A stretch of DNA of 64,000 nt from Yuukianura sp. NJ FZ-2021 (lineage: Eukaryota): positions 496,001-560,000 of the forward strand of contig CM102285.1 in the NCBI GenBank assembly GCA_046563655.1, in the 5' to 3' direction. Below, in pieces: positions 1 through 64,000 of the stretch (position 1 is the first letter of the stretch; each line of letters opens with the position of its first letter). Position numbers and translations under genes: made by a program. The notes beneath the pieces were generated by a model that ran no database searches, had not been told where the DNA came from, and worked only from the letters and a program-made list of their open reading frames with translations.

Positions 1-732
1 GTTTGTTTACATTCAAGTTTTTAAGTTTTAACTTAAATTCTGATTTAAAATTGTTTTAAAACTAACCTATATGGAATGCTGAAAGGGAACGGGAAACTAA
101 TTTTGCGCCGCACCCTAATGCTACTGCAGCAGCGCACCCTCAAAGGCGCGCCCCACTGCCTAGCTCGGGTTTGGGCAGAGGTGTCCACTCCAGCTCCAAA
201 TTCCAAAATTCACCTTTTTCAAAAAATTTTTTTTCCATGATGCACTCTATTTGGGAACACGAAACCTATGCCATTCGATTCAGCACACTCGCGGTGTCCA
301 AATAAGTGAAGTTTCGTATTCCCAATTAGAGTGCATCCAGTTGGGGTGAGCTTTGGAAATCCACCGACCTCCCGTTTGTTTGTTTACATTTTTTTATTTT
401 TTGACAGAAAAGTGTCACTTTAAACTTAATTTAAAACCCTTTTAATTAGTTTTAATAAAATTAAAAAACATACAGCGCACTTCCAAAACGGTCAGTTAAT
501 TGTTTTTTAAATTTTTTATTTGATTTTGTAATGTCGATGCGCATGGGTTTGGCTTTCTTGTGGTGGAATTACCCAAATGCCGTGGAGTCCCAACCTTTGA
601 CACGAGATTCTAAAAAACACAAGAAACAAGGTACGGTAAAACTAGATTGTAAAATTTTAAATAATCCAAGTACTAGTGAAATTTTGTTTGTTCCGTTTTC
701 CAGGGTTTTCGAGTAAGATTTAAAAGTTCGTA

Positions 733-985
733 CCGGTTTCGAGATCGGTCAAGTTGCAACCAATGGCTGACGCAAAAATGGAACTCAATGGAAATGACCC
801 GTTGAAAGACTGCGTAGCTACAAGTTTGTGCAGTATGTCATCAGGATTTGAGGAATGAGATGTCGTGTCCATCATGGACCTGATTTGGTCCCGAAGCCAG
901 GGTGGTTGGACATCTTCGAAGAGACCAAAACACACGGCACTCCCGTCAAGACCCTCGTGGCTGTAGTATCCATTTGTGGTTCTAG
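733..985 (-). CDS. Partial VWA5A C-terminal-domain paralog (copy C); last exon not located, may lie outside the window
   Basis: ORF 720..935 contains DDILHKLVATQSFNGSFPLSSIFASAIGCNLTDLETG, matching the penultimate VWA5A exon, with a GT donor at the equivalent position. 5' and 3' ends are unresolved. Confidence 0.55.
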
Positions 986-1753
986 GAGAGTCATGTCAGA
1001 GTAACCGCCGCCATACGTCTTTAGACCTTTTAATAGTTATAAAGAAAAATGTTTTAGACAATTTTTAAACAAAAATTAAAAAATTTTCACAATTTTTACA
1101 ATTTTTTTTTCAAATTTTCTTCGGTTGTATTTTTTTTTTTAGATTTAAATCCGACTCACCAGATATGCCCCTGAGGACGGTATTCGAATAACGAGCTGCT
1201 GAATGTGCTCCAAACAAGACGGTCTTTGGGGCTATACCTCCTGGAACAAAAAAAGCAACTTGAATAACTGGTTCCGTGCAAAAACAATTTGGTGAAAAAG
1301 TCAAAGTGAGAAGATCAAGCGCATATGAACACCCAGCCTAGCCAAACCTTATTTCAGTTGACCTTTTCACTTTTTGACCTTTGTACTTTTTGATATTTTC
1401 ACTTTTTGAGTAATAGCTGCTCAACTTTGAAACGCTGATTGGCCTTGACCTTGAACCTTGGCCTTTTACAAGTTCGAGGTTCAAGGTCAAACTCAAACAC
1501 TAAAATTTTTTTTCTTTTTTAACATTTCATCAAAGCAAACGTACTAAACACACCAAGTAACGAAAATCAGCGCCAGTTATTTAATTGTTCAAATAAATAA
1601 ATTTTAACAATCTGATTTTTAAAATTTTCTAAACCGAAGTCTAACTGGAGTAAAAATGTGTATTATCATGTTGCAAGCATAGGAAAGACATTTTCAGGCA
1701 AGAAAAGCGTCTACAGTTCATTTCTACTTGGGAGATCGGTGAATCGCTGAATA

Positions 1754-2389
1754 TCATTTCAATTTTGAACAGAACTCGTTTGCTCCAGCGATAACGTCTG
1801 CACCAACCAAATTCTCTTCCAGCCACATCCGGCCTACCGTTGCAGCCAAATTCCAGTAGTATTTCAAATGCGGAAACTTCTTTTCGAAGTACGCAAGTGC
1901 CAGCGCAGTCGCAAAAGCCATTGGATCCCATCCCGCTTTCATCCATACTGCATTTCAAAAATCCAATTTTACAACATTTTTGAAATTTTTTTCAGAAATT
2001 CAAAAATTCAAAGAAAAAAATGTTTACCTGAGTCTATATATGACAGTTTAGCTCCAATGGCTTTTGCAAATCTCTTGTCCGTTGAATAATACCCATCATA
2101 CGACTGAAGTCTTATGAGAACACGAAGCTTTTTGTTCTTAGCCAATGGCGGTGTCGCTTGCGACGACGAAGAAGTTGATTGGTCGAACGGAAACACCTCT
2201 GCACCAATAACAGGGTTCCAGAATCCTATAACACGCGTTTCCTTGCTGGTAAAAGGCTTTCCCGCGACCAGATTCCTTACTCCAGTGGAAAAGGCTATTA
2301 AAAGTAAATAAAAAATAATAAATTGTATAAAAATTATAAAATTATTAAAATGAAAAGTTGAAATTGTTTTAAAACTTACATCGCATCAT
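1754..2389 (-). CDS. Stand-alone VWA5A C-terminal-domain protein, copy B' (~156 aa)
   Basis: Exons 2380-2389, 2028-2294 and 1754-1947 splice in frame with GT-AG: MMRSFSTGVRNL...LIRLQSYDGYY...GWDPMAFATALALAYFEKK...WLEEN. Confidence 0.75.
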
Positions 2390-2874
2390 ATTTGGTAAAG
2401 TTCTCCTTCCGTGCATACACAAACGACACGGCGTACCACGCGACGCTGCTTGTTAAACAAAAATTTTTCGAAAGTCAATGTTTATTTACCAACTTCCTTT
2501 TCGCCCCACGTACTTAAATATTATGTGTAAAATATACAATGGTATCAAAAAAACAAAGGATAAGTGTAACTGTTGAGCAACGCCTTTGCTCAGCATCAAC
2601 TTCCTCGACAGTTCACTTCATCACTAACGGTTTGGTCTACACAACTCAAAAGAAAAAGGACAAGGAAAAACTTGATTTCAGTAGGAATTAAAATACGTTT
2701 ATTCACATTTGGTAACATTAATCACAGATAAAGTATGGTTTTGTATCGAATCGCTGAATTGAAAGAATGATTTTCCCTTTGATCGCGGAATCTTGAAGAA
2801 TAATTTTCTCTCAAATCGCTGAATTGGATGAATGGTTTTCACTCCAATCGCTGATTGTACTTCACATTCATTCC

Positions 2875-3426
2875 TTAGAAGAAAGAGTTAGCTCGATTGA
2901 TGACTTCTTCGCGGACAGCGTTTTTCTCAAGCCATTTCTTCGCTTTCGCAGCCACCAACTCCCACGATTCTTTCAAATGCTTCAGTTTTTGCTCAAAGTA
3001 GGTAAGAGCCAAAGCAGTTCCAAAAGCAGCAGTATCCCATCCGTTTATATCTCACTCTGAAAAAATAAAAAGTAACACAGTTTTTCAAATTGTATTTCAA
3101 AAAAATATTTTTTGAATGTACCCGCTTTCAAATCCTTCAACTTGGATCCAATGGCATCAGCAAATGACTGCGTCAGTGGAAACGAACCATCAAAAGACTG
3201 AGTGGCCACTATAGCATGGAGTGACTTTTCCCCAGAACTTGACGGATTTTCTGACGATGACGAATCGGTAGACGAAGCTTGTCGTGTCGTCAAACTTTTT
3301 GTTCCAGTTGTAAAATCTAAAACAACAAAACACAATTAAATTAATTTAACATTCAATTAACAATAACAATAAAAACTTCTATTAAAGTAAGCTTAAGCAA
3401 TTTTAGTGTATCTTACTTTGGAACAT
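2875..3426 (-). pseudogene. VWA5A C-terminal-domain paralog, copy A', with an in-frame TGA
   Basis: Exons 3417-3426, 3122-3316 and 2875-3056. TGA at 3052-3054 sits where copy A has TGC (Cys); the frame downstream is otherwise intact. Confidence 0.65.
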
Positions 3427-3649
3427 TTTCGTCACTCGTGATTTTAACTTCGAACTTTCTAAACAAGTTGTTTATTTTTTTTTATAACATATTTTTCCAA
3501 ATAACTTCCAATTTCTTTAAAAAGTCAAACACTGTAGAAAAATTTAGAAATGGAAATGAATACTTTGTGAACATACTGTATTCTGGGTCCAAACATAACT
3601 ACGTTTGAAGCGTAGCCTCCTCCTAAGTGAAAAAAAAACATGAGTAAAT

Positions 3650-3918
3650 GGTTCCATGTAATTTGGTCAAAAACAATTTAGTCAAAAAGTAAACAGGTCA
3701 CAAAGTGAGAAGATCAAACACAAGAAATCCTACCATATGCCTAACCAAACCCAAAACCTGCTAATTTAGGAGTTGACATTTTGACTTTTTCACTTTTTTT
3801 ATAAAATTATTTTGACCATTTCACCTGCTACGGGGTATTGCGGTAGCTGTAGGCTTGGTTTTCTTATGGTTGATCACATTTTGACCAAGTTGTTTTTGAC
3901 CATGTTACAATTTAACCA
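3650..3918. mobile_element. MITE-like inverted-repeat element
   Basis: Left ggttccatgtaatttggtcaaaaacaa is approximately mirrored by ttgtttttgaccatgttacaatttaacc; related sequence near 1270-1420. Confidence 0.45.
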
Positions 3919-4212
3919 GTGGCTGTTGAGATTTTCCACATTCATTGACTTGACCTCGAAAATGGGAGATCAAAGAAAGGTCAAACTCAGTTATTCATAA
4001 AATGAAATTCGATTTATTCTGCAAATGAACGTTTTGTAACATAAATTATTTTTGAATTATAGTGAAATTAAGGCACCCAATTTAAATTACGATTGTTATA
4101 AGTTAAAAGGCCGTAAAGCTTTAGTAATATTGTGTTGGCAAGCACGTTGGTTTCTGGCAAGAAAAGCGTCTACAATTCATTTCTACTTGGGAAATCGCTG
4201 AATCGCTGAATT

Positions 4213-4860
4213 TCAGTTCAAGTTTGAACAGAACTCGTTTGCTCCAATGATGATTTCTGCGCCAACCGAATTCTTTTGCAGCCACTTCTTGGCTTTTGCT
4301 GCAACCAACTCCCATGATTCTTCCAAATGCTTCAGTTTTTGCTCGAAGTAAGCAAGGGCCAGCGCAGTCGCAAAAGCAGTAGTGTTCCATCCCGTTTTCT
4401 TGCATTCTAAATTTCAAAAACAAAAATTTGAGACCAATTTCAAAAATATTTTCGAAATTGAAAAAAGTTTACCTAATTCCATGTAGGACAGTTTAGCTTC
4501 GACGACTTTTGCCAATTTGTCGTTCAGTGGAAAAGAACCATCGAAAAACTGAAGTGCTATGAGAGCATGAAGCGTGTTGTCGTCATGCAAAGGCGTTGTT
4601 TCTTGCGACAACGCAGAAGTCGATTTGTCGACATCTGACAACGCAGAAGTGGATTGGTCGGCATGCAACAAATCGGCACCAATAACACTATCGTTCGAAT
4701 GAAGAACGTTGGATTCCTTTGTAGTAAAATGCTTCCCCAAATTTCTTATTCCAGTGGAAATAGCTATCAAAAGTAAATCAAAAAATATAAATTGTCTAAA
4801 ACCTATAAAATATTGAAATCAAAAAGTGTTAAAACTGGCGTAAATCTTACATTGAAACAT
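4213..4860 (-). CDS. Stand-alone VWA5A C-terminal-domain protein, copy B (~164 aa)
   Basis: Exons 4851-4860, 4473-4763 and 4213-4406 in frame: MFQSISTGIRNLGKHF...LIALQFFDGSF...TALALAYFEQKL...WELVAAKAKKWL. Confidence 0.78.
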
Positions 4861-5333
4861 CTTTGGCAAAGATCTCCGCCGAAGACATTTTTTCGTACCA
4901 TCAATAAGAGAACACGACCCTGTTTGTAAATTACAAAATTTTCACAAAGTTAATGCTTATTTACTAACTTCATTTTTTCTTTCACCGCAATATTTAAATA
5001 TATTTACTGTAAAAAATAAAATGGTATAAAAATACAAAAGGAAAAAGTGTAACATTCCTACACCGACTTTTTTTGCTCAACAACAAATTCGTCGACAGTT
5101 CACTTCATCAAAACCCTTTTGGTCAACACAACTCAAAAAAACGGACAGGAAAAATCACCATTAAGAATTAAAATACTTTTTATTCACATTCGGTAATTTC
5201 AATCACAGATAAAGTATGGTTTTGAATCAAATCGCTGGATACAGAAGTGTTTGTGCTTTATTTCAATCGCTGAATTGGAAGAATGCTTTTCACTCCAATT
5301 CTTGATTGATGATTGCAGTTCGCATGAATCGGT

Positions 5334-5896
5334 TTAGAAGAAAGAGTTGGCTCGATTGATGACTTCTGCGCTGACAGCGTTTTTCTCTAGCCATTTTCTT
5401 GCTTTCGCTGCAACCAACTCCCACGATTCCTTCAAATGCTTCAGTTTTTGCTCTAAGTACGCAAGAGCCAACGCAGTTCCAAATCCAGCAGCATCCCATC
5501 CGTTTTTATCGCACTCTGAAAAAAATAAGAAGGAAAACTGCATGTGTTTCAAATTCTATTTAAAAAAAAACATTTTTTTGAATGTACCCGCTTTCAATTG
5601 CTTCAACTTGGCTCCAATAGCATCAGCAAATGACTGCGTCAGTGGAAACGATCCATCAAAAGACTGAGTTGCCACTAAAGCATGGAGTGACTTTTCCTCA
5701 GAACTTGACGGATTTTCTGACGAATCAATAGTTGAAGAGTCTCGTGTCGTCAAACGTTTTATTCCACTTGTAAAATCTAAAACAACAAAACACAATTAAA
5801 CTGGTTTAGCATTCAGTTAACTTAATAATTAATTTAACTTCAGTTACAGTAAACTTAAGCAATTCAGCGTGTCTTACTTTTAAGCATTTTCGTCAT
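5334..5896 (-). CDS. Stand-alone VWA5A C-terminal-domain protein, copy A (~129 aa)
   Basis: Exons 5878-5896, 5588-5776 and 5334-5515 in frame: MTKMLKNFTSGIKRL...LVATQSFDGSF...GWDAAGFGTALALAYLEQK...WLEKN. Confidence 0.78.
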
Positions 5897-7012
5897 TCCT
5901 GATCCTGAAAAGTTTTTTTGTTTAAACAAGTTCGTTAATTTTTTATAAAAGATTTATCAAAATAACTGCTAATTTCTTGGCAGCAAGACTTTAAAAAATT
6001 TAAAAATGGAAATGGATACAATGTTGTGGGCATACTGGATTCCGAGTACGAACCGTCTACTGCTTCACCGAATTTGCCAACGGGAGCACATTTTCTTGTT
6101 GGTTCACATCTATCCACTGTGGAAAGTGTAAAAGTAAAAGTTACAAGTCAATCAAACTAAAAGTTAAAACTCAATTAAAGTAAAATTTAACTAAACAACA
6201 CCGTTCAACTCAGCCGACGCACAGAAAAGCAATGTAACAAAACACGCAACCTGAGAAAACGCACAAAACAAACTGGCATTCCAAATTAAAAAAAAAGTTC
6301 TTGTGAACATTCGCGCCAACGGCTGTAACTTACTACTGCAGGCGACTTCATCTGTGTCTAACATATAACATCTAAGTGCTCCTCCCGTTCGAAACTTCAG
6401 ACCACTTTTTTTTGATAAATCTGTTCAAGAATTTAAAAAAAAGCAGTGCAGTTAGTTGAGTTAGTAAAAGTTGTTTAAAAGTTAGTTTAGTTAAGCAACG
6501 CAAATAAGCATAGCGACTTTCCAGAAACTTTGTTCCGAATCCCCCACATTCCCAACCCGAGAATTCCCCAAAACCCCCACCAGAAATCCCCAAAACCCAC
6601 ACCTGAAAAATCCCCACAATGAAGAAAGTTAATTAACACTTTTACTTTGAACTTTTAATTACGTTAACTGTTGATCATTTTCTTAAAATCCTACAAATAC
6701 TGGCTACAATTAACAAGAGAGTCTGTCGTGGCAAGAATACTGTTTACATTTAATTCGGCAGCATCAAAGTACATTTTTTGTTCAATAGTAAATACCTCTT
6801 ACGTTAGACTGCCGTTCAAATTGTTTGTACTGCCAAATATTAAACAAAGTTTTAACAATCTTTCAAATTAAACAAAAATAGGCATTGAATTTCAGGTAAA
6901 ACAATTTAAGACTTTGTAAAAGCAAATAGACCATTCTATCTTATTGCTAGCAAGCCCCTCCACCAATCAGCACCGCTGATTTACACGGGCAGCAGAAATC
7001 GCTGCTTGCTTC

Positions 7013-10000
7013 TTAGTTCAGTGAGGAGAGGAACGACGCTGCTCCAGCCAGGATTTGATCCTGTTCTGCTGGAAATGCCTTGGCCAGCCACTTTTTGGCT
7101 TTCGATGCCACCAACTCCCACGAATCTTTCAAATCTCCAAGTTTTTGATCCAAGTAGGCCAGTGCCAATGCTGTTCCAAATGCTGTTTTATCCCAACTTT
7201 TGGCTTCAGCCGCTGTTTAAAAAAGAAAAACTGTAAACTCTTTCTCCAAAATCGTTTTTACAAAGTATTTCAAAGTTTTACAAGTTTTGCACAACTTACC
7301 AGCTTCCAATGCTGCCAATGTACTGCCAATGACTTGTGCAAATTCTTCTGTGAGTGGAAAAGACCCATTGAATGACTGTTTAGACACAAGTTTGTGCAGC
7401 GGATCATCCTGAACAGCGTTACTTTCCCCTCCATCATCCTCATCGACGTCCATAGCCATAGCATTAGTAGCACTGTCCATATCAGCTGAACGACGAGCTC
7501 GAGATTTTTCTAATACAAAAGAAAATTACAATTAAAAATTATGTTAGAAACACTTGTCTTTGTTCAAAATTCAATTGCCAAAACTTACTGCATTTCCTCA
7601 CAACGCCACCAGTGGCAGCCACCCTACTTTGTAGTGAAGGACCTCCCTCTGCAAAAAAAATTTCGTTGTTAGATTATTTCCAATCTTAAATCTTAGAAAG
7701 TAAAAAGTAAAAAATGTTTAGTTAACTTACTTGCTATGGGCGATGCCATACACGCAGCCATCATCGGTCTCGCAGACTTTGCTCTGTAACCACCTACACA
7801 AGAATCAGATGGAAAATCAGCAACCGGACCGTCAGGATCATCGAAACTAAACACTTCGTTTTCACTGACACAACCAGACATAGGTTGGATAGGTGCTGAT
7901 GCTGGACAACCAAAAGCAACTGACCCAAACACAGGAGCGATTAACGATTGGGTTGGAATCGCTGATTGTGTTTGGCTACTAAACGAAAAGCATGAGCCAG
8001 ACAGTACTTGGTTACTGGGACCACCGAATAGCGTTTGATTGGCAGCACCAAAACTACTCATGGGTGGAGGTGGACATGGCGGGGGCGCTGAGGCGCCAAA
8101 ACTGAAACTTGATCTCTGATGGCCTTGGAATAAGGGCCCAGCGGGTCCCCCAAATAGTGCACCCCCCGGGGGTATTCGCAAGCAACTAGTTGTCATACCC
8201 AGCATTGGCTGCATTCCTCCGTGCCATCCATGGGCAATCTGAGAAGCGACGTAGCGAGTTTGCATCACCCAGTTCTCATTGTTCGTCGTATCTCCTGAAT
8301 CCACTGCCACAAACGAAGTATACTTTGATCCAACTCCTGAAAAAACAAAAAAGGTTTAAATAAATCCCCTGTAAAAGGTCAAGTTTTTAAAAAATACAGC
8401 ATTGCAAAATGTTTTTTTCAAAAATCCAGGTATTCCAAAAAGTTTTTGAAAAATTATGGTTTTACGAACCATGCTTGACAGAGAGTTCGGTAATCTCCTT
8501 CTTCAGAGTCTCCTCGGTCTTCTTGCTCTCGCCAGCATTGTCAGAAACGTATCCAAGTGCAGCCACTTCCATTTCCAACTCACGAATCATCTTCACTGCT
8601 GCCAACTTGTGGATCATTCCAGTCGTGCCCAAGTCATTCTTCTCATCCAGCTAAAAATATCAAATAAAATCAAAGCTCAAAGTATCAGTTAGCAAGTTAA
8701 TTAGCAAGTTAGAAAGTTCATCTCCAGTTTTATAAGCAAAAAAAAAAACAACTATTACGACACAATTTGCATCAAAATCATGATAGTTTCAACTAAACTT
8801 ACTTTAATCTCAACAGAAAGTTGTCCATCGGGAGACTGAGCAGTGATTTTAGCAGCAGTTGGAACTTCGGTAGAGAAAAGTCCGAAGACGAGCAGTTGTG
8901 ATCCGTCGTAAATCGGAGGAACTTTGTTCGGTACTTGGCTAAATGTCGGTTTCGGCTGCTCAGAAGCCGGAGCAATTGGTTTTCCATAACCAAGCAGAGT
9001 CTTCTCTTTGTTAATCTCAACTGGCTGTGATTGCATTGGTTCTGAGACTCCGGTCCAGGCAAATTCCACGTCTAAATTAAAAATTAATCACCTTTTAGCA
9101 TTCATCATTAAACTTAAAAGTAAAACTTTTCAAATTTTTCAAAATTCTTCCTACTTACCCATCAATGAAGGCTGAATTGCGTTCTTAAGTTGATGCAAAA
9201 CTTTGGTCTCGATCTTTTCTTGGTAGGTGACGAAAGTTGCCGTGCCGCCTCCAGCCTCTGACAGTCCCTCGACCAAGTGATGTGACGATGCATCACCAAT
9301 TCCAAGTGAAAAGAGGCGTCCAGAGTGCGCATGAGCCTTGACGAGGCCAATCACTTGGTCAGTGTTCGACACTTCGCCATCGGTCAGCACGAAAATCTGA
9401 CGAAGATATCCAGGGATAAGCTTCTTCTCATAGACGGCTTTCAGTGGTGCGTAAATCTCAGTTCCTCCCAGATTGGCTTGCAATTCTACAAGATAAAAAC
9501 ATGATAAAAGTTACTCTGAGATATTTTAACCCGAGCCACATAAAATACTGTTTGTGGTATAAGATCTGAGATATAGACTATCGAGGTATCTCGATATCGC
9601 AAGTTATCCAGAATTATTAATCTTACGTGAAGCATGGGCGACCGCCTTCTTCAGGGATCCATCGTCATACTTGACACTCTCCGGAAACAGAAACTCAAAG
9701 CTACTGCCAAACCCCACGATATTGAAGTAACAATCAACTGGAGCGGAATGCAGAAACAGCTGTTGACAAGAAATTTTAATTAAAATAAGATTAATCATTG
9801 TTCATTAATCATAGTTTGCTCGATTAATCGTTAATTAGCTTAGTTTGATTCCAAAAATGTTGACTTACAACCAGTGCTTTCTTAGCCAAATCAATACTTT
9901 GGCCCATCATAGATCCAGATCGATCCAGCACAAAAATAAGTTCCACTTTCTGTTCATCCAAGTTGAAACTCGGAATGAGGTGGGTCATGACAGCCGTGGT

Positions 10001-11334
10001 TCCTTCGAATTTCTAAAAGCAACCACAAAGTTTCCGTGATGAAAGCAATTTTTCAAAAATCAAATCAAAATGTCAACATCATGCCAAATTGTATGCTAAA
10101 AACGAACCTCAGAGTAGAGCCGAGGAACATGAACGTCTTCTGGAGTAACGAGAAGCACAAAATCTCTGTCCATGTCAGTGGTCTTGCCAGTTAACTCCAC
10201 AATTCCACGAGTCCATTCCGGCTTTTCAGGAATTGCCGCCTTTTCCACAGTTTTTACAGAGTGGGTAGGCGATTCGATAGTCTTGATTCCACCTTGGAGC
10301 GAAACGTTGACACGGATGGACAATGGTGCTGGAGTGGATCTGTATGATTAATAACAAACGATGATTAATAACAAATGACGAATAAAAACACAGATGACTC
10401 CTAATCTAAATCTTTCAAAAACGATCAGATGGTGTGACTCCTTATCACATGCCAATGCCATATATGTCGTCATGAGTTCAAAATTATGTTCATGTTCATA
10501 ATTTGGAATTTCAGAATTAGCATGGTTCAAACACGATAAAAATCGTTACTTACTCAGAGAACTTCATGTTCTTAAGGTCCAGTGACTTCACGTCCGTCTC
10601 CGTAGGAGGAATGTAGCGAGGAGCCACAGTGGTAGGCAAGAAGAATCGAATTGCGTTAGACTCCTTCTCATTCTTAACTTCCGTGACATAGCCAATGACC
10701 ACTTTTACTTCAGTGCCTGGCTTCAGGTAACCAATCTTCACCTGTAAAAGTTAAAAGTCAAAAGTTAAATTACAGTTTATCTGCATCTCATAATTGCAAA
10801 TAAGCTGCTCATGAACTAATCGTAGAAGATTTTACCTTGAAGATATCAGGTTTGTTAGATTCTCCTAGAAAAGCTGTCTGTTTCTGTGCAACTGCTTTCT
10901 CATACTGCTCTTTAGCCTCTTCTTGCGGCTTCACAACTCCCTAAGAACAGATCAATTAGCTTATTAATCATGTCAATTAGCTTGTAAAGGCATGCCAGTT
11001 ACATCTTTTACATAAGAATGAATCATAAGGAATGAATAATCATAATCATTACGGTAATAGTTCGGCCTTCCAGTTCAGCATGGAAGTGAGTGACAGCTCC
11101 GTTGGAGTCGACTGGGAAGTAGTAAATGGCTTCAATTGGTTGATCCTCCTTGTTGACATAGACTTGTGTCAACTCCACTTGGGCCACGGCATGGACAACT
11201 GATGCAACGACATTGACAGACGTCAAAGGAACGGGTGCTGTACGATCCGGATCCCAGTCGTTAGGTTTCGGCAGGAGGACGATGAGGCCGCACTCGACAT
11301 GGTCATACTTCCCAAACTTGTTACCGAAAGCCAT
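7013..11334 (-). CDS. VWA5A: von Willebrand factor A domain-containing protein 5A-like (VIT + vWA + low-complexity linker + C-terminal helical domain), about 13 coding exons
   Basis: VIT domain (VELTQVYVNKEDQPIEAIYYFP), MIDAS motif FVLDRSGSM (~9870-10010), ANLGGTEI...IFVLTDGEV...FSLGIG, C-terminal QSFNGSF and TALALAYL...WELVASKAKKWL; stop at 7013-7015. Confidence 0.93.
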
Positions 11335-11692
11335 CGTCCTGAAACAATGACCATAACAAGGATTCATCATTTAGTAAATTGAAAAGATCAAATATGATAA
11401 TGCATATGCATGAGCATGCCCAATTAACTCAATTAGGTTAGCATGATATAACTACTCAATTACTGTCTAACGTCTCCAATTACTCAATTACTTACTTTCC
11501 AGCACTGGACGACATCTTGTCGACAGTAGTTTTACTCTTTGGTGATTGTTGAAGTTAAGTACAGTACTTTCGATAAAATTGAACGATTAGTTGCTTTAGT
11601 TTGATTATCGCCAGTTTGCTTCGATTACAAAACGTTTTTGGTGTAGAGATGAGGTTGAGGTGAGGTTACGTTCTCGACGAATGCAAAATTGG

Positions 11693-11728
11693 AACTGACA
11701 GGAAAGGCGGCCGCCTCACTTATTTATA
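11693..11728 (-). promoter_or_regulatory. TATA box plus arthropod initiator (TCAGTT) core promoter of the VWA5A gene
   Basis: Minus-strand TATAAA at 11728-11723 and TCAGTT at 11698-11693, about 30 bp apart, upstream of a non-coding first exon. Confidence 0.65.
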
Positions 11729-13699
11729 ACCTTGACGCTAGCCGTCTCTCGGCTGTGCAAAAATTGTGCAAAAACGAAAAGCTGTTTTCAGCTTTCCGCG
11801 AATTGCAGTCTATTTGCACAGGATGAGGATTGAGGATGAGAGGGAGAGGGAATGAGTCACGTACTCAAAATACAAAATTACTGCAAAACGTCACGAAAAA
11901 AGAAAACAAAAAATTCTTCGGCCTTCTTATCACCTGTTTTGTTTCATTTTCTAACATCTAAACAAAAATTTCGTTCAGTTTACAATGTAGACTTTACATT
12001 CATTTTAGCTAAAAACCAAGCATATAAATAGCACTGGAATTTCCTGTGCGATTTTGAAGTAGCGGTAAACGACTTTGTTAAAAGTGTTTTTAAAAGTTTT
12101 GATGCAAAACAGGATATAGTAACTACAGATAAAATGACACTTGAAATGAATGTTTTCCAAGATAAGAGTGAGATAAACCCTTATCTTGCTATCTCGACGT
12201 GGACAGGATAACGATGAGTAATTAACGAATAGTTCAAAGATTATTCATCCATCTCCTCTCATACGTTGAAAAAAAAAGTGGGCGTAGCGTAAAAGATTAT
12301 TGTATTTGTTTACATTTTTTCAATGTCAAGTTTGAATTTCGCGCGGAAGTTTTTCTTTTAAAAAAAGTCTCATCTTGCCCCTTGTTATAAAAGAGTTGTG
12401 AAGTACTAACAATTTGTTTTGCATCTTTTCAATTGCATTTTACACAATTTTTTTTAAAAAAAATTTCTTTTTACTCTTTTCGAAATTTCAATTAGAGTAA
12501 ATTTTTTATTTTCGTTGATTTTTGAGAATTTCTTGTTCCTTCTTTGAAATACTTTTTCAGAAGAGGAAACGTGAACCACAAATGGATTTTAGATTTCATC
12601 ACAATTTAGTACGTGTTAAGTTTAAGTTAATGAGTAAGATTATTTATAATTAGAAAATGAATAATTATATAATTTAACTAAACTAAACTTAATTAAAATT
12701 TAAATATTTAAAAACCACTAAATATTCAAATTAAACCAAGTTTTAGTTGCAATTTACGTTTTAAGTATTTTTGAAAATTCCAGTAGTATTTTGACCTCTG
12801 ACACCCCCCATAACTTTATAAACCAAGAGACATGCATTTAACCATGCTCTTAAAGCATAAATATTTTAACATGCTCAAACAGTAATTAGTTAATTAATTA
12901 ACTTAACTAATTAACATTTCCAAGCTCTTAGACGGTTTTAAGTTAGGTAAATGTTAGGTTAATAAGTCGTTATTATTGAAGGATTTTTTGACCAAGGTCA
13001 TCAAACACAAGTTCAACTTTGACCAAAGTTCAAGAGTATTCAAACAGACAAGAATTTTCAAAATTCACTTTCGTCTAACTTTTTAAAACAGAGAAATTTG
13101 AACAGGTTTTGTCTTTTTTAAGGTTATTTTAAGTTAGGCTAACAACCTAACCTAAAATCTTCTTAACAACCAGTAAAATTTTCTTAAACGGAAGCTCATT
13201 TCATGAGGACAAAATATTATGTACTTCAATATTGTAATCTAGTTTATACACCCTTGATTTTTGTAGTTAGGCTAAAAACCTAACGTAATTCTAATCTAAT
13301 CTATCATTAGGCTAACATTAGGCTAACCATCTTACTTACTACCATGCAAAAAGAAAATACTCCGGTGACCTTTGACCTCAATTCTACTTCCATTCAAAAT
13401 TGGCTTTCTTTAGCAGCACCACCAAGATTCCATCACATTCAAAATTTCTAAAAACAGAATCAAACGAAATCTTCACGAAAAGACTACACTACGTGTACTA
13501 GCTGAACATATTATAAAAAAAACAAGAAAAAAAAACTAACCTCAAAGAAACTAAAATTTCAAAAACTCGTTGTAGACTGACTATCATTACCACTTCTATT
13601 TCTACACATACGTACGCTTTCTTTTTTGAAATTTCGAACTAAAAGATACTGGAATGTTTGCATTTTGAGATGCCGACGCTGTATTATATCAATCCAGGA

Positions 13700-14135
13700 A
13701 GACATGGTGGCAAAGATCTGATTTGAGAGATGGTTTTTCTTTAGAGAGACGAGCATATGAAGTGAACATCGATGTTTTGAAGGTAGTTTCGATAATTTTG
13801 ACAAGTAAATTTCATATCCAGTATCCAACTTCTTCCTTTGATAACTTATCCCTCGATAGTGGATATCTTATCCCTGAATATGTGATATCTTATCTCTTGG
13901 TAGTCGATAAGGTAGTTGTAGATGCTTATCCTGCATTCGCCTTCTTTCGATAACTGAGCCCCCAGTACTCGAAATGTTATCTCTCGATAGTAGTGGATGA
14001 TAAGCTCCGGTTGTAAGTTTCGATAATTTCGAAGAGTAAATGTGTATCCAGTATCCACGTCCTTCCTTGAACAACTTCGATAGTCCATATCTTATCTCTC
14101 GATAGTAGTGGATGATAGCTTGTCTCTCGATAGTT
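13700..14135. repeat. Degenerate tandem repeat downstream of the alpha-catulin stop
   Basis: Recurring tatctctcgatagtagtggat / tttcgataattt / tatccagtatcca blocks. Confidence 0.55.
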
Positions 14136-14220
14136 CCGGTTAGAAGAGAAGGAAGCTGACTCGAGTCCTGCGTCCTCCATCTCCCTCCCGGTTGGGCCGC
14201 CTTCGGCCCATTCCAAACTG

Positions 14221-17200
14221 TCATACGGAGTCAGAGCCACTTCCCGCCATGCCCTTGGAGCCATCTGAATTCCCCAGAGCCACCATCTCTTCAGAGTCTG
14301 ATCGACTGTAGATCCCACTGCGACGGGGCGAGATTGTGCTAAAGTCTAATTTGTACTGAAATCAAGTCACAAGAAATCAAATCAGAAATAGGTTCATTAA
14401 ATTTAAACAAATTGTGTTTAGCATTCAATATTTACAAAACAACTGTACTCATTCAAATTGTTAAATTATTTAAATTCTAAGTAGTATTTTTTTTTGGTGA
14501 AAATCGTCGGTTTTTGAAGAAATAAAAAAATGAGTGCAGTTGTTTGCATTTTTTCTAAAATTTAATTTCCACTTAAAGGTAAATGCTTAATTTAATTTTT
14601 GTGTACAGTGCTTCGAAGTGCAAAGTTTGAATTTTTAGTGAAAGTTAAATGAAACTGGAAAAAAGTGCTGGAAAACATGCTAACCAACTACAAAATTGTC
14701 AATTCCGAACAGACGGCGGGGCATGCAAAATTCATGCAAAAATTCTGGTGGTGCTGCCAAAATTCAAATCTTCACCCGGATGCAAGTGCTGCTTTTCAAG
14801 TGAAAATGGCGGCAACTGCAGCCATTGCAGTGGTTCCAAAAACCGAAAAAAAAAAACTCCGTTCCTAACAAATTTTTCGAAATTTTCTCAAACAACATAT
14901 CACTGCAAACCCAACGTTTAACAAAAGTTAAACGTTACTTTAACTTTTAATTTACATTGTTGACGTTAAGGTTTTAAAATTTCCGCAATTTTCACTCATT
15001 TTCAAAAATGCTCAAAATGCTGTTTCTTCTTTTCCAAAAAACTAGTTTAAAAAAGTTGAGCAAACCTCAATCACAATTTCCACAATGCAAAATTTTTCAG
15101 TTTTGTCAGTTTTTTTTACGTATTGATTTTTTCACTCACTGACCAAAAGAGACACAAAAATCTTGAACGGTTGAAAACCGTATCTAAAAAATCAGTCACG
15201 TGTATACAAAAAACACTCTTTTTCAAAAAAACACAACCAAAACGTGTTTCTTTCTTTTTCAAAATTTGGTTTTGAGTTTTTCAAATTTTCTAACCTGTCT
15301 ATTATTATCCAAAAATGTTTCACTCATCGATGAAAGCATAAACTAGAAAAGGACAGAGAAAGTAAGAAAGAACGAGGGAAAAATAGTTGAAATTTTCTCA
15401 TGTCAAAAATATTTTTGAGATTGACATCAGCAACGACTGGGGTAATGTGAGACATTGATCAGAAACAGTAGAAAGAGTAGACTGTAGAGAGAAATAGCAG
15501 AAGGTCACAGAGGTCAAAGGTCAAAAGTTCATTGACCTTTAAAGGTCAAAGGTCAAAAGGTCATTGACCCTTAAAGGTCATGTTCAAAAAACTGTAATGG
15601 TAGTGTAATGGATAGTGGTAGTGTAGTGGGGTAAAGAACAAGAAGAACAAAGTAGGGGAGTGGTACAGTGTGCAGACGAAAGAGGTAGAGGCGTGGGATC
15701 AAAAAACGATTTCCTGAGACATTTTTTTCGTGATTTCTAATCGTGAAGGTGAAGTGTAGTTGGCGGGTGATTTCAAAAAATTTGAAACTTTTAAATATTT
15801 TGGACGGAAATTCCAAGGTTGTCCAAAATTTTTCAAAAATGTTTTTTTTTTCTAAGGCTGAGATCGCTGCAGTGTATGCGCGGGAAGAAGTGTTTTCAAA
15901 AAAAGTTAAAAAATGTTGAAAACCTTGTTCCAATTTCCATTTTTGAGCAAACTTACTTTGCTGGCCGTTTCAAAACAAATCCCTACAACAGTCGTGATCA
16001 CTTCCATGAGACTCTTCGTTTCATTTATAACGCTATCCACTTTGGTAAACGTCGCGGCTTTTCCCACGGTCGGATTCTTTACGGTAAACTGGAGTTGCTG
16101 AACACGCGTCGGAACTTCATCAACTTTCTCCAGCAGCGATTTCTTCTCTATACTCGTCGGAACCTCCACAAAAACAACAAAAAATTCCATTAAAAACGTT
16201 TCACGATTAAAAAAATTCAAAAGTTTCAAAAAACCGAAAACTCCCGCCTTTCCATTGCCAATCTCAAACTCAATTCATAAAAAAATCACCACCGGCTTAA
16301 ATTTTTTATGAGATTCACTCCAGGGAGGAAAACCTCAGAAATTCTGGAGGGGGTGGTCGTCGAGATTGGCAGGGGGGGTGGGTGGGAGAGGGGTACTTGG
16401 CACCCTCAAAAACGCATGAAATTTTTAGTTTTTCAAAACAAAAACGCGGTTTGGAGGCGGATTTCGGCTTAAAATCGATGTATTTTAGCAAAAAACGCAA
16501 TAAAATTTAGATTTTTAGGTACCGAACCGCCATTTCGCGCTAGTTTTTGTAGGAATTTTACCAAAAACGTTGGCAAGGGGGTGGGGGGGTGGTCCAGGCG
16601 CTTCGCGCCTGGACGGGGTGAAACACCCATAGCTCCATACGGGGTTTTCCTCCCTGATTCACTCAGACACCGCACCGCGGCGAACCAACAGAATTTAAAA
16701 TTCAGCAACACTGCTCAACTTTTCACCGCTCCTCTCAACCCAGCATTTTCATGTTAGGCTAAGCTAAACATAAGAGTACCGTAAATCTTCCAACAAAAAT
16801 CCAGGCTTATAATGATTTTGGCAGCTCGAAACACAGTTTTTATTTGGTTGCAACAGTTGAACAATTCAATATAATTTTTTTTCCTCATTCTTCTGGAGTA
16901 TGGCCACGGGCTCGAGCCATGGTCGGGAAATTTTTTTTTGACGTTGGCAACCGGTATTACACCAAAAAATGTTCTTTTGACATATAAAATGTCACTGTAT
17001 TTTTTAAATTCAAAAACTTGCCGACCAGTTCGGAATGTTCCCTCTTGAATTTATATTTATTTTTTGCACCTCCCGAATCGCCGGCTTTTCTTTGAGGCCG
17101 GCCGCTATTTAAATTTTTTCTTTCCAACCCCGGCGTGTATTCTGGCTTGTACTAGAAGTTTTACGGTATTTTGCTTACCATATATGAAAACTGCCTGACG

Positions 17201-20200
17201 ACTTTGTAGAGGCGATTGGCCTCTTCTGCAAAATACTCTGCCTGAGTGAACAGATCCTGCGTCGTTTTGCACTCCCCTGCTCCCCTCGTGAAGTCGTACA
17301 TATTTAACGCCATTTGGGACAAGAGTTTGGCTCGACGCAGAATGTCGTTGTTCTCAGTCATCTCTTCCTCCTCCAGCGCCTGCGCAGTCTGATCCTAACC
17401 ACAAGAAACCATCACTTCAAATCACTCTCCACTCATGAATAGTACTCTTGACATTGAGTCATGCACGAGTCAAAGTGACTCTGACTCCTGGCAGACCCAC
17501 TCTGCCCAGAGTCATAACCCAAACATGAGTCAAAGTCCCATGAGACCGCACTCGTACCACAACCAAACATCAAATTAACGTTACTCACAGATTTACAATT
17601 CTAAAAAGCTACTCAAAAATTTAACTTCCTGCGCGTCAATTTTCAAATTCTGGTCCTCGCTCCAAGAAGTTCTAAATAAATTCTGCCCCTTTACGAAAAA
17701 AAAGTAAAAACACAAAACACGTAAAACCAAAGACAACAGGCACATCTGGAGGGAAACTAACTTTTACGTGTTGAGAATATACTTATTTACGTATTTACAT
17801 CAACTTTACTTAAAATTTACGTCCCGATGGCCACATACCTCTTCGTCAGGAACGTTATTAACTTGTGGCGGCGGAACTTGAACTGGAGTAGACGCTGTTG
17901 ACGCCGCCGCGGCTGCTGCAGAAGCCGAACACGGTTTCAGCGGTTTCTGAGTCGTTCCGTGCTTCTACCAAGAAAATCAAAAATTAAAATTTAAAAATTT
18001 GAACTTTTTTGAAAAAGTTTTTTTTGAAAAAGCGTTTTCTGGAATCTTACTCCACGTTTCGGTAGTGACATATAGTACTCCTTTCGATTACATCTACTTT
18101 GTACATCCTTTGCAAGAGAGTTCAAGTCTTGAATGAGCCAATTAATGAGCTGAATGAGGCAGTCAAGGTTGTCCTTGGCAATTCTAGAATTTGGATATGT
18201 TGAGAGGACGCGAGAAGCAATCGGAATCAAACCACCGTAAATCTTCAAATTTATCTCCATGTACTTGGCTCGTATCGTCAGAGGCTCCGTTGGTGAGATA
18301 TGGCGCAGTAGTCTCGAAACCTAATAAAAAATCCAAAAAAAAAAATCATCAAAAAAATCGAAAACATCCAAATCCAATTACAATCAGACTCTAAATCTTC
18401 TCCCTCCTCTCATTTTCCCATCAAAATCTTTCCCAAACATCAATTTATCAAATTGATTTCCATCACATTCTGGAACACGCACCACTTTTACAAAAAAATC
18501 TCCAAAAAATAACTGTCCAGAGACAACTTATCAAAAAAGAAATCGGGGACAACCAAATCAAAATTACTTTTCCGCCGTTTTTTTTATCTTTTCCCAACTT
18601 TTCCAGCCTTTCATAGGATTAAGTTGCTTACCTCTTGTACATGCTGAATGTACTCGTAGTACACATCAATAATTTCTTCGAGTCGGTCGTTGTCCATGAT
18701 TAGAGCTGAATTACGTAGGATTTGAATTAAGTTCTGGTACTCCTGAGCCGAGTCGTGCAAGTCGTTAGCCTAAAAGAAACAAAAACTTTCAACAGGTTCT
18801 CAATTTCAAGTGGAATTCCACACCCGAGGATCGATGTGCCGTCAATGTCAGTTGTCACGGAACATCAGTCATTACAAATTCCACTTTACTCGATTAAACG
18901 AAAATCAATTTCAACGTCCATCTATACATGTCACTTACGTAGTTGACATAGTAAACGACATACTATGCAAACTACACAACATAAATCTCGACAGCTGACG
19001 ACAATCAACCATAATTCCGTTACCAACTTGAAACTAAACAAACCTAACTTTCCCTCACAGTCACAAGCTGAGAATGGACCTTTGGAAACGAGGAATTATG
19101 GTGGCTAACCAGAAAATGAGGTCCACCCACTAAAATAAAATTCCCCGTTTTTCAATAAAGTGGCTTCGTTCGGTAGATTGTTCAAACTGTTTTCTTTTTC
19201 CAAAATTTTGAACTTAAATTTTGAAAAAAAAAAAGTTCAAAATTGGGAGAAACGCTCAAACTGCGTTCAAATAGTGCGCAGAAACTGCGCAGATAGTGCG
19301 CAGAAAGTGCGCAGATAGTGCCCAGAAACTGCGCAGAGAGTGCGCATTTTTGAAAAACGGTAAATTTTATTTTTGTGGACCTCATTTTCTAGGTAGCCAC
19401 CATAATTCCTCATTTCCAGAGCTCGTGAGCTCATTCTTAGCTCGTGAGAGACAGTACACATACCACATAGACATAACATACAATGCAATATACACAACAT
19501 ACAGCAGAACAAATGCAAAATACACATACCACATAACTTATAATACAATATACGCAACATACAATGCAGCATACAACATACCTGTAGGAATGTTGTATCC
19601 TCCAGTTGCCCCTTTAATTCTTGCACGGATTTTATGATTCCTTCTATTGCCAATTCCAGTTCGTTCGCAACTGCCGAGTCCGCATTACTAAGGTCGAATT
19701 GTTGCTATTACACAAAAAAAAATTTCAAAATTTCCATTTCCAAAAACCAAAAATTTCAAAACATAAAATAAAATGATATTCGTACATTGCTAACGACGAT
19801 TCTGAGTAACTGATTGAGTTGTAGTTTGAGTCTATCACAGAGGAGGAGGATATTCTCTCGATGTTCGTGTCTTGTATAAGCAGAGTCAGTAAAGTCCTGC
19901 AAAAAGAAACAAAATGCTTGCAAGCACAAAGTATTTCCAAAAAACTTGCAAGTATATACAAGAACTTTTAAGGAAACCGGTGCTAATTGACTGGAAATGT
20001 AGAGCTTTTCCGGAAAACCTTTTACACCCACCCACCAATTCCGCTTTACTTAACTTCCCAACAAAAAACACTAAATTCCTCTCTCTAACTTTGCAATTTC
20101 CGCAACTTCGCTTCATCTACTCAAAAATCAATCATCATCAACATCAACAAAAAATCTAAAAACTAAACTTTCAAAAATTAATCAAGCTTCATTAGACTCG

Positions 20201-23200
20201 CATCAAAATTCAAACGTCTCAAAATTTAAAAATCCCGCGTCGAGTTTCTCCCGCTTTTTATGCAAAAGTAAAAGTAAAATTTATTTTTCAACCTTTCAGT
20301 GCTAATTACCCTCTCATGATTTATCATTCTCATTACCGCTTCTCTTTTCGTAGCAAAAAAAGTACTTTTTAGTACAAAGTATACTAAAGTGCGTAATTAC
20401 CACACGCAAACGCAGTAAAATCAAGTCTTTATGCACGTCCAGGAATTTTCCCGCCGAAAATATCCAAATTTTTCAAATTCTGCAGTTTTCCCCCGCGTTT
20501 TCGAAAGTTAATTAAAAAAAATTCCAACGTCCGAGTCCAAATTCCTGCTTTCACTTATTCCCCGGAACTTTTGAAATTTCTTACTTTTACTTTTTTTTTA
20601 CTTTTACCGAAACATTTCTCCAAAAAAAGCAAATGCGTCTCAAACTTTTTTAAAAGTTTAACTTTTAACTTTATAGTAGTTTAACCTTTCAACTTTAAAC
20701 TTTTTTCTGTATATTAAGCTACGCATAGCACTCAAAAAAGTCGTACGCAACTAACAACTAAAAAAAACTGATAGCAAATCCTTTTCAAATTGAATTTTCC
20801 CTTCCGCGAAAAACTAAAAGTTTAGTTTGTGTGTGCTGCTCAAGTTTCGCTGTTTTCACCGTTACTGTTTACGTCATGACGTCAAAGTGTAGACAAGGAA
20901 ATGGACACTTAAGGGCCCTGCCCAAACTCATCGTCATGACGACGATACTGCCCAAACTCATCGTGATCGTCATGACGACGATCCTGAATAAGTCATAGAC
21001 ATAACACGGTCCACCACCTAAAAGTTCTCCAAGTCCCGTATAATTGACCATCCTATCTTCTCTCCCAAAACCGTCATTTGCGTCATTTAGATTCTCCAGA
21101 ACGGAAAAAACGAAAGTGAAACTGGACAAAATCCTTGGAAAAGTGAAAGTTGATGACAATGAGGAAATCCGTTACTTTCACTTTATGAACTTCACTTTCT
21201 TCTGACACAAAAAGCCCGCCATTCCATTCCCTCCACAAAAATTGAACTAAGCACAAAAAACTAAACTTTCCCGCTAAAAAAAACTAACCTTCCCAGGGCA
21301 AAAAATTTGAACTCAAAAGCATTATCGGTTCTCCCGCTCTTTTTTTCTCCTGGAAGCCATAAATATGGTAATAAATGAAAGTTTGTGACGTTTAAAGGCT
21401 TCGAGCTAAAAAGTTTGGATAACAAGAAACTGCTCAATTACATAAATCTTCCGAGTGTCCAACTCTGTTTTTCTTACAGAAAAAAAAGTTAACCTAACGA
21501 TTAGGCTAGCCTAACCTAACCATAAGGTTAACCTAACCTAATCGCTGGACATTGGCAACTCTACTCCTGGAGAGAAAGAGAGTGCGGCTGGAAACTTATT
21601 TTTTTCTGGACAGTTTGAGAACGTCTCAGGCCAAATCACTTTGGTGCCATAAACGCTCCGGGATCTTCCAGACAAAAAAGTTTCCCGCGCTTTCAGCGCG
21701 TGAGTTACTTAGCTTTACAACGTCCAGTTAGAGTTAATTGCACTTTGAGTTGAGAACATAAAGTTAATTGGACTTGAGAGACTTGAATAGAACTGACTTG
21801 AATTCTCTCCATGATCCTGTCGAGCACTCGTGGGAGTTCGATGCGCATGTCTTCGTCGAAGGGGCGGCAGGAGTCGATTGTTTCGAATGTGTACAAGTAC
21901 GTATTTACATTTGGCTCAGCATCCTTCCTTTGTATGAGCTCACTGCTGATGATGCTCTCCTTAATTAGGTAATGAATTAAGTCCAGACCACGCCTCATTT
22001 GACAGAAGATCGTATCACGGATCTCCCGAGTACTGGCAATGGCAGGGTGAGTATGATGAGTCTACAAACAAAGAGCCATTAAGCACAACATTTCAACTGG
22101 TCAAACAATAGGTTGATTCATGAGTCACAATGAGTCAGGAGTCAAGAGTCAATAAGTGGATAAAGGCAATAGAAACAGCAATCAACATACATTAAGGTCC
22201 ACATGCCAAGTGGAGGGTGGTCAAGCAATAGTATAGTTTGATTCATGACTCAAGAGTCACAGTGAGTCAGGAGTCAAGAAAGAGTCAACTGCTGTGTATC
22301 GAAATCTTCAGAAAACTGAAGAAACAACCATCAGCTTCCATCAGGCTCACTTATTAACTGGCTTTTGCTCAAATCGTAAAACAAAACAAGTTGATTCATG
22401 AATCACAATGAGTCTGGAGTCAAGAGTCAAGTGAATAAAGGTAATAGAGACAACAATCAGCATGAATTAAGGTCCGCATATCACCTGGCTTTGGCACAAC
22501 GTAAAGGTTGATTCATGACTCATGACTCACAACGAGTCAGGAGTCAAGGGTCAACTGCTGTGTATGGAAATCCTCCGGAAACTGAAGAAACAACCATCAG
22601 CATACATCAGGCTCACTATATTAACTGGCTTTTGCTCAAATCGTAAAACAAAACAAGTTGATTCATGAATCACAATGAGTCATGAGTCAATTGTTGCACA
22701 CCTAAATATCCCGACGTCATAAAATAAGAAGCCACATTCATTTTAGGTCAGCGTGTCAACTGGAGTCAGATGTTGATGGTCAGAGGAGAAAGGTCAAATA
22801 AAAGAATCAAGATGAGTCATGACTCACAAGAGTCAACTAAAGTGCACGCCAGAGTGAATCTAAACAATTGAGTCACCCCTAAACCTTAGTCTAAATTGAA
22901 AAAAGAGCAGTAAGGGAGTAGTGAGTCCCAGTCCCAGAGGGTATCAACAAAAAGCAATCTACTGAGAATCTAGAATCAAAGAAGCCTAGAGTCACATGGA
23001 GAAAGTAGCTTCCTTCTTCCTTCCTCATTCAGGATATCAACACGCGTCACGGTATTGCCAATATCAAATGTCAACTACGGAAATAACAAAAACACAAAAT
23101 CAAAAATGGACGGATTCAACACAACAGGAAATTTGACACGACTCACAAAAGCTTTTGCTACTTTAAAAAGTAGCAAAAAGAGAAAAAAGAGAGAAAATAG

Positions 23201-25752
23201 CAACAACAACAATCTCTCCTTGAAACTTCAAAGTTCATTTCACAAAATGATTGAAAGAAGCTTTCGACGGGTTTCGATTTTTTGACTTCTTATGTCACAG
23301 GTTAAATTGTGAGAAAAATCTGATCTATAAGAAAAGCAAAAACAGCAAAAAAAAATCTAACCAGCAAAAAAAAAATTGAAAACACCAACAAATAAAAGAC
23401 AAAGAACAGAAACACGACCATGCATCACAACCGCAACCAAAACACAGCAAAACTTACACAAACAGCAAACCTACAAAGACAGCAAAATCAAAGCTTCTAG
23501 CAAAGAATCGAAAAACAGCTGGAAAAATCGCACAGCGACAAAAAAAGCGGGAAAAATCGTACAGCAACTAAAAATGAACAAACCGTCAAGACGTCACAAA
23601 ATTGAAACATCGAAAAATCAGAAATGTAACTTTTTAATCTTAACTTTTAGCCTTACCTTGGCGGCAGTCAGGAGTACGTTCGTTGATTTTTCTAAAATTC
23701 TGCGAGCACATTCCATTTGCTCTCTAAACCGTAGATCTTTCTCTTCATTGCATTCGATCAAGTAACAAAATTCAATCATCTCAATTCCAAAGGAACTAAA
23801 AGCGTAGACAAATTCGATGAAACTGCTTACTAGGTCAACTTGACTCGAAACCTTCAAAAGAGAACAAAAGAAAACAAATCCAATTATCTGTTGAACCAAT
23901 TGGGACCGATTAACTCTCTCCCCCGCCCAGAACAATTGGATCACTTTGGGTAATCAACTTTTAAGTTAATCAACTTCTCATCACTCAATAAACTAAAGTC
24001 TGTACCTTATCACCAATGAGTTGCTTCACTAAAATACTGTCAGTAAGGAGCAGAACTCTTGTCACTGAAGTGAGAAGGTTCCTGGCCGTATGTACTAGGC
24101 TCGTTGTGTCATTTGTGAAACACAGTTTTTCGATAGTTGAAGCTGCAAGATAACAAAAAACACAAAGATTCAATTACAAAGTATCAAAGAATTGCCAAAA
24201 TTTCAAAATTATAAAAAAATTTCCAAGCCCATCCTAAACACTCTACGTTTCAGAATCAATCAAAACGTTTTTAAAAATGGCACGTTAAAGTAAGGCTGCA
24301 CTCTCAAAGTGTACCCACACAAAATTCACGACGCCGATAAACCACTGACTTCCAGAAACGACACAACTGACTTCTGTATACACGCCAAAAACTTTATCCG
24401 CGCGAGAAAAACTTGACCAAAAAAGTCAAGTATTTTAACTAATAACACTGGAAGTCAGCTGTTTATCACTGCCCAGAATATAATCACAGGAAAATTTAAG
24501 TTTTAAAATCAACTTAAGTATAGTAATTGGGCAATTAATTGCGCTAAAAGTACAAAAATAGAACTAAATTGAGTTAAAAAGTTTTCTACGTACCTGCAAC
24601 CCTGGCTTCCGTGCAGGCATTGAACATTTGAGCCCTTGTGTCCTCATCGACGATACACTCACTGACAGTGACGAATCGGTCCACCGAGAGATTGATACAT
24701 GAGCCCAAGTTGGATAGTGAGGACCGACTGTTGTGATGGAGTGATCGATGTTTCTGTCCAGAAAAAACCAAAGTTAAGTCACAGGACATATGAAAAAGAG
24801 TGAGAAAAAGAAACGGAACTCATTACAATACAAGCTTCAATTTAGCTTATCTTGATCTCTCAATCTCCATTTCCCCTATTAAGAGTAGAGTAGTAGCCTA
24901 CTCGTCTTTCACCGGATAATAAAAAGGAATACTAGCCTTCTCGGTTAGATTTCCTGGCACCCAGCCCAATTCGCTTAATAACCTAATGAATGTCCCCTCT
25001 AGAATTAAATTTCTTCTTTCACGTCCGAATCACACCTCCAGGACACTGTCACGAACACCATTCAAGAGCCGTAACATAAACCAAACCACCTGATGACGTC
25101 AAGGACCGAAGTGGTGGGCACAACGACAGTCCTTGACCTCCATTTCGCACTTTCACTCATCTCTAGGTTGAAATGAGCCAAGTGACCTTGCAAAACTCTT
25201 CATTTAGATCCATTCTAGCTTTATGGTTACACTTGATCGCCACTTCCTTACTTCAACCACAGCAAATAAGCCAGTTGACAGGCGAGTGACAGCTAAAAAT
25301 ATTTTTAGCCGCGAGATTCGCACTTGGCGACAAAAGATCGTTCACTGGTCCAGTCAGTGTGATGATCGGTACTTCACACGTATAAACGCACACGTATATA
25401 ACAGACACATGTAGATAATAGTACCGTCGAGTTCACTACAGATGGAGAGTAAAAATATTTGAAAAAGAGATCGTGCGTTAAAAAATCTCCCAGTACATAC
25501 AGAGATTTTTTGCGGGCGATCTCCTTTTCAATTTTTTTAACTCGTTCTTTAGGGAGCTCGGCAGTATAATGTAACCGAAGATTAAGATTTATGTCAGTCC
25601 AGAGATCGGTACTGGAACACGTACACGCACAAACGAGTACGTACACGCACACTTGACCAAGTACACGTACATTACATCACGTTGTATAAGTACATACGAT
25701 TTATATTCGTTACCTGGTGATGATAGGACGAAGGTAAATGGCGGTGAGACAT
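14221..25752 (-). CDS. CTNNAL1: Alpha-catulin (vinculin/alpha-catenin family), about 13 coding exons
   Basis: Exons encode INLSVDRFVTVSE..MFNACTEARVAG, LVHTARNLLTSVTRVLLLTD, DFTDSAYTRHEHRENILLLCDR, ENNDILRRAK..MYDFTRG..KTTQDLFTQAEYFAEEANRLYKVVRQF, QQLQFTVKNPTVGKAATFTKVD, and a last exon YKLDF...DSV* (14221-14355). The start exon (25714-25752) is tentative. Confidence 0.9.
16321..16656. mobile_element. hAT-type MITE with perfect 8-bp target-site duplication
   Basis: TIR CAGGGAGGAAAACC...GGTTTTCCTCCCTG; ATTCACTC on both sides (16313-16320 and 16657-16664). Confidence 0.85.
16779..17166. mobile_element. Tc1/mariner-type MITE
   Basis: TA-ccgtaaa...tttacgg-TA ends. Confidence 0.5.
19057..19456. 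mobile_element. MITE with inverted arms, related to the 41.5-kb element
   Basis: gaggaattatggtggctaaccagaaaatgaggtccac is mirrored by gtggacctcattttctaggtagccaccataattcctc. Confidence 0.6.
22090..22860. repeat. Intronic duplicated blocks rich in TGAGTCA/TGACTCA
   Basis: Near-identical segments at ~22310-22420 and ~22575-22690; many tgattcatga(g/c)tcac units. Confidence 0.6.
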
Positions 25753-28194
25753 TGTGGGAGCCGTGGTTGCTCGTTTGAAGAAGCACGGAGTGGAATTTAG
25801 TGATTTGGCTCTGGCCAACCGTGGAGAGGCGGCGAGCGGAGTGCTAAGGCGTGACGAGCCGTTGTCCAGTGCAGCGATTCCACTTGTGTCCTTGGCCTCG
25901 AGGGAAGATATGCGTTTCGTTCTATTTTCGATTGTCGATGTTTATTTATTTGGCCGTATCGTAAACTTTCACCAAACAATCCTCCCGTTCTCACCCTCTC
26001 CTGAATGAAAATGAGGTGAAGGTGGCAGGACTCGTATCCACACAAGTTACGACTGGACGTGTTACCCCTTCCTCTCTGGAGTTTGTGGAGCAAAGAGCTA
26101 AGGGCAAGGTAAAGGAGGTGAAATTCCCAGGGAAGTGAAAGGCCTCTCTGCTTCTGGAAGGAGTCAAGAGGATGAGCTCCACTTCTGTGCTAAAACTTTT
26201 TTTTGCACTTTATAGTACTCCGCAAGACTACTGGGATGCTGGATGCTGCACGGTCTGCAAAGGTTCCTCTCGAGTACTTCAAAGTGCTTCCTTTCCATGC
26301 GCTCCCCAATCCACGCTGTGCTCACTCTCCTGCTGCTCAGATTCAACTAAATGAGTTCCTCCAACGGCACGTTAGTTGGTAAACTGGAACAGAAAATCGA
26401 TCACTTTACACACAACTACACTCCAAATAAGGAATAAGAGTATATACTTTCTCAGAGTCGAGCTGTGTGGATGGCCTCCGCGGTGTGGCCACGGCCGACC
26501 GCCGCGGTTCCAAAACAGGTTGGTTGGCCTTCTGGCTCCAGCCTCAAACCTTAATTCAAAACCAAAGAAAGTTTTCTTTAGATCGTCCTTGTCCTATTCC
26601 TGTTTTCAACTTTAGAAAAGTTGGAGGACGCCGCACTGAGTTGACAAACAAATAGAAATTAAATTATTTCTGAATCACCTCAACTTTTCTTTTACGTTTT
26701 ACCCAAAACTTACCAAACTTTGAGCAATCAGTTTGAAGTAGCGAAAGAATTATTGCGGCAACGACACGAAATCTTTCAGAAGTGCCAGTCCAATCAAATT
26801 ATCTCCCTGTTTCAATTCAATTACTTTCCCAATCCTTGGTTTCTGAAAAAATAAACGACGTTACCTCATGAACTCCATTTTTGAAGCAAGTGAACGTAGA
26901 AGTTGGTATAAAAATAGTTGACCTTGACATAACGATGCGTTTTGAGGAGTTCCGCAGCAGGTACCATCCAGGGACTATCTTTGTGTCACGTCAACAGGAA
27001 TTGAGTGTAGACACGCAACGTCAATTATTCACTTTTATCCACCTTCCCCTCTCTCCGAGTTTTCCGTTGTCATTAGTCAGAGTAGGGCCGAGTAAAGGTC
27101 AAACCTTGTTTTCTCTGAGAAATGGACACTGAAAGAGTACAAACAAAAGTTTTTTAGTATATTCGGTCTAATTTATATAGAAAAATTTATTACTGAACTA
27201 AAACAAACGTACTTTTGTGGTGGCCATTAGTGTCTAAAAATTCACACAGCATTGCCGGACGTACTCTGAGTAACTTTGGTAGATACACAAAGTACTGGCT
27301 TATCTCCGAATGACTTCTAAGCTCCATTCCTCCTTTTTCTTTAGAAGTCTCCTCCTCCAGGACAGGAATTCCTAGAAGTATTTTTAAAAAAAAATCACGA
27401 TGAACCTTGCCCTTTAGTATTTTCCGAATGTCTTTTTGTGTAGATGACATACCTCGCAATGGCCAAGCCAAGGCATCGTCTGTAATCAAAACTGGGTCAT
27501 TAGATCAAGATATCCAACTACTTAGAAGCGGGAACCAAAAATAACTTGTTTGATTAATTGTCTGAGCTTACCTTATTAATTGATTAACGGTGCTTTTAGT
27601 ACCTCAGAACTTTTTGTCGGAACAGGAGTTTGGATTTGGAATAAAGGCAAGGAAGCCGGACAGCCGGAGCGGACGATATTGTGGACTCCCATCCCCATGC
27701 TGGTAATTGTTGGACTCGGTACTTCCATCGTTCCATCATCCCACACAATTAATCAAGTTCTAGTAATTAAACTAACTAATTGATGACTGATGATTAACGT
27801 TAACTAAAAAGTAAACAAAGTGACGACAACCGGTTCCCGCAGATCAGCTGACTTCTCCTATTTTTTCGTGGCGGGAAATAACTCTCACTTGTTCAAATTA
27901 GTACGAGGCTGAACAGCTGATTGTGAGTGCGACCTTTGGCATTGGTTTGGTTATGGTCTTATGGTCGGTGTCCTACTGAACTATAATTAATCATGTAAGT
28001 ACAATTAATCGATTAACTTAAATTAAGAAAGTTGTGGATGTAGTAATTGTAATTCACTATTCATCTATAGGAGTCGCATTCATAAACGTTTCGTGCTCCA
28101 GGTCGGTAGGACACCAGAATCATAATTAACGCCACGGCACCGGCACCCGAATGTGATCATGGACCAGTTGACCAGTATCTGAAAAGGCACCAGC

Positions 28195-29277
28195 ATGAGT
28201 GCACCAGCTACAAAATTTTTAGAAGTCTTGATGACAGCCACGCTTGACTTGTTCGAGAACATTTTTCCTTCGGCCATCAGTCAAGCCCAGTGGTGCGAAG
28301 CTGGAGTTCGTGAAGCCTTTGCTACTGCCAACTTCGTCCAGGACACCCTCCTCAAAATTGATTCTCTCTACGCAGAACTACTATACGCTCAAATTTCCAA
28401 ATCTTGCCAAACTTGCCTCAGTCCATGTCTTCGGGAAGACTCGTACCTGTCCTATACGACCATTCCAGAACGACTGGACATTGCATTTGAAATTAACCCT
28501 TATCTGTCACGAGACTTCAAGGAACTCATACACCTCTACTTTCTACAAATGTTTGGCCAAGTACCCTCCGACCGATCGACCTTCTACGCTCAACTCCTTC
28601 TGAGACACTACACTTCGAATCAGTCCTCCTCCCAGGGTCAACTCCACCATGTACTGCCAAGTATCCTCCAGCATGCCAAGTATCAGCTGTCGCTAACTCA
28701 GGGACACCAACGTCACAAAACCATTCAGAAGATACTCCAATCAATATCTCTAAGGTCATACACATTGGACGAAGCAAGGTTCGTCCACACCAGCATCCTA
28801 GTCATGCTGGGTCATCCAGAATGTGACTTTGCCAGTGACGTTGTGATGACGTTGAGGCGGGAACTAGCTCGGACGGACGTCTGGGACCCAGAACTGCTTG
28901 ACTTCTACTTCCTGGATGCTGATCCAGTACTTTTGCGTTCAGCGATGTCAACTTTGGAGAAAAATGGAATTACAGCCTTGACGGTCCTGCTGATTGACAT
29001 TGTGAATTCGTATGCCTCAATAGCGAGACGGAAGATAACCAAAGTGGATCCTGTCAAACGGTACCTCAATCCAGACTATGATGTCCACAAATCAGTCACG
29101 GTGCGGTGGACACTGGACGGTGTCCATTTTAACTTCAAACAGTGGCACAATATTGTTCAAATAGCCGCTCGTGATGTGTTTAGATCTGGAAAAAATGCTT
29201 TTGAGCAACAACTTCTTTCGGTGTCCCAAACTTCTGAAAAGTTTAATCACGATTTCTGGGAAGACTTGTTAAGTTAA
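28195..29277 (+). CDS. Uninterrupted 360-aa ORF, possible divergent FANCF-like protein
   Basis: Long ORF in intron-rich DNA. N-terminal F-E..S...W...VR.A...A.F pattern, internal INPYL, and C-terminal FWEDLL recall FANCF (WDPATVRRALQWARY...IWTDLL). The gene is probably real; the identity is tentative. Confidence 0.6.
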   Translation: MSAPATKFLEVLMTATLDLFENIFPSAISQAQWCEAGVREAFATANFVQDTLLKIDSLYAELLYAQISKSCQTCLSPCLREDSYLSYTTIPERLDIAFEINPYLSRDFKELIHLYFLQMFGQVPSDRSTFYAQLLLRHYTSNQSSSQGQLHHVLPSILQHAKYQLSLTQGHQRHKTIQKILQSISLRSYTLDEARFVHTSILVMLGHPECDFASDVVMTLRRELARTDVWDPELLDFYFLDADPVLLRSAMSTLEKNGITALTVLLIDIVNSYASIARRKITKVDPVKRYLNPDYDVHKSVTVRWTLDGVHFNFKQWHNIVQIAARDVFRSGKNAFEQQLLSVSQTSEKFNHDFWEDLLS

Positions 29278-29458
29278 GTAATACTCCAATTAATCAAGTA
29301 ATTAACTTAACGTACGATAAGAAAAGCACAAAATATGTATTTTACGGGTAGAAATTCAGTGGAACTTTAAAACTTAAAAAAAATTATCTTCAGCCGCTAT
29401 TAGTACTAGTACTTAATTTTAAGTATATCTATTAATTGGTTAATTAAAACCCACTTGA

Positions 29459-32400
29459 TCAATTATCTAAAACAAAAGAGTTTTGAAGTTCAGTAAAAGA
29501 GGATTCGAGCTCTTCCTTTTCTTCTTTCATCTCCTGCAGCAGGGTTTGCATACTCTGAAGAAGGTTGCTAGTTTCCGATTGCTTAGAAACTGCTTTGTAC
29601 TTTGGTGATGACATCAACGTTAGCAGGTCTTGGTCAAGTCCAAATCCACCACGTTTTCGTCTACTGCCTCCAGAACAGGACGGGCATCTCGATAAGCTCG
29701 GTTTGACAGTTGTCAGGTTCTGGATATCCCGAAGGTCAACACAGACTTGATACGCAGAAGAGCCAACCGACGAAAGCTTCTCTAGGACACACTCTTGACA
29801 CGCCTGTCAATCAATTAATCGTTAATTAAAACTTTTCAAAACAAAAACAACGGATAAGAAGTTGAGATTTCTTACCTCCAGCAACTCTCTCCATGGTATA
29901 CTTCTCTCTTTTCGTAAAAGTGACAACACGAAGTTGAATCTGCGGTAAACAAACAAACAAAAAAGAACAATTCAATTAGTTTGTCACTGAACAAACGTCT
30001 TCATCCAATAAGAAACGTTTGCCGTTTTCCTCCAACCAATCAGCTAGCTGTTTGAAAAACGTTTTCCCCACCAGTTAGCTGTTTGAAAAACGTTTTCCCC
30101 ACCAGTTAGCTGTTTGAAAAACGTTTTCCCCTACCAATCAGCTGCTTGCCGAACGTTTTTTTCCGTCAATCAGCTGTTTGGAAAACGTTTTCTCCCACCA
30201 GTCAGCTGCTTGAAAAACGTTTTCCCCACCAGTCAGCTGTTTGAAATACGTTTTCTCCCACAAATCAACTGCTTGAAAAACATTTCCCCCAACATTTACT
30301 TGCTTGAAAAAACGTTTTTTTGTCCCCACTAATCACCTGTTTCAAAATAAAAAACGTTTTTTTCCCCTTACCGAGTCCGTAAGTTGTCCGATATGTCGTG
30401 ACCTTCACTAACTTTGACAATTTCTTGCTTCAAACGTTCCGTGACCTCTGCTTGACCTGTGACCTTCCCTTGATGCCACTTTTGTATGAGATCTTCTGGA
30501 GGATCGATGAGCAACTGCCGTTCAAGTTCCTTTAAATTCTTGATTACTACTCCCAGCATCCCTGTTTCATGCGTAAAGCAAATATTCTGACAATACTTCT
30601 GGATCAGAAGCTTAGTGGCTCTTCCAGGCCACTTCTTAAGTACCCCCAAAGTGTCCATGTTCTGGATAAGCACTTTGAGGCCCTTGACAACGTCATTGTG
30701 CCCTTCATAGAGGTGACATGGACAAGTGACTCCGTTGAGCCTCTTGTGGAACACGTCTCGGATCATCGTTGCCGCAAAACTTGAAAATGGCAATAGAATC
30801 ACAGGGGGGTCCAGCGGTGGTCCGATTATCACAGATTCGGCTATCCATTGCAGACCGTTGACCAGCGCTGGAACGTTGTCCACTACATGTTGACCTTTGA
30901 TGACCTGAATCACTTTGCCCCTGTCACTACCACTTCCAGAAGACTCTTCACAAGTATCCAATCCCAGACGACTTCGAAGTTCAAATTCAGTTGAATCCGA
31001 TGAATTGAAGATCACCACAGGAACTTCTGGATTTCTGGTTACAAACGGCCGAAGTTTGTCCAATGTCGAAAAATGTTGACTTTTCTTGTCCTCAGACGCA
31101 GAAGTATTGAACAGCACAATTGCTTTCGTGTCTACACTTGCTTCCAGGTCAGCATCAGTACACTTCTGGAAGGTGACGAACCAGTTCCTGTCTTGGGTCA
31201 ATCGATGGGCACAGTACTTGGCAGTATTTCCAGCATTTCCAAGCATGACAGAGTCTTCAAGGAAACTGTTCCAAGTCCAATTGGCCAAGTAGTCCCACGG
31301 TCCAAATTCACTTGTGCTGGCCAGTACAATGTTGATGGCCACTGGAGGGTGCCACTCTGCGCAGATTTGCGGTACTGGCGGTACTTCGGAGAGTTTCGTC
31401 AGCAGCGGGCCTGCCAAGTGATGAATAATAGACGGACTGTATTCTTCTAAGTGCTTTTCAAAAGATCGCTTGACTTGCATTGCCCCTGAAATTCAAAAAA
31501 GTTTTCAAGAAATTCTATGTAAAACAAAAGTTATGAAAAAAAAGCCTGCCAGAAACAGGAGAATAAATGAAATGAAAATGAAAAAAATTCAAGTATTGGA
31601 AACGTTGAACTTACGTTCGAGCAATTGAAACGAATTGCTCTCACGCGACGGTTTGTCGACCAATGGCAGGACACCAGCCGACCACTGACTCAAAATTGTC
31701 ACTGCTGGATACTGGGCAGCTATGATTGGTGGAAAATTTTCAACATTCCACTGCTGTCGTTCCAGTTCTCGAATCCTAGCAACTTGTATTTCCTCAACAG
31801 CCGATTTCCACGTAAGTACCCAATGCCTCAGACGAATTCTCCCACAGATTTCGTCCAACTTCCTCAATCTGGCATCACTGCAACAAAATTTCCAAAAAAT
31901 AACTAAAAATTTTGAAAACTTTCTAACTTTCTAAAACAACGTTTCTAAAAAACTGTTCAAACTTACTTCTCAGCCTTCAACTTATTGTAGATTTCCTGCG
32001 CAACGGTCCTGATTTCCCCCAGTACGACGGTATTTCTAAGATCACTTTCAATTTTTGCACAACTGGAAGCGATTTGCTGCGCTTTCACAAATTCAATCTT
32101 CGCTGATTTCAGAATCGCTCGCTGGATCTCCTCTGCTTCGACCTTGAATTGAAATATATATTAATATTATGTGTTAAAATGTATTATAATATTATTAAAA
32201 TATATGATAATTTTATTGTTTTATACTACATTTTATAAGGAAAAAGCTCACCTGTTTGTAAATTTGCTGCACTATCGACTTCTTTAGCGCTTCTTTAGCT
32301 TCTCTGACCACCACTTCCTGCCTCACAACAGTCGCAACTTGTCTGACTTCTTTCGTCACAACTGCCTGCAGGATCTCTTGAGCCAGCTCATCTCGGAATT

Positions 32401-35273
32401 CCATACCAACTTTTCGCTTTTCTTCAGCCTTTTCCTGTCAAAAAAGAAATTTCGAACTTTCTGTTTTCAAAATTTCAAAAAATTATACTTTGAAACTGAA
32501 ATTTTACTTTTGCAATTCGAGCAGCTTCTTCTCTTTGGCTATCAGAAGAACGAATGCCGAACGTCGTTGATGGCACTCCACCCGAAGTAAAAGGAGACCG
32601 TAGCTGTCCAGAGTTGGCCAACGCGGATGTGAAGCTAAACGAACTTGCAGCAGCACTACTGGCAGCATTTTGTCCAAAAACTGGACGAATTGAAGCCAGT
32701 GCATTGGAAAAACTGAAACCCGCTCCCGGTTCAGATGAAGACGAGGAGTCACTGGATCCAAATGGCTTGAATTTTGCAGGATCAGCTGATTGAGCAGTTG
32801 CGACTCCAAGCCTTGTTCCAAGTCGACTTCTTATATCAGAAGTAGAAATGGCACAAGAAGCTTTTTGTCCAGTAGAAGCCGGAAAGTTGGAGGAAGCTTT
32901 TTGTGAAGTCGCAATGGTAGAGGAAGTTTTTTGTCCAGTAGTGACTGGGGGAGATGCTGTTAGCGCTTGTGCTTGCAGTACGTTCAAATTATGAGCAGAA
33001 GGTGACGGTTTTGTGATTGGCAAAAGAGATTCCAGTAAATCTCTTTTGAAGTATCCATGTTCATCAAAACTTGAATGCGGAACGTGTGAATCAAGTGGGT
33101 TATGTCCAAGCAGTCCTCCATTGATGGCTTCACTAACCTAACGTAACAAAAACGTTTTTGTTTAGATTAGTTATTTCATGATTTGGTTAGCTAATTCAGT
33201 TAAATTAATTGACTAAAATCTTACCGAAGAAGTGAGTTTGGATTCGATGAGAGCATACTCTCTGCTGATGAGGCTGAATTCGGGTTGTTCAAACTCGTTC
33301 CGATTTCGCATGGTGATTGACACGGCACCAATATTTGAGTGATGGAATCCATGCGATTCGCAGAAAAACGTAAAAGTGTTGATGTTTTCATTTCCACTTC
33401 CAAACCCCAGCATCCGCTTCACTTGCATTGTCGGAATCTACATCAAAGTAAATCAATAAATCAGTAAATTACAAACTCAGATTTACAAAACAGATCAGAT
33501 TTGAAACTCACAGCTACAGCATTCTTAACCGAAAATGTTTTGAGGAATCTTCTAAGTGCGTTGGTTCGAATTTGGAAAAAGTAGCGATGCAGAATACATG
33601 AGACCATGAAAGAAGATTTCTCCACCAATCGAAAAAATGCTACTGAATTCATACTGTTCAAAGCAACGTAAATTTTCAGAGCATGTGCCACTGGAGCCGA
33701 TTTCAAAATCCGGTCAGGTTTTTGTTGAATTTCCCTAAAAATGTCAAACAAAAAGCCAGAAAATTGTGAATTCTTGAACCTAAACTTTTTGTTTAGAAGT
33801 TCTAAAAAAAACTTTTTTTGATTACCTGACAATGTCTCCTTCGTTCAAGTGCATTAGGATTTGGTAAGCTCTGAACTCTGGTTCGTTCGGACACTCGATT
33901 CCTAGTGGCAGTAGATCAGCATACATGTGTTCCAGACTTTGCAGGCACTTCATTAGATTTTCATCGTTGAGTTTAGGATCGAACGAGTGTCGATCCAGTT
34001 CACAGAGGCGAGTTGAGCAATAAATGTGGAATCGGACACACTTTTCCATGAGTAAAACAGCATCGGTGGATCCTAGTAGTTGTTGAGTCATGTCCTTCCG
34101 AATGGCTCTTGTTCTGTCCCAGATGAAAAAGTAGAGATCAGACAATCTCTCGTTCTCATCTTCCATGCGACTGATGATGTTGTGCAGAAGATAATCGAAA
34201 GTGAGGTGGAGAGATTGGATTGGACGAAGGTCATGTGGCAGTGGCTCTTCCTGATCAGCTGAGCTTCTGGAATACTCTTTTATAGCAAGGTGATGGTCCA
34301 CAACAGAGTCCTAAATGACAAATCACATCTAATTACTAATTAGTTAAGCACTTCAACTTTCATGTCAAAGTTTATGTCATCTCCAGCTATGATAATGTCA
34401 GATTAATGCCAATCAAAAGTGAACTACCTGTTGAGATGAATCGCACTCGTATGAAGATAGTCGTCTTTGGACTTCTCGCATGTACCGTTCCTTTTCTGGA
34501 CACATGTCAGGACACGTCCCGGCCAGTGTCACGGCAAACTCAACTCTGACCTTGACCTTCGGATTCCCTAAAACACAAAACAGAATGTACTAATAACAAG
34601 CACAAAAAAACGTTCTGATATCGTCATGCACAATTACTTGATCATGAATGACTAATTGATACACAGGTGACTCACTTTTACGAATTAGTTTGTCGATCCC
34701 ATCCAGAATTTTGTACCGATCGTCCGCAGTATGTGCTGGTTTCGACACCAAGTCTTCCAATTCTCTGTCATTGATGATAGTACTCGTTATAGGCGGAGGA
34801 GTAGCACTTCTGAACATGTCAGTCTCCTGTTTACTCCGACTTTGACTTGAGGAGGGAACTGACCTCAAGAAGGGATTTCTGATTGGTTCTGACATGGTGT
34901 ACTGCGGAGTAACTCCATCCAAACTGTCTCCATCACGCGGCAGAACTACGGATGTCCGTTTCGGAATAGAAGATCCAGGTTCTGGACTTCCTGTTACGTA
35001 AGGAATAGAGGCAGTGGCTAATGGTTCTGGAAGGCCTTCGTATAACTGATGAGGATTCACTGAAGAAGAGGGATTTCCCCATTTTTGAGTAAGTTGTGGA
35101 TCCGATGGTTCAGTCTTTTGTTGTATTTGTCCATGTCCTCCTCCTCCTCCTCCAAGAGGTCGAAGGCCGAGGGCATGTCTCCAGCGTTGAGGATTCTGTC
35201 TGGACTCTCGCGGTCCAATCGGAAGTCTCCGTACTTTCTGTTGCGTCGGACTCCGTTTAGTGAAACTGTTCAT
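29459..35273 (-). CDS. MCM3AP: GANP / MCM3AP (Sac3 / xmas-2 family, TREX-2 subunit), about 12 exons
   Basis: GTCPDMCPEKERYMRE (~34430-34540), AIKEYSRSSADQEEPLPHDLRP, FIWDRTRAIRKDMTQQ, CPNEPEFRAYQILMHLNEGD, AFFRLVEKSSFMVSCILHRYFFQIR; stop at 29459-29461. Confidence 0.92.
30040..30350. repeat. Intronic minisatellite (~29-30 bp unit)
   Basis: Repeats of cagctgtttgaaaaacgttttccccacca. Confidence 0.85.
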
Positions 35274-36633
35274 CCTATAAAACAATAAACAAAAACCCAA
35301 AATAAGCTTAATCTTAAACTCATGTAATTAGTTAACTAATCGTAATTAACAACTTATTAATTAACTTAATTGACCAACGCAAGTTACCTTTCCAAGGACA
35401 AATGACAAACCGATCCGTTTTCGGAAATCAGAGGTAGTGGAGTCCGAGGGACCTCAAAACCTTCGGTATTAGGCAACCAATTAACAACTAACAGTTCGAT
35501 TAATTACTTCAATGAATAATTCCAGTGAATGAGACTAATTAAGTGAATTAACGATTTAGTAATCGAACAACTGAGAACTGAATGAACAGAAAAAATCAAT
35601 AACAAATGACCAAGAGAATATGGGTGCCAGAAGTTAGCCCCATCCCCAAAAACCTGAAGTTAGCCCCATCCCCAAAAACCTGAAGTTAGCCCCATCCCCA
35701 AAAACGGCAGAAACTACTATCCATCCCGAAAAATGGCAAAAACTAATGTCCACCCCCAAAAACGGCAGAAACTACTGTCCAGCCCCAAAAACGGCAGAAA
35801 CTACTGTCCAGCCCCAAAAACGGCAGAAACTACTGTCCAGCCCCAAAAATGGCAGAAACTACTGTCCAGCCCCAAAAATGGCAGAAACTACTGTCAAGCC
35901 CCAAAAATGGCAGAAACTAAGTTCTCGGCCCAAAAATGGCCAAAATTAAACTCCAGCCCCAAAAATGGCTAAAACTAAACTCCAGTCCCAAAAGTGGACG
36001 AAACTAGAAGTCTCAGCGCCAAAAACGGCCGAAACCCAGTCTCAGCCCCAAAAGTGGACAAAATTAATTTACAGCCCCAAAAGTGGACGAAATTAAGTCC
36101 TAGCCCCAAAAGTGGACGAAATTAAGTCCTAGCCCCAAAAGTGGACGAAATTAAGTCCCAGTCCCAAAAGTGGACAAAATTAAGTCCCAGCCCCAAAAGT
36201 GGACGAAATTAAGTCCTAGCCCCAAAAGTGGACGAAATTAAGTCCCAGCCCCAAAAATGGCCAAAAGTGGCTGAAACTAATTCCCAGCCCCAAAAATGGC
36301 AGAAACTAACTCCTAGCCCCAAAAATGGCCAAAAGTGGCTGAAACTAATTCCCAGCCCCAAAAGTGGCAGAAATTCAATCCCAGCCCCAAAAATGGCAGA
36401 AACTAACTCCTAGCCCCAAAAATGGATGAAATTCAATCCCAGCCCCAAAAACGGCTGAAACTAACTCCTAGCCCCAAAAATGGATGAAATTCAATCCCAG
36501 CCCCAAAAATGGCAGAAACTAACTCCTAGCCCCAAAAATGGATGAAATTCAACCCCAGCCCAAAAAATGGCAGAAACTAACTCCTAGCCCCAAAAATTTT
36601 GATAGTTTTCTTAAAATGGTTGGGAAGTATTTA

Positions 36634-37951
36634 CCTCTTGTGGACATTTGTGAAAGCAAATGATTTGAGTACAGTTGACAATCGCTGGAAACTTGCGGGA
36701 GCGATTCCTCAGAGTACTACCGACAGGTGAAAAACAAAGTACGCACTTCGGTACACGACGCACGCGTTCAACGAAAAACTTCCAGCAGTTTTCGCGAGTA
36801 TCTTCGTGTCCATGCTGTTTGCCCTCTGACAGCGTGCTGGAAATGATGTTCTCCACCTCATCGTCTGGCAGGATGTAAGGAGTTTCTCCACTGGCCAACA
36901 AGTCGTTGATCAGAACCCCAAACTTTTCATCACCGACTTGTGCGTCTGTCATCTACAGTTTTGAAACGAACATTTTTAGAAAAAAAATATCTTGACTGCT
37001 TTCACCTCTTCAAGGTTTCCGGACTTTTTCAAAAAAGTCCTTATCAAATACATAGCGCCCAAGTTCTTCTGGCCGGCTTTGAGATACAACAGACCCAGGT
37101 CAGTCTTAAGGTCATTGACCCCGTAACCTTTCCTTAGCGCCGTCTGGAAAACGTCCAGTCCTGATAAATACGCGGAGAATCGAGCCAAGCTTTGTTTTCC
37201 TAAAAATTTTAAAATGATGAATTTTTTAGTAATAAATGTCAACTGGTGAAGTTTTTTTAATTTCTTCATTGTTGATTTTGTTTTTACCTGAACCGCCGAC
37301 ACCAACAATGTAGTTCCCCGGTTTTCCCCCATTAGGTTAGGGTCAATTGCCCCTTGAGGTTAGGGTGTGGCCTTAGGTTAGTGTAGTTAGGTTATGGTTT
37401 AGTGTTAGCGTTAGTTGAGATTGGTTTAGCGCTTAGCGCGAGTTTTGAGAGAGTTAGCGTGGTAGAGGAGAGTCAGGAGAGTATTGCAGACTAGTTGTGC
37501 CAGTTAGTCGGTGTTTGGTGTTTGTCTCAGCAAGGCGACGCTGTGTATATATATGTAATCAGTTTAGGATAGGATATAAGTTGAACTGGCTATTTAAGTT
37601 GACACTGTGGTGTTGCCACCCGATGTTGCCACAAAAAATGCCGGAGTGGCTACGATCGTAGTCTGGAGGCCATTTTTGGCAGTTTGTCGTAGGACGAGGT
37701 GCTACAACAAGCAGAGCATTTCCACGGGGAGACTCAATGATTCGGCTAATTTGCAGAACATATCGGACAGCAGCATCGAACAACACGAGATTCCTGATTG
37801 AGTTGAAGTCGTTATATGATTTGAGAGCATCCACAAGCAGCGTCTGAATTGAATTGAAGTTCGTAATTGGCATGTACTTGGGCTCTCCCAGGCCATTCGC
37901 AAAGTGAGAGTACAGTAGAGGTTTGGCCATAACTGCCGTCTCTTCAACTTC
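36634..37951 (-). pseudogene. Axonemal dynein heavy-chain fragment (AAA4 region), with introns, disrupted
   Basis: HFANGLGEPKYMP...NLVLFD..RIIESPRGNALLV|GVGGSGKQSLARF...GYGVNDLKTDL...[20 protein letters not shown]...[11 protein letters not shown]. No other dynein exons are visible; HKCPQE stands where HEWP is typical. Confidence 0.88.
37309..37706. mobile_element. Solo LTR (398 bp, Gypsy-like)
   Basis: TGTAG...CTACA termini, 4-bp TSD ACAA (37305-37308 and 37707-37710), internal TATA-like run; removing it restores ALLVGVGGSGK. Confidence 0.85.
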
Positions 37952-40053
37952 CTGGAAAACAGAATTTCAAAAATTAGATTTTCAAAAAAATTCAAAATCT
38001 CAGCAACCGTTGACCCTTACTGCAACCGGAAAGTAAAAGCTTCGTAGTTAAAAATGCGTGTTCTAAATCAGCACTTGACATTGTGATTTTAAGCATTCTT
38101 TAAATCTACGGTGCGCCGTGCGGAGTGTTTGTGATCATGCGCGTAGGAAAAGATACCCACTGATGATGCAGTTAGGTCAGCAAATATCTCGTAGTGAAGA
38201 CGAGGATTTTTCTTAAGCTGTTCAAAGTTTCAAAAGACCAACTAGGCTAGGAGTTAGTTTCTGACATTTTTGGGGCTGGGATTGAATTTCATCTATTTTT
38301 GGGGCTGGGAATTAGTTTCAGCCGTTTTTGGGGCTGGGATTGAATTTCATCCATTTTTGGGGCTAGGAGTTAGTTTCTGCCACTTTTGGGGCTGGGATTG
38401 AATTTCATCCATTTTTGGGGCTAAGAGTTAGTTTCTGCCACTTTTGGGGCTGGAAATTAGTTTCAGCCACTTTTGGCCATTTTTGGGGCTAGGAGTTAGT
38501 TTCTGCCACTTTTGGGGCTGGGATTGAATTTCATCCATTTTTGGGGCTAAGAGTTAGTTTCTGCCACTTTTGGGGCTGGAAATTAGTTTCAGCCACTTTT
38601 GGCCATTTTTGGGGCTGGGATTGAGTTTCATCCATTTTTGGGGCTAGGAGTTAGTTTCTGCCACTTTTGGGGCTGGAAATTAGTTTCAGCCACTTTTGGC
38701 CATTTTTGGGGCTAGGAGTTAGTTTCTGCCACTTTTGGGGCTGGAAATTAGTTTCAGCCACTTTTGGCCATTTTTGGGGCTAGGAGTTAGTTTCTGCCAT
38801 TTTTGGGGCTGGGATTGAATTTCATCCATTTTTGGGGCTAGGAGTTAGTTTCTGCCACTTTTGGGGCTGGGAATTAGTTTCAGCCACTTTTGGCCATTTT
38901 TGGGGCTAGGAGTTAGTTTCTGCCATTTTTGGGGCTGGGATTGAATTTCATCCATTTTTGGGGCTAGGAGTTAGTTTCTGCCACTTTTGGGGCTGGGAAT
39001 TAGTTTCAGCCACTTTTGGCCATTTTTGGGGCTAGGAGTTAGTTTCTGCCATTTTTGGGGCTGGGATTGAATTTCATCCATTTTTGGGGCTGGGAATTAG
39101 TTTCAGCCGTTTTTGGGGCTGGGAATTAGTTTCAGCCGTTTTTGGGGATGGGGCTAACTTCAGGTTATTGGGGATGGGGCTAACTTCAGGTTTTTGGGGA
39201 TGGGGCTAACTTCTTGCACCCAAACATTATTGAATTTATTCCCGCCGATTTCAAACTATAAATTTTTTTTTTATAAATTATTTCCCACCAAAATCCAGAG
39301 ATGGCATTTCCAAACGGCGTCGCTTTGAATTATGTTGTTGTTCTTGTGCTAATATTTCTATTAATTACTTTAAATTAATTTACATTAATTAATTAATATA
39401 AATTATTAGCCTAACTAATTTTGCACAATTTGAACACAAAATAGCAAAAGAAAAAATGCCCGTCTATGATGACTAGCTTTAAGGATGAAAGGTGAGAGTA
39501 TGAACCTCATACAACAACCAGATAAATCCTTTCGGTTGAAAACAGGATTATCGACCATAATGTTCTTGCAGTATAGCCACACTACTCTCTTTATTATTTT
39601 AGTGGCTACATCTGACTGAGTGGCAACTTAGGTAGCCACCGTAAGCTAATCTACAGAAGCAACATAAGCTAATCTACAGAAGCAACATAAGCTGCGCACA
39701 GAATAGTCACCTATTGCAGCCACTAAAATTGAGGTTACACCGCGCGGCTACAATGACAGTTGTTAAACCTTCCCACAACCATGTTCTCCAGAAATATCCA
39801 GGATTAAAATTAGTAAACAATGCAGATTCCGATCTAAATTACTACTGGTTCTATTCCTCGATTAATTAAGCAATTAATAGTCGATTGTCGATTGCAATTA
39901 CTAAATACAGAACTTTGACAACTGGCAGGATTCAAGGTAAGTGTGATCCAGGAAATCGAAGGAATTTCGTTTTGTTAAAAAACCTTAATAAAATGATTAT
40001 AAAGTTATCGTACGATAATTTGAAGTTACAGACATCCAGGAATCGGTTGAACC

Positions 40054-41457
40054 ATGATGACTCGACCCCTGTTTTCTGTCGTTTGCCTCGTATTGATTTT
40101 TTGTATTGGAAGATTATCACTGGGAGAGTACAGCGACAGTAGGACACACAAGGACTTTAGTTTGTTTGATGATGATGACACGGAGATGGACGGAGACGAA
40201 GATTCCGAGAGTGAACTGACGACTGACGAAGAAGAACAACTTTTACATTTTCTGGAATCCGCTTTTCCATATCAATCGTGGGCTACCCGGAGTAGATTAT
40301 TTTCATCGGATATGGATGCCATGGACGAGGAACTTCTGGACGAGACCATGGACACCGACGATGACGAAACGTTGATCAAGCTCCTCAAGCTCGGTTATCG
40401 TTTTAGCAAGAAGGTAATGTAAGTCTGAGTTGAATTAACTAACAACAGTAAAAGTAACAATTTCAAGATAGATCTAACTCTAAAGCTCCTAAATGCAAGT
40501 TTTTCTTTGTAGGTGGCCAAAAGAGCGAAGCAGTTGGACACCATTTCAGACGAATTTGATAAATTTGTTAAAAATGGATTCACTCTTTCCAATCACTGGT
40601 TCAACCTGTTAGCCAAACTGGGAGACGAGGATGAAATCATGCACGAATTTCGTGAAACTATTCTCAACATGATGGTTCAGGCTGAGCGAAACATTGGATC
40701 AATCCATAAGGTATGCACAACTCTCTAACCTAACGCAAGCAGAACATTTTTGACAATTTGCTAATTATCAATTAACTTTACCTCATATTAGGTGACTGGG
40801 ATGTACAAGGACCTTGTGATTGACGATCCAGAGGGAATCGGTAAGCTGGAGACTGTACCAGGACAATACAATGCAATTGCATCTCTATATGATGAAAGTA
40901 TGGACGATATCAAGAGGAGTCACGCAATCTCTGATGTACTCGAGTCGCTTAAAGGAGATGTGGCAATGGTCAGCAACGTTTTTTTTTAAATTAAACCATT
41001 TTTATGAAAAGTTTATAACCAAACTTATACTTTGATTACAAAGTTTTTTTTTTTTTTGACAGATTGTCAAAAAGGAAAAGAATCTCCTCCGGCTCTTCCG
41101 GATTTTCATGGAAGAGCAACAAAATCTAATCACTTTGGGGAAAAAGTTGTGGGTGAGCTCTCAGATGGACTATGACAGAGTAAGTAACTCAAGTAATTGA
41201 ATTACAACAATTTAATTAACCTAAACCTAACATTCTGTGTTCTTCAGCGCTACGACGACGATGATGACAAGGTAGAAGACTTATCGGGTGGACTGAAAAA
41301 GAACCCGACGAGTGAAGACAGGCTGAAACAGCTTCTGCAAGTGAGACGAACTCGTCGAGCGATCAGTGCCTACTCGGACTTTCTAAAACGGAAAGGAAAC
41401 CAAAACAAAACTACAACAGCCAACAAAAGTAAAAAAGACAGTAGAGATGAGCTGTAA
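40054..41457 (+). CDS. Uncharacterised signal-peptide, acidic/helical protein (~353 aa) ending in RDEL
   Basis: Exons 40054-40413, 40513-40710, 40792-40968, 41063-41179 and 41248-41457, all with phase-0 GT-AG introns; hydrophobic N-terminus, D/E-rich tract, terminal ...KKDSRDEL*. Confidence 0.8.
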
Positions 41458-41490
41458 TGAGTCTAAAAATACTTTTGCTCAAAAACTTTA

Positions 41491-41926
41491 CTGTTCCTCC
41501 CAGGCTATAATGAGACTCTGGAATTGAGGAATATGGTGGTTTTCAAGTACACGAAAAGCTAAATCGACGATTTTTCCAATAAAACCATTCCCTTTAACCA
41601 GCATGATTATCCATGTACTACTTCAACGTTTTTTCAAAATTTTGAAAGTTTTTTCAAAATTTTGAACTTTTTTCAAAATTTCGAACTTTTTTCAAAATTT
41701 TGAAAAAAGTTCAAAATTTTGAAAAAAGTTCAAAATTTTGAAAAAAGTTCAAAATTTTGAAAAAAAAAAGTTCAAAATTTTGAAAAAACGTTGAAGTAGT
41801 ACATGGATAATCATGCTGGTTAAAGGAAATGGTTTTATTGGAAAAATCGTCGATTTAGTTTTTCGTGTACTTGATATCCACTATATTCCTCAATTCCAGA
41901 GTCTCATTATAGCCTGGGAGGAACAG
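41491..41926. mobile_element. Near-perfect palindromic Tc1/mariner-type MITE
   Basis: TA-ctgttcctcccaggctataatgagactctgg...ccagagtctcattatagcctgggaggaacag-TA; centre of ~18-bp ttcaaaattttgaa repeats. Confidence 0.88.
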
Positions 41927-42237
41927 TAGATTAAGTAGGGTTGAATTTTTAAACAATATAGTCATGATTTTGATAGTAGCTTCATAAACGACAACTTTGT
42001 TTAACGAGTGTTAACTTCACTAACTAAATTATTATAACTTATACTATTATAAATTTTATTGTATTCTAAGTACAATAAAAAATTAATATTCAAATATGCA
42101 AGTATAAGCGCGAAAATATGGTAATGGGACACGCCAGTTGGTAAATGCATGTTCAATGACCTCGTTGCCAACTAAATTGAATGGAATTTCTTTTGGAAAG
42201 TGCGCTAGTTTTGAAACAAAATTCAAACAAACCGACA

Positions 42238-45200
42238 ATGTCGCCATTAATACAAGCGTTCTTTGCGACACTTTTTATGCCTCAAGTTTGGTCGGCAGAT
42301 GAGTTCTGCGTACTGCCCAACTCTTCACTCCCCACAGGACCAATCATTATCAAGAACCCAGTTATCGATGACTTCGGGAAGTGGGGTGAGTGGGACGAAT
42401 GTCAAAAAGGAACCTTCTTAACCGGTCTTCAACTCTGGTTTGAGAAACCCTACCCCGATCTCGAGGTTTTTACATCTGACGCGAAATTCGAGTACTACTA
42501 TAGCGACAACGCAGCACTTACCGGAATTCGCGGTTTTTGTTCAAAAGTTGGAGAAAATAGATTTGCCGAACATCACCCCACAAGTGCAGGGGTGAGAGGC
42601 TACGGTGATTGGTGGGCACCGATGTACTGTGACGTTGGCGTTATCAATGGATTCCAGTTGCGTCATACTGCGTACGTCAATGGCACAAAAATAGATATTA
42701 AGAACAGAATTGACAATGTAGGCGCCGTCAATGTAAGGATTCATTGCGTCAAAACGCATAACCGATTGGTATGGCTGGAAACCAATGTCGACGATCCACA
42801 AGAAGTGTACCCATGGTAACGTAAATGTATAACAGACAAAATAATATTATAATATTTAAATATTTACTTATCTTTTAGGTCAATCAGATTGAAATCGCAT
42901 AGACTTTGGACCCCGAAGCAACTATGCGGACCGGGACAAGCTGTTGCAGCCATTCGTACGCAAGTCGATACACGCGAAAGGCGTAAGACTTTCTGTGAAT
43001 ATATTTGTCCAAATTTTGTTGTTTGTTCTCAATTAAAAAATCGTAGCAGGTGAAATGGCCAAAATAAATTGGCAAAAAGTAAAAAGGCCAGAATTAGAAA
43101 AACCTGAGGTTAGGTTACCTGAGTTTTTTTTCCCTTTTCGGCCTGTTCTCTGATCTTTTCCTTTTTGGTCATTTCACTTTTTGGCCGAATTGCACGGAAC
43201 CATTAAAATTGTTCTAAAAATATTATAGCCAATGCAAAATTTACTGAAGAAGAGGCTTTGAACCAGGACTTAAGGGGCCTTACCAACATTCAAATGCGAT
43301 GCGAAAGGATCCCTATCGAGATGGATGCATGTAGGCCAAAGCTATTTCATCAAAAACTTGTCGAATGCAACAACATAAAGGGTACTAGTCCACTGACATG
43401 CACGTAAGAAATTTACATAAACCTACGAAGAACGTTAACATAACAATAACATACATTACAACAAGCAATGCTACACGATATAAAAAAAAAGATAGTACCC
43501 AAGGTAAATAGAATACTTATAGGTACGGTCGCTTAAAATTATTTTTTCAAAACTGAGTTGCTATGGGATTTCTTTGACTCACTCATTTACAGTGCTGTTT
43601 AAGATTTTCATCATTTTAGTCTCAAAACTTTCGCCGCAAACATAAAAATAGCTTATAAACTCGAATGAACCCAAGGTAAATAGAATACTACTAGGTAGTG
43701 CGAATGGAAAATTAGTTTGGTTGCCATGTGGAAAAAAAAATGACGTCACCCGCTGAAAATACCGGAATTCTGCCAATTATTGGTGGTGTCCTATAGAAAC
43801 CCGTAAGACACATCTTGTTTACATAAATGCCAGCGGGTTCCAATTTCACGATTACGGTATTTTTCAGCTGGTGACGTCACAAACAAAAAATTGCGTTGGT
43901 TGCCATTTGCAGGGGGCTGGGATGAACCTGTATTTTCACTCGGAGTGACGTCATTGTGAGTGAAATTGTAAACAACTCAAGAATCGGTTTTGGTCGCTAA
44001 GGCATTTTTGCCACCCCCTGGATAGTACCTTGAATATATTGAATCAATTAAACACCCCCTCAAGGTTGCTATAGCAACCAATTGTATTTCTACAAGAGGT
44101 TATTCAATACCTCCGAGTTATATAAAAATTGTGTGCAAACAACTTTTTCCGCCAATTTTCCGCCAATTCCGTTACATTACATACCGTGCTGTTCACGAAA
44201 AAGTAGACACCAACAAACTCGAAAGTTTGTTTATTTACAAAATTCTCGGGGGTGATTAGTACCAAATTCAAAAAAAAAACTACATTATAAATTCGTTTAA
44301 ATGAGGTGCTCAAAATGGCTTCCATCTGCAGTAAGACAGTAACCTAATCTGTCGTAGAATCCTTTGCGAGCATTCTGTAAGGTTGACAGTGGCAATGCGG
44401 CGAAAGCGTTTTCAATTTTTTGACGCAACTCATCTAACGTTAAGCTTCTCTCTTTGAACACTTCGTGCTTGATGATGCCCCAGTAACAAAAATCCAGCGG
44501 AGTCAAATCAGGGGATCTTGCTGGCCATGAAATCGGTTTTGATCCTCGCCCAATCCATTTATCAGGAAAACAGTCGTCCAAAAAATCACGCACATTTTCC
44601 TTGAAATGAGCGGGAGCGCCATCTTGCTGATAAAATATTTCATCTTGCGCTATTTGCTCAATTGCTGGACCAATCTGGTTTTGAAGCATATCCAAATAGT
44701 TGTCTCCTGTTAGGTTCCCATCAAAGAAAAACGGACCAACTATCCGATCTCCAAAAACCCCAGCCCATTCGGTCGCTTCCTATTTTCTTGGTTTGCAAAT
44801 CTGGAGTGCTTGATTACTGCGTTTTGAATTGTTCTGAGTGAAGGAATTGGAAGATTTGGGTATGCACCCGCGAAAAAACTTCGAGCCTTTCTGTAACTTC
44901 CTTGTTCGTAAAACGCTGCAACCATATCTCCTCGTTGCGTCGAAGTGAACTGTTTCATGATTAGAGTCTAAACTGCAGTGTTAACTTAATGTGATTAAAC
45001 TAATTACAGAATTAGCGTGAGAAATTGACTGACTAGCTTAAAACCTCTTGAGTACCGAAAGCCAAAATATCGGCTTTGCTTGTTTCCCCTGGTAGCCCGA
45101 GAACCGATATTTCGGTTTGTTTATTTTTGCTCAGGAGACCAAAAGCCGATATTTCGGCAAAGTTTTGCAGTCTCCTGAGCCCAAGAGCCGAAATATCGGC

Positions 45201-47513
45201 TTTTCAAAAAGCTCAGGAGACCAACAACCGAAATATCGGCTTTTGGTTGTACGTTTTTGTTATAATAATCATTCATGGTGCATTAAGAAAAACGAAAAAG
45301 TGGAATTTGTGCAGGAGAATAACCAAAAAGTGGATTTGGTGCAGCGGAAAAAGCGAAAAGTGGCCGATTGTGCATTGTAAATGTTACACAGTTTGAAATT
45401 GTGCAACATCAGAAACCGAAAAGTTTGAAATTGTGCAGGTGCAGAAATTGCTGTAGCATGTGAATAACTCAAAAGCATCGAAATTGTGCATATCAAAAAC
45501 TGAAAACTTGTGAAATTGTTCACTCCGGCAACCAAAAGTTTAAATGTGCAACTTGAAAAACCCGAAAGGTGGTAGTTGTGCAACTTGAAAAAACCGAAAG
45601 GTGGTAGTTGTGCAACTTGAGAAACTCGAAAGGTAGAACACGTGCAATGTAAAAACGCGAACGGTGGTGATGTGCAATGCAAAAACCCGAAAAGTGGAAT
45701 TTGTGCATTGTAAACACCCGAAAAGTGGAATTTGTGCAATGCAAAAACCCGAAAAGTGGAATTTGTGCAATGTGAAAACCCGAAAAGTGGAATTTGTGCA
45801 TTTCACCATTTCGCAAGACCTCATTATAATTAAAAAAAATGACTCGGTCTCAGGAGAATTTTGCGAATTTTTAAGTAGTAGTGGAAATTGGCGTGTTCAT
45901 AAAAATCTAATGCACCTCTCCATGGATACCATTAAAAAAATGCTGAGCAAATAGAGCAACATTAAAATTGAAACCGGTACTCAAGAGGTTAAGAGAACTA
46001 TGAATTTCAAGATAAAGAACTGGTTTCGAATTCACAAGGGCAGGAAGAAGTTCAAATTTCTACGCGCCCTTTTCGGTCTCAAACTCCCCCCAGAAATTGC
46101 AAATTTTAAAAAAAATGGCATGGAAACGATTTTGGGGTGTCTACTTTTTCGTGAACAGCACTGTACAAATCATTACCATAGTAAGGCACGGCGAAGCAAG
46201 TTTCGCAAATTATTTAACAAAATTAAAAAACGTCGAGTTAATGAATAACCTCTTGTAGCAATCAGCAATCTGCTTGTTTACCCACCTTGCACCCCCTAAC
46301 ATACACTTCCCAGACTATACTAACTTACCTAGGAAAAAATGCTGTGTTCTTGGTAAATTCCGATTTGTATGAAAAATTTTGTCTAGACTGATTTCAGAGT
46401 GCTGAACGCGAATATGACAAAAATTTTCCGCGGAAACCACTTTTTCAAATTTTTTCAAAATTTTAGAAAAAAATGTTTTGAATGGTTTTTGCGTCTGATG
46501 TGCATGAAAACTTTTCATTAAAAAGTGCATATAAGCTCAGTAACTTAGCCTAACCTACACACGGAATCACTATTGTCAACTTAACCAAACCTAACATTAC
46601 GCCTTCGGCGCGGGAAATTGAAAGTCATTTCGGTATTTGAGGAGTCCGCCGGAATCTGATTCCAGATTCGAGTTCAGCACCCCGAAATTAGTCTGCGAAA
46701 TAAGTTCATGCAAATCGAACGCAAAAAAAATTCAAACCAATTTTTTTTTTCAAAATTTTGAAAAAGTTCGAAGAAATTTTTTTCATATTCGTGTCCAGCA
46801 CCCTCAAATTAGTCTAGAAAATTTTTTTCGTGCAAATCGGAATTTACCAAGAACACGGCACTGTAACCTAACTTAGTATACACGTTATTTAACATGCTGC
46901 ATAACGCGACATAGCTCAAAGGATGTAATTTAACCTAATGCCACACGTGGTAAGCATTACCATACATAACGTAAGTAAGGCGGCACAATTTACCAGAAAC
47001 TTTGATTACATAACTTACGAACTTACACAATATTGTAATGTAAGTGTAACATTTTGCAGATATGAAACTAGAGTGGGCACTCAGTCGTCTTTGGCAAACC
47101 GGAAGTCGGAAGCTGCCAAGCGTTCGATTCTCAGTTCCATGGGCGTTACCGCAGAAGTAACCGCGGCAATTTTTTATGCAAAGATGAAAGATCTTATTCT
47201 AAATGGCGTAAACAACGGAGAAACGAATCTTAACGCCACGTCAGAATTTTGGCGCAGACAAACCGTTAAGTTGGCATCCATCACCGTTCCCCCGAACCGA
47301 ATTCAACGGATTTTTCAGGTTGTCGGCACCTGTGGAGAAATGGAAGTCCGAACGTCTCGAATTATTGCGGACGAGAGAATCGGAGACATACCGGATCCAG
47401 TGCCGACTAACGGTTTCGTGTGTACCGAACCAAAAACACTTGAAGGAGGGAAAGCTAAGCTAATGCCCTTCAAGAATTTCAACGAAGATTTTGAAAGCAA
47501 AGATGAGTTTTAG
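42238..47513 (+). CDS. Type A1: signal peptide + VMO-I domain + aerolysin-like C-terminal domain, ends in KDEF (~436 aa)
   Basis: Exons 42238-42815, 42879-42982, 43229-43403 and 47060-47513 in frame. VMO1 motifs WGEWDEC..G.FLTG.QL, DNAALTGIRGFC, DNVGAVNVRIHC, CGPGQAVAAIRTQVD, DLRGLTNIQMRC. Confidence 0.85.
44093..46255 (-). mobile_element. Tc1/mariner DNA transposon, internally deleted transposase
   Basis: TA-caagaggttattca...tgaataacctcttg-TA; ORF 44297..44695 with YQQDGAPAH and WPARSPDLTPLDF, plus an N-terminal HTH piece at 44740..44958. Confidence 0.85.
45044..45988. mobile_element. piggyBac-like non-autonomous element nested in the mariner, with internal ~30-bp tandem repeats
   Basis: TIR CCTCTTGAGTACCG...CGGTACTCAAGAGG followed by TTAA on the right (left flank degenerate); cccgaaaagtggaatttgtgcaatg repeats. 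Confidence 0.6.
46316..46880. mobile_element. MITE with long inverted arms
   Basis: gtgttcttggtaaattccgatttg is mirrored by caaatcggaatttaccaagaacac; tatacta...tagtata ends. Confidence 0.7.
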
Positions 47514-47893
47514 AAACCGCAAAACAATTAAGCGAATAAAAATTAATCGACCATGTATCAAATTTGACAACTGCGGAGAAATTTGAGAGGTCATTGGCCG
47601 GGATTCAGTTGAATAATAATTCAGTTAAATGATAATTAGTTGCAATAACTAATGGCTTAATAAATTAATTAAATACAATTTACAGATGCCAGGTCATTGA
47701 CCAACTTCTGAGCCGATACATACTGAATTGGAAAATTTGGGTAATTTTGCTTTTAGTGTCGCACCTAATAGCGTCTTTTGTTTGTTAAACTTGTGTTAAC
47801 ATAATATATAATTTCATAATTCAGTGTATATAATATATAGCTCTCTAATACAATATTTTAAGATATATAATTTTGTCATACTATCTACATAAT

Positions 47894-50800
47894 ATGGCAA
47901 CGTATGTGCTGTTGTTGTTTTATGTATTGACTACTACTATTGTTTCATTAAGTTATGCAGAGGACATATTGATTTTCAACTCCCCGTGGCTTGTTTACCG
48001 TAGTGTAGTTGCACATGGGCATGCAATCACTGTACGTCCGGGCAATTATATCCAAGTTGAACCGGAATTGGGAGAGTGGGACAATTGTGATAAAGGAGAA
48101 TACGCCATCGGAGTTTATGTATTCTATGAATCAAAACGTAAGTCAACTTCCGTAAAGCAAAATTTGGGTTTGGATTATACCTATATGTGCGCATGTTAAA
48201 AACAACAATTTCGAGAAGAGGGTCAATGACATCCCCAGACAACCCAAAAAAATGACTCCTAAAAAAGCTGTTAGGCTTGATGAGTTGCTCATTTTTGTCC
48301 TCTGACATATGGCCCTGCGACCTTCCGCTAAGGTCATAAGTCAATTTGAAGTTCTAACCTAACCTGATCAACTCATCAAGCGCAACAACGTTTGTAGAGA
48401 TCATTTTTTGGGTTGTCTGGGGGATGCCATTGACCCTCTTATCGAAATTTTTCTTTTTTTTTAACATGCGCACGTACAGGTATAATCCGACCAAATTTGG
48501 AGAAATTTTCGGTTACTTTTCGAAGTTCCATTACAAAATCTAATCGTTTCTGCTTGCAATTTAAAGCTGCCAAAGATGGAACTGCTATTAATGGCGTTTG
48601 CATTAATTGTGCTCCACTCGGTGTGGATACGAATGGCTTACCACTCGATAAGAAAAAGTGCAGCAGGATGACCTACGATTATGACAGGGAAAAGTACTAT
48701 AGGTGTCCCCCTCTGATGACTGGCTTTCAGGTGGCCAATGACGACCAGTTCGGTGGCGTCAAGACAGAACATGGGTATTTGTTTGGAATTACAGCGGTAA
48801 AGTTCTTCTGCTCAAATGGAGGGCACTTAGAATTCCCGACATACGAGAAAAGACCATACACAGAACCTGCGTATTGTTTAGCGGGACAAGCCGTTTGTGG
48901 AATTCGAACGCAAGTGGATCCGCATAATCGGCCAGAACGTCAGGAAAGTAAGTTTAGTTGCATTTGCCTGTACACTGGTATAAGCCTACTGTTCAATAGA
49001 AATTTTGGTGTCAGCAATTTTGCTGCACACCAGAATTGGCACAAGAATTGGTAATGCAGAATACAAATTGTGGTGTCATCGATATCGGTGTAGTCCACGC
49101 AAGCGATATTGGTGCTGCAGTTTTGTGGGGCAGTATAAAAATTCCGAACCTTTCATTGGTGGCCGACCTTTCAGTTCTCATCATTCAAATTCAAGTAACA
49201 ACCGCCAACTTTTAATGCCTCTCTCGAAGTTAATTAACTTTGAATATGAAAGCTTATGCTAAGATTTGCTAATTAGGGTTTTCCTATTTCGGTAATTAAG
49301 ATTTTGTGGTATTAATGTTTTTGGCGTCCTTACACACTGAAATATACGGGAGAAGTATCATAAAGTGACAAGCAGACGTTCGTGAACGTCTTCTCTTGAT
49401 TAAAAAACAAGGTAGGGCAATGCTCAAGGGTTGAGCATAGGTCTTCTGGAGGCAGTTGGCAATTGATACGACTTTTAGACCAGCTGTCCACAAACCCGTT
49501 GAAGAAAAACGTCAAGAAACCGTTTTCACGGGATTTATGCAACGAAACGTCGCTCATAACTTTCAGTGCAGATGTGGGGCCTTTTTGTGCACAATTGCAC
49601 CAAAATGTGAAAAAACCGTTTGCATAAGAATGTTGTTCAGCTTTAGCCCTGAACCGTTTTCACTCTCCTGAAAATTATTTTGGTTCACAACATTTCTGCA
49701 TCAAACTGTTAGCAAAATTATTTGGTGGACAATTGAATGGCTTCGCGGAACAATTATTGTTCTCCAGTATGCACAAATTTTGAAATAACAACGCCCATTA
49801 CCCAGCGTCAAAATAACTGTACAATTTTACATTTGTGCAATAAGTGTTCAACATGCACAAAATTGAACGTTGTGGAGTAGGGATCGAATATAGCTTCTAT
49901 AAAATCAAAATCGGTTCAAATAAATGCACCATGTCTTAAATTAAGTGCATAAGTTATAAACTCGAATATCCCTTGTTTATAATCAAAATTACGAAAATTT
50001 GTTGCAAAAGCAAATTTGAACCCTGCCAATCACTGTTTGCATGTTACGAATTTAAGCCGGATTTTCTACCCTCTAATTAGTCTTAATTTAACAACGTACC
50101 TAAACATAATATCAGAAAATGAGAACATCAAAACTTCGTTGTTTAAATATATTTTGAGTGCAATGCAGACCTAACACATAAATTTTGAGGACTTAAGAAA
50201 CTGCAACGCGAAGCAGCCGCATACTTTGACGTTGTTAACTTAACACTTTGAGTGCAATGTAGAGGTAGAGAAAACACTTGAGCCATACATGACCCCCCGA
50301 CTGCGATAGGGCTAATGTTTCAACGCAAAAGATACTAAACAAGGTAGGGCGATGCTCAAGGGTTGAGCATAGGTCTTCTGGAGGTAGTGGACAATTGATA
50401 CGGCTTTTAGACAGGCTGTCCGTAAACCCGTCTAAGAGAAACGTTAAGAAACCGTTTTTACTAGATTTATGCAACAAAACATCGCTCATAATTTTCAGTG
50501 CAGATGTGGGACCTTTTGTGCACAATAATTGCACTTGCACCAAAATGTTAAAAAACCGTTTGCATCAAAATGTTGTCCTAACTTTGAACAGTTTTCACTG
50601 TCTTCAAAATTATTTTGCTGCACAATTGTTCCCACATATGCACAGAATTTGACATCACAACGTCCATTACCCAGCGTCAAAAGAACTGCACAATTTTACA
50701 TTGATGTGCAATACATGTGCAACGTGCACAAGAATGAACGCTGGGGCGAGGGGTTGAATATCCCTTGTGAAAATCAAAATTATGTAAATTTCTAGTAAAT

Positions 50801-53800
50801 GCAAATTTGACCCCTGTTATGCACTATTCACATGTTAAACATTTAAGCCGCATTTTCTACCCCCTGATCAGTCTTAATTTAACAACGTAAATTAACATAT
50901 TGTCGGAAAATGAGCAGATCAAAACTTCGTTGTTAAAAAATATTTTGAGTATAATGCAGACCTAACACAAAATTTTGACGACTTAAGAAACAGCAACGCG
51001 AAACAGCCGCATACTTTGGCGTTGTTAATGTACGACTTTGAGTGCAATGTAGAGCTAATAGAAACACTTGAGCCAAACATAACCCCCCGACTGCGATGGG
51101 GCTAATGTTTCAGTGCAAAAGATACTAAAAAAGCGAACGGACGGACAGACGGACAGACAAAGTCGTATCAATAGTCTTCTTCAGCACGTCGTAGACGTGC
51201 GTCTCCAGAAGACTAAAAAGCGAACGGACAGACAGACAAAGTCGTATCAATACTCTTCTTCAGCACGTCGTAGACGTGCGTCTCCAGAAGACTAAAACTT
51301 TTTAGACATGATTGATAAGAACAAACTACTTACTAAACAACCTGGAACTGCATTGTCCATGTTGCCCTGACAATATAATAGCAAACACAGCGTTAATCAA
51401 GCTGCCTCAAAATAATGTTTAAAAAACCGTTTGCATCAACAAGTTGCAACTGAGCTGTGAACACTTTTTACTCACTCCAACATTATTTTGATGCACAGTA
51501 CAACGTTTATGTATTCTTTGTAGTCATAAGTGTGCATCATGCACAAAATTGAACGTTGATTGAAGCAGTCGAATGTCAAAGTAATGGTTCAAGTACATGC
51601 ACAATGTGACATTTGTATGCAACTGCTTATACCGTGTGCGCCAGCGAAAAGAGTACACCCTCAATTCAGTTTCCAAGGAAACTAGCTTAAAAATGAGCAA
51701 ACAATGGGGGCGGGGGGAAAACGACAGAGCAAAATATGTGAAAATTGTGTTTCCATTTTTTTCAAGGAAGAGGAAATTATTAGCCTGTCGATATTAGTTT
51801 TTCAGTACGTTTATCTTTTAATTAGGAACTGCTTCGTTGTACATAATGCCTTAGTATAGGACTCAACATCGCGCAGAAATGGTAGCTTATTACTATCACC
51901 AATCCAGTTTTAGAAAAGCCCAGTGTTTTCAGTGCCGTCCATCCAAATCTTCCGATTCCTAGTATTTTTACCATTCAGAGAGCTGTGAAGAAACACGGCA
52001 GCCAAGCAAATCCAAAAAAAGTCGCAACCAAAAAAGCTACCAATGACATGACCGCTGCATCCATTTTAGCCTATGTTTCTGCAAATCCACATGACTCAAC
52101 ACGAAGAATTGCACAGAGGTCAGGAATTTCAGCAACTTCTGTACGAAGAATCCTGAAACGCGAACGATTTCATCCATATAAGATAAGATGGAATTCCATC
52201 ACGCCTTAACTGACGATGACCCGAAAAGACGAATCGAATTTTGTGAGCAAATGATGGACATGTGCCTGCAGGATCCCAATTTGGTGTCAAAAATTTGCTT
52301 CACTGATGAGGCCACATTCTTTTTGAATGGGCGCATGAACCATCAAAACTTTCGGTTTGTAATGTCCACTTAACCAATTCTTGTGATTCCCATTCAAATT
52401 AAGATGAAATTATCCAGAAGCAAATTTGAAGATCGCTTAGGTTATTGTATTGTAGCAGAAGGTCGCCATTTTGAGCAAAATATGTAATATGTTTCCCCAC
52501 ATAGTTTCCTTGGTTTCGAAAATAAATAAGTTTTTGAAATTTTGGGTGTACTCTTTTCGTTGGCGCACACGGTATGTGTGCATCATGCACAAAATTGAGC
52601 GTGGAGTACGAGGCCTCGAATACAGCTTGTTTAAATTCAAAATCATAAAGTTTCGTGTGAATGCAAATTTGACCCCTTTCATTCACTCTTCACATATTAA
52701 ACATTTAAGCCGGATTTTCTACACTCTAACTAGGCTTAAATTAACAATGTGAATAGACATACTGTCAGAAAATGACAGGGTCAAAACTTCGTTGTTTAAA
52801 TATATTTTGAGTGTAATCGAAACCAAAATGTTTCCGGGAAACGACTGCACCTAGGGTGCATAAAGTGGCCGCCCATTTCCACGTTGTTAATATAACACTT
52901 TGAGTGCAATGTAGACTTAATGAAAACACTTGAGGCATACATAACCCCCCGGACAAAATGGAGCTTATGTTTTAGCGCCAAGTATCCTAAAAAATGTGAC
53001 AGACAGACAGACAGACAAAGTCGTATCAATAGCCTTCTTCAGCACGTCGTAGACGTGCGTCTCCAGAAGACTAAAACGGTTCAAACGTTTTCCTTTAGAA
53101 CGCTATAGCGTAGCGTTTATTAACAGAGCATTTTTTGAATACTACCTAAATGCAGTTTCAATTGCATATTTACATTAATGTGTTTTTTATTTCTGAACCT
53201 TAATTTAAAAACACTTGGACGAAACTTAAATACTAGAGATAAAATATTTCCAATAATTCTCTTCCGGGAGGAAGCGTTCCTAAGATTGAGGCACAGTTGC
53301 CACGTTGCATTTCAAGGCTAATTCTCTGGAAAAGGAATGACGTGGCTTTTTGTTCCCCAGTGTAGTCAGCAATCCGTTGGCCAATAGACTTCAGTATCTT
53401 CAGACCTTCGTCTCCAATGACCCCGGATGATTCAATTGCGATGATTGATACGATGAAACGATCTTCAAGTTCTGCGTAGACGTTATGTTTGTGTGTTTCG
53501 GCGAGAGCAGCGGCATGTCCGCAGACGTTTGAACATGAGTGGACATAGGATGATGCGAACGTATCCCGACATGTAAAATCCCACGCTAAGGAACGACCAG
53601 ACTTCCAAGGAATTAATGTGATGCCATCCGGTCGTTTTCCGTCAGATCTCGAACAACCGGGCGGTTCCTTGATGCTTGGAATTCCTGCTGAGCGAAGCGC
53701 TCGAAAGATTAAGTCGTTGACAGAGGTATGTCTGGAGTGGCGTCCAGCGCTTTTTAAACAGCTTAGGCCGTGAAGTCCGTCGCTAGAAACTTGAGCTCCG

Positions 53801-56800
53801 CAAACACATTTGTGTGAAAGGCAGATATCTGAGCCGAGGCGTAGAGCACATGAGATTCTGAAGCATTCGTTATTTAGCAGGGTGCCAAGTTGAGGAGAAG
53901 GAATCGCGTTCAGCCAGTCACCGGCATGTGGAGAAGCGACAGCAAGAAGGCGAGCTTTGTCAGTAGGCGTTGAGCAATTGTTAAGCAGCTCGTTGTAGGT
54001 ACTTTGACTGATTTCAAAGTCCCATTGTCTTTGTATTTTTGGATTTTCTGGAAGCACGAATCCTTTCTCTAACCATTGTGTAGAAGCCAGATCCAAAGAC
54101 AGATCGGAACGTGACAGATTGCTTGGCAGAAAGAGGTCGACGAGATCAGAACAGCAGTGGATTGAAGCCAAAAATGAAACGGTAGCACAATCGACTGCAT
54201 GACGGATTCCCAGACCTCCTTGGGAGACAGGAAGAGAAGATTGTAGCCAAGAGGAATCTGATAAGTTGATGTTCAGGGTGTTCACTAAGACTTGACGAAG
54301 AGAATTGTCGTAGGTTGTTAGTAGGTCGTTTTCCAGGAATGATGGGAAGCAACGTAGGAAGTAAATCAGCCTCGGGGTAGAAATAGAAGCTCGTAGGAGG
54401 AATAGTGCTGCGTGGGCAGGCAGTAAAGAGAGCTTAGCAGAGAGGCGACTGAAATCTTCAGTTTTCTTTTTGATTATGCGACGGCAGGAAGCAGTGGTTA
54501 GAGGTGCACCAAGCAGTTCGGCGTTTTCTTGGTTGGGGACGCCAATGTCGGCGGCAAAAGCGCGAAAAGAATTCACGATGGAGCAACTTTCAGATGGACT
54601 TGCGCTGAGGACAATGATTTCACATTTCTTGAAGTTGAGTTGTAGGCCAAAAGTAGCAGCATCTTCATCAATTCGCTTCAGTTCAGATAAGACGGCATCA
54701 GGAGAGTCTCCAATAGTAGCATCATCAAGATACCAGACATTGAATTCCGACTTGATAGAAGTAGCCAGAGGATGGACTGTCAGGGCAAAGAGGGCTGGAC
54801 CAAGGGGATCCCCTGCTGCACACCTAGACTGGACTTGATTCGGCAGGATCCATAGAACAAGTCGGAATCCGTTGAGTAGGATTGAGATATGAAGTTGTAG
54901 AACTCAGGGAAGTTATGTTTTACTGATTGCAGCATTTTGTCTCTTCGAATAAGATTGAATGCGTTGCGGAAGTCTAACTTGAGCAGCACCTTAGGAGATG
55001 GATGAGGAGTATTTGTGTAGATTCTAGCAGCATGGGCGATTGCTTCTGCTCCGTTTTTCACACCAACGCCAACTTGTGCAGGACTCAGGAATGGGGTAAG
55101 ATTCTTCATCATTTCGGACAGGACGAGTTTCGAAACTAGGCGCCGCCAAACCAAACCAATTGCAATCGGACGAATGCCTCCTGTTTTCTTCTCAATGGCG
55201 ACCAGCGAGGCTCCGAAAAATAGTGGACGAATTTGATCAGGAAGAGAACCATTAACAACGAGATTCGCTAACTTCGTAATCGAAGATATGAGGTTGATCC
55301 CTGCATCTCCCGTTGATTTTCCGATTAGCTCCTTGAGAATTTGTGGTCGCAAAGAATCTAGGCCTCCTGAAGAACCATTCCGGAATGATAGGATGGACTT
55401 TGTTATTTGTTGATCTTCCAAATGGATTTCGTTTGGCTGTGTTTGAACAGGAAGTTGACTTGGTTCGGGGTGTTTTGGATGCAGAAGCTGTAGGGCGGCA
55501 AGTGTGGCAGTATCTTCGGTAGCCAAAGAGTCGTCGCAGCAGAGTATACGAACAGCTCCGTGGATGTCGCCATCAGCAAGCTTGGAGAGAATCCGAGAAG
55601 ACAATTTAAAGTCTGAAGGTTTTTTCTGACTGGAGTGGAAACCGGAATTGGAGATTGAAGATGAGTGCAGGTTCAAAGGTAATGATGAAGGGAAGTTAGA
55701 AATCTTGTACTTCACCCACGTTGTTAGATTGGAAACATTGTCAGACTTCTTAGGTGAAGACAGAATGAAGAAAGGAAATAATAATAGTCTTGACCAGGAC
55801 TCCTTGGAATTACACGAGACGACATCATTGATCAACTTGGAAAGGCATTCAGCCGTTGAACGTCTGGCTCCCTTCGGAACATGTTTGAGAGTGGGAACTG
55901 ATGTTTTCAGATTGGCGAGCAGTAGACCGAGGTCGTGGTTTTGAGATTTATCAAATTCATTTGACGGAAAGTTTGTCCAGGTAATGCCACAGTAGGAACG
56001 ATCAGCATGTCTGCGACCACCGGCACGAGTGATGGTCAAATCGGGGAATAGTTTGTGTAACTTGGATCCCAGTGTAGCTTCAACAACCGGACGAATTTTG
56101 TTTGAATCACAGTACTCACGGTATCTTGATTTGAGGTCAAGTTTAGTTATCGTAGATCCAGGACATGAAGTAATGTTAGATAAAATCCATTCTTCAGTGA
56201 GCCTGATGTAGTGTGACGAGTACATTAATTATTTGGTAAATTAAAAATTTATCAGTTAATTGTTTCAATTAAATTACATCGTAAGGAGACGAATCTCATC
56301 TCTGGATTTTTAAAGTTTTCCTTACCCGCTTCTAATATGGACATAAGAATTGCCGTCACTAAGAAATCCTTATGACGGCTATTATTTTGTCTTACTAAGA
56401 ATGGTAGTGGAAACACTCTACCAACCTTGATGACACTGTAATCGGCCTAGAAAATTGAAATCAATGCTGCCCCACAAAAATTCCTAGTGGACAGACAAGG
56501 GAGCACGCCATTGGTTCAAATGAATTGGTTCAAATCCAATTGGTTCAAATGAAAAGGTTCAAAACCAATTGGTTCAAATGAAAAGACTCAAAACCAATTG
56601 GTTCAAGAGGCCAAGACTCGCCGATAGAAGTGGACAGACAAAAGTGGATTCTTACAAAAGTGGATATTTTACAAATCCTACTTTACGAATGAGTACCCTA
56701 CAAAAGAGGATACCTACAAAAGTGGATCCTTACAGAAGTGGATTGCGACAAAAATGGATATGCTTCCTGGTAGTCAACCTACTACACTAGCATTGTTTAC

Positions 56801-58251
56801 GTAATCTAACCTAACCTAACCTAACGAAAACCAACATCAAAAATCAAAAAACCTAACCTTGACCTGAACCGAAAGTCATTAATACTCGAATACCTAGCCT
56901 AACCTATGATGAAAAAAGTTGAGAGAAATTAAAATTATTATAAGTGCCTACAAAATGTTTTTTTTTAATCCCGAAGCACAAAATTCCTATCCAAAAGTAA
57001 AATAGTTCAATATCCACTTTTGCCGCAATCCTCTTTTGTAAGGGTCCACTTTTGTAAGAATCCTCTTCTGTAAAGATCCACTTTTGTAAGTATCCTCTTT
57101 TGTAGGGTACGGATTTGTAAAGTAGGATTTGTAAAATATCCACTTTTGTAAGAGTCCACTTTTGTCTATCCACTTCTGTCGGCGGACCCAAAAACTAAAT
57201 AAATATATTTATTTAGTACCAAATCCGGTTTCATCTTCCCGCGCCGAAGGCGCGTTGTTAGGTTAGGTTATTAAATTCCCCGTAGGGATACCAAGTTAGG
57301 TTAGTAGTTAGGTTTCTGCAGCCTGTTTTTTTTAAGTTAATTAGGTTTTGAACAAATTGGTCTGTTGAACCAATTAGCATCTTGAACCAAATAGTTTTGA
57401 ACCAATTTTCTTTTGAACAAATTTACCGCTTGAACCAATTGGTCTCTTGAACCAATTGGTTTTGAACCTTTTCATTTGAACCAATTGGATTTGAAACAAT
57501 TCAATTGATCCAATGGCATGGAACCGTGGACAATAGCCTTAACGGAGGCGAAAAAACTGCTAACTTTGCGAGAACCGAATGCCCTCCCCTTTCTATTCTA
57601 CTATACACTTTAACCACAGGCAGACTTTTAAATTTAATTATGTTACATTTTTAATTTTTAGAGCTTGGATTGGTGAACATATACATGAAGTGTTGCGATA
57701 TCGTGCCTCCCGGTCTCGTAGACAATTGCACCGCATCGGATAAATGGCAAGAAATTAAAAGTTGCGACAATGTAAAGGGTAGCAAACTAATCGAATGCAA
57801 GTATGAGACGTCACTTGGCACTGCAAAAGCAACCATGAGTAGTCAAACAAGGGCAGTAATGAATGCGCTAGAAGCTGCTAAAAGCGTATCTGATGGGTTC
57901 AATGAAGATTTTGATCTAGTCGGTTTAAAAGCACGTTTTTCTGCCATTCGCGGAAACACGACGGGCTACGATTGGAGCAAAGAGTCATCTGACACGTTTC
58001 AATACCTAACTACAACTACTAGCATAGTCAATGTTACTGCGGGGATACACACTACGTTATTTCAGGTCGTTGGAACCTGTGGCATGTACACAGTCTACTC
58101 GTCTACAATAGTACGCGTGGATACCAAAGTTTCAGATTCTGCGCCTCCGCCTAAGGTGTTACCAAGTGGCTTCCTGTGTGACAAAAACAGCACGACAACC
58201 GGCACCAATATCGGAAAATCAAACCTGACCAATCTTATACCACCAACTTAG
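47894..58251 (+). CDS. Type B1: signal peptide + VMO-I domain + aerolysin-like C-terminal domain (~404 aa), with an 8.7-kb TE-filled intron
   Basis: Exons 47894-48137, 48567-48947 and 57662-58251 in frame: GEWDNCDKGEYAIG, DGTAINGVCINC, CLAGQAVCGIRTQVD, GLVNIYMKCC...YETSLGT...GYDWSKESSDTF...TLFQVVGTCG. Confidence 0.8.
48160..48497. mobile_element. MITE in intron 1 of gene B1
   Basis: ggattatacctatatgtgcgcatgttaaaa is mirrored by ttttaacatgcgcacgtacaggtataatcc. Confidence 0.7.
49340..53075 (+). mobile_element. Tandem, diverged Helentron/HINE (DINE-1-like) non-autonomous repeats
   Basis: Repeated ~1-kb blocks; three 3' ends (about 51130-51215, 51220-51296 and 52995-53075) with a (GACA)n microsatellite followed by hairpin gcacgtcgtagacgtgc and ...ccagaagactaa. 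Confidence 0.6.
51632..52572 (+). mobile_element. Deleted Tc1/mariner element with transposase remnants
   Basis: TA-ccgtgtgcgccagcgaaaagagtacaccc...gggtgtactcttttcgttggcgcacacgg-TA; frameshifted STRRIAQRSGIS..SVRRILK..FHPYK and ICFTDEATFFLNG. Confidence 0.85.
53233..56225 (-). mobile_element. CRE-clade-like non-LTR retrotransposon (RT + restriction-like endonuclease), one frameshift near 54810
   Basis: GGIRPIAIG, KLDFRNAFN, GVQQG/DPLGPALF, WYLDD, CVCG..HGLSC..RH, RPDG..WDFTC; the two ORFs join if one G is added. Confidence 0.9.
56508..57518. mobile_element. Two nested inverted-repeat (foldback/MITE) elements
   Basis: Outer arms are aattggttcaaa / tttgaaccaatt arrays; inner arms (56620-56760 and 57010-57190) are tacaaaagtgga / tccacttttgta arrays. 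Confidence 0.7.
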
Positions 58252-58344
58252 CTTGGAAGTAGGATTACTTTATTTGAAAGAAATACATTTAAAATACAAT
58301 GTCCGGTTTCAACAAGGTTACTTGACACCAAATTATATTTTCTA

Positions 58345-58561
58345 CAACAGGTTGTTCAATAACTCTAAGTTTTATCAGTTTTGAGTGAAAACAATTTTTT
58401 GCGCCAATTATGTTTACTCCACCAAATCTGCGTCATTCGTGTTCCACTAACATTACAACAAATTCGATTTTAAAAGACATTGCCAGAGAAACGAGGCTGA
58501 AGTGACTCGGTTTCATTTTTGAAAATTTTCGCAGAAAACGCAGAAAAGGAACAACCTGTTG
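58345..58561. mobile_element. Short derivative of the 44-46 kb mariner family
   Basis: TA-caacaggttgttc...gaacaacctgttg-TA, similar to the 44093/46255 TIRs. Confidence 0.6.
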
Positions 58562-58905
58562 TAGAAAAAACAATCTGCTCGTTTCGCAAGCTCGAGTTTC
58601 TAATAAAAAAAAATTAGTAAGTCAATAACGAATTTGGTATTAAAATATCTGTCTTTATGGAGAAATTAGGCTGCTGTTAATGGTATTAAGCCTCACCACA
58701 CCCGCAGTACGACAAATTTATGTGGTTTTCTAAAAAAGATAATAGGCGCCACATCTCAAAATTTCCTTGAACTATACTCCAGCTTTTCCATTTACCAGAT
58801 CCTATTGAAATGAGATCGAAAAACGTAAGAAAAAGTTGGCTGAACAATCATTCTCTGAACAATAGTTTTTATAAATTTTTTAAACAGGATTTCGCTACTA
58901 CTGAA

Positions 58906-61035
58906 ATGTTGAGATGGTTTGTACTTCCCGCATTGTTTACCGCAGCTACGTCAGCCGCTGCTGAAGTCTGCATACAACCAAATTTGACACTCGCGAGCGG
59001 ATCAACAGTACTCAAAAGTCCGGTTTTAGAGGAATTTGGAGCGTGGGGCAAGTGGGACGCATGTCCCCCGGGCACTTTTTTTGCTGGCGTTCAGCTCAAA
59101 GTTGACGCAGGGCGACCCAAATACAACACAATTCCACCTTATAAGGACCACTATGACAACACAGCACTCAATGGAGTTCGGTTCCTTTGTTCAAAAGTTG
59201 GAGAAAACCGGTTTACCAAAGAGCAACCAATAAGTGCCGTAGGTCATTATGGTGAGTGGTTAGCACCGTTGTTCTGCGACATTGGTGTCATCAATGGATT
59301 CCAATTGCGTCACGCCATTTATGTCAACAACACCTTAATAAAAGCAGTAGAGGACAGAGTCGACAACATGGGAGTGGTTAACTTGCGTATTCACTGCGTC
59401 AAAACGGAAAACCGCATGCTTTGGCTGGAAGGCAGCGTTCGAGATCAACAAGACGCTTTCCCTGAGTGAGTAATGTTTAAAATTTAAAAACTGAGTCAAA
59501 TTCTGGAAGACCAGAATTTTTGAGGTCTAAACTGCCGGTGTTATTTAGGTCTCCAAGCTACAAAAATCCAAGGGTTTGGGTTGAAAAACAAATTTGCGGA
59601 GCGGGACAAGCTTTAACAGCTGTTCGGACGCAAGTAGATCTACGCAAAAAAGGTACTATAATATATAAATACTATATATTTATTACATATTTATATTGCA
59701 TATTTACTATATTATACATATACTATATAGTGGGCGTCAGCTAAAACAGTGCATCCCAAATTGTTTAATTTTGCAGCTATTAGGGAAAACCAGTAAAATT
59801 AGACGATTTTAAAAAAATCAATCATAAGAGTTAACTAAAGTTTCACATTTTTAGTTATCTTTACTTCCATGTTAACCTTATTTCCAACTCGTTTCTATGC
59901 TAAAAGATTACACCCCTAACAAAATAGGGGTGTACTCTTTTAGCTGACGCGGACTGTATAAACACTATAATATGCGTATATAATGTAGCCTTAAGAGGTT
60001 AAAATGGTTAAGTTTTAGGTTGTTTTTTTTCAATCTTTTATAAAATTTACATTTTTGATCAATTTTGTGTTAACTTTTTTATGTATAGTAAATAGTAAAG
60101 ATGCGGCCAAAACCAACGACGTAAGGGGCTTGATAAACATTGAGATGCGATGTGACCATATCAAGACGTCCTTAGAAACATGCGATCCAAAACTCTTTTA
60201 TCAACAGATTCTGGAATGCAACAACATTAAGGGAGCGGGCCCTCTAAGTTGCAGGTATTAAATACAACCTACAGAAAAACTTATAACTATGGGTCACATG
60301 GCTGGAGAGGCAACGAACGAGAGTGCAGAAAAAATAGGTTCTATCTAGGAGGCACTCTAACCCTTGAGCTATCAGGTCCCAATTCTACAACCTCTCGAAG
60401 AATGGAGCAATTAGAACACCACATTCTGTTGTGTAGTTCAATGTTAAGGTTTATATGTTTTTCAATTTTAATGCTATGTATCGGAAGCTTTAATGCTAAG
60501 GTTATTTACGTTGATGCTATGTATGTTAGCGTTCATAATGTTTTGTTATGCTAACGTTCTGCTATGTTACAGATACGAAACAAAGGTTGGTACGCAGTCA
60601 TCTCAGGCCAATCGCAAAACGGAGAACAACATGCGTTCTATCCTCGGTTCTCTTGGCGTTTCTGCAGAAGTGAAAGTGGCCGGTTTTTATACTAAAATGA
60701 ACGCAATGATTTCGGCGGGAGTGGACAACGGAGACACGAGTATCAACGAAACATCGGAATTTTGGCAAGGAGAAACCACTTCAGGCGCTTCAGTTACCGT
60801 CGAGGCCAACCGGGTTCAACGAATTTTCCAAGTCCTCGGTTCCTGTGGAGATACAGAAGTAAGAACATCCAGAATTATTGTAGACGAGAGAATCGGTGAC
60901 GTTCCGAATACATTACCGAAAACTGGGTTCGTGTGTACCGATCCAAGGAAAGTTCCTGGCGGTAAAACCCGAAAGTTGCCGTCAGTCAAGCACTTCCAAC
61001 GCTCCGATAAAGCAAACACCAAAGACGAATTTTGA
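58906..61035 (+). CDS. Type A2: signal peptide + VMO-I domain + aerolysin-like C-terminal domain, ends in KDEF (~430 aa)
   Basis: Exons 58906-59465, 59549-59652, 60089-60254 and 60573-61035 in frame; same intron positions as A1; DNTALNGVRFLCS, CGAGQALTAVRTQVD. Confidence 0.87.
59729..59956. mobile_element. Mariner-type MITE in an intron of A2
   Basis: gcgtcagctaaaacagtgcatccc is mirrored by ggggtgtactcttttagctgacgc; TIR similar to the 51632 element. Confidence 0.6.
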
Positions 61036-61454
61036 ACTTTACTAGCTTACAATATATTATAATATATTATTATAATAGTATATAATATATAATATAATAT
61101 ATTATAATATATTATTGCCTTTTGCATATTAGCATTTCAAACCATAGTGAAATCTAAGTATACATCAGAGTGGAATAAATTCCGAGTCCAGCATTAACTC
61201 TGTTTGCAATATGTTCATTCTCTCTTCTTTTTTTATTTCATTGCGGACAACGACCTACGTTAATTGCTAATTAATTTAGCAGTTGTTAGGTTGATTTATT
61301 AATTAATTTAGTAATTTTGTCAACTAAACACAAATTTGAGACTTGTTTCGTGGTACCATATCTCTTCCCTTACAAGTTTGTTGCACTCTGCATTCACAAG
61401 TTATAACAAAATTGTTCTTAAATAGATCATTTTAGATTGTACCAAATTTACAAC

Positions 61455-64000: not shown

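What the first reader, a model, noticed from the sequence alone, without database searches (positions are those of the whole stretch)
55975..56225. RFX-type winged-helix DNA-binding domain at the N-terminus of a CRE-like retrotransposon
Seen: EEWILSNITSCPGSTITKLDLKSRYREYCDSNKIRPVVEATLGSKLHKLFPDLTITRAGGRRHADRSYCGITW aligns by eye with the RFX DBD pattern (WL..NY....G.S.PR..LY..Y...C....L.PVNAASFGKLIRSVF..LRTRRLG.RG.SKYHYYG). It is in frame with the RT and has no introns. Established: RLE-type elements (R2, CRE, NeSL) normally carry N-terminal C2H2 zinc fingers and/or Myb domains for target recognition; none is visible here. Inference: a lineage that swapped in a winged-helix targeting module, with possibly new insertion specificity.
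Basis: partly seen in the sequence, partly recalled or inferred. Interest (0 to 1): 0.7.

Follow-up and report, generated by a model that had tools for sequence, protein, structure and literature searches.

The report
LINE retrotransposon carrying an RFX domain
A nearly intact jumping gene of the R2-like kind carries, where its relatives have zinc fingers, a DNA-binding domain borrowed from the RFX family of transcription factors, showing that the DNA-aiming part of such elements can be exchanged in nature.

Summary
On the minus strand, residues 10-83 of a 481-aa ORF (window 55977-56198) match Pfam RFX_DNA_binding (E 4.8e-11, 43.6 bits, cut-off 27). The folded domain matches only the RFX5 and RFX1 DNA-binding domains strongly (TM 0.83-0.91).

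The host element is a single-ORF non-LTR retrotransposon of about 3.4 kb. It has a YLDD reverse transcriptase, a Cys/His knuckle and a restriction-like endonuclease, colinear with R2 proteins (profile E 1.5e-32). One frame break lies in a homopolymer run, and contigs of public runs do not share it.

The fusion is a family feature. Nine of 120 homologues (two from Folsomia candida) and four further metagenome loci carry RFX, often behind a PHD finger and once a SAP domain. All RFX rows in the tree (8 homologues plus the window) lie in one subclade, interleaved with relatives that have C2H2-like fingers.

The label "CRE-like" and any new insertion specificity could not be tested. This copy lies between two high-copy repeats, with no RNA gene or X-box nearby. 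No paper in the searched library describes the architecture. Verdict: a new variant of a known kind, of moderate interest.

The parts
53078..56505 (-). Whole element, about 3.43 kb: 5' UTR, one long ORF with one frame break, 3' UTR, no poly(A) tail
   Evidence: The lower boundary is where the high-copy 75-nt unit ends (53077). Three window copies of the unit diverge after ...GACTAAAAC, and contigs have loose ends at 53077. The upper boundary is where the high-copy inverted-repeat arm begins (56504-56510), with loose ends at 56499. A contig in runs X2 and X4 joins 53077 to 56551 with 29 letters between that resemble 56506 onward, which reads like an empty site. That evidence is weak because the shorter side is only 28 nt.
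56226..56505 (-). 5' untranslated region, about 280 nt
   Evidence: A TAA stop lies two codons upstream of the ATG at 56225. All three frames upstream are closed and show no PHD-like or finger-like pattern.
54813..56225 (-). First part of the ORF (471 aa up to ...GVQQ-G): RFX domain, linker, conserved helical region, RT fingers and palm
   Evidence: tblastn with P0001 gives 52% identity over residues 3-462.
55977..56198 (-). RFX-type winged-helix DNA-binding domain (residues 10-83)
   Evidence: Pfam E 4.8e-11. PDB sequence hits RFX5 and RFX1. Model plus Foldseek, TM 0.83-0.91.
55938..55970 (-). Probable flexible linker (residues 86-96)
   Evidence: pLDDT is below 50 in the 481-aa model, between two confident domains.
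55197..55931 (-). Helical region conserved in the whole family (PTLK..PKGAR, DGD..GA.R motifs) and the N-terminal extension of the RT (residues 99-343)
   Evidence: Conserved across all 18 homologues of alignment A1, whatever their N-terminal module. The R2 alignment starts at profile position 288, within this region.
54502..55196 (-). Reverse transcriptase domain; YLDD active-site motif at 54721-54732
   Evidence: RVT_1 from residue 344. YLDD is read in the second frame. Colinear with R2 and L1 RTs.
54810..54813 (-). Frame break: a homopolymer run (G on the minus strand) is one base short, between ...GVQQG and DPLGPALF...
   Evidence: Contigs of public runs carry one more base here: X1 in 2 of 2 contigs, X3 in 1 of 1, X4 in 2 contigs making 190 of 356 depth.
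53233..54810 (-). Second part of the ORF (525 aa + stop): RT palm and thumb, linker, Cys/His knuckle, endonuclease
   Evidence: tblastn with P0001 gives 55% identity over residues 453-988. Alignment A1.
53728..53808 (-). Cys/His zinc knuckle (C-x-C ... H ... C ... H)
   Evidence: C, H, C and H columns are nearly invariant in A1. It aligns to the R2 knuckle.
53480..53640 (-). Restriction-like endonuclease core (..KRPDG.. then ..WD.. then ..K..Y)
   Evidence: D874 is nearly invariant. The profile alignment runs through the R2Tg endonuclease to profile position 973.
53078..53232 (-). 3' untranslated region, about 155 nt, ending ...CGTTTGAACC
53003..53077 (.). Flank, not part of the element: a very high-copy 75-nt unit with a 7-bp hairpin and a (CAGA)n/(TCTG)n run
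   Evidence: Other copies lie at 51145-51223 and 51224-51298. Summed contig depth in this bin is about 40-250 times that of the element body.
56506..57520 (.). Flank, not part of the element: a foldback-like inverted repeat built of 14-16-nt subrepeats
   Evidence: Inverted pairs 56504-56577/57447-57520 (95%) and 56619-56758/57045-57184 (91%).

Best explanation
This is a young, nearly intact copy of an autonomous non-LTR (LINE) retrotransposon of the class that carries a restriction-like endonuclease (RLE), the class that includes R2, NeSL/Utopia, CRE, HERO and R4. One polyprotein of about 997 aa carries, in order: an RFX-type winged-helix domain, a short flexible linker, a family-specific helical region, the reverse transcriptase (YLDD), a linker, a Cys/His knuckle and a PD-(D/E)xK endonuclease. 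Shown: the domain identities, their order, their colinearity with R2, and the recurrence of the RFX fusion in a subclade of the family whose other members have C2H2-like fingers at the same place. Inferred: the RFX domain does the job that the N-terminal zinc fingers and Myb do in R2. It would bind double-stranded DNA beside the insertion site and place the endonuclease and RT for target-primed reverse transcription. The ancestor of the subclade took the domain from a host RFX gene, probably together with a PHD finger. N-terminal cassettes were later exchanged or lost between related elements. The window's lineage (with P0001) kept RFX alone and has a diverged wing, so its DNA preference probably differs from the classical X-box.
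For: RLE-LINE identity: a profile of 20 family sequences hits R2 proteins 9nl3_A and 9dou_A at E 1.5e-32 and 2.7e-32 over profile positions 288-973. That span covers RT, thumb, linker, knuckle and endonuclease. L1 ORF2p is hit over the RT only, at E about 1e-14. YLDD is present and there are no stops apart from one frame break.

The fusion is a family feature:
- RFX reaches the Pfam cut-off in P0001, P0002, P0003, P0004, P0014 and P0015, and is weaker in P0013.
- A family RFX model finds 9 of 120 homologues.
- Metagenome loci L006 (63 bits), L007 (44 bits) and L064 (39 bits) reach the cut-off; L002 scores 19 bits, below it.
- Two carriers are annotated proteins of Folsomia candida.
- W13 and F60 are invariant across 10 domains that are 21-46% identical to the window's domain.

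Position in the tree: the 9 RFX rows (8 homologues plus the window; truncated P0014 left out) fall in one 15-row clade (support 99), and the window is sister to P0001 (support 100). The neighbours P0008, P0012, P0011, P0017, P0029, P0016 and P0019 have C2H2-like patterns where RFX sits.

A flexible tether is suggested by pLDDT below 50 at residues 86-96, between two confident domains.

The element is multi-copy and recently active. Contigs of four runs lie at 99% or more, 95-99% and 88-95% identity, and they carry an open frame at the break.
Against: No DNA binding and no target site were shown. Only one copy with flanks could be read. It has no target-site duplication and lies between two unrelated high-copy repeats.

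No X-box and no half-site lies within 150 nt of either junction (the consensus was recalled, not taken from a call). No RNA gene is near.

The wing is poorly conserved: 5 of 15 positions are identical to RFX1 in the alignment. The nine DNA-contact residues named in PMC2533330 appear only in a figure, so they could not be checked.

P0005, P0007 and P0013 have domains too diverged for the Pfam cut-off, which could mean relaxed constraint.

The RT tree rejects one clean origin of the RFX group (AU p 0.0002), so the history is more complicated than a single capture. The C2H2-like fingers of the neighbours do not reach Pfam cut-offs.

The window's copy as assembled is frame-broken.
Confidence: 0.72

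Rival explanations
1. The RFX-like winged helix does not pick the DNA target. Instead it binds the element's own RNA, a nucleosome or a host protein, helping RNP assembly, nuclear import or chromatin tethering. Site choice would then rest with the endonuclease and the RT-linker region.
For: The wing that reads the major groove in RFX1 (PMC2533330, passages) is poorly conserved here, with 5 of 15 positions identical. The best structural match is RFX5 in a nucleosome-bound complex (8zjr). Relatives combine RFX with a PHD finger and a SAP domain, which by recalled knowledge are chromatin-facing modules. No X-box lies near the insertion.
Against: The domain sits exactly where R2-type elements and the closest relatives carry DNA-binding fingers. 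Older-looking members keep a canonical wing, for example P0002, L006, P0014 and P0015. The basic residues of the wing (R..GGRR) are kept in the window.
Confidence: 0.2
2. The domain is a decaying passenger. It was captured once and no longer serves the element, at least in the window's lineage.
For: Pfam scores of the transposon-borne domains (19-70 bits) are far below those of cellular RFX proteins (109-120 bits). Three carriers fall below the cut-off. The tree needs at least 3 changes of the label, which may include losses.
Against: The frame stays open across it in every carrier. The fold is predicted with confidence. Core residues are invariant across elements whose proteins are only 39-52% identical. 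A useless 80-aa N-terminal block would be expected to be lost by 5' truncation and recombination.
Confidence: 0.06
3. This is a chance juxtaposition or an assembly chimera: a piece of a host RFX gene next to an unrelated LINE.
For: Nothing positive, except that the locus lies in a nest of repeats.
Against: The reading frame is continuous from the RFX domain into the RT. A contig of runs X1 and X2 spans 56192-56526 without a difference. The same order of domains occurs in 9 proteins and 4 further loci from other sources. No RFX BCD domain is present, whereas the cellular RFX proteins scanned have one.
Confidence: 0.02

Closest known systems
R2 retrotransposon proteins (R2Tg, R2Pm, R2Bm; PDB 9nl3, 9dou, 9nl2, 8gh6)
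   Same: One ORF with RT, thumb, linker, Cys/His knuckle and C-terminal restriction-like endonuclease in the same order (profile E 1.5e-32 over positions 288-973). A DNA-binding module sits at the N-terminus on a tether. No AP-type endonuclease is present.
   Different: The N-terminal zinc fingers and Myb are replaced by an RFX winged helix. A roughly 190-aa helical region (residues 99-287) found no R2 counterpart by sequence. This copy is not in rDNA. The RT motif is YLDD.
Other RLE-bearing LINE clades: NeSL/Utopia, CRE, HERO, R4 (as described in PMC4640811)
   Same: RLE LINEs whose N-terminal parts vary between lineages. In PMC4640811 (passages read), Utopia has one to three zinc fingers, some members have a Ulp1-like protease, and oomycete ones have an RNase H upstream of the RT. 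Many insert into repeats.
   Different: The passages read mention no RFX, PHD, SAP or OTU module (0 occurrences of 'RFX', 'PHD' and 'winged').
Cellular RFX transcription factors (RFX1-8; RFX5 is the best match)
   Same: The same DNA-binding fold with a single wing. The Pfam family is met.
   Different: There is no BCD/dimerisation domain, which the scanned cellular RFX proteins P0137, P0138, P0140, P0169 and P0176 do have. The score is much lower (44 against 109-120 bits). The wing is diverged. The domain is fused to an RT and endonuclease.
Retroelements aimed by a chromatin reader (chromodomain-bearing Ty3/gypsy 'chromoviruses'; recalled, no call)
   Same: An analogy only, and for the relatives of the window's element: a reader-type module (PHD; SAP) joined to the integration machinery.
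   Different: A different element class and a different enzyme (integrase). The window's element itself has no PHD finger.

Membership tests
RFX DNA-binding domain (Pfam PF02257) | Score at or above the Pfam gathering cut-off over most of the profile | tested here: met
   43.6 bits against 27, profile positions 4-77 of 79, E 4.8e-11.
RFX DNA-binding domain (Pfam PF02257) | Winged-helix fold with one wing (H1-S1-H2-H3-S2-W1-S3), closest to solved RFX domains | tested here: met
   Model pLDDT 85.1. RFX5 TM 0.83/0.91 and RFX1 TM 0.74/0.87, rmsd 1.6. The next hits are at E>=0.2.
RFX DNA-binding domain (Pfam PF02257) | Conservation of the nine DNA-contacting residues of RFX1 | tested here: inconclusive
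   PMC2533330 says nine residues contact DNA but marks them only in a figure. In the wing stretch, 5 of 15 positions are identical to RFX1 (alignment).
RFX DNA-binding domain (Pfam PF02257) | Binding to an X-box | not testable with these tools
   Indirect evidence only: no X-box in the window and no half-site within 150 nt of the junctions (consensus recalled).
Cellular RFX transcription factor | RFX domain together with B, C and D (dimerisation) domains (Pfam BCD_RFX) | tested here: not met
   Only RFX_DNA_binding and RVT_1 were found in the ORF. BCD_RFX was found in six of the 19 RFX-profile hits scanned (P0137, P0138, P0140, P0169, P0171, P0176).
Non-LTR retrotransposon with restriction-like endonuclease (RLE LINE) | LINE-type reverse transcriptase with an intact Y/F-x-D-D motif | tested here: met
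   RVT_1. YLDD at 54721-54732. R2 and L1 RTs are the best sequence and fold matches.
Non-LTR retrotransposon with restriction-like endonuclease (RLE LINE) | C-terminal Cys/His knuckle followed by a PD-(D/E)xK endonuclease, and no AP endonuclease | tested here: met
   The family profile aligns through the knuckle and endonuclease of R2Tg. C, H, C, H and D columns are nearly invariant. No Exo_endo_phos hit. A single-sequence search of the C-terminal half found nothing in the PDB; only the profile reached R2.
Non-LTR retrotransposon with restriction-like endonuclease (RLE LINE) | N-terminal zinc fingers and/or Myb | tested here: not met
   No such Pfam hit and no C2H2-like pattern in residues 1-345. 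This is the point of the finding. It is a usual feature rather than a defining one, since Utopia members vary.
R2 clade proper | Insertion in 28S rDNA; Myb domain | tested here: not met
   No Rfam family at gathering score in window 48000-59000 or in 8 related loci. No Myb.
   No reference sequences, Repbase or Dfam are on hand. PMC2829327 (RTclass1) is not held.
   No Rfam hit in the flanks. This feature holds for the trypanosomatid founders only (recalled).

The most novel reading that the evidence does not exclude
In one RT-endonuclease chassis, nature has repeatedly exchanged the N-terminal aiming cassette: C2H2 fingers, OTU plus fingers, RFX, PHD plus RFX, and SAP plus PHD plus RFX. The RFX cassette would give these LINEs a new way of choosing sites, either a DNA word unlike the X-box or a chromatin state read together with the PHD finger. 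The window's copy, set exactly at the joint between two high-copy repeats, would be an example. That would make the family a natural model, and a source of parts, for re-aiming R2-type insertion.
Probability: 0.3. Interest if true: 0.7.

Novelty: new variant of a known kind. Interest (0 to 1): 0.5.

Why it matters
RLE-bearing LINEs such as R2 are studied as tools for putting genes into chosen sites, and the work turns on how their N-terminal domains find DNA (reviews PMC13580325, passages read; search listing). This family shows that the aiming module can be replaced on an otherwise conserved RT-endonuclease body, and that a host transcription-factor domain (RFX), with PHD and SAP in relatives, has been recruited for it. 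If the domain does set the site, it gives a directly testable natural swap. Compare the insertion sites of RFX-bearing and finger-bearing sister elements, then exchange the cassettes.

It is also a case of a transposon capturing a transcription-factor domain, the reverse of the usual domestication story. If the domain has no role in targeting, the finding is a modest addition to the list of accessory domains in LINEs.

Tried and rejected
Searches that gave nothing or could not be made:
- No whole genome is held for the window. A census of copies and an insertion-site consensus were therefore impossible.
- A word-indexed search with residues 1-100 found nothing (6 candidates, none scored).
- A single-sequence PDB search with the C-terminal half gave 0 hits. 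Only the family profile reached R2.
- ESM Atlas was unreachable twice. When it answered, the best scores were 0.77 to unnamed clusters, which is no lead.
- PMC2829327 is not held.
- Earlier findings of this scan showed nothing by place, sequence or words.
- No RNA holder was listed among the sequencing runs.
- Rfam found no family at gathering score in the flanks or in 8 related loci.
- No X-box or half-site lies near the junctions (recalled consensus). PMC5838959 did not give the consensus.
- A window pattern search for the 75-nt unit used wrong spacing and matched nothing.

Readings considered and rejected:
- The 8-nt TTTGAACC at the element's 3' end and in the 5' flank as a target-site duplication. 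The inverted-repeat arm runs on about 10 nt past it on both arms, so it is more likely chance or microhomology.
- The 75-nt unit with its (TCTG)n run as the element's own 3' tail. The two other window copies start at the same base, contigs have loose ends at 53077, and the summed depth steps by about 40-fold. This reading is not fully excluded.
- The tandem subrepeats at 56510-56614 as the element's 5' UTR, as in L001, where 5' tandem repeats lie in frame. They are mirrored at 57447-57520 and have roughly ten times the depth. This reading is not fully excluded either.

Unreliable hints:
- The higher summed depth at the 3' end than at the 5' end of the element looks like 5' truncation. The tool warns that contig depth is no copy number, so it is not used as evidence.
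- Pfam did not confirm the single C2H2-like fingers of the neighbours at cut-off. They rest on a pattern match.
Full report
WHAT IS THERE. The finding lies on the minus strand; the + strand reading of 55975-56225 is full of stops. A 481-aa ORF runs from the ATG at 56225 to 54780. Pfam finds two families in it. RFX_DNA_binding matches residues 10-83 (E 4.8e-11, 43.6 bits, cut-off 27, profile positions 4-77 of 79). RVT_1 matches from residue 344 (E 4.5e-7, 30.2 bits, cut-off 29.6).

The match is well beyond chance. Against all PDB sequences only two chains come up at E<=1, the RFX5 domain (8zjr_M, E 7.9e-7) and the RFX1 domain (1dp7_P, E 1.8e-4). An AlphaFold model of residues 1-90, built on ten related domains, has pLDDT 85.1 and the order H1-S1-H2-H3-S2-wing-S3. 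Foldseek against the PDB puts RFX5 (E 5.9e-6, TM 0.83/0.91, rmsd 1.6 A) and RFX1 (E 1e-4, TM 0.74/0.87) far ahead of every other winged helix (E>=0.2). Only 2 of at least 500 matches reach E<=0.001.

THE ELEMENT. The ORF breaks at 54810-54813, between ...GVQQG and DPLGPALF.... A second frame then continues for 525 codons to a TAG at 53233-53235. Read through with an X at the break, the product has 997 residues and no stop. The second frame holds YLDD (54721-54732), a thumb-like region with the family motif GGLGIR, a Cys/His knuckle (53728-53808) and a stretch ..KRPDG....WD....K..Y (about 53480-53640).

By itself this half finds nothing in Pfam or the PDB. A profile of 20 family sequences, however, aligns with R2 proteins (9nl3_A E 1.5e-32; 9dou_A, R2Tg, E 2.7e-32) over profile positions 288-973. 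That span runs from the N-terminal extension of the RT through thumb, linker, knuckle and endonuclease. Human L1 ORF2p is matched over the RT alone (E about 1e-14). A fold search with a 481-aa model agrees: L1 and R2 RTs, plus RFX5 and RFX1 for the first domain. The element is therefore a single-ORF LINE with a restriction-like endonuclease (RLE).

In that model the RFX domain is followed by a stretch of pLDDT below 50 (residues 86-96) and then by a confident helical domain (residues 99-180) that the whole family shares. The DNA-binding domain looks tethered, as in R2.

THE FRAME BREAK AND OTHER COPIES. No genome is held for the window. Four public DNA runs, kept as contigs, hold the stretch. 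Three come from one sample of 'organism A' and one from 'organism B' in another study. Laid on 52500-57100, their contigs fall into near-identical (99% or more) and diverged (88-95%) classes all along the element, so there are several subfamilies.

At the break, the contigs carry one more base in the homopolymer run: X1 in 2 of 2 contigs, X3 in 1 of 1, and X4 in 2 contigs making 190 of 356 depth. One of these contigs has only 3 other differences in 480 nt. The break is therefore either private to this copy or an assembly error, and open-frame copies exist. Some copies also have an in-frame 6-nt insertion behind 55443. The region is richer in G+C (45.5% at 54001-56000) than its surroundings (about 38-40%).

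BOUNDARIES AND FLANKS. On the lower side the element abuts a 75-nt unit (53003-53077) that has a 7-bp hairpin and a (CAGA)n run. Two more copies stand in tandem at 51145-51298. All three are alike up to ...GACTAAAAC and differ after it. Contigs of the runs have loose ends at 53077, and the summed depth of that bin is about 40-250 times that of the element.

On the upper side, from about 56506, lies one arm of a foldback-like inverted repeat. The arm pairs are 56504-56577 with 57447-57520 (95%) and 56619-56758 with 57045-57184 (91%). The repeat is made of 14-16-nt subrepeats, again of high depth, with loose ends at 56499. That gives an element of about 3.43 kb (53078-56505), with a 5' UTR of about 280 nt, a 3' UTR of about 155 nt, no poly(A) tail and no target-site duplication.

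One contig in X2 and X4 joins 53077 to 56551 with 29 letters between. Those letters begin like 56506 onward, and the contig's depth is close to that of the contig unique to this locus (71 against 81 in X2). It reads like the same joint without the element. The shorter side is only 28 nt, so I count it as a hint.

Rfam finds no RNA gene in 48000-59000. Neither a full X-box nor a half-site lies within 150 nt of the junctions (the consensus GTNRCC N0-3 RGYAAC is recalled, and PMC5838959 did not give it). Nothing can be said about specificity from one copy.

IS THE FUSION REAL AND SHARED? Among longer proteins in the large collection, 140 score E<=0.001 of the 8000 candidates scored. The best is P0001 (988 aa, 52% identical, 97% of the query covered). 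In the listing the Pfam RFX family is already recorded for 6 of the 120 shown. My own scan of 15 of them gives RFX at or above the cut-off in six:
- P0001 (39 bits)
- P0002 (70 bits)
- P0003 (36 bits)
- P0004 (32 bits)
- P0014 (48 bits)
- P0015 (58 bits)

P0013 scores below the cut-off (21 bits). P0003 and P0004 have a PHD finger in front that reaches the cut-off. P0002 and P0014 have one below it. P0015 has SAP plus PHD. P0004 and P0014 are annotated proteins of the springtail Folsomia candida. A model built from the ten aligned domains finds the nine proteins it was built from, and no other, among the 120.

A scan of metagenome contigs gave 457 relatives, of which 80 were kept. The match reaches the RFX part in 5 of the 80: L001 (the contig of P0001), L002, L006, L007 and L064. 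Pfam confirms RFX in L006 (63 bits), L007 (44 bits) and L064 (39 bits). In L002 it is weak (19 bits). L007 has a PHD-like finger in front, and L002 has one in a short ORF just upstream in another frame; both are below cut-off, at E 2e-4 to 5e-4.

The reverse question was put to 1.84 billion representative proteins with the domain profile. It returned 2032 hits at E<=0.001. Of the best 150, only 5 carry the LINE core: P0001, P0007, P0013 and the fragments P0222 and P0209. Of the 145 others, I scanned 17 by Pfam: they are cellular RFX factors with the BCD domain, RFX5-like proteins, or proteins with two to five RFX domains in a row. The fusion is thus rare among RFX domains, but it is a settled feature of one LINE lineage.

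WHERE IT SITS IN THE FAMILY. I built a tree of the RT-to-endonuclease core from 57 of the first 70 homologues plus the window. Only homologues whose match covers the core in one piece were kept, so truncated rows such as P0014 were dropped. The tree puts all 9 RFX rows in one clade of 15 (support 99), with the window next to P0001 (support 100).

The six other rows of that clade, and its nearest outgroups, have something else at the N-terminus:
- P0008 and P0012: two C2H2-like patterns each
- P0011, P0017 and P0029: one each
- P0016 and P0019: an OTU protease domain plus two patterns
- P0009: cut at the contig end
- P0010: only a doubtful remnant

Pfam does not bring these single fingers to cut-off.

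On a 24-row IQ-TREE (LG+G4) the RFX label needs at least 3 changes. A tree that holds the RFX rows together is rejected (log-likelihood 112.7 lower, AU p 0.0002). Note that the group was named after the first tree had been seen, and that several rows have odd composition.

The simplest reading is that fingers are the older state, as in R2 and Utopia (PMC4640811, passages). An RFX cassette, probably with PHD, entered this subclade, and N-terminal cassettes were then exchanged or lost more than once. The window and P0001 have RFX alone. The window's 5' UTR shows no trace of a PHD finger.

HOW IT PROBABLY WORKS. In RFX1 the wing reads the major groove and helix 3 touches the minor groove (PMC2533330, passages). 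In R2 the N-terminal domains bind DNA beside the cleavage site and place the protein for nicking and target-primed reverse transcription (review PMC13580325, passages). By position and by analogy, the RFX domain is the target-binding module of this element. That step is inferred, not shown.

The wing of the window's domain is much changed: 5 of 15 positions are identical to RFX1 in the alignment. P0002, L006, P0014 and P0015 keep a canonical-looking wing. The window's lineage probably prefers another DNA word, or the domain may have turned to another partner, which is the main rival reading. The PHD and SAP domains of the relatives suggest that chromatin or scaffold-type DNA is also read. That rests on recalled knowledge of those domains.

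WHAT IS KNOWN. Full-text searches found no paper that links RFX with such elements:
- 'RFX DNA-binding' with 'retrotransposon': 0 papers.
- 'winged helix', 'restriction-like endonuclease', 'retrotransposon': 0 papers.
- 'RFX', 'non-LTR', 'endonuclease', 'reverse transcriptase': 3 papers, all on other matters by title and abstract.
- 'RFX', 'retrotransposon', 'target-primed reverse transcription': 1 paper, unrelated.

The Utopia paper and the 2026 R2 review have no occurrence of 'RFX' or 'winged'. [quoted passage not shown] That paper and its supplements were not seen and may include such elements. Repbase and Dfam could not be consulted. The proteins themselves are in public databases with automatic names such as 'R2DM'.

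I therefore rate the finding a new variant of a known kind. The clade name 'CRE-like' remains untested.

VERDICT. Interest is moderate (0.5). Accessory and targeting domains of RLE LINEs are known to vary. Even so, a captured transcription-factor domain at the aiming position, interleaved on the tree with finger-bearing sisters, is a neat and testable natural swap.

Noticed in passing
window 53003-53077; 51145-51223; 51224-51298 (variant, opposite orientation, near 49440-49500 and 50370-50430): A 75-nt unit with a 7-bp hairpin (GCACGTC..GACGTGC) and a (CAGA)n/(TCTG)n run. In the public runs the summed contig depth of its bin is about 290,000, against about 500-7,000 for the LINE, so it is one of the commonest repeats of this genome. 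It bounds the 0.8-0.9-kb repeats next to it in either orientation.
   Followed up: partly
window 49500-53000: Three to four copies of a repeat of about 790-940 bp (74-91% alike), side by side. One of them is interrupted around 51600-52600.
   Followed up: partly
window 56504-57520: A foldback-like inverted repeat with arms made of 14-16-nt subrepeats (TTGAACCAATTGG... and ATCCACTTTTGTAAG...). (TAACC)n-like runs lie near the centre. It has high depth in the runs.
   Followed up: partly
window about 51960-52350 (+): By eye, the translation looks like the helix-turn-helix start of a mariner/Tc1-type transposase, broken by stops. It was not tested with any tool.
   Followed up: no
window 58810-59469 (+); 57670-58251, 60493-61035, 62954-63661 (+): An ORF with a VOMI domain (E 1.3e-18). 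Three ORFs similar to one another by eye (CCDI..PG.VD.C..SDKW...) have no Pfam family and alternate with it. This is possibly a tandem gene cluster.
   Followed up: partly
proteins P0121-P0127: Proteins of 867-1089 aa with four or five RFX DNA-binding domains in a row (Pfam total up to 293 bits) are the best hits of the transposon-derived RFX profile. This architecture is unusual for RFX proteins. Their origin is unknown, because the library gives no names.
   Followed up: partly
L001 158-1210: Upstream of the RFX domain, and in frame with it, lie about 350 codons. Most form some 20 tandem copies of a 14-residue repeat (SD..SEIQDSA..I). These are probably tandem repeats of the 5' region rather than coding sequence.
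   Followed up: no
window 55443: Some copies in the public runs have six extra bases (TGATCA) behind this place, which is in frame. This is a length variant in the poorly conserved stretch before the RT.
   Followed up: no
proteins P0016, P0019: Sister elements carry an OTU-type cysteine protease domain (50 and 48 bits) in front of two C2H2-like fingers. This is another N-terminal module in the same LINE family.
   Followed up: partly
window 28195-29277 (+); 30368-31480 (-): These are the only other ORFs of 250 aa or more in the first 52 kb. They were not examined.
   Followed up: no
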